Part shown: piece after piece, positions 1 to 64,000 of the stretch
How the letters are laid out: each line of letters opens with the position of its first letter
Numbering within the stretch: the first letter of the stretch is position 1
Origin: Macrostomum hystrix
Taxonomy: Eukaryota > Animalia > Platyhelminthes
Direction of reading: 5' to 3'
Assembly (NCBI GenBank): GCA_950097015.1
Contig: CATNEN010000034.1
Span: 4,030,001 to 4,094,000 of the forward strand
DNA length: 64,000 nt
Notes under the pieces: generated by a model
The model's input: only the letters and a program-made list of their open reading frames with translations
Databases searched by the model: none
What the model was told of the DNA's origin: nothing
Position numbers and translations under genes: made by a program

Positions 1-1947
1 TTCTTCTCGACCTCCTGCGCCTCGATATAGTCGCTGCTCTCCTTGTGCTGCTTCTTCATCATCTGCAGCTCCTTGCTGAGCTGGTCCTTCTCCTTCTCCA
101 CTTTCTGGCGCTCCATGTTCTCCTTCACGAGCTGGCCGTCCTTCATGGCCGTCTCCTCCTTCAGCTGGTCGATCTGGTGCGACATGATCTTGTGCTTCCG
201 CTTGAGTTCGGTGATCTCGTCCTGGGCCTCGATCAGGTTCTTGCTGTACAGGTTGCGGTCGCTTCGAACGGCCTCGTACAGGTTCTGCTGCTGCCGCAGG
301 CGGGTCTCCGTTTCGGCGATCTTCTTTTTATAGTCGAAGATTTGCATCTCGCGCACCTTGACATCCTCCATGTGTTGCAGCACCTTCTGGGTCAGGTCCG
401 AGGCCTCGTTTATGTAACGGTCGCGCTCCTTCTCGAGCTGGTAGATGATCTTGCGCTGCTTCTGCGCCTCATCCTTGTAGTTCTCAATCTCCTGCTCAAG
501 AGTCTTCTTCGACGCCTCGTGCAGCTTCACCATGCCGCGCTGCTTCTCGGTAGCGTTGGCCGCCTTGATGAGGTTCTTGTTGAGAATGTCGCGCTCCCGG
601 GTCAGCTCGTCCACAACCTTCTTGTCGTTCTCGCTGGCCTTCTTGATGAGGTCCATTTCTGAATTTGGGGCGGTGAATCGAAGGTGAGCATAGCGAATTG
701 GACTCAGGACTATGTTTTCTTGACTTTTCCCGGGGAAGTAAATAGTCACTTAAGTCTGTTGATGAAAAAGTAGCTCACCCTTCTCCATGCCGTGAATCTC
801 ATTCTTGAGCTGCTCTCGCTGGCCCTCCAGGGTGCTCTTGTTGTCCTCGGTTAGGCGCAGCTTGCGCAGGGTGGTCTCCCGGACGCGCACCAGCTTCTGG
901 ATCTCGCTCTTCAACGTGTTCACCTCGTCCTCGCGTTGCTGAAAAATGTTTCATTTTTGAATAAATTAATGTATGAAAATTTGTTAAACTGTATCATTGA
1001 TTTCCGCTTGTAATTACCTTGAGCTCGAGCGTCTTGGACTGATTATCTCCCATGAGCTGCTGCACTCGCTGGCGCTGATCGTTGAGCACCAGGGTGTCAT
1101 CCTTGATCTTGGTCTCCAGAAAGTGCTGCTGCCGCTGTGCCTTCTCGAGCTCCGATTTGGTCATTCGGATCTCATCCTCGCGTGTCTTGTTCTCCTGCGA
1201 CACCCCGGCAAGGCGCGAGCGCAGCGTCTGGATCTCTCCCTCCTTGGCCTCGGCCTCGGCCTTGGCCTGCTTCAAGTCGCGCTCCATTTTCTCCTTCTTC
1301 CGCTGCTCCCTGGTGGCCTCACTGTTTTTGGTTTGAATCTCCTGCTCAAGTTCGGCCACCTTGGTCTGGCAGTCGGTCAGGTCCGTCTCCAGGCGCAGCT
1401 TCTGCGACTTGTTCTCCTCGAGCTCGTCTCTCAGGTGGCTGTTCTGTTGCATCAGCTCATCCCGCTGCTTAGTGAGCTCCTCCTTGGCTTCAAGCAGCTC
1501 GCTGACGTTCTGGTCCTGGCCGGAGGTCAAGCCGGCGCCCTGCTCGACCAGCTTGCTGAGGTTGGCGATCTCCAGCTTCAGGCTCTGGATGGTGTCGCGC
1601 GCTCGGGCCTCTTTGTCGTGCGCCGCGTCGACCATCTTCCAGGCCTTCTCGATCTCCTTCTTAAGCGAGGCAATGGTGGCTTGATCCTCCTCCGAGAGTT
1701 TCAACGCTGACGTCATTTTAGCCGAGTTCGCCACGATCTCGGCTTTGAGCTCGCGACATTTCTGCATCAGGCGCTTCTCGCTCTCGTGACTCTTCTGCAA
1801 GGCTCGCATGAGCTTCTCGTATTCGAGCTTGAACTTGTCCAGGCCCTTGTTGCCCTGAAGCTCTTGCAGTACCTCCTGGAAGTCTTTCTCCAGCGTGTCA
1901 AACGCTGAGTCGTCCATATTGCCTTTTTCCTTCCGTTCCTCCTTCTC
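1..1947 (-). CDS. CFAP58: Cilia- and flagella-associated protein 58 (CCDC147), 5' part; gene continues beyond position 1
   Basis: Exons 1947-1018, 938-779 and 658-<1 have GT-AG junctions in consistent phase. Translation (DSAFDTLEKDFQEVL..EIEKAWKMVDAAHDKE..NYKDEAQKQRKIIYQLEKERDRYINEASDLTQKV..QQQNLYEAVRSDRNLYSKNL) closely matches CFAP58 as I recall it. First Met is at 1917; an in-phase acceptor lies at 1948. Confidence 0.93.
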
Positions 1948-4863
1948 CTGTTGGGTTGGGTTGGTGATCGGACTTTAAAGATATTTCAATCTAATAATTA
2001 CCTTCCTTCGAATATAGATATAAAAGGTTAAAAACAATTAAACAATAAACAAAAAATCTCCAAATTTAAACACAATTTATAGACATGGAGTCGAAATCTG
2101 TTTCTGGTATATATATGTACATTTGCTGTTTGCCCGTTACCATTGGAATGTCAATTTTTAAACCTAATTTAAACGAATTAGCAAAAACAAAAACTTGCAT
2201 TTTCTATTATAGAATATAAGTTACGAAAGTAATACATTTATATGAATTGAAATAAATTTCCTGCAACAAAGCCTTCTGTAATATTATTTTGGGTGACGAA
2301 TATTTTCATAATCGAACAGTTTTCAAGTACATTTTATTTAAAAATATAACTATATTGAACACAAAAGTGACAAAATATTAAATATTGAAAACTTTTGTTT
2401 TCGACATCTTTTGTCGATGCATTTACGATTCAGAAAACTGTACGAGTATATCCGACGTACAAATGACTTCTACACACTCTATAATTTATTATTGAGCTCA
2501 GATATTTTAAACAAGATATTAGAAGGTTGAGCTGTTTTCACACGTTGAATCTAATAAAGTAGAAAATGTGCAGCTGTTAAGCACAGATATTGAATATCAA
2601 CTCAACGTTTTACACATTAATAATGAACTTCACCTAGCAATAATTTGAACTAGACCAAGAAAAATAAATTCTTGACCAGGACAGTAATAATTAATTTGGC
2701 AGTAAGTACCCATTCAATTGTTGTATCGACTCAACGTTCACTCAATTTTATAATACAACTTAAGCTTAACAGTTCTTCAGAAGACACAGGCATTCTATGC
2801 TACGGATGTTTATGATAGACCAGAGTCAATGGAAAGATATTTTAAAAACTTACATCTGCCATGCCTTCACTGATTTTGCTCTTGATTTAAGTAAAGTCGG
2901 TGTTAAGATTTTACTTATATCTCACTACTGGTTTGTACACGTAGAATTATTAAGAAAGCCCATCTTTAAATAAAGTGCTCTAAAATGTGTATCTATTGGT
3001 TTCTATTAACTATTTTATAAAGGTAATAATATTATCTTTTGTCAAAACAATTAAAAGATTTAAATGCAATTTAAAGATGAATTTTTATTTTAAACCATTA
3101 TAAATTGTTACTGTTGAAGGTGCTTTGTTTTAACTTGTGTCTAAAGCCGTAGATCATAGATAGCAGCGAATTTGCGAAACTCTAAAGATAAGAGCATTTG
3201 AGCTTGTGTTACTTTTTATACCGCACGGAATGAAGTATAAATTCAAGTCTTTAAAAATCAAAGTCAGATATTTTTTCGGCACAAACTTCTAATGTCTAAC
3301 ACTGAATAACGTACTTCAGTACTTGCTTTTCGGGGAACAAGATTTCCAGAACAACGACTGAAGGTTCATGAGTATTGTAATGTACGAGTTAGTATGAATC
3401 AATCTCAAAATACAATAGTGCATACTATTATGCGGGCAAATAGATAAGCACCACAATAATGCTTGAGTTCTTAATTTTATATCTACTATAAATATATAAT
3501 ATGCGACAAACAAAGACTAAAAGGAAGTAGTACGTTACCTAGTAGTATCTAGCATCCATCGATGAAGTATCTACCCCTGTACACACTAACCGAAATAATC
3601 TGTCAATAAGCCTCGCGCTTTGGCATGCTGGGCTAGCTATATGATCTAGGCTTGTGATCATAGAGTTGCCTAGAAGAAGACACTCGCAGTAAAACTGTTG
3701 TTGAAGATTTCGCGCGAGCTGTGACAGAGCAAAACAGCACAGACTATTTGGGATTGCGGAATCATGAGCCATAATTAGCGGACACACAGTGGTAAATTCT
3801 CAAAATCGCTGCTTAAATTGCAGAGTCTCAAATAACTGCTGCCTTCTTAGGAGCTTTGTGTTTTCTTTAGTCAAGGAGCTAGAGCTGCCCCTCGCCTTTT
3901 ATCAGGAACTGTCTGTATTCTCAAGTTGAAGGATACGACACTTAAAAATAGGTCAATTTTAAAGGCATTAATTTGTTTAAAAAATACGCTAAGGAGATTG
4001 GAAAATGTCCTTGATCGCAACTTTAAATTTTCTCGATATAATTAAGTTGCAAGTGAGTTTCCAAGTGCCAGCCGAAAACTGCCAGTCGACAACTGACAAC
4101 CGACAACTGCCAGCCGACAAATGCCAGCTGACTGAATTTTCCATATTATCCCCAGCACTTCCGACATGGGATTTTTATTCCCAATCTAGGGTTATACGAG
4201 TTAGGATTCTAAATTTGGACATAAACCCAGACTTCAGGTACTCCAAGAGCTCAATCGCAAGCTGACGTACGTAGATCTCTTCAAACCAAGTAGGAGCTAT
4301 GAGTTTGCACGCAATAGAAATCTGATACGCCTTCAGTACTGGATATTTTCAACCAGCAGTCGGTTTTAACGACCATTTTCAACATGGAGACAGGGCAACC
4401 ATTTGACAGGCAGTCAATAAGATCTGGGCCAGGATTACCAGGTGATTCACTGGCTAAAAAATAAGAACTAGCCAGGTAATACTGCAAAATCTAGAGTATC
4501 ATGTGGAAAAGCCATCAGCAGAGTGCATGTGCCCCACCCATCGCTACTGCTTTGTCGCCTCTCTTGTCCACCCACTGCAGTCTCTAAGCCGTGCTTGGCC
4601 AATCGCGGCTGTCTGTTCCATATATGCAGCAGTTGGGAGAGTTGATGTCGTGTGGTTAGGGAGGGCGTTGCACTGATGATAAGGGGTGGGTGGTAATTCG
4701 GGCGTGGTCTCTATATGGGAGTTGCTGACCAACCCACGCAAATTCAAATAGGCAATTCGTGCCTCTCATTTGTCCTCCAGCGTGAGATTTAACTTGTACA
4801 TGTAACACCAAGAGGCACTCGTTTGCCTCAGATCTCGGCACCAGCATCGACTGGGGAGGCAAA

Positions 4864-7800
4864 ATGACTTCACAACTGGAGCGACATTCTGTCAGCAGTA
4901 GCAGCGGAGGCGGTGGAAGTGTTTCAGAGTAAGTCCACTATATGATTAATTCAACTTCACTCGTAATTATCCGAATGCAAGTGAACATGAGTCCTTTTGA
5001 AGCAAGGATGTTCAGAACTAGATAGAGGGAACTGAAGTCTCTGACAGTCTCTGACAGTCTCTGACAGTCTCTGACAGTCTCTGACAGTCTCTGACAGTCT
5101 CTGACAGTCTCTGACAGTCTCTGACAGTCTCTGACAGTCTCTGACAGTCTCTGACAGTCTCTAACAGTCTCTGACAGTCTCTGAAGTCTCTGACAGTCTC
5201 TGAAAATTCCTAGATAGAGAGAGCTGACAATTACAAAGGCTGTACCATACAAAACCGCAGCTGCGACAGCTGGGAGGAGGTCCGCCTCATGCGCGGCAGT
5301 CGATTCGAGTGCCTTACGGCAGGCATGGTGCTGATCGACCTGGCGCTGATCACTCACCAGCTGGCTGTTGACTTGGCGACAGCAGCCAACAGTCGAAACC
5401 CAACCGGTTCAACCAACAAGACCTGTAAGCCTAGTTTTTTTTAACAATAGCATGAAATGAAAGTTGGTAGATCGTGTTTATTTTGCTGTGCTATTCTCTC
5501 GCAGCCACAACCGCCGATGTCCCAAAGTGGCAGCTGAGCTCAAACAAATTCTACACAGCCGTGCTCATCTTTGGAGTCTTGTTTGTCATTGAGGTATATA
5601 CGCTTAACTGTTCTATAAATTCTATAGACCTCATCTCAATGACAAATGCGACTTAAACTAAACTTCTAGAGTGCTTTGAGAAACGGCAAAAACTTGCTGG
5701 ATCGGAGGCGCTTCGTAGCTTTGAATGTAAGCCTAGAAAAACCTGGTTGAGTGTTCTTCGGCTGAGCCGATTAAACACCCACCTCACTCCACCACGCACT
5801 ACACTCTACCACCCACCTCACCCCACAACGCACTTCACTCTACCACCCACCTCACTCCACAACGCACTTCACTCTACCACACACCTCACTCCACAACGCA
5901 CTTCACTCTACCACCCACCTCAATCCACCACCCACCTCACTCCACATGTACCTCACTCCACCACGCAACTAACTTCTCCACCCACCTCACTCCAGCACCC
6001 ACCTTACTCCAACACCCACCTCACTTCTCCACCCACCTCACACCACCACCCACCACATTTCCCCCCCACACTCCACCACCTACCTCACTTCTCCACCCAC
6101 CTCACTCTCCACCAACCTTCTCGATATTAATAAACCCACTACAATTGCGAGAAGAACAACAGAAGCGCCTGTCGTCAACCCATCGAGGTTCTTGACGGCT
6201 GCGTTTGCATTGGCAGCTGCGCGCTAAATTTTGGTCTTCACTTTAGCGGCGCTAGCAGGCTGCTGCGCGACCTACTGGCACTGCTGATTGCGGCTCGTCT
6301 GGGCAGGACACTGCAGCTGTTCCGGGGTAAGTCGGCTAGCAGAGCGGCTATCAGACAGACAGCGATTCAATAACCAACATTGAAATGCGTTGCAGGTCTG
6401 AGCTACGCGGAGAAACAGTGGCTACTGCAACTGCTCAGCAGTCATCGACAGATTGAGGCCGCCAGCGCCGAGAGGCTGAGGATGCTGCAAACTGAGCTGG
6501 GCAATCGCGACCTTGAGTGCCAGGACCTCAGGGCGCTGATTAAAGCGGCGACACTTTCCAGGCATCGGCTGAGAATGAGTGAGTCTGACAGGGTTCTGTA
6601 CGGAGTGTGGGACAGGGTTCTGTACGGAGTGTGGGACAGGGTTCTGTACGGAGTGTGGGACAGGGTTCTGTAGGGAGCGTGGGACAGGGTTCTATACGGA
6701 GTGTGGGACAGGGTTCTGTAGGGAGTGTGGGACAGGGTTCTGTACGGAGTGTGGGACAGGGTTCTGTAGGGGGTGTGGGACAGGGTTCTGTAGGGAGTGT
6801 GGGACAGGGTTCTGTAGGGAGTGTGGGACAGGGTTCTGTAGGGGGTGTGGGACAGGGTTCTGTAGGGAGTGTGGGACAGGGTTCTGTATAGAGTGTGGGA
6901 CAGTGTTCTGTATAGAGTGTGGGACAGGGTTCTGTAGGGAGTGCGGGACAGGGTTCTGTAGGAAGTGTGGTGTAGGAAGTGTGGTGTAGGGAGTGTGGGA
7001 CACGATTCTGTTGCTAAAAAGCATGAATATTTTCTCTTTTGACCTTTTTTGTCTCTTGTTAGTGGGTCTGCGAGCAGACATACATGTAATTCAGTAATCT
7101 TCTGTGGACACACGTGGGTACAAACACGTTTAGAAGAGATAAAAAATATATTTCAGAATTTTCCGCAAATGTTTTTGCTCACAGACGTTTGTCCTAAAAT
7201 ACCTTTTTTATCACTAAACTGTACAAAAAGTGTACAATACTTTCAGTAAGTCGCAGGCAAGCAGCTACCCTGTATAAGTGCATTCTCTCTAGCACTGCAC
7301 GGCTGTTAATAATTCAGCCACGGACACTTAAATTAAGAGAACGGGAAAGATCCGGAATTTGGATGAGGCGGGGTGGAGACTGGCGGTGGAAAAACTAAGT
7401 GCTCGAGGTTTAATCACTGGGCCGGGTTGGCAACGCCATTTAATAGCTGTTGGATTTCTTTTACTCGTTTGTGAACAGATTGACACATGACTTTTGGCGG
7501 ATAGAATGAACGCATTAGACATTTCAGCATGGGAAATCAATTGTAAATTATTAATGGGAAGTGGATAATGGATATGGAATTTAATAATGGATTTAGGAGG
7601 GGATTATAGAAATGGTTTTGAATAGTGGATGATAAATATGGGAGGGGATGATGGATATGGGAGGGGATGATGAATATGGGAGGGGATGATGGATATGGGA
7701 GGGGATGATGGATATGGGAGGGGATGATGGATATGGGAGGGGATGATGGATATGGGAGGGGATGATGGATATGGGAGGGGATGATGGATATGGGAGGGGA

Positions 7801-8398
7801 TGATGGATATGGGAGGGGATGATGGATATGGGAGGGGATGATGGATATGGGAGGGGATGATGGATATGGGAGGGGATGATGGATATGGGGGGGATGATGG
7901 ATATGGGAGGGGATGATGGATATGGGAGGGGATAAGAGATATAGGAAGGGGTTAGTGGGTTTGGGAGGAATGTTGGTGAAGATGGGAAATTAGAGCACAC
8001 GGGGTTATTTATTAAATTGGTATTAGAAGCTGATTATCTGGAGCAGCATGGCTAGTCACAGACAGGGCATAGGCACTGTACTCGTACAGCAATATGGTAG
8101 CAAGAGTGAAAATCTCCAAGACAGCATCGAAATTGCAGAGCACCAGCTGCAGATGGAGAAGGCTTTGCCAGAGAATGCCTTGCTCCCGCCGCAGCCGCCG
8201 ACTCCGCTGAGACTGGCTCAGCTGCAGCAGCAGCAGCATCGGTCTCATCAATACGACTCCGGACATAGCTCGGACTCGGCGCCAGAGAGTCCGCAGGAGG
8301 CGGAGCCAGTCAGCATCGAAGCGACGCCAGAAGAGGAGACTCAGCCAGCGCTTGAGTTTGGTATAGGTCAGCCAGTTAAACAATTATTTATACTTTAA
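4864..8398 (+). CDS. Divergent voltage-sensor-domain-only protein (Hv1/HVCN1 or TMEM266-like) with C-terminal coiled coil
   Basis: Proposed exons 4864-4928, 5222-5424, 5505-5593, 5670-5726, about 6152/6155-6326, 6396-6578, 7063-7085 and 8027-8398. S1 FECLTAGMVLIDLALIT, S2 FYTAVLIFGVLFVIE, S3 PIEVLDGCVCIGS, S4 LLALLIAARLGRTLQLFRG, then a heptad-rich tail. No pore domain. The acceptor of the S3-S4 exon is weak and uncertain. Confidence 0.7.
5037..5203. repeat. 10-bp tandem repeat (CTCTGACAGT)n, intronic
   Basis: About 16 near-perfect copies directly visible. Confidence 0.95.
5775..6115. repeat. C/A-rich low-complexity degenerate repeat, intronic
   Basis: Recurrent CACCCACCTCACTC-like motifs. 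Confidence 0.8.
6585..6990. repeat. 24-bp minisatellite (GACAGGGTTCTGTAcGGAGTGTGG)n starting just after a splice donor
   Basis: About 16 copies; explains the 8-aa periodic ORFs in the track. Confidence 0.95.
7625..7935. repeat. 19-bp minisatellite (GGGGATGATGGATATGGGA)n, intronic
   Basis: About 16 copies directly visible. Confidence 0.95.
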
Positions 8399-8439
8399 CT
8401 GAATGATGCGGATCAAGAGAAGGGCGGTTGCGACTGGGG

Positions 8440-10025
8440 GAGGGATGAGACAGGGGGGAGATGAGACACGGGGAGAGATGAGACACGGGGAGAGATGAGA
8501 CACGGGTAGAGATGAGACACGGGGAGAGATAAGACACGGGGAGAGATGAGACAGGGGAGAGATGAGACACGGGTAGAGATGAGACACGGGGAGAGATAAG
8601 ACACGGGGAGAGATAAGACACGGGGAGAGATGAGACACGGGTAGAGATGAGACACGGGGAGAGATGAGACACGGGTAGAGATGAGACACGGGGAGAGATA
8701 AGACACGGGGAGAGATGAGACAGGGGAGAGATGAGACACGGGTAGAGATGAGACACGGGGAGAGATAAGACACGGGGAGAGATGAGACAGGGGAGAGATG
8801 AGACACGGGTAGAGATGAGACACGGGGAGAGATAAGACACGGGTAGAGATGAGACACGGGGAGAGATAAGACACGGGGAGAGATGAGACACGGGGAGAGA
8901 TGAGACACGGGGAGAGATAAGACATGGGGAGAGATGAGACACGGGTAGAGATGAGACACGGAGAGAGATAAGACATAGGGAGAGATGAGACACGGGGAGA
9001 GATGAGACACGGGTAGAGATGAGACACGGGGAGAGATAAGACACGGGGAGAGATGAGACAGGGGAGAGATGAGACACGGGTAGAGATGAGACACGGGGAG
9101 AGATGAGACACGGGTAGAGATGAGACACGGGGAGAGATAAGACATGGGGAGAGATAAGACATGGGGAGAGACGAGACACGGGTAGAGATGAGACACGGGG
9201 AGAGATAAGACACGGGGAGAGATGAGACACGGGTAGAGATGAGACACGGGGAGAGATGAGACACGGGTAGAGATGAGACACGGGGAGAGATAAGACATGG
9301 GGAGAGACGAGACACGGGTAGAGATGAGACACGGGGAGAGATGAGACACGGGTAGAGATGAGACACGGGGAGAGATAAGACACGGGGAGAGATGAGACAG
9401 GGGAGAGATGAGACACGGGTAGAGATGAGACACGGGGAGAGATAAGACACGGGTAGAGATGAGACACGGGGAGAGATAAGACACGGGGAGAGATGAGACA
9501 CGGGTAGAGATGAGACACGGGGAGAGATAAGACACGGGGAGAGATGAGACACGGGTAGAGATGAGACACGGGGAGAGATAAGACATGGGGAGAGATAAGA
9601 CATGGGGAGAGACGAGACACGGGTAGAGATGAGACACGGGGAGAGATAAGACACGGGGAGAGATGAGACACGGGTAGAGATGAGACACGGGGAGAGATGA
9701 GACACGGGTAGAGATGAGACACGGGGAGAGATAAGACATGGGGAGAGACGAGACACGGGTAGAGATGAGACACGGGGAGAGATGAGACACGGGTAGAGAT
9801 GAGACACGGGGAGAGATGAGACACGGGTAGAGATGAGACACGGGGAGAGATAAGACACGGGGAGATGAGACACGGGGAGAGATGAGACACGGGGAGAGAT
9901 GAGACACAGGGAGAGATGAAACACGGGAGAGATGGGGCACAGGGAGAGATGAGACAGGGAGAGATGAGACACAGGGAGAGATGAGACACGGGAGAGATGG
10001 GGCACAGGGAGAGATGAGACAGGGA
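8440..10025. repeat. 17-bp minisatellite (ATGAGACACGGGgAGAG)n
   Basis: About 90 copies with variants; produces the 518-560 aa spurious minus-strand ORFs. Confidence 0.95.
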
Positions 10026-11199
10026 GAGAAGAGATTATTTTGCGGTCGAGAGTTTTAGGCGTGAAAAATACTCCCACTTGCGAAAACTCTTGCAAATACT
10101 ATTATTAATTGGATGCAGTTTTTTACTTTCCCGATTTCACCCACCCCATTTAAAAGGCACTGTGCTCGCCACTGGATAATGAGAATCGCCTGTCAATGTT
10201 CCTATTTCAGAAGAGGCAGAACCAAAACAGCAGACAGAATCGCTTCATGATGTTTGATTTAGTGAATTCGACGTAGACTTACCTTTGTCTGACAATCAAA
10301 ATTTATTTTCCCATGATTTAAACTGGCCTCTTCAAGCTGCTTGCATGAAGGAATGCTTACAATCAGCGTTTTTTGCTCACTGACTGCTAAGTAAAAAGCC
10401 TTAGCAGATTATTTTTCCGAAAATTTCGCAATTTCATCCTTACTAAATATGACGTCAGACTCTATTTTTAGCCACACACATGCAGTCGCGGCGAAACTAC
10501 TAGTAGTATTATATATATTACCGATAAATACAACTGAAGTCGCATCAAAGTGATTTGGATTGATCTTATAACACTATTACAGGATCAAAATAACTATCAA
10601 AATAACGAATAAGGCTATACGATTGGAATGAATGAGGTCAAGAAAGCAATGAAGTGATTGCGGGCATGCTGAGAAGTAGGGAAAGTAGTCAGAGAATTAG
10701 GGTGGTGTTTCAGAGAAATATGGTGTTGCCATGGAGAAGTAGTGTCCCCAGTTCACGGACTGAACAACAGCAGTACACCGTCTTCGGAAGCGGTTCAGAA
10801 CAGTATTCAAAGGTACTATTGGAATTTAGCTTTACAATAACTACTGTATTGTAGAGTCAGTTGGGATAATGGTATTAAATAGAGAAGAAGTAAAAAAGAA
10901 CATGCACGGGATACTCTGCGGATCGAATGGCTGAGAAATTAAGAGCTTGCGGTCAAAGAGATTGCACAATGATATGTACTATTGCAACGGGAGAAAGAAA
11001 CCCGTACGCATGGATAGCCCATATTGCGCGTGCACTTTTATCTGCTGCACTGAGCTGAGCTAATCTATTAGGAAGAAGACTAGAGCAATAATATTATTGT
11101 TGCCGCATTGCAAAAGAGCTCAGATAAAATAGTCTTCTTTGGATCAAAGGAGTTCGGTGCGAGGACAGTAATGGATAGCTGGTAGGTCTGCGGAATAAG

Positions 11200-11880
11200 T
11201 AGGGTGGGTGAGCAATCAAGAAGTAGGGTAGGTACGCAATGGAGAAGTAGGGTAGGTAGGCAATGGAGAAGTAGGGTAGGTACGCAATAGAGAAGTAGGG
11301 TAGGTAGGCAATGGAGAAGTAGGGTAGGTAGGCAATGGAGAAGTAGGGTAGGTAGGCAATGGAGAAGTAGGGTAGGTACGCAATGGAGAAGTAGGGTAGG
11401 TAGGCAATGGAGAAGTAGGGTAGGTAGGCAATGGAGAAGTAGGGTGGGTAGGCAATGGAGAAGTAGGGTGGGTAGGCAATGGAGAAGTAGGGTGGGTAGG
11501 CAACGAAGAAGTAGGGTGGGTAGGCAATGAAGAAGTAGGGTGGGTAGGCAATGGAGTAGGGGGGTAGGCAATGGAGAAGTAGGGTGGGTAGGCAATGGAG
11601 AAGCAGGGCTGGTAGGCAATGGAGAAGCAGGGCTGGTAGGCAATGAAGAAGCAGGGCTGGTAGGCAATGGAGAAGTAGGGCTGGTAGGCAATGGAGAAGC
11701 AGGGCTGGTAGGCAATGAAGAAGCAGGGCTGGTAGGCAATGGAGAAGCAGGGCTGGTAGGCAATGAAGAAGCAGGGCTGGTAGGCAATGAAGAAGCAGGG
11801 CTGGTAGGCAATGGAGAAGCAGGGCTGGTAGGCAATGGAGAAGTAGGGTGGGTAGTTGTTGGAGAAGTAGGGTGGGTAGG
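11200..11880. repeat. 24-bp minisatellite (AATGGAGAAGTAGGGTAGGTAGGC)n with a second variant block
   Basis: About 28 copies; variants change along the array. Confidence 0.95.
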
Positions 11881-12427
11881 CAGTGAAATGGAAAGGGGTA
11901 GGCGCCCTTGCTGCTATGGTGAACTAGTAAAGAACCAAATAGCTTGTGAACCATGCATATCGCATTGGAATTATGCCTATTTGATAGAATAAAAAGTACA
12001 AGCTTAAATCTACCTTTATAGCTGTAGAAGAACAATGTGCTATTGACCAAAGTGCAGTGACATCTCATACGGGCCACAGTAGATTAACTGCAAACGCACA
12101 ATTAAGCCCTGACTACAATCCATGACAACAATCGACCAGCCATTTCTTGGCTTTGTAGCTCAATTACCGACACAAACCGCGACATTGTTAATCGATCGGG
12201 CATCGACTAAGGATCTGTTACACAAGTTGCACGGTTTCACATGAATGTACTACAAAAATTGACTAATCGAATAGCGAGGAAGAATTAGCGGTGATTGAAT
12301 CCAGTCGGCTCAGTTCACATGATTTCTTGGTTAATTATTTCATAGAGGAATTACTTAGTAAGTAAAATTGAGAAAATAATAAAAGGTAAATGTTAGGCAT
12401 AGGGGGTACCGGTGCAAAAACAGTGAG

Positions 12428-12752
12428 AGTCAGTGGAGTAGCCAAGGGCAGGCAGTGGAGTAGCCAAGGGCAGGCAGTGGAGTAGACAAGGGCAAGCAGT
12501 GCAGTAGCCGAGGACAGGCAGTGGAGTAGACAAGGGCAGGCAGTGGAGTAGACAAGGGCAGGCAGTGGAGTAGACAAGGGCAGGCAGTGGAGTAGACAAG
12601 GGCAGGTAGTGCAGTAGACAAGGGCAGGCAGTGGAGTAGACAAGGGCAGGCAGTGGAGTAGACAAGGGCAGGCAGTGGAGTAGACAAGGGCAGGCAGTGG
12701 AGTAGCCAAGGGCAGGCAGTGCAGTAGACAAGGGCAGGCATTGGAGTAGCCA
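12428..12752. repeat. 22-bp minisatellite (GCAGTGGAGTAGACAAGGGCAG)n
   Basis: About 14 copies. Confidence 0.95.
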
Positions 12753-14299
12753 ATATGAAATGTGAATCGCATTCCAAGAATGCAGATAAAAAACCGACAC
12801 AAAAAATGACGAATTGAAGACAGTAAAAGCCTGGACTTAACCACAAAATGAAATTTTAAAGATTTTAAAAATTGTTGCATCAGGTTGCTGCGGTGCTCTG
12901 AGAAACAGCTTCTGTTAAAGCGCAGTAACAGTTAGATAAAGACTTTGATTAATATTATTAATAATATATATATATTAAACATTATAAGGGGCCAGACCAC
13001 ACAAAAGCAGGTAGTGCCGCAAGTTGGGTCATAAATAACACAAACACACAAACAATATCGATATTTTACGTACAGATAACATCATCGATATAGGGAGCGT
13101 CTGTCCTATAGGAGTTTAATCCATAGACAACGACAAAAACACAGTGCAGCGCCCCTCCCGGTACAAATAATGGAGTTTTATTATTTCACCTGTATAGTCA
13201 CTGCATGCTACTAATAGTAGTGAGAAACAGAGAAGCGTGACCAACGGTGATTAGGATGTGAAAAAACGTTCACTTTTTAAACAGAAGTAAATAAACAGCA
13301 GATGAATATAAAAAATGAAAACGTCAAAAACAGTTTTAAAGCTTTCTTTCCAGAGAGAGAGATTACTGCAAATTTATAAGGCTTAGTTAGAGGCATATCT
13401 AGGGGTTCGAATATTTTTAAGCAAATCAAAATCATTTCTTTCTTATCTAAATGATGGCCAACCTATTCAGAAACTATTGAGAATAATACATGCTCTACAC
13501 AGAACAAAACTATTGCTGCTTATGAACAACACAAACTAACACTAGACCAATGCAAATATTTCTCTTTCATTTTTACTTCTATTTTCATACTGCAACTAAA
13601 AAATCCTGTAATACAAGTACACTAATAAGAGTGATTGCACGATATAAACAGTTAAACAAGAGACAGCTAATTTTTAGATTTTACCGTAACTGGTACAGCT
13701 GTCAATTGTGATTCCAATGTAACAATAAGAAATCGCTGTTTGTTGCAAGAATACAGTTAAAAATATTAACCAAGAGATTTAGCAATTGATGGTCCCAATT
13801 GTTAGTTTTTTATCTAATGTGAAAACAATTTTGTGAAAGACGCAAATTATGCAAACAAAAGACTTATTAAATTACAGAATACGAGCGTATCTGACAAAAC
13901 AGCTTTATTTCATTACAGTGAACAGTCAAAGCGTAGGCGAAATGTTATATTAGAAAATCAATTTGGACATCTTGGGTGTGACCGCTGTACATAAGCGGTC
14001 GTAAATCAGATGTGAATTGTTTCCATGGCGACGACAAATCAATTACCCGATAAAAATAATTAGGGATGCGGGTCACATTCAAATTAATTTGTTTCCTAGG
14101 TATTGAAATTGCCACTACTTTTGAGTTTGAAAATAACTTAAGCCTGGAATGCTTGATAAGCAAAACTAAGGAACAAACAAGCCAGCCGATATGTGTTGAA
14201 AAATGTCAGAGAAAGTGATTTAATCCCACACTACGCAATCAATTAATGTGAGAAGCAAAATAAAAAAAATAAAGAAAACAAAAAAGAAAAGAAATTCAG

Positions 14300-17200
14300 C
14301 TAGCCATCCTCTTTCGGCGGCGTGAACCAGCCCTTCTTCTCGTGAATATGAACAAGCGCCCTGAAGCTGTGCTGAGCTCTGGCCAGAGTGTAGGAATTCT
14401 TGTTGGCAGCAAAATTTATCCGGGCTTTGCCCTTCACCAGAGTAGCCGAGATCTGCAGCACCAGGGACTCCAGGCTGTAGGCCGACGACCAGCCCTGTGC
14501 GCCAATTTCAATTCTTTGTTTTAATTCAGCCTACTTAAATCGGTTAGAGTTATGCTTGGGTGAACATCAGCTGATCTAGGGTGAACATCAGCTGATCTAG
14601 GGTGAACATCAGCTGATCTAGGGTGAACATCAGCTGATCTAGAGTGAACATCAGCTGATCTAGAGTAAACATCAGCTGATCTAGGGTGAACATCAGCTGA
14701 TCTAGGGTGAACATCAGCTGATCTAGGGTGAACATCAGCTGATCTAGGGTGAACATCAGCTGATCTAAAGTAAACATCAGCTGATCTAGAGTAAACATCA
14801 GCTGATCTAGAGTGAACATCAGCTGATCTAGGGTGAACATCAGAGCCTGATCTAGAGTAAACATCGGCTGATCTAGAGTAAACATCAGAGCCTGATCTAG
14901 AGTAAACATCGGCTGATCTAGAGTAAACATCAGAGCCTGATCTAGAGTAAACATCGGCTGATCTAGAGTAAACATCGGCTGATCTAGAGTAAACATCAGA
15001 GCCTGATCTAGAGTAAACATCGGCTGATCTAGAGTAAACATCAGCTGATCTAGAGTAAACATCAGCTGATCTAGAGTAAACATCAGCTGATCTAGAGTAA
15101 ACATCAGCTGATCTAGGGTGAACATCAGCTGATCTAGAGTAAACATCAGCTGATCTAGAGTAAACATCAGCTGATCTAGAGTAAACATCAGCTGATCTAG
15201 AGTAAACATCAGCTGATCTAGAGTAAACATCAGCTGATCTAGGGTGAACATCAGCTGATCTAGAGTAAACATCAGCTGATCTAGAGTAAACACCAGCTGA
15301 TCTAGAGTAAACATCAGCTGATCTAGAGTGAACATCAGCTGATCTAGGGTAAGCAGACAAGGGCAGATTAGCTTAGATTAGATTAGGGGTTGACATTAGC
15401 TGATAAACATAGCTAACAAACATTGAAAACTTTTAGTTAGTTTAACATATCGCATAATTAGAATTTCTAGTAGCAAGTTGAGCCAACAAGGTCGAGTGAG
15501 GCAACATGGACGGTCCAACAAATCTAAGCAGACACAAATAATACTCAAAGCCAACCTGTTTAGTGAGCAGTTCCATGCAGATGGCGCCTCCCTGGAGCAC
15601 ATAGCCATTGTTAAGGACCGGATGGATGACGCGAACAAATGGCGGCTCAAAAGGAAATGCGTCTTTGAAATGAAAGCCGAGAGTGATGCGAGCAGTGTCT
15701 GAATCACCGCTGCTGCGGCTCAGCTGTTCTAGGTCGCGCTGCAACGGACTATCCGGATCAACACGCAGCAGATGCACGTGCCACTCGTACAGGCTGTCAT
15801 TAACCAACTCCACGGAGAATATTCCCGCCTTCAGGTTTGATGACCTAAATTAGAGGAAAAAAATATTGTTTACATCCCTGCGTCACTACTGATTTTGTAA
15901 ATGAGTAGTATGACAGTAGACACGCGTGATCTTTTTGCGAAGTTATCTAAATTTAGATTTCTAATGTGCCATTTTTAACGATATTAATTAAAAAACTCAC
16001 CTGTAGATCTCTTTGAGCTCCTTCATCAGCCTATCCGTAGCCTGAACAGAGCCAACAGGTGGAGCGGCCTGATTAGCATAGGCCTCCCTCTGTGCTGTCT
16101 TCAGCCGGCGCAGAGTCTCAATGTGAGCGCGTGATTCAATGCCGGAAAATTCCGACGACATTTCGGCGGCTTCGCCGGAGCTGGCCGCGGCCGATGAAGC
16201 CGCGACTGAAGACGAATGACAGCCGGCTAGTTCGGAATTCGCGCCTGGGGCAGCGTCAGACATGTGCAGATCGTCTTCGTAGTCTTCGAAGCCGGTGTCT
16301 TCCTCGTCCGACATACTGCTGCCGGCGGCGCCGTCATCATCCTGAGGATAATTCCCAATGCCCATCATTATGCACATCATCATTCCCAATTCCCAATGCC
16401 CATCATTATCGTAATTTTGCTATATCTTCATCAAGGTGGTCGGTGGCATAGCGGTTATCGCGTTTGCCTCTCGCACCGCGGTCCCTAAGTTCGATTCCAC
16501 GGGGAGGCCACATTTATTTGGGGCGCAGCCGCGGAGAGAAGGCTTGGGGGCTTGTCGTGCAATTTACGCCCTTGAGGGCCAACCTCCAAGGCATAGTGAA
16601 ATATACACTGCCTGACGATGAGAAAGTCAGGGCAGATGTACACACCTGTGTGAGTGTGTGCCTGCGTAAAGTATCTGTGTGCGTGTCTGCTCAGGAGTCA
16701 GCGAAATGGGCAGAATTGCCTCCTCGCTGGCTGCGTGTCTAGTGTCACCAAATGATGTGCCATTGCCCGCAGCCCTCCTGCAATTATTATTATGGATGCA
16801 TTAAGCATTATTTGGCGACTGTCAACCTGTAGACAGCATGGATTCGCCAGAGAGTTCTACACAGAGCAATGTTAATTGTCCTTGTCCCCAGGGTCTTCGA
16901 CAAGAATCGCTGTATATCTCGACGATGCTGACTCGGACGGCTTTGAAAGTTAGTTCATCGCAAAATCGGTCATTCGGTCTGGGAGCTATCGTGAAGTAGG
17001 CAGTGGCCAGTGGGTATTTAAAATACTCCCCATGTTATTTCCCCATGTGGAAATAGCGTAGTGGTGATTTGGCCAAATTAATGCGGCCTCGCTGCGGATT
17101 TGAGCTCACGAAACTTGTTGCGAGAGTCTCAGATGCATTAACCGCTACTCAACTCACTGCCCCATGCTCAAACCCACACTATTTTCAACCCATCATCGAA

Positions 17201-18726
17201 GCCTCACTAGCTCTTAGACATCCAAATCCCATATTACTCACAGGGTCCTCCTCGTCAGCAGCTGCAGCAGCAGCCGCGGCGCCAGCTCTAGCACCCCTAC
17301 TGGTAGAACTGGCCAAGTAGTTGCGCAGCTGGGCAACCTCAGGTGGTACTGACAGGCCGATGGAGCTGCAGAGCCGTTCTAGCAAGCTACAGATCTGCTG
17401 CACCAGATTGCAGTTGTGCGAATGGTTCTCCTGCAGTTCAGCTAAGACTGAGGTCACCTGCTGATTGTCTGAGTCTGAGAACCAAAGTGCCGGCGTCTGG
17501 GGATAGTTTTCCTTTTGAAGTGAAAAAGTATTAAAGCAGCTGAATGGATAAAATGCATAATTAAAATATAATATTACCCACCCACAATATGCAAAATAAC
17601 CCACTATTTATAGTATACCAACAATTTTAAGTATTTTCCTAATTTCACATTTGATGCAACAAAAACCAAAAAATAACCTAAACACTTAAAAGCCAGCTAA
17701 GAAACAAATAGAAATATATACCATTCCCTGCTAACTAGATTGGCTTACAAATTAAGGCTCTAAAGCCTTATTGCATACATTGTGGCAGATGGCTACCAGC
17801 TTAGATAAAATTAAGGCAGTTGTTATTTGTCCAGTTAACCAGACAAATAGCCCTTTGATTATTCGTCCAGTTAATTATTTTATCTTAAAAATGATAGAGA
17901 TTCTCGTGGTAGTGCTACAACCCCTTCTAACTTAGTTAATCACTCAAGAGGAAAGCCTATCAGGCTTAGTCCTAGGCAAAATTTATATCAAATAAATAGC
18001 TAGTTGACATTAATTTTAGGCAGTTGTTATTTGTCCAGTTAGTGATTTTATTGTTAATTTTAGATTTCATACCAAATGTCTGCATTAGAAGGAAGGCACC
18101 AAACTATGCATATCAGAAGAGATCTTCCCTTTAAGCGAAATTGTTTACATCTATCTAATGTCTGTTTGATTTGTATTTTTATCCAACTAAAGAGTAACCT
18201 AAGTTCCTTTGAAGCATGAAGTTGTAGTGACTCATTTGAATACTTCTACAAAGTCAACTGGGTCACCAGCAAATGATGATACCCAGATCAACAGTGAGGA
18301 CCACAATTTCAACTCCTTGATACTCTAAGGGTGCATTTTTTCTTTGTTGCTTTTATTAACTATTGAGCGGTACTAGGCTTAATTGCATTCAATGCTAAAT
18401 AAGTGAAATCTAGTTCTTTACAAGGATTATTGTATTAAAATGTTTATTCTATACTGTTATTATTATGACAATGGCATAGGTATGGGAAATAGGAGACAAT
18501 TAAATATTTTCCTTGTCCATCATCAAATTAAATTAATTTGAACCATAGGCCTATTATAGGTACTCACCATGATGGTTGCAGTGAGGTCAAAAGACTTAGT
18601 GCCATGCAAGAATTTGCAGTTAACTTCATCTAGATTAGATGAAATAATACGAAAAATAGGGTGTATTCTTGGAAATGTTCGCTTTAGGTGCTCTAAATCT
18701 TCCTTTAAATTTTTAAGACAAGACAT
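14300..18726 (-). CDS. UBE2Q: Ubiquitin-conjugating enzyme E2 Q family (RWD + UBC domains)
   Basis: Exons 18726-18568, 17511-17242, 16341-16001, 15844-15556 and 14494-14300, all in phase. Motifs [61 protein letters not shown] (catalytic Cys) and the C-terminal [10 protein letters not shown]. Confidence 0.95.
14557..15350. repeat. 21-bp minisatellite (AACATCAGCTGATCTAGAGTA)n in the last UBE2Q intron
   Basis: About 37 copies with occasional 3-bp insertions. Confidence 0.95.
16438..16793 (+). mobile_element. tRNA-derived SINE, family A (intronic copy)
   Basis: Box A-like TGGCATAGCGG, box B GTTCGATTCC, a body of about 280 bp and an (ATT)n tail. Homologous copies at 54568-54928 and 58341-58575. 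Confidence 0.8.
16860..17165 (-). mobile_element. tRNA-headed SINE, family B
   Basis: The minus strand reads GAGTAGCGGTTAATGC..AAATCC (tRNA-like head). The body CACTGCCTACTTCaCGATAGCTCCCAGACCGAATGACCGATTTT recurs on the plus strand near 30555. Confidence 0.6.
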
Positions 18727-20201
18727 TTTGAAGTAAAGTATTAATTTCAAGTAGTGAAACCAACTAAGTATTTATATTAGCAGTTAATAATTCTCGTAAA
18801 AGGACCTTCTAGTATGCTTTCGGTATTGCCTTCCTAGATGGTCTATAGAAAACTGTTCAAGTTTTGCAGTAGCCTATACTAGAAACTAGAATCTGACAAA
18901 AAATGCATGTTACAAAAGGATTGCTTAAAAGACAAGATAGACTGGAGAGAGTTATACGATTTATTCTTTATTATTCCGATTGTTGCATCATCATCAAAAG
19001 CTGTATTAAGTAATTTGTCCGAAAAAATTTAGATGTCGAGAAATAGTTTTGACATTTAAAAGAGTAAAGAAAATATAAAAAATAGTTTCTTAATAGTCAA
19101 ATAAACGTAGAAAATGAAAGTAATTTTTTCATAAAAAATCTCTATATTAGTCGACAATAAATTGTCAATTACTTTTTCTTAAACAATGTTGTTAAGCCGA
19201 CTTTTGAAAGCCGGTGAAAAACCAACTGATCTCAAATCATCCAACTCATCCAACTCATCCGAAAAACCAACTTATCTTTAAATAGGCCTAGGCCTAATGA
19301 GCAGGGCCACGACATCCCATCTATGGATTGAAAAAACAGCATGAGCAAAAGTTGTTTCTCGCTTTTGTTATTTACACTGATTGAAATAACACAACAGGTT
19401 TGTGTGTCAAACCTTACCCAGGCTTTCCTAGGTGCATCGTTTAACTTAGGCCATATGCTTTGCGCTCGACCTGTATTGATTTTCGCTTAGGCCTATAAGC
19501 ATTAGAATAAGCCTCGGTCGTGACGCAGGCTTATTTAATATCCTGTGTCTCGAGGCCTACGGGTGCTAGGCCTAGGCTAGTCACTTCGTCAACTGCCATT
19601 TCATCAAATGGTTGTGAACTGGACTCATCCCTGTATTTTTGGTCCCTATAAACTAGCCAATCAGGCCATCTCTGGTCACTTCGTCAACAAACAAATCATG
19701 CAGTAACTGCTTACATAACACTTGTATATTTATACACTTGATGTATTGGTAGGTATAGACCTATATATAGGCTCTACCTATTATTTGATTGGCTCACTGA
19801 TTCTAGTTTATAGTCATACTAAGGCTCGAGTAGATTGTATTTGTAACACACACACTCCTTTATATTCACTTCTGAAAACACTTGTTTTCAGAATGATTCA
19901 ATTCTCAACTCCTCTATGCATTGTAGACTTGTAGTAATAGGCCTAACTAGAAAAAAACTTAGCAAAACTCATTATCACTGTAACTATATATTTCTATTTG
20001 TTTATTAGGCCTATTCTTAAGTTTTTGATACCATGAAGCCTGACCATACAGTTAAATTATAGTGCATAAAAGCATGGATATTTATTCTGTTTCTGGAGAG
20101 AGAAGACCTGCAATTGCATACCTGATGTGCAACCTCCAGAATTGTAGCCAGTTGTACATCTTAGTTTTGAACCAAAAATAAACATTGGCATAGTCCTAGC
20201 A

Positions 20202-20704
20202 GTACCTGGACACTTTGTCATCTTACAACTTTGTCATCTAGATGACGATCTGTCCAACATCTCAGAGCATACATGCGCAACCTCCCAAATCTTAGCTAGC
20301 CTTGCGACTTAGTTTTTGCTCTCATTTGCGAAGTCCTTAGTTCCTTTCATTGCTCTATTTACGACTTAGTTTGCTCTCTTTTTCTCTCCCCTTTTTCCTT
20401 TTCTTCACGCCTTCCTTTTTTGTCCCTTGGTCCCCCCTTTGATTTTTTTGATCTTGGTCGATTGGTTTTTGTGACTTACCTTGCTTGGCCCTCATTTCAC
20501 CCGGCCAGTTCGGCCGGGTCGGCCAGGTGTTGCGCATGTATGTCTCAGAGGGTGGATGATAAAAGAGATTTAGACTTGTAGACACTTTGTCATCTATAAA
20601 ACAAATGTTTTCAAAGTTAGAACAGAACCACCCCTCCTACCTTCCAAGTAGATGACGAAGTTGTAAGATGACAAAGTTGTAAGATGACTAAGTGTCTAGG
20701 ATCC
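20202..20704. mobile_element. Non-autonomous Mutator-like MITE
   Basis: Perfect 9-bp flanking direct repeat GTCCTAGCA (20193-20201 and 20705-20713); inverted termini built from TCATCTTACAACTTTG subrepeats. Confidence 0.8.
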
Positions 20705-21864
20705 GTCCTAGCAACTAGTCTAATTTTTTTAATTAGGCCTATTAGGTCTATCCTTAGCAAACATAATATAGCATATATAGGCCCTATCTAATCAAGTCAA
20801 GCTAATCCATATAGTTTTATACAGTAATACAAAGTTATATTAGGCCTAAGCATATCCTTCTGTTTTATATCTGTAATAAATAACAATAAGATTTAATTTC
20901 AGACTAATATTAAATAGCTAAGCCCTACCCAATTAGCATAATAACCTATGCCAAAAAAACTTTAAGCTGCAATTTAGTCTTCTGTAGAAATTAGTAATAT
21001 TAAAACAATTGCTTTTTATTTATTGTCTTCTTGATTTTATTGATTAATTTGATTTTGTCAATATTTTTTTCACTTACAGTTCATTTATAAGCTTGACTTC
21101 ATATGCATAGCTTTTTCATTTCATTTTTACACATTTAGGGTCTGGTCCATTGAAAAGCATGCTTAATTAATTTTTATAAATCAAACCAAAAAGTAGAATT
21201 ATTTAGTTAGATATAAAAATTCATGGTAAGCATATCTTTTAATGTACTCCGATGTAATTTCTGTTAATATTATACCAGACTCAACATTCTATTGAACCAT
21301 CTTAAATTGTTTTGCTAATCTAGCAAAAATAATTGCAAGTTTAGTGACTTATTACCTTAAATAAAGTAGGCGCATATCTTTACAACCAGTCACTAATGTA
21401 CTAGCATTTATAAACTAATGGTTGCCTATTTTCTGGCTAAACTATTTGTGGATTTCTACATGGTTTGTTTGAGCTTTTTATTAACAATTTTATTGCTATA
21501 GATTGAAAAAACTATATACTAGATTATAGTCTACAAAGCCTTATTCTTTGTAAAAAAAAAGTTTTTCTGATTCTATGCTTTTATTATCTTTTTTGTAGTA
21601 TACATCATTTTGTTGTCATATTACATGTTGCCAAGTCAGCTTGTAATTAGTGTTTAATTGCACCAATAAAGTAGTTAATTCCTGTTCCTTATGCTCTATA
21701 TGAAGGCTCTACTTAGCAGTCATTTTGCTTTGTACCAGGACTAGTGAACTACCGAACCAGGACTACCGAACTCTCAATTTGGCTTTAGTCATCTAAGCTC
21801 ATACTAAAGTGTGTTTCTTATTCTTTCCAGTCCTATTGACACAGTTCATGACACTTAACCCCCA

Positions 21865-24800
21865 ATGTGGTCCCTATTCTCAAAAGATCCTGCCACTAAT
21901 TTTCCCTACGAGAGTGGCGAACTGGTGGAACGAATTGGCGATTGGTCGCTTCATAAGTGTCGCAAGAAAGGCGCGGATAGCTGGGATCAGTATTCTCTGT
22001 TCGCCTTCGACTGTCGGGCAGCCGCCGCCGACCCTGGCGCAATCGCTCGAGCGAAATCTTGTGCCAAGCACAGCAAAACCCTACGGCATCCGTGCCTATT
22101 GACTTTCACCGATGGTGTAGAAACAGAGAAAGTGATCTACATTGTCACTGAGCGAGTCTGGCCACTGTTTGAATACTTGCGCACTAAAGCTGATTCGGCG
22201 AGTTTTACACTGCTCGCTTCCTGGGGCATCTCTCAGGTATGAGCAGTGCCTGTTCATAATTATTCAGTCTTAAGAAGCTTTGCTTTAAGAAGAGATACCG
22301 AACTCTTGAAAACTCTAAGATCGCTAATTTATCAGCAATACAACTAAATTCAAGGTTGCCAAAGGTGCCGCTTTCCTAAATCGCGACTGCCGCCTCCTTC
22401 ACGGACGCCTGCGTGCCGCCTCCGTGTTTGTGAACAGCGCAGGCGAATGGAAACTTTGGGCCTTTCAGCACACAGCGCCTCTTGATGATCCGTCATCCGC
22501 TTCCGTGTCCACAGTTGGCTATGAAATGCCTGACATCTACTTGCCGCCTGATGCGGATAGACTGTCGAAGCCTAGCGATAGAGAGACTGTGGACTCCTGG
22601 GGACTTGGCTGCTTCGTTTGGGAGGTCGGCCTGAGCTATTTTCTTGCGGAGTTCATTTGAGACTACTGTTCCAGTAGATGGTGTTGGTGAGCTCACATGA
22701 GGCTAGTGTGTCAGTAGATGGTGTTGCTGAGCTCACATGAGGCTAGTGTGTCAGTAGATGGTGTTGGTGAGCTCACATGAGGCTAGTGTGTCAGTAGATG
22801 GTGTTGGTGAGCTCACATGAGGCTAGTGTGTCAGTAGATGGTGTTGCTGAGCTCACATGAGGCTAGTGTGTCAGTAGATGGTGTTGCTGAGCTCACATGA
22901 GGCTAGTGTGTCAGTAGATGGTGTTGGTGAGCTCACATGAGGCTAGTGTGTCAGTAGATGGTGTTGGTGAGCTCACATGAGGCTAGTGTGTCAGTAGATG
23001 GTGTTGGTGAGCTCACATGAGGCTAGTGTGTCAGTAGATGGTGTTGGTGAGCTCACATGAGGCTAGTGTGTCAGTAGATGGTGTTGGTGAGCTCACATGA
23101 GGCTAGTGTGTCAGTAGATGGTGTTGGTGAGCTCACATGAGGCTAGTGTGTCAGTAGATGGTGTTGGTGAGCTCACATGAGGCTAGTGTGTCAGTAGATG
23201 GTGTTGGTGAGCTCACATGAGGCTAGTGTGTCAGTAGATGGTGTTGGTGAGCTCACATGAGGCTAGTGTGTCAGTAGATGGTGTTGGTGAGCTCACATGA
23301 GGCTAGTGTGTCAGTAGATGGTGTTGGTGAGCTCACATGAGGCTAGTGTGTCAGTAGATGGTGTTGGTGAGCTCACATGAGGCTAGCGTGTCAGTAGATG
23401 GTGTTGGTGAGCTCACATGAGGCTAGTGTGTCAGTAGATGGTGTTGGTGAGCTCACATGAGGCTAGTGTGTCAGTAGATGGTATTGGTGAGCTCACATGA
23501 GGCTAGTGTGTCAGTAGATGGTGTTGGTGAGCTCACATGAGGCTAGTGTGTCAGTAGATGGTGTTGGTGAGCTCACATGAGGCTAGTGTGTCAGTAGATG
23601 GTGTTGCTGAGCTCACATGAGGCTAGTGTGTCAGTAGATGGTGTTGGTGAGCTCACATGAGGCTAGTGTGTCAGTAGATGGTGTTGGTGAGCTCACATGA
23701 GGCTAGTGTGTCAGTAGATGGTGTTGGTGAGCTCACATGAGGCTAGTGTGTCAGTAGATGGTGTTGGTGAGCTCACATGAGGCTAGTGTGTCAGTAGATG
23801 GTGTTGGTGAGCTCACATGAGGCTAGTGTGTCAGTAGATGGTGTTGGTGAGCTCACATGAGGCTAGTGTGTCAGTAGATGGTGTTGGTGAGCTCACATGA
23901 GGCTAGTGTGTCAGTAGATGGTGTTGGTGAGCTCACATGAGGCTAGTGTGTCAGTAGATGGTATTGGTGAGCTCACATGAGGCTAGCGTGTCAGTAGATG
24001 GTGTTGGTGAGCTCACATGAGGCTAGTGTGTCAGTAGATGGTGTTGCTGAGCTCACATGAGGCTAGTGTGTCAGTAGATGGTGTTGGTGAGCTCACATGA
24101 GGCTAGTGTGTCAGTAGATGGTGTTGGTGAGCTCACATGAGGCTAGTGTGTCAGTAGATGGTGTTGGTGAGCTCACATGAGGCTAGTGTGTCAGTAGATG
24201 GTATTGGTGAGCTCACATGAGGCTAGTGTGTCAGTAGATGGTGTTGGTGAGCTCACATGAGGCTAGCGTGTCAGTAGATGGTGTTGGTGAGCTCACATGA
24301 GGCTAGTGTGTCAGTAGATGGTGTTGGTGAGCTCACATGAGGCTAGTGTGTCAGTAGATGGTATTGGTGAGCTCACATGAGGCTAGTGTGTCAGTAGATG
24401 GTGTTGGTGAGCTCACATGAGGCTAGTGTGTCAGTAGATGGTGTTGCTGAGCTCACATGAGGCTAGTGTGTCAGTAGATGGTGTTGGTTAGCTCACATGA
24501 GGCTAGTGTGTCAGTAGATGGTGTTGCTGAGCTCACATGAGGCTAGTGTGTCAGTAGATGGTATTGGTGAGCTCACATGAGGCTAGTGTGTCAGTAGATG
24601 GTATTGGTGAGCTCACATGAGGCTAGTGTGTCAGTAGATGGTGTTGGTGAGCTCACATGAGGCTAGTGTGTCAGTAGATGGTGTTGGTGAGCTCACATGA
24701 GGCTAGTGTGTCAGTAGATGGTGTTGGTGAGCTCACATGAGGCTAGCGTGTCAGTAGATGGTGTTGGTGAGCTCACATGAGGCTAGTGTGTCAGTAGATG

Positions 24801-27783
24801 GTGTTGGTGAGCTCACATGAGGCTAGTGTGTCAGTAGATGGTGTTGCTGAGCTCACATGAGGCTAGTGTGTCAGTAGATGGTGTTGGTGAGCTCACATGA
24901 GGCTAGTGTGTCAGTAGATGGTGTTGGTGAGCTCACATGAGGCTAGTGTGTCAGTAGATGGTGTTGGTGAGCTCACATGAGGCTAGTGTGTCAGTAGATG
25001 GTGTTGGTGAGCTCACATGAGGCTAGCGTGTCAGTAGATGGTGTTGGTGAGCTCACATGAGGCTAGTGTGTCAGTAGATGGTGTTGGTGAGCTCACATGA
25101 GGCTAGTGTGTCAGTAGATGGTGTTGGTGAGCTCACATGAGGCTAGTGTGTCAGTAGATGGTGTTGCTGAGCTCACATGAGGCTAGTGTGTCAGTAGATG
25201 GTATTGGTGAGCTCACATGAGGCTAGTGTGTCAGTAGATGGTGTTGCTGAGCTCACATGAGGCTAGTGTGTCAGTAGATGGTGTTGGTGAGCTCACATGA
25301 GGCTAGTGTGTCAGTAGATGGTGTTGCTGAGCTCACATGAGGCTAGTGTGTCAGTAGATGGTGTTGCTGAGCTCACATGAGGCTAGTGTGTCAGTAGATG
25401 GTGTTGGTGAGCTCACATGAGGTGAGCTCACAGTAGATAGTGCTTAATCCAACCCAGCCGGCTCCCATTCTCCGCAGGTGTTTAACCGGCCCCTGGCATC
25501 TCGCCAGGACTTGCGGCATTCCGGCCACGTGCCGCAGGCTCTGCAGTCGGCCTACGCCGAACTAATCCGCGACAGGGCCGCCCAGCGCTGCCCGCCCGCC
25601 GACTTTCTGCAGCGCTGCTCTCGCCCTGGCGGCTTCTTTGACAATCCCTATACTAGGGCCCTACTCAAACTGGAGCAACTGCAGGTTCTGGCCTCCGAGG
25701 AGAAGACGCAGTTTCTGGGACAGCTGGCTGAGCAGGTGTGTGCTCGGGGGTCAGAGGAATGCTCATAACATTGCCCACAACCCCTGCGAATAAGAAAAAA
25801 TAATAATAGTGAAATGCTTTTTATTATATTGTATACCTTTTTGCATTCAGTTCAAGAATGGCAGTCTGAGCCTTTCTCGTGGCTCGGCTCGTGTTAGAAT
25901 CAGGGACATTACATATTCACATTTAACCTTGAGTAACTTAGATAACCAATCAACCTCCTATCCGCTGGCCCAGCTGTCCAACTTTCCAGACGATGTAGCC
26001 AAGCACAAAGTGCTGCCCCAGCTAGTGAACCTGCTGCAGTACGGCGGCGGTGGCTCCGAGGTGCTGCTGCCTCTGCTGCGCCTGTCTCGCCTATGCGACC
26101 AGGCCGAATTCGAGGGTCGCATTGTGCCCTGCCTGGTTCGCCTGTTCTCATTGCCCGAGCGCGTGGCTCGAGTTCGCCTCCTTGAGCAGCTGCCGTCCTA
26201 CATTTCCCACCTGCCTGATCGAGTGGTCAACGATCAGATTATGCAGCCATTCTGTCAGGGATTTCACGACACTAGTCCAGTAGTGCGAGAGCACACAATT
26301 AGGGCTGCTGTTCACCTGGCTGAGAAGCTTAACGCCAAGAATCTCAACGAAGAGCTGCCAAAGCACCTCACTAGGCTGCAGGTCAGATTTTTATGCACGA
26401 TCTAATAAATTAGGTAGGAGATATTTGTCTATGGCGATATTGGGTCCGATAAGTGGCGGGTTTAGTGTGCCAGCCGATACACAATTTAGATCGGTGGGTT
26501 TAGAACTATAGAATACACAGTTTATGTGGCAGGTTTGCAGTTCCAGAGCCACAGCACACACAGTTTAGGCATCTGGATAGTAGGGCCATAGATACTATTT
26601 AGGCTAAAATCCAACCTTATCTTATCTCTATCTTATTATTGTTTTCATTCAGGTTAAAGACGAACAGGGCGGTGTCCGGGCCAACGCCACAGTCTGCCTG
26701 GGCAAGCTGGCCGGCCACATGGCGCCAGCCACACGGCAGGGACCCCTGCTGGCCCAGTTCCTGAAGTGCCTCCGCGACCCGTTCCCGCCGGCTAGGCAAG
26801 CCGCCCTGCTTGCCTGCGCGTCCACCCTGTCATTCTACACTCTGCGGGACACCGCCTGCCGACTCCTGCCGGCCCTGTGCCCGCTGACAATGGATCCCAG
26901 CAGAGAGGTGCGCGAGAACGCCTTCCAGGCTGTCGGCGCCTGCCTGCAGCGTCTGCGGACAGCCTCGGACAGTCCGGAGGAGGCCGCAGATCTGGAGAGC
27001 CAGGTGGCCGCCACGAGATGCGCGGATTCAACGAGCAAGTCCTGGGCAAATTGGGCCGTGTCGGCTCTGTCTGCCAAATTCTACAAGACCACAACTGCTC
27101 AGCCTGCCGATGCACCCTCTAATAAGCCGACTGGCCTAGCAACTAAACCAGCTGCTGCTGCTGCTGCCGCTGCTCCTATACCAGCTTCCGCAACCGCCGC
27201 TCCAGCGCCACCAGCGGACTCCCCAGCTCTCTCAGCTGATTCGACATCGACGACTGCCAAGGCAGCCGATTGGGACAACGCCTGGGGTGACGATGACGAT
27301 GAAGAATGGGGCAGCATTGAAGCAACAACAGAAGCAGCCGCTGTGCCTACTTCGCAGAATAAGAAAGCCGAGGCCAGTAATCAGCGAGCCGCAGCTGTTC
27401 CGTCAGCGGAAGCGCCCACCGTTGGCTCCGCCTGGGACAACACCGACTGGGACGACGATGATGGCAAGCGCGAGCCGTCGCTCGCTGTTAACAAAGCTGC
27501 TTCGCTGAAAACTGCCGGAGGCGGTGGCGGGCTTCGACTGTCTGGAGCCAAGAAATTGACGTCGTCTACAATTGCTGGTGCTGGCACCGGTCGCGCTGTT
27601 GGCAGCGATCTGGACACCATATTGTCAGAAGAGTTGGCTAGAAAGAATCTTGTGCAACAGAAGCCGCCGCCACCGCATCAGCAGCAGCAGCAACAGGCGC
27701 CAAAGCTGCAGAAGGAGAATCAGCGGAAGCAACAACGGAAACCTGCAGTAAATGATGCGGAAGATGACTGGGGAGCTTGGTGA
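21865..27783 (+). CDS. SCYL1: SCY1-like pseudokinase 1 (N-terminal kinase-like, HEAT repeats, disordered tail)
   Basis: Exons 21865-22236, 22355-22624, 25478-25735, 25974-26381 and 26653-27783, all phase 0. Motifs MWSLFSKDP..FPYE, KTLRHP, VETEKVIYIVTERV, DSWGLGC, DEQGGVRANATVCLGK, LRDPFPPARQA. Confidence 0.93.
22672..25422. repeat. 40-bp satellite (TCAGTAGATGGTGTTGGTGAGCTCACATGAGGCTAGTGTG)n in SCYL1 intron 2
   Basis: About 69 near-identical copies. Confidence 0.97.
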
Positions 27784-28119
27784 AGAATTTTAAGAAAATA
27801 ACGTTGGTTAAATTGCATACGAAAGTACACAATCTGATCTCTTTTTGAGCAAATAGATTTTCTGTATTCCAAAATACTCAGTTTGCCTTCAGACCAGCTC
27901 GTTGAGATGATTGTTTGGGGCTTCCGTTTCCTCATAGTGTTCGATGTACTTTTGCAATTTGGAAGCACCAAATAAGTTTTTTTAATCAGTATGCCTACTA
28001 AAATGGACACGTTGAGATCATATGAATTTCTTAATCTCGTTGATAAATTAGTTATTAATCGGGATCAGAATCCTCACAATATACTTTAAGAATTTTGAAT
28101 CTAGAGTATTCTGAGGATA

Positions 28120-28990
28120 TGGGATCCAGATATGCTCGGGATTTGGGATCCTTACATACTTGGGAATTTAGATCAATACATACTTGAGGATTTTTATCCT
28201 TACATAGGGAATCGGGATCCTTACATACTTCGGAATTGGGATCGTTGCATACTTCCTTACGTTCATACGTTCCTTACATACTTGAGAATTGGGATACTTA
28301 CATACTTGGGATTTGGGATCCTAACATACATGGGATTTGGGATCCTTACATACTTGGGATTTTGGATCAATACATACTTGGGATTTTGGATCAATACATA
28401 CTTGAAGATTTTTATCCTTACATAGGGAATCGGGATCCTTACATACTTCGGAATTGGGATCGTTGCATACTTCCTTACGTTCATACGTTCCTTGCATACT
28501 TGAGAATTGGGATACTTACATGCTTGGGATTTGGGATCCTAACATACTTGGGATTTGGGATCCTTACATACTTGGGATTTGGGGTCTTTACATACTGGGG
28601 ATTTGGGATCCTTACATACTTGGGATTTGGGGTCTTTACATACTTGGGATTTGGGATCCTAACATACTTGGGATTTGGGATCCTTACATACTTGGGATTT
28701 GGGATCCTAACATACTTGGGATTTGGGATCCTTACATACTTGGGATTTGGGGTCTTTACATACTTGGGATTTGGGATCCTTACATACTTGGGATTTGGGG
28801 TCTTTACATACTTGGGATTTGGGATCCTTACATACTTGGGATTTGGGGTCTTTACATACTTGGGATTTGGGATCCTAACATACTTGGGATTTGGGATCCT
28901 TACATACTTGGGATTTGGGGTCTTTACATACTTGGGATTTGGGATCCTTTCATATTTGAGATTTGGGATCCCTATATTCTTGGGATTTGA
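28120..28990. repeat. 24-bp minisatellite (TTGGGATTTGGGATCCTTACATAC)n with a 218-bp higher-order duplication at its left end
   Basis: Directly visible; duplicated ORF starts at 28236 and 28454 mark the 218-bp unit. Confidence 0.93.
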
Positions 28991-30489
28991 TATAATTCTG
29001 ATATCCTGATATATCATGATATAGTCAGAATTTAAAGTTAAAGTTTCGGAAATTCTTTCCGAAAAGGCGCTAGGCTGTTATGCATCTCGCTCCCTATCAG
29101 CATGGCTTGGTCTAGTCAACTACCCGCCTGAATTAATTATCCTGCTATGACTTATTTTCAGTTTAACAGTATTTATTTCTACATTTTATTTGTCGAATTT
29201 TTAGCTATAATTTGTTCTGTGATCGGTTAAAGTGAATGGTTTTCTCAATTAACAATTGCTCTATTGTACGTATTAGTTTCGGTGTTCTGCTTGGCCTCAT
29301 GCCACCTTATGACTTATGCTATACATATTATTATTATTATTCTGGTAATTTACAAATATTTTACCATAATCCACAAATAACGTGGTGCAAAGTAGCGATT
29401 TTTAACCGCTTTCAGCTTCGTTAAATTCTCTGCTTAAATTTCTATTTGTTATATCGTTGCTTAGTGGCCAAAGAAATGCTTTCCTTATAGGAAAGTTTAA
29501 CTATAGAGTAAATCACTACTGCACAAATCCTTCACTTGTGTCCCCTGTCATGCAAATGCAATTAAACAAACTTATTATTTAATTGTTTAAGTCAATATCC
29601 ATGTCTTTGCAGAACCACTATAAAATAACATAGCTATTTTATTGTACTAACATCTCAGTCCATTTTGATAAAGTCACATCAAGGAAAGAAGATTACAAGT
29701 AATTAAATCAAGTTTAAAATTATCAGTAGATCATTTGTTTAAGCTAAGTTTTGTTTTAGCTTGGAAGCTAAAACGAAAATTTAAAAAATATTTAACTTTG
29801 AGCGGACAATTAACAAGGCGGTCGCTGTGCTTCAGTGGCTGTGTGAACTTTAAAAATTCCCATAACAAATGATAGAGAAAGTGCTTCTGTTTGTTACATC
29901 TAAATAAACGTGAAATTCAAATTTAAAACGTAGGTTTATAAACAACCACAATTATATAATAATCGTGATCGTTAATTTAAGAATGCCATAACAAATGCTT
30001 GCGCGCTCAACACACACGGTAAAGAAGTCGGTTTATTTTTAATAATCTAAATTTACTACACATTTAACTACTTGTCTAAGTGTGCGAGCATAATTAAATT
30101 AACTTGAAGTAAATCAAAGATTTACGAGAAAGCATGCAATAAAACAAATCTACTGTACTTGAGCGAAAAGAAGTGCAAAAAATAAGCAGGTATTTTCAAA
30201 TCAAAGCAAAGGCGAATAGGGAAAAATAACAGTTGGAAGCAATAAACTTGTGAGCAAGCGAAGAGCAGTTAAGCTGGTAGCATCGACTCTTAAAACATTT
30301 AAGAATTACAAAAACAATAAATCACTGTTAAAGATGGTTCGACATTATATGGGATTAGCACTGTTCGCCAAAACACAAATTGGCTACAGAACAAACCTTT
30401 TAAAATCACAGCCTACTTGCTAAGGTAGCTCAAACTAAAAAAACTAATTACTAATTACTTGTAAATTAACTACTTTTCAAGTTAACAAT

Positions 30490-30740
30490 TTTTAGACCAC
30501 GCTATTTTTCCTCTGGGAAAAGACCTTGGTGGCATTTCAAATACTCACTGCCTACTTCCCGATAGCTCCCAGACCGAATGACCGATTTTCGTTAAAGTCC
30601 ACCATAAGAATCAAAATTTTACGCCCTTTACGACGGAAATGACGATGGAACTTTTATAGCCGTCCGACGTCATTATGTTCGAGATATTCAAAGATTCTTT
30701 AAACAGTAATGATAATAATAATAAATAATAATAATAATAA
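30490..30740 (+). mobile_element. SINE family B body and (AAT)n tail, 5'-truncated
   Basis: Matches the reverse complement of 16860-17060 and ends in an AAT-rich tail. Confidence 0.55.
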
Positions 30741-30868
30741 CATGTGTCAATTTGTCCTTGGACTGAACGGGGGCGCCTAACCCACCCAAGCTGATGCTGG
30801 CACCCACCTTACAGCACTGTAAAGCACAGATAGTAGACAAAAAAGATTTAGTTTGAATTAACTTGTCC

Positions 30869-32601
30869 TCAGTCGTAGAAGTCATTGTCCCTGCTGTCGT
30901 CCTCCATCACCGTGGAAACAGTCTTGCCAGTGGTGGCTCGGCTGCCGCCTAGCGAACTATTGCCGCCGTCGCCGCCGCGCGAGCTGCCGTAGCCACTGCT
31001 GTCCCGGTGCGGTGGCTGCTCGTCGCCGGCAGACAGCAGCCGCTGATCGCCAGCCCCGGTTTCCGACGATCCGGCAGCCATCGGGCCACGAAGACTTCCG
31101 CCAGCTGTTTGACCTTCGCCTAGCCAGGATGCGTCGGCTGAATAAATTACGAAGGTCAAAGAAATTAAAATCTGAAGGCTTCATTGTGTAATATGTACGG
31201 TGGGAAAGTTGGCTTACAGTCGGAATCGCCGCCTCCTTCGTCCTTCTCGATGTTGAGCTCCGCTTCCATTTGCTCCTCCTCCTTCTGGCGGCGCGCCCGC
31301 TCCCGCGCCGCCTTGGCGCGCTCCTCCCGCTGTCTCTGACGCTCCTGCACGGCCGCCAACTGGGCCAGCCGTTTCTGCTCCGCCACAGCCTGTTTTTGCT
31401 GCAGCCGCTCCGCTTCCGGATTGGTCGCCTCAGCGGCTCCGCCAGCTTCACCAGCCAGTTCCTGCTGCGAATACTCCTGGGCCTTCAGCAACTGGCGGCG
31501 CGCTTTGGACTGCTTGGTGACACTCGAGTTGCGCCGCTTCTCCAGCATCTGAACGAGAGGACAGGGGCATTTAATGTACATTCTAGGAATTATCTCTTAG
31601 TTATAAACTCTATTGTGGTTGACAGGTTATGATTGATGGGCTATAAAATTGGTGGATAGGTCAATGAAATTGTGGATAATTGATGGATTGATGGACAGAT
31701 TGATCGATTATGGTGGATAGATTGATAACTTTTAGTGAATAAATTGATGGGTTATAGTGGATATATTGATGGATTATAGTGACTTAATTGATGGATTTTC
31801 GTGGATATATTGATGGATCGATGGATTATTGTCGATGGATTGTCGATGTTGATCGACATAGAATGGGGGATAGATTGATGGATTGGTGGATCCACTCTCT
31901 TCTCCATCAGACTCACCCGCTCTCTCTTCTCTTCCGCTTTCCTCAGTTTTTCAGCCAGCTGTTCCGGCGAGATGGAGGGCGCATTTTCAAGCGGTTCCAG
32001 GTGCTGCAATTTGAATTAAATTAACAGATAGTATAAAAATTGTGAACTAAAAATCTGTTTGATAAAAATTCGCTCCATCCTGCCCTTACCCGCAGTCGAG
32101 GCGGCAGCGGCTTGCGCAGAATTTTGTCAATTTCAGCGCCGCCAGCTGGCTGGCCGGCTGTCGACTCGCCACCGCTTGTTGTGCCCATCGCCACGCTGAA
32201 TGCGACTCCGCCTTTGCCAGTCTTCTCGTCTGCGAGGGTTATTGTGAAGACTGATTTTCAAAGTAAAAGTTCTCTCAAAAAACAGAAGGGCTAGTTTGAG
32301 ATGTGCAATGCAGATCTGACTGTCACTGAAATAATGTATCGTGCCCACAGCAGTACTGCTCTTGTCTGCCGAAATCCTTACCTTCAGCAGCGGTGGAGGT
32401 CTCATTCTGTGGCTTCTGGTCGGACTTGATTGGTGGCAACTTTTTCTGCTGAGCCACCACCGCGAAGCCATTTGTGCTAGCTGGCTTGGCTTCAGCACCG
32501 GATGCTGCAGTCGCTGACTTCCCCGCTGCTGATCCTTTCGGTTGCACCTGAATTGGACGGCCAGCGGCGCTGCTGACGGCTGTCGATGAACCGCAACCCA
32601 T
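30869..32601 (-). CDS. Acylated stathmin-like domain protein (STMND1/CCDC198-like)
   Basis: Exons 32601-32382, 32229-32090, 32003-31917, 31548-31218 and 31137-30869, in phase. N-terminus MGCGSS; GVAFSV..ILRKPLPPRL..LEPL..QLAEKLRKAEEKRERMLEKRR resembles the stathmin-like segment. Confidence 0.65.
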
Positions 32602-35377
32602 TGCTGCTTTGTCGCTTGATTAATGAATTACTTATTGGACTTAAAACAAAAAAGCTGCTTTTGAAATCGGCAGGCTAAGCTGAAAGATATTTTGTAGAAA
32701 GCACTAATTTAAATGAAAGCAATTAACTAAATTTAATCTCAAAAAGCAAAGCAAATAGACTCTTGATATAAATAACTGAATTTTAATTCTAGTTCTAGTT
32801 TTTGCTTGCTTTCCGTTGGTTTTCTCTACGGATGACAATTCTTAGGCACAGTATAAAACAAAAATTGACTTGTCACTAAAAAAATTATTGCGAATTTAAG
32901 TTGTAAATATGCATAGTGTACAAAAAATCGATTGGAGTTAAAATTATTATTATCCTTACTCTTAAAAGACGACGTTAACACTTTTTAAAAAATTATGAAA
33001 ATTGTTTCACTCTAATTGTAAATTTATAACATTCTTTATTAAAAATGTTAAAAGCTTTATGCAATGCAATATTTGGTAACAGACTATTGTATATCTATGT
33101 TGCATATAAAGTTTTTGTCGTTGTTATGCATTGTAAAGATTTCGTCCAAAAAAACAGTTAGTGCTTCATGTGTAAATATCGTAAGGTATAAGATATTTAC
33201 ATGTCAGCTAATAAGTAAAGCATAATGATAATAAGTAAACTGTGTTAAATATAAGTTCTAGGAATTAAAAAAAACGATGATAAAAGTGTTTATCGTTAAT
33301 TTTTGTGACTATAGAACGCGAATTTGATTTAACAAAAACACAACTTCGTCGAAATTCCGATTGTTAAAATGCCGCTCGCTTTCGTATGTTGAATTCGTGG
33401 GCAGTGCTGTTTACTCTGATTGTCTTAGAGAGTGATGCGTTTTTGGAACATCGTTAAAAACGATGCTTTTAAGCATAGTGAAGTTAAATGGATGAATTAA
33501 GCGCGAATAGAAACAAAAAATATTTCATCTTGTCTTTAAGTAGCTTAAGAAAATTTTAAGAAATGCTCTATGATAAGTATTATTTTTTGCTGGCCTGCTA
33601 AAATTGGCCTGCTACGGACTCGTAGTTGATACAAATGTTAAAGTATATTTTTTTCTTTGCCAAAATCAATTCATTTCCTAAGAGGAATCTTAGGAATCAG
33701 AATCAGGATCCAGAACAGGAATGTATTGGGACTAACTGCGTTTAGTTATTTCGTTCGATTGGATACGAATTGATTTGAATCTTATGACCAAACAGGCAAC
33801 CTTGCCTGATAACCTACTTCTAATTCAATTGTCGTTTGTTTGCTGTTGACGATAGAGTGTAGTGTTTAAGTTTTTACCTAATCATTCTATTCAAAAGCAT
33901 TAAAAAACGGAAAGTACACTAAGATTGAGTAGAGAAGCTGTCGAGCAAATGATTAAACAAAATACTAAACCCAAGACAAAACCGGTTCTTGACGTGCTCG
34001 CGCGCATTTCTATGCTCAGCAATTGCATGCATGTTTAACTTAAGCGAACTTTTGTTGCCTCGAAAAAAATTGACTCTGGAATTTATTTTCACTGTTGCCA
34101 GAAGCACAATAGGTTTAAATTTAGCAAAGTAAATTTATCTAAATCACATCAACAAAATATACAAATATATATTAACTAACGTCTACAGCCTTTTGCGATA
34201 ACGCACGGCAATCAGATCCGACTAGTAGATAACACGGGGCAACTTTCGATGCAAATCAAATGCTTATTAGCTAGCTCATTCTGAGTATAAAAATCTGATT
34301 AATTTTTTATCGGAGAATTTAACTAACGCACGTGTGGGATATTTTCAGCTGAAAATGACGAACAACAGGAATGACAGCCGGCCACAAATCATGCAGCCCA
34401 GGAATAAAATTAACAGATTTCTCAATTTAATGATGCAGAAGGGAACGCAGCAGTCACTGAAAGCAACAAAGTAGGGGGGGGTTGCAAGGCCCTGAAAATG
34501 TGATTTATGAATTAAGAAATTCGACTCGCGAGAATGCTACAAAACAGGAGCTTAGAGAATCGATGCTACTCGTACTTCAGCTAATTATAATAAGTATAGT
34601 TTTAGTTTTAGCAGATCTGTTTTTATCACAGTAACAGTTGAATATTAGCTCCCAATGCATTAACTCGACTAAAAGGAGTCTGCAATGTTTATTTATAAGA
34701 CAGGATGAAAACTCTCTCAGAATCTGAAATTTAGCTGATTATCATCAGAATGTGTCGCGCTACTGGGGTGGGAATATTCTGCTATAACAGCTCTCCGACA
34801 GCTCCCCAGTTGTGACGGAGACGTCAGCGTGGGCAGGTATACCGTCGGTGACTCGCGGGAAATCAATTCCGTTTTCTTAAAAAACCTAGACAAATTGAGA
34901 CGCATTCGGTTTTCGATTCGGCTGGCGCCGGCAGCGCTGAATTCTTTCATTTCATGTCATCGCGTCGCGCGCCGGGAATTATTTTGTCACGCAATTTGAA
35001 CAGGCCGCGGTGGATTCACAACAGGCAATTCGTTGGTTGCTATCCGATTGTTCTCTCAGGAGAGCTTCATTTTGATTGGCTGTTTAAATATTAATTACAG
35101 GGGAAAACTTTTTTTCGGTAAAGAGGCCACTTACTAAAAACTCTGAAGATTGTTGGAACTCATTACAAATTTATTTTACATGCACCGAGCTCTCTTCTGA
35201 GTTAGAGTTTTTTCTGACGAGTTAGAATCTATGCTCGAAAAAGAATCCGGGCACTCCTTAAAAAGCCACGGTCTACTCAGAGCCAGTGTCAACTCAAAGA
35301 TGAGCCATTGTTTACTAAAAATTGAGTTATAGTCTACCTCAATAAAAGTCAAGGGTCTTCTCAAAAAAGAGTCAGGG

Positions 35378-35641
35378 TCTACTCAGAGAAGAGTCAGGGT
35401 CTACTCAGAGAAGAGTCGGGGTCTACTCAGAGAAGAGTCAGGGTCTACTCAGAGAAGAGTCAGGGTCTACTCAGAGAAGAGTCAGGGTCTACTCAGAGAA
35501 GAGTCAGAGTCTACTCAGAGAAGAGTCAGGGTCTACTCAGAGAAGAGTCAGGGTCTACTCAGAGAAGAGTCAGGGTCTACTCAGAGAAGAGTCAGGGTCT
35601 ACTCAGAGAAGAGTCAGGGTCTACTCAGAGAAGAGTCAGGT
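35378..35641. repeat. 22-bp minisatellite (GAGTCAGGGTCTACTCAGAGAA)n
   Basis: About 12 copies upstream of the neuropeptide gene. Confidence 0.95.
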
Positions 35642-36075
35642 TCATGCTTCAAGATTTCAGTTTCCAAGTAGGATCGACTCAAAGTTGTGGTCAATGGTTT
35701 TACTCGAATTTGAAATGCAGCATTGGGTCATACTTGACGCTTCATAACCCAAAGAAAATTTCATTTTTTTACCCTATAAAATTTACATTACCACGAAAAA
35801 CAGTATTATTTGATGCAGTGTAATGGAAAAGCCTGTCCTCCAATCAAGGTAGTCTGAAGGTGAACTCAGTTCGGGATTGGCTCAGTTAAGGCGAGCTCAT
35901 TAAGGATACGTAAATACCTGTCTCTATTGGTGCCTATACCTCTTGGCTTCAGGTAGAAAAGTAAGCCAACATAGCAGATCGGTACGTCACAGCCTGAGAG
36001 CCCCGCACGGTACAGCTACCATCTCTTACTGAGCTCAAAATAATTGGGCCCTGATACGGTGTGCATTCTACTAAA

Positions 36076-37170
36076 ATGAGGCTGCTAATTTCTGGCTGGG
36101 TCTTGGCAGCAACGCTGCTACTGGTTGTCTTGGCCCATAGCAACGCTGCCGCCGAATTCGAGACGTACGATGATGCGAACGAAGAGACGGCCATTGAAGA
36201 CAAAGGATTCGACCGAATTGGAAGTGGACACGGCAAGGGAAGGCCTAAAAGACAGTTGCACAACGGTGGAATGTTTGGCAAGCGACAGTACAACGGTGGC
36301 ATGTTTGGCAAGCGACAGTACAACGGTGGCATGTTTGGGAAGCGACAGTACAACGGTGGCATGTTTGGCAAGCGACAGTACAACGGTGGAATGTTCGGGA
36401 AGCGACAGTACAACGGAGGAATGTTCGGGAAGCGACAGTACAACGGTGGAATGTTTGGCAAGCGACAGTACAACGGTGGACTGTTCGGGAAGCGACAGTA
36501 CAACGGTGGAATGTTTGGCAAGCGACAGTACAACGGTGGAATGTTCGGGAAGCGACAGTACAACGGTGGAATGTTTGGCAAGCGACAGTACAACGGTGGA
36601 ATGTTTGGTAAGCGACAGTACAACGGAGGAATGTTCGGGAAGCGACAGTACAACGGTGGAATGTTCGGGAAGCGACAGTACAACGGAGGAATGTTCGGGA
36701 AGCGACAGTACAACGGTGGAATGTTCGGGAAGCGACAGTACAACGGAGGAATGTTCGGGAAGCGACAGTACAACGGAGGAATGTTCGGGAAGCGACAGTA
36801 CAACGGAGGAATGTTCGGGAAGCGACAGTACAACGGAGGAATGTTTGGCAAGCGACAGTACAACGGAGGAATGTTTGGCAAGCGACAGTACAACGGTGGC
36901 ATGTTTGGCAAGCGACAGTACAACGGAGGAATGTTCGGGAAGCGACAGTACAACGGAGGAATGTTCGGGAAGCGACAGTACAACGGAGGAATGTTTGGCA
37001 AGCGACAGTACAACGGTGGCATGTTTGGCAAGCGACAGTACAACGGAGGAATGTTCGGGAAGCGACAGTACAACGGAGGAATGTTCGGGAAGCGACAGTA
37101 CAACGGAGGAATGTTTGGCAAGCGACAGTACAACGGTGGAATGTTCGGCAAGCGAGAGGACGACAAATAA
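36076..37170 (+). CDS. Prepro-neuropeptide: 28x QYNGGMFamide, 1x QYNGGLFamide, 1x QLHNGGMFamide
   Basis: Signal peptide MRLLISGWVLAATLLLVVLAHSNA, acidic spacer, then 30 units each ending in GKR (amidation Gly plus dibasic site), and an acidic EDDK* tail. Unit variation is almost all at synonymous positions. Confidence 0.95.
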   Translation: MRLLISGWVLAATLLLVVLAHSNAAAEFETYDDANEETAIEDKGFDRIGSGHGKGRPKRQLHNGGMFGKRQYNGGMFGKRQYNGGMFGKRQYNGGMFGKRQYNGGMFGKRQYNGGMFGKRQYNGGMFGKRQYNGGLFGKRQYNGGMFGKRQYNGGMFGKRQYNGGMFGKRQYNGGMFGKRQYNGGMFGKRQYNGGMFGKRQYNGGMFGKRQYNGGMFGKRQYNGGMFGKRQYNGGMFGKRQYNGGMFGKRQYNGGMFGKRQYNGGMFGKRQYNGGMFGKRQYNGGMFGKRQYNGGMFGKRQYNGGMFGKRQYNGGMFGKRQYNGGMFGKRQYNGGMFGKRQYNGGMFGKRQYNGGMFGKREDDK

Positions 37171-39519
37171 GACCTCAGCTACGTAAGCGATTGCAAACAG
37201 AGGACCACTTGCGCGAGGACAGTTTAGCAACCCAGCTTTCTCTGCTGCGAAACGTTTCTTGAATGTGACGAATAGCGTACTATTTTACCTTGGACTATTG
37301 TTTGTGCTCCTGTGGCTCTACACGCAGCTTCGAACTCGGATCCAAACCCGAGATGTCTTAGTGAGCTCTGATGCCTATACTGAGAAGAGCCCTTAGAGGA
37401 AGAAAAATTATTCTTGCGAACATCAAATAAAAACTAGTTTTGTTGTCAACCGCTTTGGTTCAAACGGAAGTTTTCGGGCTATGTCTTTTTTGTCTGACCA
37501 ACTGTACTGATCACTAGCTTGCCTACAATACCAAAAAGGGAGTTTTTTAAAATCCCATAAAAAACTCGGGATTTTACAAAAAATGTACAAGGAAAGTAAA
37601 ACTGCGCTAAATTTTGCCACCATTTAGGACATGCTTGAAGGCTGAGCTACTGCTGCTGGCTGCTGCTGCTGCTGCAAAGTTTTTTAGATAATTATTCAAT
37701 AAACTGTTGAAACCAAATGTTTGACTTTCTAGCCTTAACTTTAGGAGCCATAGCGATTAGAAACACCAACAGCTTCTAGGATATTTTTATACGCCCACAC
37801 ACATGCAGGGTTATTTCTATAAGGCTCATGAATTCTTTACTTAGACTATTAGGGGACTTGCAGTGCGTATGTGCATAAGGAGCCAGAACCCGCTGCAGTG
37901 TAGTAGTAGGATGCGGCCCAATAAACTTTTTTGGTCGATTACTGCATTACCTGTTATAGAGAGTGAAATTTGTGGGGTTAGAGGATGCAGCGAATGCTTT
38001 AAATCGACCTCGTGGCCAGAAAATCTTCAGCCTAAAGAAGTTAGAGAAAAAAAACAGCTAGTCTCTGAGCAGAGCTCAGAACTGGATGGAACAAAAATAC
38101 AGCAAACTGTGAAATAAGTCTCCCTGAGTTGTCAAGAAATAACAAATAATAGACTTGGCATCAGGTGATTCTCATCGTGAGTCCTGTTTTTTACAATTTA
38201 CCGTGCGTCAAAGTCACGCGCCAGTACTTTTACACATAGATATCTAGCCTAGAGAGAATATAGCACGAAATCGACAATTACACGTATTAAACACAAAATT
38301 TCGAAAAAACATTATTTCATAAACATCACCGACATAATGTGATCAGCATGGTGCTACGAAAAGTGGTTCAAAACATGATCTGACTATAAAAATGACTGCA
38401 GTAGAGTTATTTTTTTCGACGGAAATTTCGTTGTATCAATTACAATATATAGACTGTATTTCATAGTTCCAATTGATGCGATTTTAAATACAGCTCATGC
38501 TGCGATTCTAGCTGCGATTTATGCAGTGATTCTAGATACAGTTCCTGCTGCGATTCTAGATGCAGTTCCTGCTGCGATTCTAGATACAATTTAAGCTGTG
38601 ATTCTAGCCTAATGAGGAATTAGTTATTTTCCGCAAGTTCAAAGCCTAGTCAGATAGGTACCGAAAATTAATTCATTATCAACCAACTAAATAAGGGAAA
38701 ATTATTTTGATCGACTGACCGATCCTTATTTAAGAAGCCAAGGACAGTGACAGTCTGCAGCACGCCACACACCAGCAATTAAAATGACAAAAATCTTCAC
38801 AAATTAAGACTATAAAAATTAGAGATCACTCGTAGATTAAAGGAGCACACCTTAGATAATAGTGGCCAAATTTGAGAACATTAAACTGACAGCTGTATTC
38901 GCGTGACACACTGGATAAGATTGACAAGTTGGACAGGACAGACAGAGGTATTGATTCGCGACGCTCATTGTGTGAGCGCTTCGGTACAGTCTCTGACTGC
39001 CAACTGGGGCGTCAATTATATCAGTCTAGAGACCAGGATAATTCACCTCACAGGATGGACTAGAACAGGATGCAGGCACGACTCATATTAAGCTCAGGCC
39101 TTAGTCACCACTTGAAGATAGCTGCTGAAACTCAGCCACTCCCAGTAAACCTAGCAGCAAAAAACTCCGCAGCTAAAAAATATACCGCGTTCATTAGTCA
39201 CTCACTGTAGGCAGTGAATTTTATTTAAGTAGATTTCATATTTTCCTAGGCCTCGATTCGCACTGTTCCGGAAGGGGCGGCAAAGGCAAGGCGAACTTGT
39301 TTGTTTGAAGGCCGCACACTTTTACATCCCAAAAAATCGATAGAGGCGTACTTCAGAAACCAATGCAGCGGTGTGATCTGATACATGGACACTCGGGAGT
39401 TGTCTCTTCACTACAACTGTCTCTTGTCTCTTGCCTGATTCAGTGATTCAGATGTCTGAAAAAATACTCAAAATTATGAGCACATGATATAAAAGCCAGA
39501 CCTTAATTAGAAGAAGTAA

Positions 39520-41020
39520 TTGGAATAGTCGGTCCTGACACTGAAGATGTCAGTGGAATAGTCGGTCCTGAAACTGAAGATGTCAGTGGAATAGTCGGTC
39601 CTGACACTGAAGATGGCAGTGGAATAGTCGGTCCTGACACTGAAGATGTCAGTGGAATAGTCGGTCCTGACACTGAAGATGTCAGTGGAATAGTCGGTCC
39701 TGACACTGAAGATGGCAGTGGAATAGTCGGTCCTGACACTGAAGATGGCAGTGGAATAGTCGGTCCTGACACAGAAGATGTCAGTCGAATAGTCGGTCCT
39801 GACACAGAAGATGTCAGTGGAATAGTCGGTCCTGACACTGAAGATGTCAGTGGAATAGTCGGTCCTGACACAGAAGATGTCAGTGGAATAGTCGGTCCTG
39901 ACACTGAAGATGTCAGTGGAATTGTCGGTCCTGACACTGAAGATGTCAGTCGAATAGTCAGTCCTGACACTGAAGATCGCAGTGGAATAGTCGGTCCTGA
40001 CACTGAAGATGTCAGTGGAATAGTCGGTCCTGACACTGAAGATGTCAGTGGAATTGTCGGTCCTGACACTGAAGATGTCAGTCGAATAGTAAGTCCTGAC
40101 ACTGAAGATCGCAGTGGAATAGTCGGTCCTGACACTGAAGATGTCAGTCGAATAGTCGGTCCTGACACTGAAGATGTCAGTGGAATAGTCGGTCCTGACA
40201 CTGAAGATCGCAGTGGAATAGTCGGTCCTGACAGTGAAGATGTCAGTGGAATAGTCGGTCCTGACACTGAAGATGTCAGTGGAATAGTCGGTCCTGACAC
40301 TGAAGATGTCAGTGGAATAGTCGGTCCTGACACTGAAGATGGCAGTGGAATAGTCGGTCCTGACACTGAAGATGTCAGTCGAATAGTCGGTCCTGACACA
40401 GAAGATGTCAGTGGAATAGTCGGTCCTGACACTGAAGATGTCAGTGGAATAGTCGGTCCTGACACAGAAGATGTCAGTGGAATAGTCGGTCCTGACACTG
40501 AAGATGTCAGTGGAATTGTCGGTCCTGACACTGAAGATGTCAGTCGAATAGTCAGTCCTGACACTGAAGATCGCAGTGGAATAGTCGGTCCTGACACTGA
40601 AGATGTCAGTCGAATAGTCGGTCCTGACACTGAAGATGTCAGTGGAATTGTCGGTCCTGACACTGAAGATGTCAGTCAAATAGTCAGTCCTGACACTGAA
40701 GATCGCAGTGGAATAGTCGGTCCTGACACTGAAGATGTCAGTCGAATAGTCGGTCCTGACACTGAAGATGTCAGTCGAATAGTCAGTCCTGACACTGAAG
40801 ATCGCAGTGGAATAGTCGGTCCTGACACAGAAGATGTCAGTGGAATAGTCGGTCCTGACACAGAAGATGTCAGTGGAATAGTCCGTCCTGACGCTGAAGA
40901 TGGCAGTGGAATAGTCGATCCTGACAGTGAAGATGTCAGTGGAATAGTCGGTCCTGACACAGAGGATGTCAGTGGAATAGTCGGTCCTGACACTGAAGAT
41001 GTCAGTGGAATAGTCGGTTT
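39520..41020. repeat. 33-bp minisatellite (GGAATAGTCGGTCCTGACACTGAAGATGTCAGT)n
   Basis: About 45 copies; each carries an internal inverted repeat CTGACA-N7-TGTCAG. Confidence 0.96.
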
Positions 41021-41699
41021 TGAAGATGTCTGAAAAAAAGAGTCCTGTTAAAAGACTTGCGAACTAACAAAAGCAAAACGCAAACAATGAAAAAGAAATA
41101 GCTGAATTAATTTATCCTTCCTCTAGTGAAAACACAACGAGTCACAAAAAGCAAGCGCATAGATCATGTCAGCTATGTTGTTTAGATACTATATATTACT
41201 ATTCAGTAAACGCATCATTAATAACACACACTAAACAACAACCGAATAGCAGAAACAAAAGCAGATTAAAACGCAAACGGAAGCAGAGACAGAAGAATTG
41301 AAAGGACAACAAATGCTTAAACAATTTCCCATTATAATAGTGCTTGAAGTTAAAAAGTCTGAATTTTTCTAAAATCAAGCATCTTATCACTGCAATATGA
41401 AATTCTCAAATTGTAGCCCAACACCATTCAACGCGTGATTCTGCTTTCGCACTGCTGCTTTTACAAGAAAAACACGAATTAATAATGAACGATTTGCCAA
41501 TGAAAAAAAATCACAGGCTCTTCGAGAATAAAATAAAAAGAAATGTTTTTTCGTCTCTAGTTAAATTTAGCGTAAAATGAATTATTCCTTATTCAAATTT
41601 GTTTTAAAAAATAACTGACTACCCCCGCCTAACTAGATGTGCAGCCGACAGCACAGCCGCAGCCCGGCGCATCTGAAGGCTGCGTACGGCTGTTCAGTC

Positions 41700-41830
41700 C
41701 ACGTACTGGGTGGATGAGGATGCCACACCCACCCTCTATTTTAATTTAACAGCTGGGTGAATTGTCCCAGTGGAGTCGAGAATCGAACCCCCGACCATGT
41801 CGTGAGTCCGACACCCAAACAACTAGGCTA
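41700..41830 (-). mobile_element. tRNA-headed SINE fragment, family C
   Basis: The minus strand reads GTCGGACTCACGAC..GGTTCGATTCTCGACTC..CACCCAGCTGTTAAAT. Related plus-strand copies at about 47610-47690 and 63570-63700. Confidence 0.65.
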
Positions 41831-42751
41831 TGTACATAAAAATGTAGGCATTAATTATTCCTAAGGTAGTCTGCTCTGCAAAAGTCATGTCATGGTGTTA
41901 GACATAGCTCGTAGTTATCGTTAGAATATATTAGTTAGTGATGGATAAATTATGTAATGATAAATATAAGCATATATTACGTATGGTAATCTTTTACGCA
42001 AGTACATCGCAAAATATCATGTCACAAGAACAGTGCTTCTTAAACATTTAAAAACCAATTTCAAGCAAAATAAATTATAGAAGTGTTGAATAACAAATTT
42101 AAGTTTTTTGTAAATAACTCCGGATAGCAGTCTAGAAGCTTCAGGTTAAAGAAGACAACAAATAAAGAAGGGGCTAATGACCATGAAGGGTAGGTGGAGG
42201 GGTAATGACCATATTACAAAAGTGCTATCAATGCAAACGTGACGAATATCTTGTTGAATAATAATAAAAACAAACTATAATCAAGAAACATTAAATCAGA
42301 AATCAAAGGACAGTTGGTTATATATTTTAAATAGTTTGATTCAGCTATAGCAGTATTCAAGCAACTGAAAAAAATAACAATTAAATCGATCAAATAACAC
42401 AGGTCTAGCTTTTTTACTTTTTAACCGCCTTTAATACAAACAACTTAGCGAGATAATCAAAATCTGATGGTGAAATAACAAAATCTTAACACGATATACC
42501 AAAATCTCACGGTGAGATACCGAAGTCTCACGGTGAGATACCAAAATCTCACAGTGAGATACCAAAATCTAACCGTGCTCTTCAATAACACAGTGACATC
42601 AAGGCACAGATCCAATCCTAATTTTGGATGTTCTAAATCTCATCTCAGTCAAAGAACTCCGAGTGAATATGACGCAAAATCTGACTGCAGAAGATGCTCT
42701 TAAAAAATGGAATCGCATTCAGCCAAAAAGACAAAGGCGCGGCGCATCGTG

Positions 42752-45700
42752 TCACTCTTTCTTCAGTCGCAGACGCTCGTTGATGGCCTTGCACCGCTGG
42801 GCGCACTCCTCGGGTGAGCGGCTGCCAACAGCGGCGGCCACCTGGTCCCAACGGTCTCGCGCACCCTTGGGAAACTGGCGCAGGGCCGACTCCAGCTGCG
42901 ACTGCTCGGCCTGGCTCCAGGGCCGGTTGCGCTGCTTCTTCGATTCGGAAACTGCGTCATCGTCGGCTTCTTGGACGTCGGCAGAGTCGGAAGAGGCGAC
43001 GCCTGTCGTACGACGCTCATCGGCGCCCTTCTGCTTCTGTCGCCGATTCCGCCGTTTCCTACTAGACCGGACGCCATTGTCCTCATCCGAGTCTTCATTG
43101 CCTGAATCGCTGTCTTCGGAGTCGCCGCAGACAGCCGCGCCGTCCGTATTGATCTCGAATGCGGCGTCAAGGCTAGCTGCTGCCTGGCGCCGAATCTGCT
43201 GCTCAGTGTCGCGGGCGCGCGCCGTCACATCCGGCACGGCTCGGTTCAGCAGGGCGGCGATCTTCTCCCAGCGATTCGGTGTGCCGCCGGGGAATCTGGC
43301 AACAGCCCGAACCAGCAGCTGCTGCTCCGCTTCGCTCCAGGGGCCGTCGTTCAACGGCTCCGCCGACGTCGTGGACGCGGATTCGCCGTTGATTGCCGCT
43401 GGCAGTTTTAGTCCAGCCGTTGACGATGCGGAAGCTCCGACGTTCTGCTTGCCTAGCAGCTGCTGCTGCACCTGAGCCAACTGCTGCTCGCGTCTCTCCT
43501 GCTTCAGCTTTTTCCTCTGCTCCCGTCTGTGGGCTTCCTCTGCGGCCGCCTCCGCCTCCTCTTCCGCCGCGCGCTTCAGATCCAACTGCACCTCGCGCCG
43601 ATAGGCCAGGTATTCGCGGCTGAACTGCCAGATTGCTGAGCAGCCTCGCACGATGGCGAACGGCAAGAGGTCGCGCCAGGTTGGGCCAGCTAGCGGCTCC
43701 TGTTGCAATTCTTCTTCTAATTGCTTCTGCTTCTTGCGACTCTTCTTACGAAATAGGTCGTCGAAGACGAGTTTGCGCTCGAAGTAGACGCCCCAGAGGA
43801 CCAGGTAGTGGCCTACAGTGAATGCCACAGAGAACACTATCATTACCTCCAATAGGCTCATTTTGCGCCACTTGCGATAATAGTACATAGGTGTGCGCCA
43901 GTCCGGCAGGCCGTGGTCCAGGATCTCATCGTACCTATAGGGAACATAGGGGATCTGGGGATAATTCGAAAACAATTGCTTCCCTCAGGCTGGGAATCGA
44001 ACCCCAGACCTCTCGGTTAGAAGTTCGAAGCCCGCCTGCTTTGTGTTCAGCGAATTGGAATAAAGCACAGAGTGAACTTACAGCAAAGTTCGGCATTAAA
44101 AGTTATTTTATTTATTTAAATACCGCATACGTGAATTTTTTTCCAAAAACTAAATTGAGGATCATTGTTATAATTTTTAAAGCTAATATTAGAGATTGCG
44201 TAGGTCCAACAAATGTAAATTCACTTTCAAGCCAAGTTTAGCAGAAATTGTTGAATATTTTATGCAGAGTTCAAAATAAATTCGTGCATTTTGTTAGTAT
44301 TCACTGACTCAATGCAGACAATAACTAGAGTGACGTATTTCCAGTAAAAAAACAACAGCAATTTTTACTTTTATGCTTGATTGAATAGAGATTCAAGCTA
44401 GGAGATTGTATATTGATAATGGCAACGAGACAAGAATCTAAATGTAGCATAGCATCGCTGGAATCAGTCAACCATGCTAGCAGACCAATCTAGCTCTGTT
44501 GGCTTTTGGTAAAACTGTTAAAAAGCTAACTGCACCGGTTTAAAATTCTGTCCTATCCTCGTGGTTCCACTAAAAGGGACTGTTTTGATACGGAAAATTA
44601 TTTAAAAGCTAAAGAAGAACAGAAAAGGGAAATAAAGAAGTAGCTGGATGGATAGCAAGACGGGAGAAAGAAGAAGTTTATTAGATAAACATCCAGTTTA
44701 ATAGATAAACATCCAGTTTAAAAGATAAACATCCAGTTTAATAGATAAACATCCAGTCAGTCTAACAGACAAACAGCCAAACAGTCTAACAGACAAACAG
44801 CCAAACAGTCTAACAGACAAACAGCCAAACAGACAAACAGCCAAACAGCCAAACAGTCTAACAGACTAACAGACAAACAGCCAAACAGCCTAACAGACAA
44901 ACAGCCAAACAGTCTAACAGACAAACAGCCAAACAGCCTAACAGACAAAGAGCCAAACAGCCAAACAGCCAAACAGTTTAACAGACCAACAGCCAAACAG
45001 TCTAACAGATAAACAGCCAAACAGTCTAACAGACAAACAGCCAAACAGCCTAACAGACAAAGAGCCAAACAGCCAAACAGCCAAACAGCCTAACAGACAA
45101 ACAGCCAAACAGCCAAACAGCCAAACAGTTTAACAGACCAACAGCCAAACAGTCTAACAGATAAACAGCCAAACAGTCTAACAGACAAACAGCCAAACAG
45201 CCTAACAGACAATGAGCCAAACAGCCAAACAGCCAAACAGTTTAACAGACCAACAGCCAAACAGTCTAACAGATAAACAGCCAAACAGTCTAACAGACAA
45301 ACAGCCAAACAGCCTAACAGACAAAGAGCCAAACAGCCAAACAGACAAACAGCCAAACAGTTTAACAGACCAACAGCCAAACAGCCAAACAGACAAACAG
45401 TTTAACAGACCAACTGCCAAACAGTCTAACAGACAAACAGCCAAACAGCCTAACAGACAAACAGCCAAACAGTTTAACAGACAAACAGCCAAACAGCCAA
45501 ACAGTCTGACAGACAAACAGCCAAACAGTCTAACAGACAAACAGCCAAACAGACAAACAGCCAACCAGTTTAGCGAACCCGCAGACAAAGCGAACGCACC
45601 TCAGTCGGAGAGTTTCATCCTTGAGAACTTCATTGATGGCGTTCAATTTGCGAAAATAGTCCACCGTGGCTTCGTCGTGTTTACCCAACCGGTCCGGGTG

Positions 45701-45922
45701 GAACTGCAGGGAAATTTTTCGGAACGCTCGGCGAATCTCTTGACTAGTGGCCTGCCGATTAGTGCCCAGCAACTCGTAGAAGTTACCGTTCACCTCTTCG
45801 ACTAAATCGAATAGCTGCAGCTCGCGCTGATCGAACGCATCAGCTGATGTTGCCAGCAGTAGAATCGCCGACAATGCCGCTAGCAGCGGCGACGCGAATA
45901 GCACTGGATTTGCTGGTCGCAT
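42752..45922 (-). CDS. DNAJC1: DnaJ homolog subfamily C member 1 (signal peptide, J-domain, TM, two SANT/Myb domains)
   Basis: Exons 45922-45600 and 43934-42752 (phase 2). HPD motif, RYDEILDHGLPDWRTPMYYYR, TM segment, and SANT repeats PWSEAEQQLL..RWEKIA and PWSQAEQSQLE..RWDQVA. Confidence 0.95.
43985..44060 (-). pseudogene. Degenerate tRNA-like sequence or SINE head in the DNAJC1 intron
   Basis: The minus strand has GGTTCGATTCCC (T-loop) and CTTCTAAC; acceptor and D stems are not convincing. Confidence 0.35.
44680..45570. repeat. Compound intronic repeat: 21-bp unit (TTTAATAGATAAACATCCAGT) x4, then an 8/10-bp ACAGCCAA/ACAGTCTA/ACAGACAA array
   Basis: Directly visible. Confidence 0.93.
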
Positions 45923-46114
45923 AGCAACACTGTAAAAAATTAATGTTATCTGTTATTACTACACACAACAAACAAGTTATGAAATTCCTTTTCGTTGTTT
46001 AACAAAATTTGACATTTAATAGTCGTATTAGAGATAGATTTATTAGAGACACCGAACAATTAAAATTTTACACCCGACGAAAAAGCAATCAAAATGGTAC
46101 GGATAGACAACAGA

Positions 46115-46660
46115 AGCATCTATATGGAAGAGATGACACCGAAAAGACAGAAGAAAAGATGAAACCGACAAGACAGAAGAAGACATGAAAATGATAAGAC
46201 AGAAGAAGATATGACACCGAGAAGACTGAAGAAGAGATGACACCGAGAAGACTGAAGAAGAGATGACACCGAGAAGACTGAAGAAGAGATGACACCGAGA
46301 AGACTGAAGAAGAGATGACACCGAGAAGACAGAAGAAGAGATGAAAATGATAAGACAGTAGAAGAGATGACACCGAGATGACGGAAGAAGAGATGACACC
46401 GAGATGACGGAAGAAGAGATGAAAATGATAAGACAGTAGAAGAGATGACACCGATAAGACAGTAGAAGAGATGACACCGATAAGACAGAAGAAGAGATGA
46501 CACCGATAAGACAGAAGAAGAGATGGCACCGATAAGACAGAAGAAGAGATGACACCGATAAGACAGAAGAAGAGATGACACCGATAAGACAGAAGAAGAG
46601 ATGAAATGATAAGACAGTAGAAGAGATGACACCGATAAGACTGAAGAGATGACACCGAAA
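46115..46660. repeat. 26-bp minisatellite (TAAGACAGAAGAAGAGATGACACCGA)n between ETFRF1 and DNAJC1
   Basis: About 20 degenerate copies. Confidence 0.92.
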
Positions 46661-47172
46661 TATACCAATTCTAAAAATCACTATGGGGATAGGATCTTTC
46701 ACAAGCCCTAAACTTCCCGATTCCTTAAAGCACTATTCTAAACGTACTACTAGCAGTAATATTCATGAATCAGACATAAAGCTGAAAATATGACAAGGAG
46801 TCTTTAATAGACAAGCAATACAAGCAGCTAGCACACTATCATTTATTTGGCAAACAAATGGATATCCGTGGTTATTGAGTTATCAAGTTATAGAAAATCC
46901 AAAACATTTACACAGAATGACATGAATCTTACTAACATTAATTGTTAATAGCCTCACGCCGTTCTGTAACTAAGGTTGATTTTCTGAAAGACAGCATATT
47001 TACACCGACTAATAGAGTTGTCAATTACTTATTTATATTGCCAATAAAAAGTGATTATGATTCTGGTTGGATGGCAGGTATTTACACAGCAAGACGTATA
47101 CTACTTGTGTATACGATTAGAAATTAGCATGAGTCGAATTTAGAAAGAATAAGCAACTCAAATGGGGATAAT

Positions 47173-47514
47173 TTAAGGTTTCGTTGGTGCTTCAAACTCG
47201 GAACTGTTACTGTTAATAGTAGGGCCAGTAGCAGACGCATTGCCTACTTCGCAATCCTTCTCGTAGTATCTGTGCTTCAGGGCGCGATATTTGCGCAGCA
47301 TGTACAACGCTTCCAATTCTTTGATAACGAATTCGCCCCGACCAATCAGGACGCGAATCTGTTCCGGATTAGTAACGCTGCTATTCTTTATAAATACAGC
47401 CTTTAGACGATCGCGAAAATATCCGTAGCCTTTGGGATAATCGCGGCCCATATATAATAGGTTCTTGTAGAGTGCGATCACCTGAGAGCGAAGCTGCGGC
47501 GGTGTAGACGCCAT
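47173..47514 (-). CDS. ETFRF1: Electron transfer flavoprotein regulatory factor 1 (LYRM5), single exon
   Basis: [53 protein letters not shown] matches LYRM5. The ATG is at 47514 (the track start at 47517 is TTG). Confidence 0.93.
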
Positions 47515-47945
47515 CAAGGATGGCTGGCAACTACTGCTGGAGTAGGGGAAAGATTCTGCTTGAATGAGTTTTTATTGCATATCAAATCTGGATTTCATCT
47601 TTCCTAGCTGTACGTCGGACTCACAACTTTGAGGACTGTTATAGCACTATTCATTGCTTATGCTCACCCAGCTGTTAAATTCACCTAACCTGTATGCATT
47701 GATACGTTCATTAATAAATTATCTTCTACTCGTCTCTTCAAATAACCTAGCTTACGTATAACTTTTATTAATGAATAAGAAAACAATAAGATAATGCCAA
47801 TTAGGAACTTTTATTTACTACATACAGAACTAGGCTTACAAGACACAGATGGAGACAATTCGCTCGTAGCCTTAATTTTAACAGCGCTAACATTAAAAGA
47901 CACAATATATACACATGTTTAAAAAAGGTTTATAAAAGCACAAAG

Positions 47946-49328
47946 CTAACTATTTGATATCGGTTTAAAATCCTCGCCATTCAGTCGCATCTGGCCAGTG
48001 AATCGATGTACTTTTATATTTACTGGCCGTTTCAGCATGCGCTCAGCGTGGCCCCTGCTGGCCAGGTGTTGTCGCCAGGCAGTCTCGGACACTGTGGCAA
48101 AAGCGCATCGCAAACAGTCGAATCTGCGCTGCCTCTTGGTGCAACCGGCCTCGTGCACTGTCAAGGACTCGCGCTTCGAGGAGCGATGGCCGCAGAAGTA
48201 GCGGCAGGAGTACAGGGGCTGAATGTTGGAGTGCGCCTGCAATACAGTTGACGGAGTGAACTTCTGCAACACACCTGAGATTCATTCTGCTATCGTTTCT
48301 CATTCTGCCCCTTCACCTCCATCCAACAAATTATCACCTCCACCCACCTTGATTCTTTCTGCCCCGTCACCTCGCCCACCTTGATTCATTCTGCACCATC
48401 ACGGAGGTACGCCACTCACCTGCCGTCTGTGATTAACAATAGCCTGATAGGTGCGACAAACAAACGGACAAAACGAGCATTTGAAGCAGAGCTCCTTGTG
48501 AGTGGAACAGTGAGCAAAGTACGAGCGCTGACTGTCGCTGGTAAAATTGCACTTTTCGCAGCCGAATCTCGGGGCAAGCGGCTTCTCTTCTTCGACAATT
48601 TCGACGTCGCTGTCAGCGCCACCGACCCCGCCGGCGGATCCGCCACCGCTGCCAGCGTTGCCAACAGTCGCCGAGTTTGCCGCGGAGACGGACGGCACCG
48701 ATTCAACTAGGCTGGCTAAACTAGCCGAGTGTTTCGCATCGCAATGCGACACTGCAGCATCGGCTGAGTCAAATGCCAATCGGGAACCCGCAGGCAGGCA
48801 ACAAAGACTGCAGTTCAAGCGGCTACCCAGGTGAAATGCTAGCAGGTGTTCGGCTAGCAATCGATCGTTTGGGAAGCGACCGCAATTGGCTGATCTGCAA
48901 GCTGCCAGTGGGCAACGAACAACTGGACGGCTCTGCTGAACAGAAGCAGCAGAGGAGGAGGAGGCCACAACTGGTGGAATAGGTCGACTAGAAGACACTG
49001 TCGAAGGAGCGTCGATAATTTGTACATCATCGTCGTCTGTTTCAACGCGTCGCCGAATCCTATTCTGCTGACAGTTGGTTCCGTTACTATGTACCCTACT
49101 AGCTATAGGGTAATTAATAGCTCTGCGATTGATTACATTACCTCTAATGCTTGTAACAGTCACTCTAGGGCCGCTAACACTGTGGCCATTGCTGGTAATG
49201 CTGACTCGGCTAGCATTGACACTGGAGTCCTCTTCATCATCGTCATTGATGACAAAAATAATGGGTTGTTGGGCACCATTCTGGTGACGACTGCCAGCAT
49301 GGGACAGTGCTGCTGACTGCTGAAGTGA
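47946..49328 (-). CDS. Multi-C2H2 zinc-finger protein with three SIM-like motifs; start codon not found in these exons
   Basis: Exons 49328-49142, 49102-48420 (the 39-nt intron between them is open in frame) and 48236-47946. The last junction completes NHRRQ|AH (H-x4-H finger). About six C2H2/C2HC-like fingers. Confidence 0.75.
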
Positions 49329-50265
49329 CTGAAAAATATGAGTTTTTGAATCAGGAAAGTAACTACATTAAGAGATTTTTTGCAACTGTTTATCCTAGGG
49401 TGACATTTAGAATCACAAGAATCACAAGATGGTAAAACAAATTTTGCATGAAAATTTGCTATTAAATTTGACAAATTACTGGGGATACATAAAACTTTTT
49501 ATCTATCGAAACTTGTATTGGTTACTTAAATGTACATGCAACCATTGGCTAATAATTGCCAATGTCATGATAGCTAGTTAAAAAAAGAAGTGTAAAAGTT
49601 TTGTAAAGTAATTAGCCTAGACATATAATTTTCTTTATCTGCTAAGACAACTACATCATTCAGTAATAACAAAGACTTCAAATCTAAAATCACATAAATG
49701 TACTTGAGTGTTTAGAAATATTAAACAAGTAAATTTAGGTTGAAAATTAATTAAAAAACGATTCTATAACATAGAATTGTCTCAGTCCTATAGCAAATAA
49801 TTAAGGGCTAACTAATAATATACATAGTATACTTATGCACTTAGCCCCACTAGGCATAATCTTTTAAATATCTAGCATTATATAGTATAGTCAATTTAAT
49901 TCAAAATAGGCCTAGCTAAATCCAATTAGTTTTTTTCAATGAATTTAAACCTTTGGCCTAGGGGAACTTATTTTATGCATGAATTTAAAAAGTGCTTTAC
50001 ATTGTAAGTTGCAGGCATAAGTGACTAACAATATGCCATTTTGGCATTTTTGTCAATAGCACAAGCTTTATAACTACTGATGGAGAAGAAGCCAATCAAT
50101 GGCATAGGGCATATGTAAAGATTGACAATAAAAGGAACTATCTTGTCATACAAGCAGGTGACTTAGAGCCAGCTTGAGTGTGGAGACTGTCATATATTGC
50201 TTAGTGGCTCAATATAAAACATTGAAACATTAATATTACATTCAAAGGCTAGGCCTATATGAAAC

Positions 50266-50918
50266 GGGTGCCAGGCTTTTCAGCGACAGTTGATTTCAGC
50301 GACATGAAAAATTGTGGCTTTGGCGACAAGTAATGTTAAATTCGGCGAAAGTTAAATTTTAACTTTGTGAATTTTAGCTTTGTGGTACAGCAACGTACTA
50401 CATTTTACAACAAATTACGCAAAACATTTGTATTTGCATGCATGGTACTTAAGATGTGGCTATATGATAAAATTTAAATTTCGATTCAATAAACACGGAA
50501 ACCACAGTACATGTAAATGTTCTCATAGGATCGGAGTTGCAGATTGTACCATGACAAAGCCGCCTTGGTGATGGGGCTCGCTCACACAATTGGTCAGTCT
50601 CTTCAGGTTGGTGGGTACAAAGTCAGAGTGTGGATATTTATCAAGCTTCTTATCCCAACAAACAATTAGCACGTCACAGTATTGCTTGTCAGACCACATG
50701 TGTTAGTTACATTTAACAAAAAAAGGAAAGTATTTCGTAGGTTGTAGGCGGTTGCGGTAGGATATAGACACATTGGTTTTGTTAGTAAGAAGAGACTAAA
50801 TACGAGTAAATAGCCATAGAAAGTGATTTGTGAAAGTGAAAAAGAAACTTTTCGCCGAATTTAACATTGCTTGTTGCCGAAGTCACAATTTTCAATGTCG
50901 CTGAAATGCCTGGAATCC
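50266..50918. mobile_element. Non-autonomous Mutator-like MITE
   Basis: Perfect 9-bp TSD ATATGAAAC (50257-50265 and 50919-50927); imperfect inverted termini of about 80 bp (GGGTGCCAGGC..TTCAGCGACA / TGTCGCTGAAATGCCTGGAATCC). Confidence 0.82.
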
Positions 50919-51232
50919 ATATGAAACTATTGATGACCAAGATTATTTTCCTAGAGTTATTGTGCCAGTGCCACAAGCTAAAGTTGGAAAGATGCAAACA
51001 TACACTGCTACAAATTTTGGAGGATAATTAACTTCTAAAAGGAAACAAAAAATCATGCTAAAATTTAGGATTCTAGTCACTTGGTCAACTGCTATTTTGT
51101 CAAATAAGTTGACAAAACTGGTCTCCAAAGTCAAGGAAAAGGCAAAGTGGTACTGCTTTAGATTGGTGGCCACAATTGTCAAGTCAAAGCTGCTAGGCCT
51201 ATAGAATAATGTGGACCTTGGCCCTGCACTCT

Positions 51233-51731
51233 GGTTCCAGGTCATTTCGGTGACAACTCAAGTCATTTCAGTGACACACTTGGTCAGATTGGTGACAACT
51301 ATTTTTGCACCTAAATATGCTAAAAAACTGCCTTCCATTTTAACTATGCACACATACAAAATATTAATTAAATAATGCTAAAAGTATTAATAAGAAGCTG
51401 CATCGCTCTGATTAAGTCTGGGTTTTACTTTAAATGAGTTAAATTATTAAATTATTTAATGAGTAGTCAATAGTTATTCGTTCCTAATTAAATGTGTATA
51501 ATAATCATTTTTCAAGTCTTGGATTGACAAGGCGAGTGCAGGCTTTAAGCAGCTGCTGGATCGTGGAAGGCTGTTTTCTCAGCATATTTAGGTGCAAAAA
51601 TAGTTGTCACCGAACTGACCAATTCTGTCACCGAAATGACTGTCACCGAAATGTCTTGTCACCGAACTGACCAATTCTGTCACCGAAATGACTGTCACCG
51701 AAATGTCTTGTCACCGAAATGACCTGGGACC
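51233..51731. mobile_element. Non-autonomous Mutator-like MITE with internally repetitive TIRs
   Basis: Termini GGTTCCAGGTCATTTCGGTGACA / TGTCACCGAAATGACCTGGGACC; shared inverted ATTTTTGCACCTAAATATGCT; flanking direct repeat CTGCACTC (51224-51231 and 51732-51739). Confidence 0.78.
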
Positions 51732-54567
51732 CTGCACTCCTACAGTTCTGACCATCAACAAGCTGGTGTGTATCCCAAACCGGGCTTTTGAAGCTACTTG
51801 GACAGTCTCCAGCTGACCTGCAGTTTGTGATAGATGAAAGCCACATGCCTCTGGATTTTCTCTGTAGTTGTATTAAAGGAACAGGTAAGCGACATCTACT
51901 CATCATATACATTGCCAACTAGCTTGAGCTGCTTGACTAGAGTACTTATGGAACACCGCTTATATTAATATAACTAAAATGTAAATTTTTTCGTTATGTG
52001 ATACGCAATGATAATCACTTAACGACTAATGAATCGGTAAGAGAATTTTAGTTGGCTGGCTAACAAAAAACTAATTAATTGATTTAAAAGCATATAAAAA
52101 TGCTGCTTCTCTATGTAATTAGCAGCTTAACAAAAAAGAGAAATTAATATTATAAAATAGCCTGAAAAAATCACAAAACAAAATTAATACTATAAAAAAA
52201 TAAAACAAACATCTTAGCCCTAAAAGGGGTGATACAATAAAAGTGACAACGGGACATTTCGCGAGTGTATGAAAAGAACAGCTTTGTAAGAATTATTTGC
52301 GATCATTTGCTTACACCCTTAGCCTATCTCTCTGTTCGTGTTTCTACTAGTTAGGCAATTTGCATTATGTCGAATTGTGGACAAATAAGTCTTCTTTCCT
52401 AGAAGGTGTCTTGTTAGTAAAGAAATTAACACGTCGTCCATAAGGCGCCCAACTTTCGACAATTCTTTCATGTTCGGTTTGATAAGACCCTGTTCTGTTG
52501 GTGAGACTACACCCTACGCAGGATTGACTACAGTTCTGACTTTTAGAAACTCTAGACTGCACTTCAGGGTAGGCCTAGAGTTCCGTGACAATAGAAATCC
52601 AGCTTAGCTATATACAAGTGGTAGCCAGAAGTTCCTTAGTTAGCTTGCATGCCAAGGGTAAAAAATATTGTTCTTGATTCTAGGACTTCATCTACTACAC
52701 AATAAGAAGACTTTGAAGCATAGGAAGACTTTTAAAAATGGAAGTGATAATTTCCTGTTTACTGTACACACAAAGATTTTTGCTGAGCTTTTAAGTGCCA
52801 TATTTTTGTGCCTGGTTTTGCTTTTTCCCCCCTTTTGATGTATTTTGGTTCCTACCTGAACTGAGGCTTTAGCTATCATAAAAAAATACGCAAATAGGAT
52901 ATATGACAAATACAGAATTCTATGAGTAAAACAACATAAGCTACCCTCTAGCATACTTGCTATGTACTGCAGGGATCTTTTATGTTTATATCTTACATTT
53001 TTGTGACTTTCATCGATTATATATTTTATTGAATATATATTTTGAAGTCTAAAATCATATAATTGTATATGCTTCAGCCTGATGCTGGTGGCAATAGGAC
53101 ACCACTCATGCTGTTCTCCAAAGTAAGTTTTTTATATGGATTATCTCTCTCCCACTCTCTCCCACAAACCACAAATATTGCTAGGAGCTAGGGTAGGCCT
53201 ACCAACATACAATGAAGGGTAAGGTATGTACATATTGGTGGGTTGAGCAAGCATAGTCACATTGCATACAGAGTTTATTGGCAGGAAGGACAAAGCCATA
53301 TAGGGCTAGGGTACAAGAGAGACAATACTTATGTCTAGCCAATCATGTGGCAGCTTAGGGCACATAAGAACAAAGGGTCCATAGTTTAGATCATACTTGG
53401 TGCACACCAAAAAATTTGTGAAGCTAGGTAGCACACTACTAATGGTTATTTTGCATTGAAACAAAGTCAATTTTCTCCTGTCAACAACCTTTCTTATGTA
53501 TTACTCTTTGCTATATATGCTAGGCCTATGCATGGATTATATCAACCTTGAGCACTTAATGAGCACACTAAGAATTTATTGTGAGGCAAGTGCACACCAA
53601 ACATGTATGCTGAATTAGGCAGTCAACACCAACACACTCATTTTTGGTTGTATAGGCCTACTACATGATCTAGACCATAGCAAAAAAAGAAAAGTGACAG
53701 ATGAGTGAGACAAATGCCAAGCCAACCAGACTAGCCTAAAACAATGGCTTGGTGGGCAGGAAGCCAAGACTGCCCAACTGCCTTAGGAACACTGGCACTA
53801 CATTTACTTACTTAGCTTTTCTTTTTAATTGTTTTCTTGTAATGGATTCAGTTTATTGACTTTTTCAAATGACTAGTTGTAGCTCTATTAATTATTTTGA
53901 TTGAAAGTCTTCTGATAATGAAATTACATTAATTTTATAACATATGTAAATTTGGAACATAGAATTGTAGCCTACCAATGGTATCTTGGCTAGTGTTCCA
54001 AAACATGGAGCTATAGCCACTATCATTACACACTTACTAAGGGAAAAACACAATTTTCACTTTTTGAGCTGCTACTTAACAGTCGAACTACCAAGGTGAG
54101 ATTTCTTCCCCTGACAATTTTTTGTGCTGCACCTGACTGGAGCAACTCAAGAATATGGGAAGAACTCAAGAACTTTTTGTTGCATTTCTTCTTAAACAAG
54201 AACCAAGTAGCCAGCTCTTCAGACCATCAAGATATTCAATGGTTCTGGCCCTTGAGCTCCCATAATTTTTCCCCATAAGCGCTAGTGTATTTCATATATG
54301 CCTATACACAAATTAGCATTGCGCCTGGTCTTCAAAGGTCTTCAAAATTTATTATCATGTCAACCAAATGTGCCTGCATCATCTCTGTCTTTGGTGATGG
54401 ATTGCTAGACCTTCAAGGGCTACAAAAGGTAGAAATAGGTGTCAGGTTGCCATGGACACCCTGACACAAATTTCTCCAAAAATCACTGATCAAGCCTAAA
54501 TATTAGGCATTGCTCAACTATAGGACAACCATGCTGGAACTGACTATGTGTTAATTAGCAGTTTAGG

Positions 54568-54928
54568 GTGGTTGGTGGCAGAACAGTTATTGCATTTGCC
54601 TCTTGCACCACAGTCCCCAAGTTTGATTCTACAACAAGGCCACATTTATTTGGGGCGCAGCTGCAGAGCAAAGGCTTGGGGGCTTGTCGTGCAATTTACA
54701 CCCTTGAGGGCCAACCTCCAAGGCACAGTGAAATGTACACTGCCTGACAATGAGAAAGTCAGGGTAGATGTACACATGTGTGAGTGTATGCCTGCGTACA
54801 GTATCTGTGTGCGTGTGTGCTCAGGAGTCAGCAAAATAAGCAGAATTGCCTCCTTGCTGGCTGTGGGTCTAGTGTCACTAATTGATGTCCTACTGCCTGC
54901 AGCCCTTCTGCAGTTATTATTATTATTA
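54568..54928 (+). mobile_element. SINE family A, CpG-decayed copy
   Basis: Colinear with 16438-16793 over the full length, including the (ATT)n tail. Confidence 0.85.
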
Positions 54929-55677
54929 ATAGCTCTTTAAGTTGATAATTAAATTAGTATTAAAGCCTATTTTCTATTTGTATTTATTGCTCTGCTTTTA
55001 GCTCGGCAGAATTGTTATTCATACTATAGACCAAATCTGGTTTACAAATGCTTACAGATGATAAAATTTCTTATGCAAGTATGCCAGTGTTTCGAAAAAT
55101 AAAAGGTTTTATATTGGCAGAGCACCATGGTTACTAATGCATTAGTTGGCGACAGTCCACTTGCATGTGTGAGCATACACACACATAAATTTGTACAACT
55201 ACCCTGCATTTCAAATGCTCTGGCAGTGTGCAGTTAATGTGCCTTGTTCATTAGACTTCATGTGCATGCATTTAATGAAAACCCCTTTCATTCAGGTGCT
55301 GTGCATAAAATCTATTTGCCTATATGCCAGGTAGACTCAGAGTTCAATCTTACTTATTTTTCTGAGAATTATTTGGACTCAGTTCGTATTGATAATATCA
55401 ATGTTTTGTAGAACGAAAACGATTATCTGCCAAGAGCTGAATTTTGTACTGAAAAACTGAAATTGCTGCATAAAAATTTAGTTGCATACTAAAGTAGCAT
55501 TACTTGTACTGTATTATGTATCAGACTTAAAATTCTGCCAGACACTCCCTCTCATAGGCTATCGTACTGGTGGATAATGGGCTATCAAAAATTGTAACTT
55601 TTTTCGTCCTTTGTCTTTTTTATTTCAGCTCTAAAAGCGGACGTAAAGCCTTAGAGCTCTCAGCCACCTGTAGCACA

Positions 55678-58600
55678 ATGGCTACTTATAATTCAAAGAA
55701 CAAATCCGTTGACGGCTGTGCTCAGCAAGAGTACTGGATCAACATTAGACAGCTCACAATTTATCCGAACGGATATCAGGGCCAACTCACAAAGCTTGGA
55801 CTGCTCTGGAGGACATGCAGTGAAGATACGTTTCTTCGCCATGGTGGACGAGTTCCACCTGGACTCGAAGCATCCTGCCAGCTCTTTGTCTGCTTGGATT
55901 ACTCAACAGCAGTCGCTGCGTGCCTGCCTTCTGATATGAAGCGTTTGACTACAGCTCAGAAAGATCTGTTCTGGCCCGTCGGCTATTATAGCAGGCTGGG
56001 TCTGCTGGAGAGGGTTCTTCAGTTTGGAATGAATTGCAAAGTCGGCGACTGCGTGCTGGCTGTGAGCCCTTCCGGGAAGAAGCTGCGTAAGTATATTAAT
56101 GTCATTTTTATTGAGAAGACTCAGTTCACGTTCTTTTATTACGATCATGATTTTTGCCAGTTTCCTTTGTTTTCACCTCCAGCTGAGCCTACAAAGTTCA
56201 CAGTTCGATACAAAGGCCCTCTGCGTGAAGCAGACAGAGGCAGTGAATACACCGGCACTTTCTTCGGTCTGGTCAGTACCGAGCCCATCAAAAGTTCTGC
56301 AAACAACACGATTAGCTGCTTTGCTGATGTTTATTTCCCTGATGTAGTTCAGTATGCCAGACGGGAACGCACTGAAGCGGACCACCAGGCAGTGCTTTGC
56401 CATTTGGAGTGGATTGTCGCCCTGGTCGACAAGAAATTCGCACTGAAGGCTGGCGACAAAGTGCTCTGGTTCGTTGACGATCGGCCTGCGCCATTGCGAG
56501 GCGTTGTGGTTCGAATTTTAGATGAGAAATTTGCCATGGTGGACTTTGACATCGACGGGAAGAAGAAGCAGATGGACGTTGTGATCGAATCGCTCATGCT
56601 GGCATCGGATTTTGATATTGACACTTCTGAAAGACCAGGTAAGGCCGGTATGATGCGATTTTCTCTTATGTAAGTAAGTTCCGTGTATTTACGGTTCGGA
56701 CTTCGATCATTATTACATTTAAACTTAACAGCAATGTGTCCCTGTGCGCAACTAAAAAAATAACCTCAACAAATCTCAAAAAGCAGCAATTGAAAGCCGA
56801 TAAGAGTTGCAACTTCTGATTGCTTGCTGCTACGAGTACCTGCAGACTCAATTTGTCCTTTTGTCCTTATGAAGGCAATCCCAAATGCTTTAAAGCTAAA
56901 GTCCATAAGAAAGTATAAAACTATTTGTGGGTCGTCTGGAGGAAGGAAGGCGGGAGGCAGTGAGTTCAGCGCGCGAACAAATCCTACTGCCCTAGAAGGG
57001 TAACACAAGATAAGTACTCGTATATTAATTCAGAGCGTAAAAGCAATTCGACGAACGAGTTGTTAAAATTATTGTTGGAGTGCTGAAAAAACGCAAGCTA
57101 GGCGAAGCGAGAGCGAATGCATCCACCCTACACCAGCCAAAAAACGCACAAAGGCAAAGTGGCATCGACAGCCACCCCAGCCCTCGCTATTAACGATTGG
57201 CCAGCCACTCCGCACAAAAAGGACTTGCCGGCCTAATTCCAGGAATGTCCTACTCTGCTCTCAATCATGCACAGAACCCGGCGAGGCATGTTGAGAATGA
57301 CGCAGTTCAGTTGCGGAATGGTGCCAACAAACAGATCTAGGAGCGGTTGCAAAAAGCTGTTGCAGCGAGTCATTAGATGTCATTGTGTTGACATCTAGCA
57401 GCTCGCTCCGATCCCATGTCAAATGGCTCCCTGACGTGAGCCACGGTTGAGTGGTTAAATTGGAAAGGCCTCCTGCAGCCGCTTGCTGCGATGTTGGTCA
57501 AGATGGAGGTCAAGTCACGAGGCTTGAGGATGAAGCACAAATTGTCTGACGGGAGTTTAAGGCAGATACCCTCAAATTTGTCAACTGTAAAACACAACGT
57601 TTCAAAATAAATCGTTTTTTAAACGTCTATTTCGGCAATTATATTTTTTCAGCCTCGGAGCAACAATTGAAGTCGAATCTAAAAGCAGCGGCTGCTGCCG
57701 CCACACCATCGGTCACAAAATTTAGCCAGCTGAAGCTTGACCAACAGGCTAACAACTCAAAAGTGGCAGGTCAACAGCAAGGAGCTCAAGCTTTGGACAA
57801 ATGGTGCGAAACAAGATATCTCTTCGAATGTCACCTATTTAAATCTAATGTACCGAACTACTTAGCGGTCTACTGATTTCATTTTAGCGTTCGCTCACCC
57901 GATAGCTTGGACCCGAACTTTGTGGACTGGAACATAATTCCCGTATCTAGTGTCGGCAAGAACAAGTGCATCGGTGATGATGGTATTGGAAGACTGTACA
58001 AGGCGTTTACTGATCGTTACCAGACGGTGGCCGTAAAGATAGTAAAAATCGATGCTATTAAAGACGCCAGTAGGCTTGAACAGGTCATTAAAAAAGAGCA
58101 GGATAGCGTCGAAATATTAAAAAGGGTTCGGCACAATAATATTTTGGTCTTCCTTAAAGCCGAATTAATCGATGCAAAACAGTTCTGCGTATTCACTGAA
58201 CTAGTTGCTGGCTATACTCTGACGAAGCTACTGATACTTCAGGGAGCACCATTTGAAGAAGCTGCTGTGAAGTTTTTTTCTCGTCAGGTAGGCGAAACAA
58301 TGGCTGTTGCTTTTTTAATTCTTAAAACGGGGAAAACTATGGGGTGAGTGTTAAGCGGTTAATAAGCTTTGCTCTCACACCATGGTCCCTGAGCTCGAAG
58401 CTCGATTCCGCAACGAGACCACATTAATTTGAGACGCAGCTGAGAGAGTGCTTGGAGACATGAGGTGCAATTTACGCCCTTGAGGGTCGGCCCCTAAAGC
58501 ACCGTGAGTGCACACTGCCTGACGATGAAAGTCAGGGCGGATGTGCTCACAAGAGTCCAGGAGTCAGGAGTGTTGCCAGAGTTTAAAAGTTACATCTTTG

Positions 58601-59436
58601 ACACAGTGATACGCATCCGTGGAATCTTAGCCTTAAAAGTAGGAAATAGAAAAATAATTAAATCACTGATAGATCGAGAGAAAAAAGTGTTGTAAGTTAG
58701 TGACACCTTTACAAAAACTGAGGCTTCGGCACGGAAGCTGGGCCGGAGGTAATGCGCGTGCAGATTGGCTGACGGGAACGTAATTCCCGCATGTGCATGG
58801 ATAATAGCGATCGTAAGGTAACTGATTTTTAGTACAGGCCCAAGAAACGACAGAAAATAGAAAATATGGAACTACTAACTTTTGCAGGAGCAGTAGAACT
58901 GTCGGAAAATAAAGGGCAAACAACGATTTTTTAAGGCGAAGAACTATCAACGACATAGTTCATTGTCCCATTAATTTCAGATCTGTTCGGCGTTAAACTT
59001 TCTTCACCATGGCGAGCCGGTTATCGTACACAGGCACATAAATAGCAACAATATTTTACTTAGCAATGAGGGCATAATCAAACTTGTCGGTTTCGGTATT
59101 GCACAGGCAATCGTTGCCGAATCCATCGCTCAGGACACATTGTACTACATGGCCCCAGAACAGTTTGATTTGGACGGAGACATTCCATACTCGCCGAAGT
59201 CTGACGTATGGGCCTTCGGCTGCACCCTGTTTGAAATGCTTCAAATGCAGCCACCGAATAGAAATCTTAGAGTGGAAGAGATTTCCATTGCCGTGCTTAC
59301 TCGGGACATGCCGCGACTCACTGACCCGGTTTCCGATAGTCTGTCGGATTTCTACAACCGGTGCATTGTGAAGGACCCAAAGCTGCGACCCGACACTGAC
59401 CAGTTGCTGCAGCACATATTTTTGGTTGATAATTAA
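55678..59436 (+). CDS. CYLD-like N-terminal/CAP-Gly-like region fused to a STE/MEKK-like pseudokinase (about 623 aa)
   Basis: Exons 55678-56086, 56183-56638, 57653-57803, 57888-58287 and 58981-59436 chain in phase (1,1,2,0). VRYKGPL..GTFFGL resembles CYLD CAP-Gly 1. The kinase has VAVK, HRH (for HRD), GFG (for DFG), YMAPE and SDVWAFGCT. Confidence 0.75.
58341..58575 (+). mobile_element. Diverged, 3'-truncated SINE family A copy in the kinase intron
   Basis: Shares GCAATTTACGCCCTTGAGGG and CACTGCCTGACGATGA..AGTCAGGGC with 16438-16793. Confidence 0.7.
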
Positions 59437-59788
59437 ATATCTGCGTGTCTTATAAAAGTTTTTTTACGAATCTTCACCGCTCTGCTTTTAGCAACATATT
59501 TTTTCAAATATTTTTTCTGCTGTTATATTCAGACTAATGACCAAATTCGTTTTTTGCTTATCAGATTTTACGAGGTGGCTAACTAGTAATTATTGAAGGA
59601 TTTTATCGTTTTACTGCATGCAACAATTAATCAATATGATATTGTATTGGCCGGACAATTGGTTACTGACGCAAAAGTTGACGTCTGTCGACACGCATAA
59701 GCACACACATTCTGCGTTTTATAATCTTATTGGAAGCTGTACAGTCTTGTATTTTTTGTGCCGATAGCCGCCATTGACTAATGCTGTA

Positions 59789-61059
59789 CGAGGGTTGTCA
59801 GAAAAGTCCTGTGAGAATTCTGAGAATACTCAAAGTATGCACCCTCAACCTCCACGTACTTCTCCCAAAGCCGTACTAGCCCGACAATGCCCGCAGTCTC
59901 GCCTTGGTTCGTCACAGCGGCGATACCTGTTTGTAGGCATGGTTCACCTCGTCCTCGGAGCTGAAACGCTGACCACGCATGGTTTCCTTGATGCGAGGGA
60001 AGAGGAAGAAGTCGCACGGACTCAGATCCGGGGAGTATGGCGGATGCGAAAGGATCTCCCACCCCCAGGACTCGATCGTTGTCAGCACGATGCGAAGCTG
60101 CGTTGTCTTGGAGCAGAATCGGGCCAGCAGCATGCAGAGCAGGTCTCATGTCACGAATGGCACGCCGAATTTTCACCAGGACTGACAGGTAGAAGTCGCC
60201 ATTGACCGTTCGCCCTGCTGGCACTGGCTGGTCAAACAGCAGACCCTGCCGGTCGAAGGTCACATGCATGACCTTGAGCTGACCGATGCTCCGAATCGCC
60301 TGGGGTCGTGGAGAACCCAGCCTGCGCCATCTGGCACTCTGCCGTTTCAACTCTGCCTCCCATGAATGTGCCCAGGTTTCACCGCAGGCAGTAATCCTTT
60401 GCAGGAATGCCATACCCTCTTGTCGATACCGCTGCAGGTTGGATGTGCACATGGCGACCCGCCGACCTCGCTGATCGTCGGTAAGGAGATGTGGGACCCA
60501 CTTGGCACAAATCTTGCGCATGCCGAGTTCCTCAACCAAGATCTTGTGGATTGAGTCGTGGGACACCCCAATGACGTCAGACAGCTGCCGGGTGGTCACT
60601 GGTCAGCCGTCGGTCCAGCAGCACAGCTGCTTCCACCTGACTCACCAGTTTGTCGGTCCGAGCACTTTTTGGCATTCCAACGCGTGGCTCGTCTTTATGT
60701 TCTTCCTTGCCGTTTTGAATGGCAACAGCCCAGCGGCGAATTGTCTCATACGATAGGCTTGAGTCTCCCAGTATCTGTTTAATTTCTTCAAAAATTTTGA
60801 TTGGTGAATGCCCCTGCGAAGCTTGAAACTTGATCACCGCTCGCTTGTCATGCATCGAGAAAATTTTCTTGCAAGACGGACTCAGCCATGGGTGCTGTAG
60901 AGAACTCCTTGCTACTCAAGCCAGAAATTATTTAAGAACTCAAAACTGAAGCGGGACACTCCTTATGAGTTCAATTGTCTATGGCTATGGCCATTTCCCG
61001 TTAACTTGCTTTGGAGCTATGCTCTGCCCCAATACAAAGCACTTTTCTGACAACCCTCG
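59789..61059 (-). mobile_element. Full-length decayed mariner (Tc1/mariner, DD34D) transposon, 1271 bp
   Basis: 19-bp TIR CGAGGGTTGTCAGAAAAGT with TA on both sides. Transposase fragments lie in three ORFs (HTH RAVIKF..SYETIRRW; KICAKWVPHLL; LLQDNA; HPPYSPDLSPCDFFLF) with frameshifts, and the first catalytic Asp reads Gly (CGETW). Confidence 0.93.
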
Positions 61060-61299
61060 TAGTATAGCGCGTAAATCTATGGCACACTGACTTGGCACCA
61101 AACATACACCAATAGTTAATTGTTTTTCGCGTACATTTATTTGTTCTATCGGTTTTCGGGTCTTTATTATAAAGATGGACTTTATTTAAGAGAATACGTT
61201 TTATCGTCAAAAGTGGATTCTTTTTTAACTCTAATTTTTTTCTCCAAGCCAATTTAACATTTGCCTTTGATCATTGAATTCTTTTTACTCACGCCAGTC

Positions 61300-62405
61300 A
61301 CTCACTTGACTCAGACTGTCAGGTTGATAAGCCAGTCACTCACTTGACTGTCAGGTTGATAGGCCAGTCCCACTCCCAGACTGTCAGGTTGATAGGCCAG
61401 TCCCACTCCCAGACTGTCAGGTTGATGAGCCAGTCCCACTCCCAGACTGTCAGGTTGATGAGCCAGTCCCACTCCCAGACTGTCAGGTTGATAGGCCAGT
61501 CCCACTCCCAGACTGTCAGGTTGATGAGCCAGTCCCACTCCCAGACTGTCAGGTTGATGAGCCAGTCCCACTCCCAGACTGTCAGGTTGATGAGCCAGTC
61601 CCACTCCCAGACTGTCAGGTTGATGAGCCAGTCCCACTCCCAGACTGTCAGGTTGATGAGCCAGTCCCACTCCCAGACTGTCAGGTTGATGAGCCAGTCC
61701 CACTCCCAGACTGTCAGGTTGATGAGCCAGTCGCTCTCCCAGACTGTCAGGTTGATGAGCCAGTCGCTCTCCCAGACTGTCAGGTTGATGAGCCAGTCGC
61801 TCTCCCAGACTGTCAGGTTGATAGGCCAGTCCCACTCCCAGACTGTCAGGTTGATGAGCCAGTCCCACTCCCAGACTGTCAGGTTGATGAGCCAGTCGCT
61901 CTCCCAGACTGTCAGGTTGATAGGCCAGTCCCACTCCCAGACTGTCAGGTTGATGAGCCAGTCCCACTCCCAGACTGTCAGGTTGATGAGCCAGTCCCAC
62001 TCCCAGACTGTCAGGTTGATGAGCCAGTCCCACTCCCAGACTGTCAGGTTGATGAGCCAGTCCCACTCCCAGACTGTCAGGTTGATGAGCCAGTCGCTCT
62101 CCCAGACTGTCAGGTTGTTGAGCCAGTCGCTCTCCCAGACTGTCAGGTTGATGAGCCAGTCGCTCTCCCAGACTGTCAGGTTGATAGGCCAGTCCCACTC
62201 CCAGACTGTCAGGTTGATGAGCCAGTCGCTCTCCCAGACTGTCAGGTTGATAGGCCAGTCCCACTCCCAGACTGTCAGGTTGATGAGCCAGTCCCACTCC
62301 CAGACTGTCAGGTTGATGAGCCAGTCCCACTCCCAGACTGTCAGGTTGATGAGCCAGTCGCTCTCCCAGACTGTCAGGTTGATGAGCCAGTCCCTCTCCC
62401 AGACA
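61300..62405. repeat. 33-bp minisatellite (CCAGTCCCACTCCCAGACTGTCAGGTTGATGAG)n
   Basis: About 33 copies immediately upstream of the second CYLD-like copy. Confidence 0.96.
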
Positions 62406-62553
62406 CTCAGAATTTATAGACCAGTGACTCTCATAGATTGTCGCGGGATCTTAAAACATTCAATGTTGAATTTTACAATATTTTTCATTATTTCAGCTCT
62501 GAGACGTGTCTCAGCCCACGCTAAGTCTCAGAGTCTCGGCCACCTGTACCACA

Positions 62554-64000
62554 ATGGCTACTTATAATTCAAAGAACAAATCCGTTGACGGCTGTGCTCA
62601 GCAAGAGTACTGGATCAACATTAGACAGCTCACATTTTATCCGAACGGATATCAGGGCCAACTCACAAAGCTTGGACTGCTCTGGAGGACATGCAGTGAA
62701 GATACGTTTCTTCGCCATGGTGGACGAGTTCCACCTGGACTCGAAGCATCCTGCCAGCTCTTTGTCTGCTTGGATTACTCAGCAGCAGTCGCTGCGTGCC
62801 TGCCTTCTGATATGAAGCGCTTGACTACAGCTCAGAAAGATCTGCTCTGGCCCGTCGGCTATTATAGCAGGCTGGGTCTGCTGGAGAGGGTTCTTCAGTT
62901 TGGAATGAATTGCAAAGTCGGCGACTGCGTGCTGGCTGTGAGCCCTTCCGGGAAGAAGCTGTGTAAGTATATTAATGTCAATTTTATTGAGAAGACTCAG
63001 TTCACGTTCTTTTATTATGATCATAATTTTTGCCAGTTTCCTTTGTTTTAACCTCCAGCTGAGCCTACAAAGTTCACAGTTCGATACAAAGGCCCTCTGC
63101 GTGAAGCAGACAGAGGCGGTGAATACACCGGCACTTTCTTCGGTCTGGTCAGTACCGAGCCCATCAAAAGTTCTGCAAACAACACGATTAGCTGCTTTGC
63201 TGATGTTTATTTCCCTGATGTAGTTCAGTATGCCAGACGGGAACGCACTGAAGCGGACCACCAGGCAGTGCTTTGCCATTTGGAGTGGATTGTCGCCCTG
63301 GTCGACAAGAAATTCGCACTGAAGGCTGGCGACAAAGTGCTCTGGTTCGTTGACGATCGGCCTGCGCCATTGCGAGGCGTTGTGGTTCGAATTTTAGATG
63401 AGAAATTTGCCATGGTGGACTTTGACATCGACGGGAAGAAGAAGCAGATGGACGTTGTGATCGAATCGCTCATGCTGGCATCGGATTTTGATATTGACAC
63501 TTCTGAAAGACCAGGTAAGGCAATTTTAGCATTGATCAGTAAGTTCAATGTATTGTTTTCTTCTAGGCACTAACTAGGGTTAGAGCGTCGGACTCACGAC
63601 TTGAAGGTCATGGGTTCGATTTCCGACTCGACTGGAACAATTCGTTTTCTACAGCTCACCCAGCTGTTAAATGCATTAGCTGGGGTAATTGAAAATTGGT
63701 GTGGGACCCTCAGTCCATGGACTGAACAGCCAAGAATTCAATGGGGAAAAAACAAGTATATTTTGCGTATTAAAGTCAAGTCGATTACAGTTGACATTTG
63801 CAGCTGAATGGATATTCCTTTTTCGATTATACAAATTCCAGCTTCTCCCAGCTTTTCCCAATTGCAATCGGATGCTTCAGCTGCCGCCGCTGCTGCCGAT
63901 CCTGACGCCGCTGCAGCTTCTGCGGCTGCCCCTGGCCAGCATCGACGACATCCGAGCGACTATGACAATGCCCCGCCTCAGCAGCAGCCGGTTGATCAGA
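62554..64000 (+). CDS. Tandem paralog of the CYLD-like gene, 5' part; continues beyond the window
   Basis: Exons 62554-62962 and 63059-63514 sit exactly 6876 bp downstream of their counterparts and are about 99% identical. The probable third exon starts at 63881 (AAAAAADPD..RRHPSDYDNAPPQQQ) and is unrelated to exon 3 of copy 1. Confidence 0.8.
63570..63700 (+). mobile_element. tRNA-headed SINE fragment, family C
   Basis: GTCGGACTCACGAC..GGGTTCGATTTCCGACTC..CACCCAGCTGTTAAATG, homologous to 41700-41830. Confidence 0.6.

What the first reader, a model, noticed from the sequence alone, without database searches (positions are those of the whole stretch)
4864..6578. Voltage-sensor-only protein with a rewired Hv1 S4
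The track misses this gene because it is split into small exons. It keeps the Hv1 S1 selectivity-filter Asp (LIDL, codon 5337-5339), the S2 F-x-x-E and the S3 E-x-x-D. However, S4 reads R-L-G-R-T-L-Q-L-F-R where human Hv1 reads R-L-W-R-V-A-R-I-I-N. The signature Trp becomes Gly, the third Arg becomes Gln, and an Arg occupies the N214 position. It has a coiled-coil tail and no pore or phosphatase domain. It could be an Hv/TMEM266 subfamily with shifted gating or different selectivity, or a non-conducting voltage sensor.
Basis: partly seen in the sequence, partly recalled or inferred. Interest (0 to 1): 0.75.

Follow-up and report, generated by a model that had tools for sequence, protein, structure and literature searches.

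The report
Flatworm Hv1-like voltage sensor, altered S4

Summary
The finding is real, but its coordinates and one motif need correcting.

A full-length M. lignano paralogue, PAA67992.1, is 41% identical (E 2e-51). UniProt names it automatically "Voltage-gated hydrogen channel 1". It has the same intron phases and identical 57, 139 and 183 nt exons. This places the S3-S4 exon acceptor at 6188, not 6152.

A profile of the family gives only two significant hits among solved structures, human Hv1 (E 7e-5) and mouse Hv1 (E 1e-4). That alignment confirms:
- S1 Asp = D112
- R162 = R1, G164 = Trp207, R165 = R2, Q168 = R3, R171 = N214

The paralogues also lack Trp and R3.

The protein fails the Hv signature RxWRxxR but keeps the selectivity Asp that TMEM266 and VSP lack. 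Single Hv1 mutants at each changed position still conduct, so a proton channel with altered gating is slightly favoured over a silent sensor.

No RNA evidence was obtainable, and the whole spliced protein could not be folded. This is a new variant of a known kind, of moderate interest.

The parts
4864..4928 (+). Exon 1: start codon and a Ser/Gly-rich N-terminus (residues 1-22). It leaves 2 nt before the intron.
   Evidence: ATG followed by a GTAAGT donor. The phase matches exon 1 of the paralogue P0006, which also begins M-T. No transcript evidence.
5261..5424 (+). Exon 2: cytoplasmic lead-in (VRLMRGSRFEC), helix S1 with Asp48 (5337-5339, = Hv1 D112) and Asp59 (= D123), and the start of the outer S1-S2 loop with an N-K-T sequon.
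   Evidence: 42% identical to S1 of P0006. The profile alignment to 5OQK and 3WKV places this Asp on D112. Codon coordinates.
5505..5593 (+). Exon 3: the rest of the outer loop and helix S2, ending in F103-V-I-E106 (= Hv1 F150 and E153). The exon ends in phase 0 directly after the Glu.
   Evidence: Strong pyrimidine tract plus CAG acceptor. The paralogue's exon also ends directly after its F-L-L-E.
5670..5726 (+). Exon 4: 57 nt, 19 aa (S-A-L-R-N...R-F-V-A-L-N), the inner end of S2 and the basic S2-S3 loop. Arg110 sits at the Hv1 K157 position.
   Evidence: The paralogue has a 57 nt exon in the same phase with R-N, R-F and the final N conserved. Including it gives a Glu-to-Asp spacing of 22, against 21 in the human Hv1 chain as printed and 22 in TMEM266. 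Older M. lignano models skip this exon.
6152..6187 (+). Probably intron, possibly an alternative acceptor.
   Evidence: AG|A at 6151|6152 keeps the frame, but the conserved 139 nt exon length and the N-termini of P0001, P0003 and P0004 point to 6188. I put this at about 70:30 for 6188.
6188..6326 (+). Exon 5: 139 nt, helices S3 and S4.
- S3: N125-V-L-D128 (= D174) and N139 at the Hv1 D185 position.
- S4: R162 (R1), G164 (Trp207 position), R165 (R2), Q168 (R3 position), R171 (N214 position).
   Evidence: 78% identical to P0001. Profile alignment to human Hv1. Exon length identical to P0006 exon 5.
6396..6578 (+). Exon 6: 183 nt, G172 and the coiled-coil helix (residues about 172-233) with the conserved Cys213.
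   Evidence: The E5-E6 and E6-E7 joins are present in the annotated paralogue proteins. The exon is 183 nt in P0006 as well. The equivalent helix in the AlphaFold model of P0006 has pLDDT 83-93. Heptad register.
8139..8398 (+). Exon 7: acidic, Pro/Gln-rich disordered tail (residues 233-318) with the conserved D-S-G-H-S-S-D-S-A-P-E-S-P motif (from 8255), and a TAA stop at 8396-8398 if no further splice follows.
   Evidence: tblastn of P0001 finds 8261-8344. The start K-H-Q-L-Q-M-E-K matches K-Q-Q-L-Q-M-E-K of P0003. A possible donor at 8360|8361 and a further exon could not be found.
5032..5203 (.). 10 bp x 17 minisatellite inside intron 1.
5776..6118 (.). 17 bp x 20 minisatellite inside intron 4.
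6587..7011 (.). 24 bp x 17.5 minisatellite at the start of intron 6. A 19 bp x 16 array lies at 7627-7933 in the same intron.

Best explanation
This is an intact seven-exon gene (4864-8398, + strand) of a Macrostomum flatworm. It encodes a divergent member of the Hv1 (HVCN1) voltage-gated proton channel family. The protein has a cytoplasmic N-terminus, one S1-S4 voltage-sensing domain with no pore or enzyme domain, a C-terminal coiled coil that probably makes it a dimer, and a disordered acidic tail.

Shown here:
- Gene structure, supported by comparison with paralogues.
- Homology to Hv1.
- Residue correspondences.

Inferred mechanism:
- Depolarisation moves S4 outward past the Phe103 gasket, with Glu106 and Asp128 as inner counter-charges.
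- Arg162 and Arg165 are the main gating charges, followed by an uncharged rung (Gln168) and an extra Arg171 one turn further in.
- The mid-S1 Asp48 and Arg165, the pair that makes Hv1 proton-selective, are kept in both paralogue groups. I therefore favour a protein that still lets protons through its voltage sensor.
- I expect gating unlike classical Hv1: faster without the S4 Trp, less or differently distributed gating charge, and outward current possibly limited by Arg171.
For: Gene model:
- Six GT-AG introns keep one frame.
- blastp of the 318 aa product against the M. lignano protein P0006 gives 41% identity over 224 aa, E 1.9e-51.
- P0006's gene has the same intron phases and identical 57, 139 and 183 nt exons.
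- The P0001, P0003 and P0004 proteins contain the E5-E6-E7 joins.

Selection:
- Two genomic copies of P0006 differ at 3 of 1029 coding sites, all at third codon positions, whereas their introns differ by 1-12%.

Family:
- The profile A4 gives only two significant hits in the PDB, human Hv1 5OQK (E 7.4e-5) and mouse Hv1 3WKV (E 1.3e-4).
- Atlas feature neighbours are Hv1-family clusters at 0.91, 0.87 and 0.86 for S1-S4, and 0.90 for S3 to the coiled coil.
- UniProt's automatic name for P0006 is 'Voltage-gated hydrogen channel 1'.

Topology:
- There are four hydrophobic segments. The S2-S3 loop is basic (5 K/R) and the S1-S2 loop carries a glycosylation sequon.
- AlphaFold gives four helices plus a long C-terminal helix for the paralogue.

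Conduction is plausible:
- Asp at the D112 position is kept in both paralogue groups, whereas TMEM266 has Val there and Ci-VSP has no acidic residue (PMC6392501, PMC10377628).
- Hv1 mutants W207A/S/F, R211Q/A/S/H/C and, in mammalian cells, N214R all still conduct protons (PMC4969798).
Against: - No transcript evidence for this copy: no RNA run could be listed.
- Junctions E1-E2, E2-E3 and E3-E4 rest on splice signals, frame and protein homology only.
- Pfam, NCBIfam and single-sequence PDB searches of the exons and of P0006 find no Ion_trans or Hv1 match.
- The only E-value support is about 1e-4, from a five-row profile whose S2 columns were not modelled.
- The AlphaFold model of the paralogue is low-confidence (pLDDT 58.7), and Foldseek found nothing significant.
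- The S4 Trp is described as totally conserved in eukaryotic Hv channels, and RxWRxxR is the family signature (PMC10377628). Both are missing here.
- N214R gave no current in oocytes (PMC4969798).
- Several acidic residues of Hv1 (E119, E171, D185) are Gln, Asn and Asn here.
- The combination of changes has never been tested.
Confidence: 0.45

Rival explanations
1. Same gene and same Hv1 ancestry, but the protein no longer conducts. It would be a dimeric voltage sensor whose S4 movement is passed through the coiled coil and the conserved tail to partners or to its own turnover, working like vertebrate TMEM266/HVRP1.
For: - The two hallmarks used to recognise working Hv channels, the S4 Trp and the RxWRxxR motif, are lost in both paralogue groups (PMC10377628).
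- Arg at the N214 position abolished current in oocytes (PMC4969798).
- Three acidic residues of the Hv1 vestibules are neutral here.
- As in TMEM266, the coiled coil is followed by a disordered tail, here with a motif conserved across paralogues (PMC6392501).
- A TMEM266 cluster appears among the Atlas neighbours at 0.79.
Against: - The mid-S1 Asp is conserved in both paralogue groups, although they are only 41% identical overall. TMEM266 (Val) and Ci-VSP lack it (PMC6392501, PMC10377628).
- Every single substitution seen here is compatible with proton current in at least one expression system.
- The nearest neighbours by profile and by features are Hv1, not TMEM266.
Confidence: 0.35
2. This copy is a silent or decaying duplicate (unexpressed paralogue or young pseudogene) in a duplicate-rich Macrostomum genome. 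The open frame would then reflect recent duplication rather than function.
For: - No RNA run could be listed.
- The public protein collection holds no protein identical to this copy's exons.
- The introns are full of minisatellites.
- The 3' end differs from the paralogues, and no counterpart of their last exon was found.
Against: - All seven exons are open with intact GT-AG sites.
- The copy differs from its nearest annotated paralogue at 15-24% of residues without any stop or frameshift.
- The differences spare the charged core residues.
Confidence: 0.12
3. An unrelated four-helix membrane protein whose resemblance to Hv1 motifs is chance.
For: - Pfam and single-sequence PDB searches are blank.
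- The structure-based Atlas neighbours of the low-confidence Atlas model are unrelated helical proteins.
Against: - The profile search hits only Hv1 chains at E about 1e-4, with S1, S3 and S4 aligned in order.
- Two independent parts of the family have Hv1-family clusters as feature neighbours.
- The Glu-to-Asp spacing of 22 and the R1-to-Gly spacing of 10 match Hv1.
Confidence: 0.03

Closest known systems
Hv1 / HVCN1 voltage-gated proton channels (human 5OQK, mouse chimera 3WKV)
   Same: - S1-S4 domain only, with a C-terminal coiled coil.
- Asp in mid-S1 (D112).
- Phe and Glu in S2 (F150, E153), a basic residue at K157, and Asp in S3 (D174).
- R1, R2 and the Gly after S4.
- These are the only significant solved-structure relatives.
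   Different: - Trp207 is Gly here (Ser or Val in the paralogues).
- R3 is Gln (Gln or Thr in the paralogues).
- N214 is Arg (Arg or Gly in the paralogues).
- E119, E171 and D185 are Gln, Asn and Asn.
- The zinc-site His140 is not kept.
- There is an extra disordered tail of about 85 aa.
- No Pfam VGPC1_C or Ion_trans match.
M. lignano PAA67992.1 / A0A267H2I5 (P0006) and A0A1I8F2W9, A0A1I8GJV4, A0A1I8GL29 (P0001, P0003, P0004)
   Same: - Same architecture and same exon plan.
- P0001, P0003 and P0004 belong to the same paralogue group as the window gene. They are 76% (S3-S4 exon) to 82% (coiled-coil exon) identical, with S4 reading R-L-S-R-T-V-Q-L-C-R.
- P0006 is a second group, 41% identical.
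   Different: - P0006 has only two S4 arginines (R-L-V-R-L-L-T-L-F-G).
- The group-A database entries lack S1, S2 and the start of S3.
- None has been studied. Their names are automatic and inconsistent: 'DMAP1 domain', 'Ski_Sno domain', 'Ion_trans domain', 'Voltage-gated hydrogen channel 1'.
TMEM266 / HVRP1
   Same: - Hv1-related voltage sensor without pore.
- Coiled-coil dimer with a conserved coiled-coil Cys.
- Disordered C-terminal extension.
- No proton current in TMEM266, a possible functional parallel (PMC6392501).
   Different: - TMEM266 keeps R-x-x-R-x-x-R.
- It has Val at the D112 position.
- It has a tail of about 250 aa.
- Here the Asp is kept and R3 is lost.
- The Atlas similarity is only 0.79.
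Atypical Hv-like sequences listed in 'Voltage-Gated Proton Channels in the Tree of Life' (PMC10377628)
   Same: - Limacina antarctica has a 'tryptophan-free' sequence with the S1 Asp.
- Saccoglossus has a second gene lacking Trp.
- A Schistosoma sequence printed in the supplement reads R-L-W-R-V-I-F, so it also lacks R3 (machine-read text).
- The authors single these out as untested departures from the motif.
   Different: - None combines loss of Trp, loss of R3 and an Arg at N214.
- The Saccoglossus gene also lacks the S1 acid.
- The Macrostomum entry in that list is a different transcript, given by accession only.
Mollusc Hv3 channels and the Hv3-like Macrostomum gene noted earlier in this scan (s1-368592)
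   Same: They show that Hv channels with an incomplete S4 motif (x-P-W-R-x-x-R) still conduct protons (PMC10377628), and that this flatworm has several Hv-type genes.
   Different: Those keep Trp, R2 and R3 and lose R1. This gene keeps R1 and R2 and loses Trp and R3.

Membership tests
Hv (HVCN1) voltage-gated proton channels | Detectable sequence homology to Hv1 across the S1-S4 domain | tested here: met
   The profile A4 (P0006 plus the window's exons and P0004) against all PDB sequences gives 5OQK at E 7.4e-5 and 3WKV at E 1.3e-4, with nothing else below 0.27. Single sequences and Pfam find nothing.
Hv (HVCN1) voltage-gated proton channels | Four membrane helices with no S5-S6 pore and no enzyme domain | tested here: met
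   Hydropathy of the spliced product. Four helices plus a long C-terminal helix in the model of the paralogue. No other Pfam domain.
Hv (HVCN1) voltage-gated proton channels | Acidic selectivity-filter residue (Asp or Glu) in mid-S1 | tested here: met
   Asp48 (5337-5339) aligns with D112 of 5OQK. It is also Asp in P0006.
Hv (HVCN1) voltage-gated proton channels | S4 signature R-x-W-R-x-x-R/K, with the Trp described as totally conserved (PMC10377628) | tested here: not met
   The window reads R-L-G-R-T-L-Q. The paralogues read R-L-S-R-T-V-Q and R-L-V-R-L-L-T.
Hv (HVCN1) voltage-gated proton channels | Charge-transfer centre: Phe and Glu in S2, Asp in S3 | tested here: met
   F103, E106 and D128, with a Glu-to-Asp spacing of 22. 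S2 was placed by spacing and by the paralogue, not by the PDB profile, which treated S2 as an insertion.
Hv (HVCN1) voltage-gated proton channels | C-terminal coiled coil that dimerises the channel | tested here: inconclusive
   The best heptad register has 8 of 18 a/d positions as L/I/V/M, and Cys213 falls at an 'a' position. The helix has pLDDT 83-93 in the paralogue model. There is no match to Pfam VGPC1_C, and dimerisation was not tested.
Hv (HVCN1) voltage-gated proton channels | Voltage- and pH-gradient-gated, proton-selective current | not testable with these tools
   Needs electrophysiology.
TMEM266 / HVRP1 | Non-polar residue at the D112 position and an intact R-x-x-R-x-x-R (PMC6392501) | tested here: not met
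   Asp48 is present, and the third position is Gln168.
TMEM266 / HVRP1 | Coiled coil followed by a long disordered C-terminus | tested here: inconclusive
   A low-complexity acidic tail of about 85 aa follows the coiled coil, against about 250 aa in TMEM266. No sequence similarity between the tails could be tested.
Voltage-sensing phosphatases (VSP) | PTEN-like phosphatase domain after S4 | tested here: not met
   No phosphatase domain in exons 6-7 or in the paralogues.

The most novel reading that the evidence does not exclude
Macrostomum carries a lineage-specific offshoot of the proton-channel family, with at least two paralogue groups and several copies each. This offshoot has given up the two S4 features thought indispensable for Hv channels (the Trp and R3), and in one group has moved a charge to the N214 position. 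It would work as a new kind of stand-alone voltage sensor. It would either be a proton pathway with a 'gapped' charge ladder and fast, weakly voltage-dependent gating, or a non-conducting sensor. In the second case the coiled coil and the conserved D-S-G-x-x-S tail motif would couple membrane potential to phosphorylation-dependent signalling or turnover.
Probability: 0.3. Interest if true: 0.65.

Novelty: new variant of a known kind. Interest (0 to 1): 0.45.

Why it matters
Hv channels are recognised, and their mechanism argued about, largely through three features: the S1 Asp, the S4 Trp and the three S4 arginines. Natural proteins that keep the Asp and the charge-transfer centre but drop the Trp and R3 are ready-made experiments. 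They bear on what the Trp does for slow gating and pH sensing, on whether R3 is needed for selectivity, and on what an Arg at N214 does to the open pore. The authors of the 2023 family survey (PMC10377628) call for tests of such 'tryptophan-free' sequences.

Macrostomum lignano is a transgenic and RNAi-tractable model, so the physiological role could be tested in the animal. If the protein does not conduct, it would be an invertebrate counterpart to the still unexplained TMEM266.

In practical terms, the public M. lignano entries for this paralogue group are N-terminally truncated and misnamed. The model given here repairs them.

Tried and rejected
1. Pfam scans of each exon, of the paralogue fragments and of P0006: no Ion_trans or VGPC1_C, only weak coiled-coil noise. 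NCBIfam was likewise blank.
2. Single-sequence PDB searches with the S1 exon, the S3-S4 exon, P0006 and profile A1 (S3 to tail): blank or noise. Only profile A4, which includes S1, reached Hv1.
3. Word search with the S3-S4 reading frame: nothing, because of the length window.
4. Whole-library search with the 58 aa S3-S4 piece: only the M. lignano fragment P0001 and a repeat protein. No relative outside Macrostomum is therefore visible at this query length.
5. RNA evidence: no run could be listed for 4600-7400, so read laying was never used.
6. Exact look-ups of P0001, P0003 and P0004 on contigs: not on record. The DNA of the nearest paralogue could not be compared, so no dN/dS was computed for this copy.
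7. AlphaFold of P0006 residues 28-250 with a five-row alignment gave pLDDT 58.7. Foldseek against the PDB then found nothing below E 3. Voltage-sensor-containing TPC1 and SLC9C1 are among the insignificant rows. I draw no conclusion from that.
8. The whole spliced protein of the window has no reference, so I did not fold it or search with it in the shared tools. It was analysed only inside scripts.
9. MAFFT misplaces the short S2 and exon-4 pieces, so they were left out of A4.
11. A last exon like the paralogues' (ending K-E-I-N) was sought in 8300-16000 and not found.
Full report
**What is in the sequence.**
The region is eukaryotic, rich in minisatellites. Earlier notes of this scan and all best protein hits place it in the flatworm genus Macrostomum. 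On the + strand, open segments with canonical borders can be joined in one frame:
- E1 4864-4928
- E2 5261-5424
- E3 5505-5593
- E4 5670-5726
- E5 6152 or 6188 to 6326
- E6 6396-6578

So are F-V-I-E at the end of E3 and R-L-G-R-T-L-Q-L-F-R-G at the end of E5.

**Finding relatives.**
- Pfam and PDB searches with single exons were blank.
- A length-restricted word search was also blank.
- No RNA run could be listed.
- The whole-library search with the 58 aa S3-S4 piece found one real relative, P0001. This is an N-terminally truncated M. lignano UniProt entry, 78% identical.
- Two sister entries, P0003 and P0004, followed.

These proteins run straight from the S4 exon into the coiled-coil exon and then into further sequence. 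tblastn of P0001 located that sequence in the window at 8261-8344. The phase-1 acceptor at 8138|8139 gives K-H-Q-L-Q-M-E-K, matching K-Q-Q-L-Q-M-E-K of P0003. This exon encodes an acidic, Pro/Gln-rich tail.

A profile word search with these sequences then found P0006 (342 aa; PAA67992.1 and two identical entries; UniProt automatic name 'Voltage-gated hydrogen channel 1'). It also found the shorter models P0005 and P0007.

**Gene model, corrected.**
P0006 is encoded at three loci of the M. lignano assembly GCA_002269645.1. Mapping it onto the DNA gives the exon lengths below.

| Exon | P0006 (nt) | Window (nt) |
|---|---|---|
| 1 | 80 | 65 |
| 2 | 122 | 164 |
| 3 | 143 | 89 |
| 4 | 57 | 57 |
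| 5 | 139 | 139 |
| 6 | 183 | 183 |
| 7 | 186 | 260 |
| 8 | 119 | not found |

- The window's intron phases are the same as those of P0006.
- Exon 5 is 139 nt in the window only if the acceptor is 6187|6188.
- P0001, P0003 and P0004 all begin exactly at the residue equivalent to 6188 (A-F-D against our V-L-D).
- I therefore take 6188 as the main acceptor, at about 70:30. The in-frame 6152 site would add 12 loop residues.
- With 6188 the distance from the S2 Glu to the S3 Asp is 22 residues. It is also 22 in P0006 and TMEM266 (PMC6392501), and 21 in the human Hv1 chain as printed.
- The position of intron 2 within the variable outer loop does not line up with P0006, although its phase is the same.

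The resulting 318 aa product is 41% identical to P0006 over 224 residues (E 1.9e-51), covering S1 through the coiled coil. Two P0006 loci differ at 3 of 1029 coding positions, all third codon positions, while their introns differ by 1-12% with indels. That family member, at least, is under purifying selection.

**Is it an Hv1 relative?**
- A profile of P0006 residues 28-250, P0004 and the window's S1, S3-S4 and coiled-coil exons (A4) was searched against all PDB sequences.
- It hits human Hv1 (5OQK, E 7.4e-5) and the mouse Hv1 chimera (3WKV, E 1.3e-4). The next hits are coiled-coil noise at E 0.27 and above, and no other voltage-sensor protein appears.
- Independently, language-model neighbours of P0006 residues 28-185 are three Hv1-family clusters (0.91, 0.87, 0.86; 25 of 30 hits carry Ion_trans).
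- Neighbours of P0004 residues 1-107 include an Hv1-family cluster (0.90) and a TMEM266 cluster (0.79).
- AlphaFold of the paralogue with only five alignment rows gave the expected helices (four plus a long C-terminal one) but low confidence (pLDDT 58.7). Foldseek found nothing significant.
- The whole spliced window protein has no reference, so I did not submit it to the shared tools.

**Residue correspondences (alignment, numbering).**

| Window residue | Human Hv1 position |
|---|---|
| Asp48 | D112 |
| Asp59 | D123 |
| Gln at +7 from Asp48 | E119 |
| Phe103, Glu106 | F150, E153 |
| Arg110 | K157 |
| Asn125 | E171 |
| Asp128 | D174 |
| Asn139 | D185 |
| Arg162 | R205 |
| Gly164 | W207 |
| Arg165 | R208 |
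| Gln168 | R211 |
| Arg171 | N214 |
| Gly172 | G215 |

- The closest paralogue reads R-L-S-R-T-V-Q-L-C-R and P0006 reads R-L-V-R-L-L-T-L-F-G. Loss of Trp and R3 is therefore a family trait. The Arg at N214 belongs to the window's group only.
- The topology fits a protein with both ends inside the cell. The S2-S3 loop has 5 basic residues, the S1-S2 loop carries an N-K-T sequon, and S4 runs into a helix with a heptad pattern.
- That helix contains Cys213 at a core position, conserved in all paralogues. It lies 41 residues after the Gly. By my recollection of the human numbering (G215, C249) the spacing there is 34, one heptad less. That figure is from memory, not from a tool.

**How it probably works.**
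The voltage-sensor core is kept: the gasket Phe, the inner Glu and Asp, and R1 and R2. A voltage-driven S4 movement is therefore the natural reading.

Whether protons pass is the open point.
- In favour:
  - The S1 Asp is retained in both groups, while the non-conducting relatives TMEM266 (Val) and Ci-VSP lack an acid there (PMC6392501, PMC10377628).
  - Hv1 mutants at each changed site still conduct. W207A/S/F open about 100 times faster and remain proton-selective. R211Q, A, S, H and C conduct. N214R conducts weakly in mammalian cells (PMC4969798).
- Against:
  - The Trp is called totally conserved and RxWRxxR is the recognition motif for Hv channels (PMC10377628).
  - N214R gave no current in oocytes.
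  - Three vestibule acids are neutralised.
  - The combination of changes is untested.

I put a proton channel with altered gating at 0.45, a TMEM266-like silent sensor at 0.35, a silent or decaying copy at 0.12, and an unrelated protein at 0.03.

**Novelty.**
- A 2012 survey counted three M. lignano transcripts with HVCN1 homology, without detail (PMC3447372).
- The 2023 family review lists one Macrostomum accession and notes two Hv genes in some flatworms. It flags 'tryptophan-free' sequences in Limacina and Saccoglossus as untested curiosities.
- A Schistosoma sequence printed in its supplement lacks R3.
- I found no paper on this Trp-less, R3-less group. Its nearest database entries are truncated and misnamed.

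It is a new variant of a known kind. It is useful as a natural mutant of the Hv1 S4, but it is not a new class.

Noticed in passing
window 8255-8293 (tail of exon 7); same motif in P0001, P0003, P0004 and P0006: D-S-G-H-S-S-D-S-(A/S)-P-(E/D)-S-P is the only stretch of the disordered tail conserved across both paralogue groups. Its first six residues have the D-S-G-x-x-S form of a beta-TrCP phosphodegron. That reading is mine from general knowledge and is not tested.
   Followed up: partly
window 36061-37170 (+): An open frame with a signal-peptide-like start and about 30 tandem copies of K-R-Q-Y-N-G-G-M-F-G, which looks like a multi-copy amidated neuropeptide precursor.
   Followed up: no
P0005 and P0007 versus P0006; L001 8316-8372: Older M. 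lignano protein models skip the 57 nt exon that encodes the inner end of S2 and the S2-S3 loop. This leaves only 2 residues between the S2 Glu and the S3 Asp. It is either a mis-prediction or a non-functional in-frame isoform.
   Followed up: partly
window 5032-5203, 5776-6118, 6587-7011, 7627-7933, 8437-10034: Every long intron of the gene, and the DNA just downstream, holds a different minisatellite (units of 10, 17, 24, 19 and 17 bp; the last has about 95 copies). Intron 2 of the P0006 gene is 1293, 888 and 486 nt long in its three copies.
   Followed up: no
window 55570-56673 (+) and 62506-63051 (+): Two copies of the same open frame share a long near-identical N-terminal stretch beginning M-A-T-Y-N-S-K-N-K-S-V-D-G-C. 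They lie 7 kb apart and are separated by a 24-unit repeat array and a mariner-like transposase frame at 59778-60599 (-).
   Followed up: no
window 994-1917 (-): A 307 aa open frame for a Glu/Lys-rich coiled-coil protein lies upstream of the gene, on the opposite strand. It was not identified.
   Followed up: no

Follow-up and report, generated by a model that had tools for sequence, protein, structure and literature searches.

A Putative NLP-10/SIFamide-Type Neuropeptide Gene with 30 Peptide Copies in the Flatworm Macrostomum hystrix

Introduction

Does a 30-bp tandem repeat in the genome of the flatworm Macrostomum hystrix encode a neuropeptide precursor, and to which peptide family would its products belong? 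The repeat lies in a 64,000-nucleotide stretch of contig CATNEN010000034.1 (GenBank assembly GCA_950097015.1, positions 4,030,001 to 4,094,000 of the forward strand), hereafter called the window. An earlier reading of the letters without database searches (the sequence-only reading) had taken the array to be coding and had suggested that its peptides define an undescribed family. Both claims were investigated here.

Gene Structure and Coding Evidence

The locus holds an intact open reading frame in which a signal peptide, an acidic spacer, 30 repeat units, and a short tail follow one another (table 1), so that the signal peptide which the sequence-only reading had placed ahead of the units was confirmed to be in frame with them. 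In this signal peptide the n-region is positive, the hydrophobic core reaches mean Kyte-Doolittle values of 2.9, and the end is of the A-x-A type (S-x-A at -3/-1), with putative cleavage between AHSNA and AAEF. The putative 5' UTR is ATG-free, and the context of the start codon is AAAATGA. The spacer between the signal peptide and the units is 35 residues long and contains 9 D/E and 6 K/R. Two sequence runs (X1 and X3) carry a G>A change at 36232 within it (Gly53Ser), and thus the spacer tolerates change. Its terminal RPKR precedes the first unit, and the G-K-R site is intact in 30 of 30 units. Tandem Repeats Finder described the array with period 30, 29.9 copies, 94% matches, and zero indels. 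The entire product of 364 residues is free of cysteine, and a Pfam profile search with it returned no family at E up to 10.

Table 1. Coordinates of the 30-Copy Gene (Positions in the Window) and of Its Two Paralogs (Positions in L033 and L034)
Feature	Position	Strand	Description and basis
Putative 5' UTR, apparent transcript 5' end	36019..36075	+	Run contigs begin at 36019, 36035, and 36037
ORF, 364 codons (364 aa)	ATG 36076 to TAA 37168-37170	+	Intact, by translation
Signal peptide, 24 aa	36076..36147	+	MRLLIS...AHSNA, judged from sequence
Acidic spacer, RPKR cleavage site at its end	36148..36252	+	Translation
Unit 1, 11 codons	36253..36285	+	QLHNGGMFGKR (predicted pQLHNGGMF-amide)
29 ten-codon units	36286..37155	+	28 QYNGGMFGKR and 1 QYNGGLFGKR
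Lone QYNGGLFGKR unit	36466-36495	+	Predicted pQYNGGLF-amide
C-terminal tail EDDK and stop TAA	37156..37170	+	Translation
AATAAA, likely polyadenylation signal	37426..37431	+	256 nt past the stop; sequence only
Paralog 1	L033:1854-2543	+	Signal peptide and 18 FNGGMFGKR
Paralog 2	L034:2440-3063	-	Signal peptide and 14 copies (13 FNGGMFGKR, 1 FNGGVFGKR)

Because the array is open in five of the six reading frames, openness by itself is no proof of coding. A non-coding 30-bp minisatellite that happened to be open in this frame would allow as much, and the genome is rich in arrays of ~30 bp that are open in several frames, some of which read GKR (L014, L017, L025). The changes among the units nevertheless argue against such an accident. 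The variable columns are GGT/GGA, GGC/GGA, TTT/TTC, GGC/GGG/GGT, and one ATG>CTG, the same columns from which the sequence-only reading had concluded that variation is confined to wobble positions apart from the M>L change and the QLH first unit. In the coding frame, five distinct changes were synonymous and one was non-synonymous, whereas neutrality would predict 0.20 synonymous (P = 0.0016); counted by occurrence, 45 of 46 departures from the unit consensus were synonymous and one was non-synonymous. Each of the remaining five frames had only 0-2 synonymous changes among the six. Four 30-bp satellites from this genome with a chance reading of ..GKR or ..KR served as controls; they showed 0-3 synonymous of 3-11 changes, and all four lacked a signal peptide. 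Purifying selection therefore acts on the peptide frame, and it is frame-specific, which upholds the coding claim. The minisatellite explanation is further contradicted by the ATG and signal peptide in frame, by the 30 undamaged processing sites, by coverage that looks like that of a transcript, and by two paralogs of different period (27 nt) that code for the same peptide core. An accidental open frame is thus vanishingly improbable, and for practical purposes the minisatellite reading is refuted.

Transcription and Predicted Processing

Four public sequence runs, which are not on record as RNA, were compared with the repeat-free 5' flank. In three of them, contigs start 39-57 nt ahead of the ATG, at points no more than 18 nt apart, and all continue into the ORF. 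The 378 nt upstream (35641-36018) have zero cover in all four runs, with neither joints nor loose 5' ends. The three covering runs comprise only 50-184 million letters, compared with a genome of 220 Mb. Their contigs run into the repeat at a depth of 11-72, and on repeat words in run X5 the depth amounts to hundreds and up to more than 1000. The placement of the contigs fits a transcribed gene, although contigs are an uncertain guide to strand and ends; between its 5' end and the array the gene would be colinear with the genome and intron-free.

During maturation, the signal peptide would come off, a prohormone convertase would cleave after every KR, a carboxypeptidase would remove K and R, the exposed Gly would become a C-terminal amide, and the N-terminal Gln would cyclise to pyroglutamate. 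This would yield 28 copies of pQYNGGMF-NH2, one of pQYNGGLF-NH2, and one of pQLHNGGMF-NH2, with calculated [M+H]+ values of 798.3239, 780.3675, and 885.4036, respectively; for FNGGMF-NH2, the predicted peptide of the two paralogs described below, the value is 671.2970. Considering that all 30 units have the form Q...G-KR, the pyroglutamate and amide foreseen by the sequence-only reading are the modifications to expect. The genome encodes PHM-type Cu2_monooxygen and proprotein-convertase P domains.

Paralogs and Relatives in Other Species

A protein search of the same genome was flooded by ~30-bp satellites, and a degenerate DNA pattern was used instead; it retrieved two paralogs, each on another contig (table 1). 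Both encode Tyr-free peptides and tails without cysteine, and they show the same bias as the 30-copy gene, with five synonymous and no non-synonymous changes in the L033 paralog and five and one in the L034 paralog. The common core of the three dispersed genes is [F/Y]-N-G-G-M-F-amide, and they hold 62 copies in all. Another gene of this genome (L003) encodes about 29 copies of xMYSGLL-amide and has an M. lignano ortholog, PAA49395.1, in which the peptides are kept. It is like the 30-copy gene in its signal peptide, its spacer, its synonymous bias, and its roughly 30 units of ten codons, each closing with G-KR, but the SGLL-amide peptide is unrelated and the likeness is one of architecture only.

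The sequence-only reading had also called for a search with NGGxFG[KR]R. Proteins with NGGxFG[KR] repeats do exist, namely the paralogs and, among 5.8 billion clustered and 1.84 billion representative proteins, a nematode cluster; no other species' protein with such repeats appeared in these sets. No ortholog of the 30-copy gene was found in the protein sets of other species, word-based protein searches with the whole precursor and with its first 90 residues gave no match, and the exact sequence was absent from the collection. Exhaustive phmmer returned 502 matches, of which the best 150 had no NGGxFG[KR] repeats; some of these 150 were repeat proteins of no relation, and the others were multi-copy precursors from various animals whose alignment followed the GKR period, including those of NLP-12, EFLGamide, GLWamide, MIP, and a Plectus ..GMMF-amide. 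The protein-language-model neighbors were all multi-copy neuropeptide precursors (MIP, allatostatin-A, tachykinin, FLP-1, pro-TRH), with scores below 0.9 that provide a lead only. A pattern scan of metagenomes matched 55 contigs, 54 with a single match and one with two matches 2.8 kb apart; these were taken as chance, the dozen contexts richest in G-K/R-K/R sites not being precursor-like. Highly repeated transcripts assemble poorly, and absence from protein sets is therefore weak evidence.

In the literature, a search for motifs of the NGGMF, GGMFamide, and NGGLF type gave nothing relevant, and the sole GGMFG match was a crinoid calcitonin. NGGM, GGMF, and GLFGKR were all absent from planarian prohormone lists and supplements, and no such motif occurs in the main text of a nemertean/brachiopod/phoronid neuropeptidome paper. 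The flatworm and spiralian literature searched, to which the main flatworm neuropeptide catalogs do not belong, yielded only SALMFamide papers for MFamide, described no flatworm SIFamide/NLP-10-type peptide, and did not contain the exact peptide.

The nematode protein P0152 falls in a 90% cluster with the Diploscapter pachys proteins PAV77688.1 and PAV84654.1. Its sequence includes a signal peptide and four peptides with the C-termini ..MNGGMF, ..LPFNGGMF, ..IPFNGGMF, and ..MPFNGGMF; after each of them comes G-KR or G-stop. The paralog peptide FNGGMF-amide is identical at six of six residues to the C-termini of three D. pachys peptides and at five of six to C. elegans NLP-10-1, with Y/F as the sole difference; the peptide of the 30-copy gene has NGGMF-amide in common with D. 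pachys and Tyr in place of Phe at -6. In C. elegans, NLP-10-1, NLP-10-2, and NLP-10-3 are the amides AIPFNGGMY, STMPFSGGMY, and AAIPFSGGMY (PMC11532408 supplement). NLP-10 is an NPFF/SIFamide-type peptide and the ligand of the Gq-coupled receptor NPR-35 (PMC7615250, PMC11004728, PMC11532408), and published work handles NLP-10 and SIFamide as one NPFF/SIFamide-type system. A SIFa/NPFF-type receptor is on record from a monogenean flatworm (PMC9645230). Thus, as far as the peptide motif is concerned, the match of FNGGMF-amide to D. pachys and NLP-10-1 contradicts the claim of an undescribed family; SIFamide and NLP-10 were not considered in the sequence-only reading.

Compared with the nematode NLP-10/SIFP-1 precursors (ligands of NPR-35/SIFR-1), the flatworm gene has the same multi-copy core F-N-G-G-M-[F/Y]-amide with G-KR sites and likewise no cysteine domain, but 30 copies rather than 4. 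Nematode NLP-10 peptides have 9-17 residues, whereas those of the 30-copy gene have 7-8 and start at pGlu, and the pyroglutamate cap and the Tyr for Phe are unlike NLP-10. The Macrostomum peptides as a whole are minimal (6-8 residues), without the nematode N-terminal extension of 3-10 residues and without Pro before Phe, and the host lineage is a flatworm (Spiralia), as against Ecdysozoa for NLP-10. Arthropod SIFamide, for example Tribolium TYRKPPFNGSIF-amide (..PPFNGSIFGKR, PMC8557429 supplement), has the form F-N-G-x-hydrophobic-F-amide and is identical to FNGGMF at four of six residues. However, it is a single 12-residue copy right after the signal peptide, where here there are a 35-residue spacer and 30 copies, and its associated peptide has two cysteines, which are absent from the tails of all three Macrostomum genes. 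The spiralian SIFamide/FFamide peptides (nemertean SPDPAGSNLFF-amide, Platynereis ..NMNNLLF-amide, gastropod ..NLNSLFF-amide) share with the present ones Asn at -5, a hydrophobic residue at -2, the terminal Phe-amide, and the superphylum, but differ in having two peptides per precursor, a two-cysteine tail, and N-[SN]-L-[LF]-F instead of N-G-G-M-F. The Macrostomum peptides are nearer to the ecdysozoan than to the spiralian SIFamide forms, which is odd if the spiralian ones are their orthologs.

Discussion

Based on the motif shared with the nematode peptides, we think it somewhat probable that this flatworm neuropeptide gene is of the NLP-10/SIFamide type, with a copy number that is extreme and peptides that bear a pyroGlu-Tyr cap. 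The identity of the motif is an observation, and orthology is presumed. The family link depends on this motif of 5-6 residues, and short amidated peptides can converge. Moreover, the architecture is unlike that of every named relative (30 copies here, whereas nematode precursors have 4, arthropod ones 1, and those of other spiralians 2). By analogy with these relatives, the most likely function would be that of a neuropeptide released from dense-core vesicles and acting on a rhodopsin-type GPCR of the NPFF/SIFamide family, with neuronal expression and receptor class both presumed.

The same facts might be read as a Macrostomum-specific family that merely converged on the NLP-10/SIFamide motif and acts on an unrelated receptor, which might be a peptide-gated DEG/ENaC channel or a GPCR from a different family. 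In essence, this would be the undescribed system of the sequence-only reading. It would accommodate the restriction of NGGxFG[KR] repeat proteins to this genome and the nematode cluster among all the clustered and representative proteins searched, the planarian prohormone lists without NGGM or GGMF, the departure from SIFamide and NLP-10 precursor architecture, and the different appearance of the other spiralian SIFamide-type peptides. Nevertheless, absence from protein sets counts for little here, the entire six-residue FNGGMF-amide is the C-terminus of three peptides in one nematode precursor, and it agrees at five of six residues with a peptide whose NPFF/SIFamide-family receptor is proven. 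We therefore regard convergence as possible but rather unlikely.

A gland-cell secretion outside the nervous system (a pheromone or a seminal-fluid, adhesive, or defensive peptide) that borrows the prohormone pathway appears improbable. Bulk secretion would be in keeping with so very many copies and with the depth at which one run covers the repeat words, but the motif matches nematode neuronal peptides, and the many multi-copy amidated precursors of this genome, including the xMYSGLL-amide gene, form a pattern typical of a neuropeptidome. Membership in another aromatic-amide family, of CCK/sulfakinin or SALMFamide/kisspeptin type (the latter as in GFNSALMF-amide), is highly improbable. It is suggested by a loose likeness to Cragi-CCK2 (oyster pEFDYGGGRW-amide), which also combines pGlu, Tyr, Gly-Gly, and an aromatic amide, and to starfish S1 and S2, and SALMFamide precursors are multi-copy too. 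CCK/sulfakinin, which is marked by an acidic residue with a (sulfated) Tyr and by an R-F/R-W or D-F amide end, is opposed by the lack of an acidic residue before Tyr, by an M-F end with neither Arg nor Asp in the penultimate place, and by two paralogs without any Tyr; the Leu/Phe-X-Phe-amide that defines SALMFamides is missing, Gly standing at -3 (G-M-F-amide). A TRH reading was dropped on the defining motifs of that family.

SIFamide/NLP-10 signaling controls feeding, locomotion, and arousal elsewhere. If the NLP-10/SIFamide link holds, Platyhelminthes would join the NPFF/SIFamide system, and the nematode motif would be older than Ecdysozoa; if it fails, the three genes would constitute a genus-restricted orphan system, of a kind common among flatworm peptides. 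A more speculative reading, which we consider doubtful, is that the FNGGMF-amide core is the ancestral protostome form kept letter for letter, that the N-S-L-F-F types found in annelids, molluscs, and nemerteans are derived, and that in Macrostomum the system split into three genes, one of which evolved the capped variant. In that case, the variant with its pyroGlu-Tyr cap, being resistant to exopeptidases, may have a second receptor, or a peptide-gated channel, as its target, or may work at longer range. As a model, Macrostomum is tractable (RNAi, transgenesis), and three genes with 62 copies, one of them encoding N-terminally capped peptides, offer a clean case for the evolution of copy number and capping.

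Coding Status of the Repeat Array

The sequence-only description of positions 36076–37170 was borne out by translation of the open reading frame and by Tandem Repeats Finder (period 30, 29.9 copies, 94% matches, 0 indels). The G-K-R site was intact in all 30 units. No ATG was found within the 57 nt 5′ of the start codon, and an AATAAA was located 256 nt 3′ of the stop codon.

Features of the window's gene, its paralogues, a second prohormone, and nearby tandem arrays (G000, the worm's own genome assembly; L, loci in sequence records)
Feature	Location	Strand	Basis
ORF, 364 residues	ATG 36076 to TAA 37168-37170	+	translation
Signal peptide, 24 residues, MRLLIS...AHSNA	N-terminus of ORF	+	translation
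Acidic spacer, 35 residues, RPKR at its end	after signal peptide	+	translation
First unit QLHNGGMFGKR, 1 copy	after spacer	+	translation
Ten-codon units, 29: 28 QYNGGMFGKR, 1 QYNGGLFGKR	after first unit	+	translation
Tail EDDK	C-terminal end of ORF	+	translation
18-copy paralogue: 229-residue ORF, signal peptide, 18 FNGGMFGKR	L033:1854-2543 (G000:C12)	+	pattern scan, translation
14-copy paralogue: 207-residue ORF, signal peptide, 13 FNGGMFGKR, 1 FNGGVFGKR	L034:2440-3063 (G000:C2)	-	pattern scan, translation
Second prohormone, 394 aa, multi-copy	L003:1243-2427 (G000:C37, about 4026700-4027884)	+	
Non-coding tandem array, 22 bp x 14, end ~380 nt upstream of transcript start	35332-35640		
Non-coding tandem array, 33 bp x 45.7, ~2.3 kb downstream of the gene	39510-41018		

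Five of the six frames were open across the array, and a protein search of the same genome returned dozens of roughly 30-bp arrays open in several frames. Satellites L002, L014, L017, and L025, where ..GKR or ..KR occurred by chance, and most of the loci L004–L026 on various contigs were minisatellites of this kind; a few gave processing-like reads by chance (..GKR or ..KRR, e.g., QWVRVSEGKR and VRDWDLMGKR) and had no signal peptide, and unit variation destroyed the "sites." Such minisatellites are a trap for repeat-based peptide hunting in this genome. Synonymous bias was therefore judged against four roughly 30-bp control satellites of the same genome. In the peptide frame of the window's array, distinct changes were 5 synonymous versus 1 non-synonymous and occurrences 45 versus 1 (neutral synonymous fraction 0.20, P = 0.0016). 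The other five frames showed no bias (0–2 of 6 synonymous), and the controls had 0–3 synonymous among 3–11 distinct changes, many broken processing sites, and no signal peptide. Because the bias was confined to the peptide frame and absent from the controls, this frame is under purifying selection. The earlier claim that the array, unlike the satellites, is coding was thus upheld, and we are highly confident that this is a real prohormone gene.

Paralogues in the Same Genome

A degenerate DNA pattern for N-G-G-[IMLF]-F-G-K-R, run across the whole genome, matched the 30 window copies and two 27-nt-period arrays on other contigs. Both arrays carried the synonymous bias (distinct changes 5/0 and 5/1). 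The signal peptides and spacers of the three genes show no obvious resemblance to one another. Given the common peptide core and the same bias, the window's gene and these two make up a set of three paralogues, which share the core [F/Y]-N-G-G-M-F-amide and total 62 copies. Relative to the paralogue peptide, the window peptide keeps NGGMF-amide, replaces Phe with Tyr, and adds Gln in front.

Transcript-Like Coverage

Contigs from four public sequencing runs, none recorded as RNA, were placed on the repeat-free 5′ flank (35641–36290), with the array left out. Three of the runs, each with its own coded organism label, had contigs starting at 36019, 36035, and 36037. These contigs followed the genome sequence collinearly as far as the first repeat units and showed neither joints nor loose letters at the 5′ end; the 378 nt upstream were covered in none of the four runs. 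Depth over the placed 5′ stretch was 11–72, for runs of 50–184 million letters versus a genome of 220 Mb, and repeat words in run X5 numbered from hundreds to over a thousand. For runs not recorded as RNA, this pattern seems unlike genomic DNA and suggests an abundant transcript starting 39–57 nt before the ATG, with an intron-free 5′ end. Contigs of runs X1 and X3 had G>A at 36232 (Gly53Ser, in the spacer) and were otherwise identical to each other across 222–256 nt, and the 272-nt piece of X5 differed at two other letters; this near-identity indicates that a single species, or very close ones, stand behind the three organism codes. A CRE half-site (CGTCA, 35985–35989), inside GTACGTCAC and ~30–50 nt upstream of the apparent transcript start, may well be due to chance. 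No TATA box was found at −30.

Probable Relationship to NLP-10 and SIFamide

The window precursor had no Pfam match, and NGGxFG[KR] repeat proteins were found neither by two word-based protein searches nor among the best 150 of 502 phmmer matches in 1.84 billion representatives. A literature search did not find the window peptide motif. The language-model neighbours were MIP, allatostatin-A, tachykinin, FLP-1, and pro-TRH precursors, with scores below 0.9 that support only the general class. A word search with the 18-copy paralogue matched one protein, P0152. In addition to a signal peptide it contains four peptides, whose C-termini read ..MMNGGMF, ..LPFNGGMF, ..IPFNGGMF, and ..MPFNGGMF; G-KR follows each of them except the last, which is followed by G-stop. 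Its 90% cluster includes PAV77688.1 and PAV84654.1 of the nematode Diploscapter pachys. The contigs carrying it begin with CAAGTTTGAG, which corresponds to the 3′-terminal part of the spliced leader SL1 of nematodes. In these contigs (L035–L037, ENA) the start was called at a TTG within the apparently SL1-spliced 5′ UTR; the true start is probably the ATG giving MLVRFSLLF.., as in the Diploscapter entries. Another nematode precursor, P0050 of Plectus sambesii (UniRef A0A914W1R3), with about eight peptides ending in ..PGMMF-amide or ..MGMMF-amide, surfaced solely through its GKR period and may represent nlp-10 in Plectus or else a different NLP.

In Caenorhabditis elegans, the four-peptide gene nlp-10 yields AIPFNGGMY, STMPFSGGMY, and AAIPFSGGMY (supplement of PMC11532408). 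NLP-10 has been described as the NPFF/SIFamide-type peptide of this nematode and as the ligand of NPR-35 (SIFR-1), which belongs to the NPFF/SIFamide receptor family and couples to Gq (PMC7615250; PMC11004728; PMC11532408). The four-peptide layout and the motif of the Diploscapter gene suggest orthology with nlp-10. The whole mature paralogue peptide, FNGGMF-amide, matches the C-terminal end of the Diploscapter peptides exactly, NLP-10-1 at 5 of 6 positions, and arthropod SIFamide (Tribolium ..PPFNGSIFGKR) at 4 of 6. Hence the sequence-only reading was right about a neuropeptide precursor but not about an unrecognised family, since the peptide motif matches that of an already described family.

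We lean toward placing the window's gene, functionally and evolutionarily, with NLP-10/SIFamide. A genus-restricted family convergent on the motif is rather unlikely by comparison; the identity with the nematode peptides has to be set beside several differences. The Macrostomum peptides lack the N-terminal extension of NLP-10 and the Pro before Phe. Arthropod and spiralian SIFamide/FFamide precursors have one or two peptides right after the signal peptide and then a two-cysteine tail, whereas in the window's gene a spacer precedes the 30 copies and cysteine is absent altogether, so that SIFamide proper fails on precursor architecture. Other spiralian SIFamide-type peptides end in N-S-L-F-F or N-N-L-L-F-amide, which puts the flatworm peptides nearer to ecdysozoan forms than to those of their own superphylum; this could reflect retention of an ancestral form or convergence.

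A gland product, another peptide family, and a satellite together take the small remaining probability; selection on the peptide frame bears against the last. SALMFamides require Leu/Phe-X-Phe-amide, and the window peptide has Gly at −3. In CCK/sulfakinins an acidic residue must stand beside Tyr and the peptide must end in R-F/R-W or D-F; Tyr is absent from the paralogues.

Predicted Processing and a Second Prohormone

For the favored NLP-10/SIFamide-type peptide, the signal peptide would be cleaved after Ala24, a convertase would cut at the KR of each unit, a carboxypeptidase would trim the product, Gly would become the C-terminal amide, and the N-terminal Gln would cyclise. This processing is feasible, because the genome encodes PHM-type monooxygenase domains and proprotein-convertase P domains. 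The peptides would then be released from neurons and act on a GPCR of the NPFF/SIFamide family; a receptor of this class is plausible in flatworms, since a SIFa/NPFF-type receptor has been reported from a monogenean (PMC9645230).

The second prohormone consists of a signal peptide, SIFSGVL-amide, and about 29 copies of (A/E)(M/I)YSGLLGKR (xMYSGLL-amide), with a synonymous bias of 11/6. Its best relative, the partial protein PAA49395.1 of Macrostomum lignano (63% overall identity), is its orthologue, with the signal peptide in common, identical peptides, and diverged spacers. This comparison places the genome in Macrostomum, though in a species other than M. lignano. That these peptides are buccalin/allatostatin-A-like is only a guess.

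What is notable in the window's gene is its extreme copy number, the predicted pGlu-Tyr cap, and the exact match to the nematode motif.
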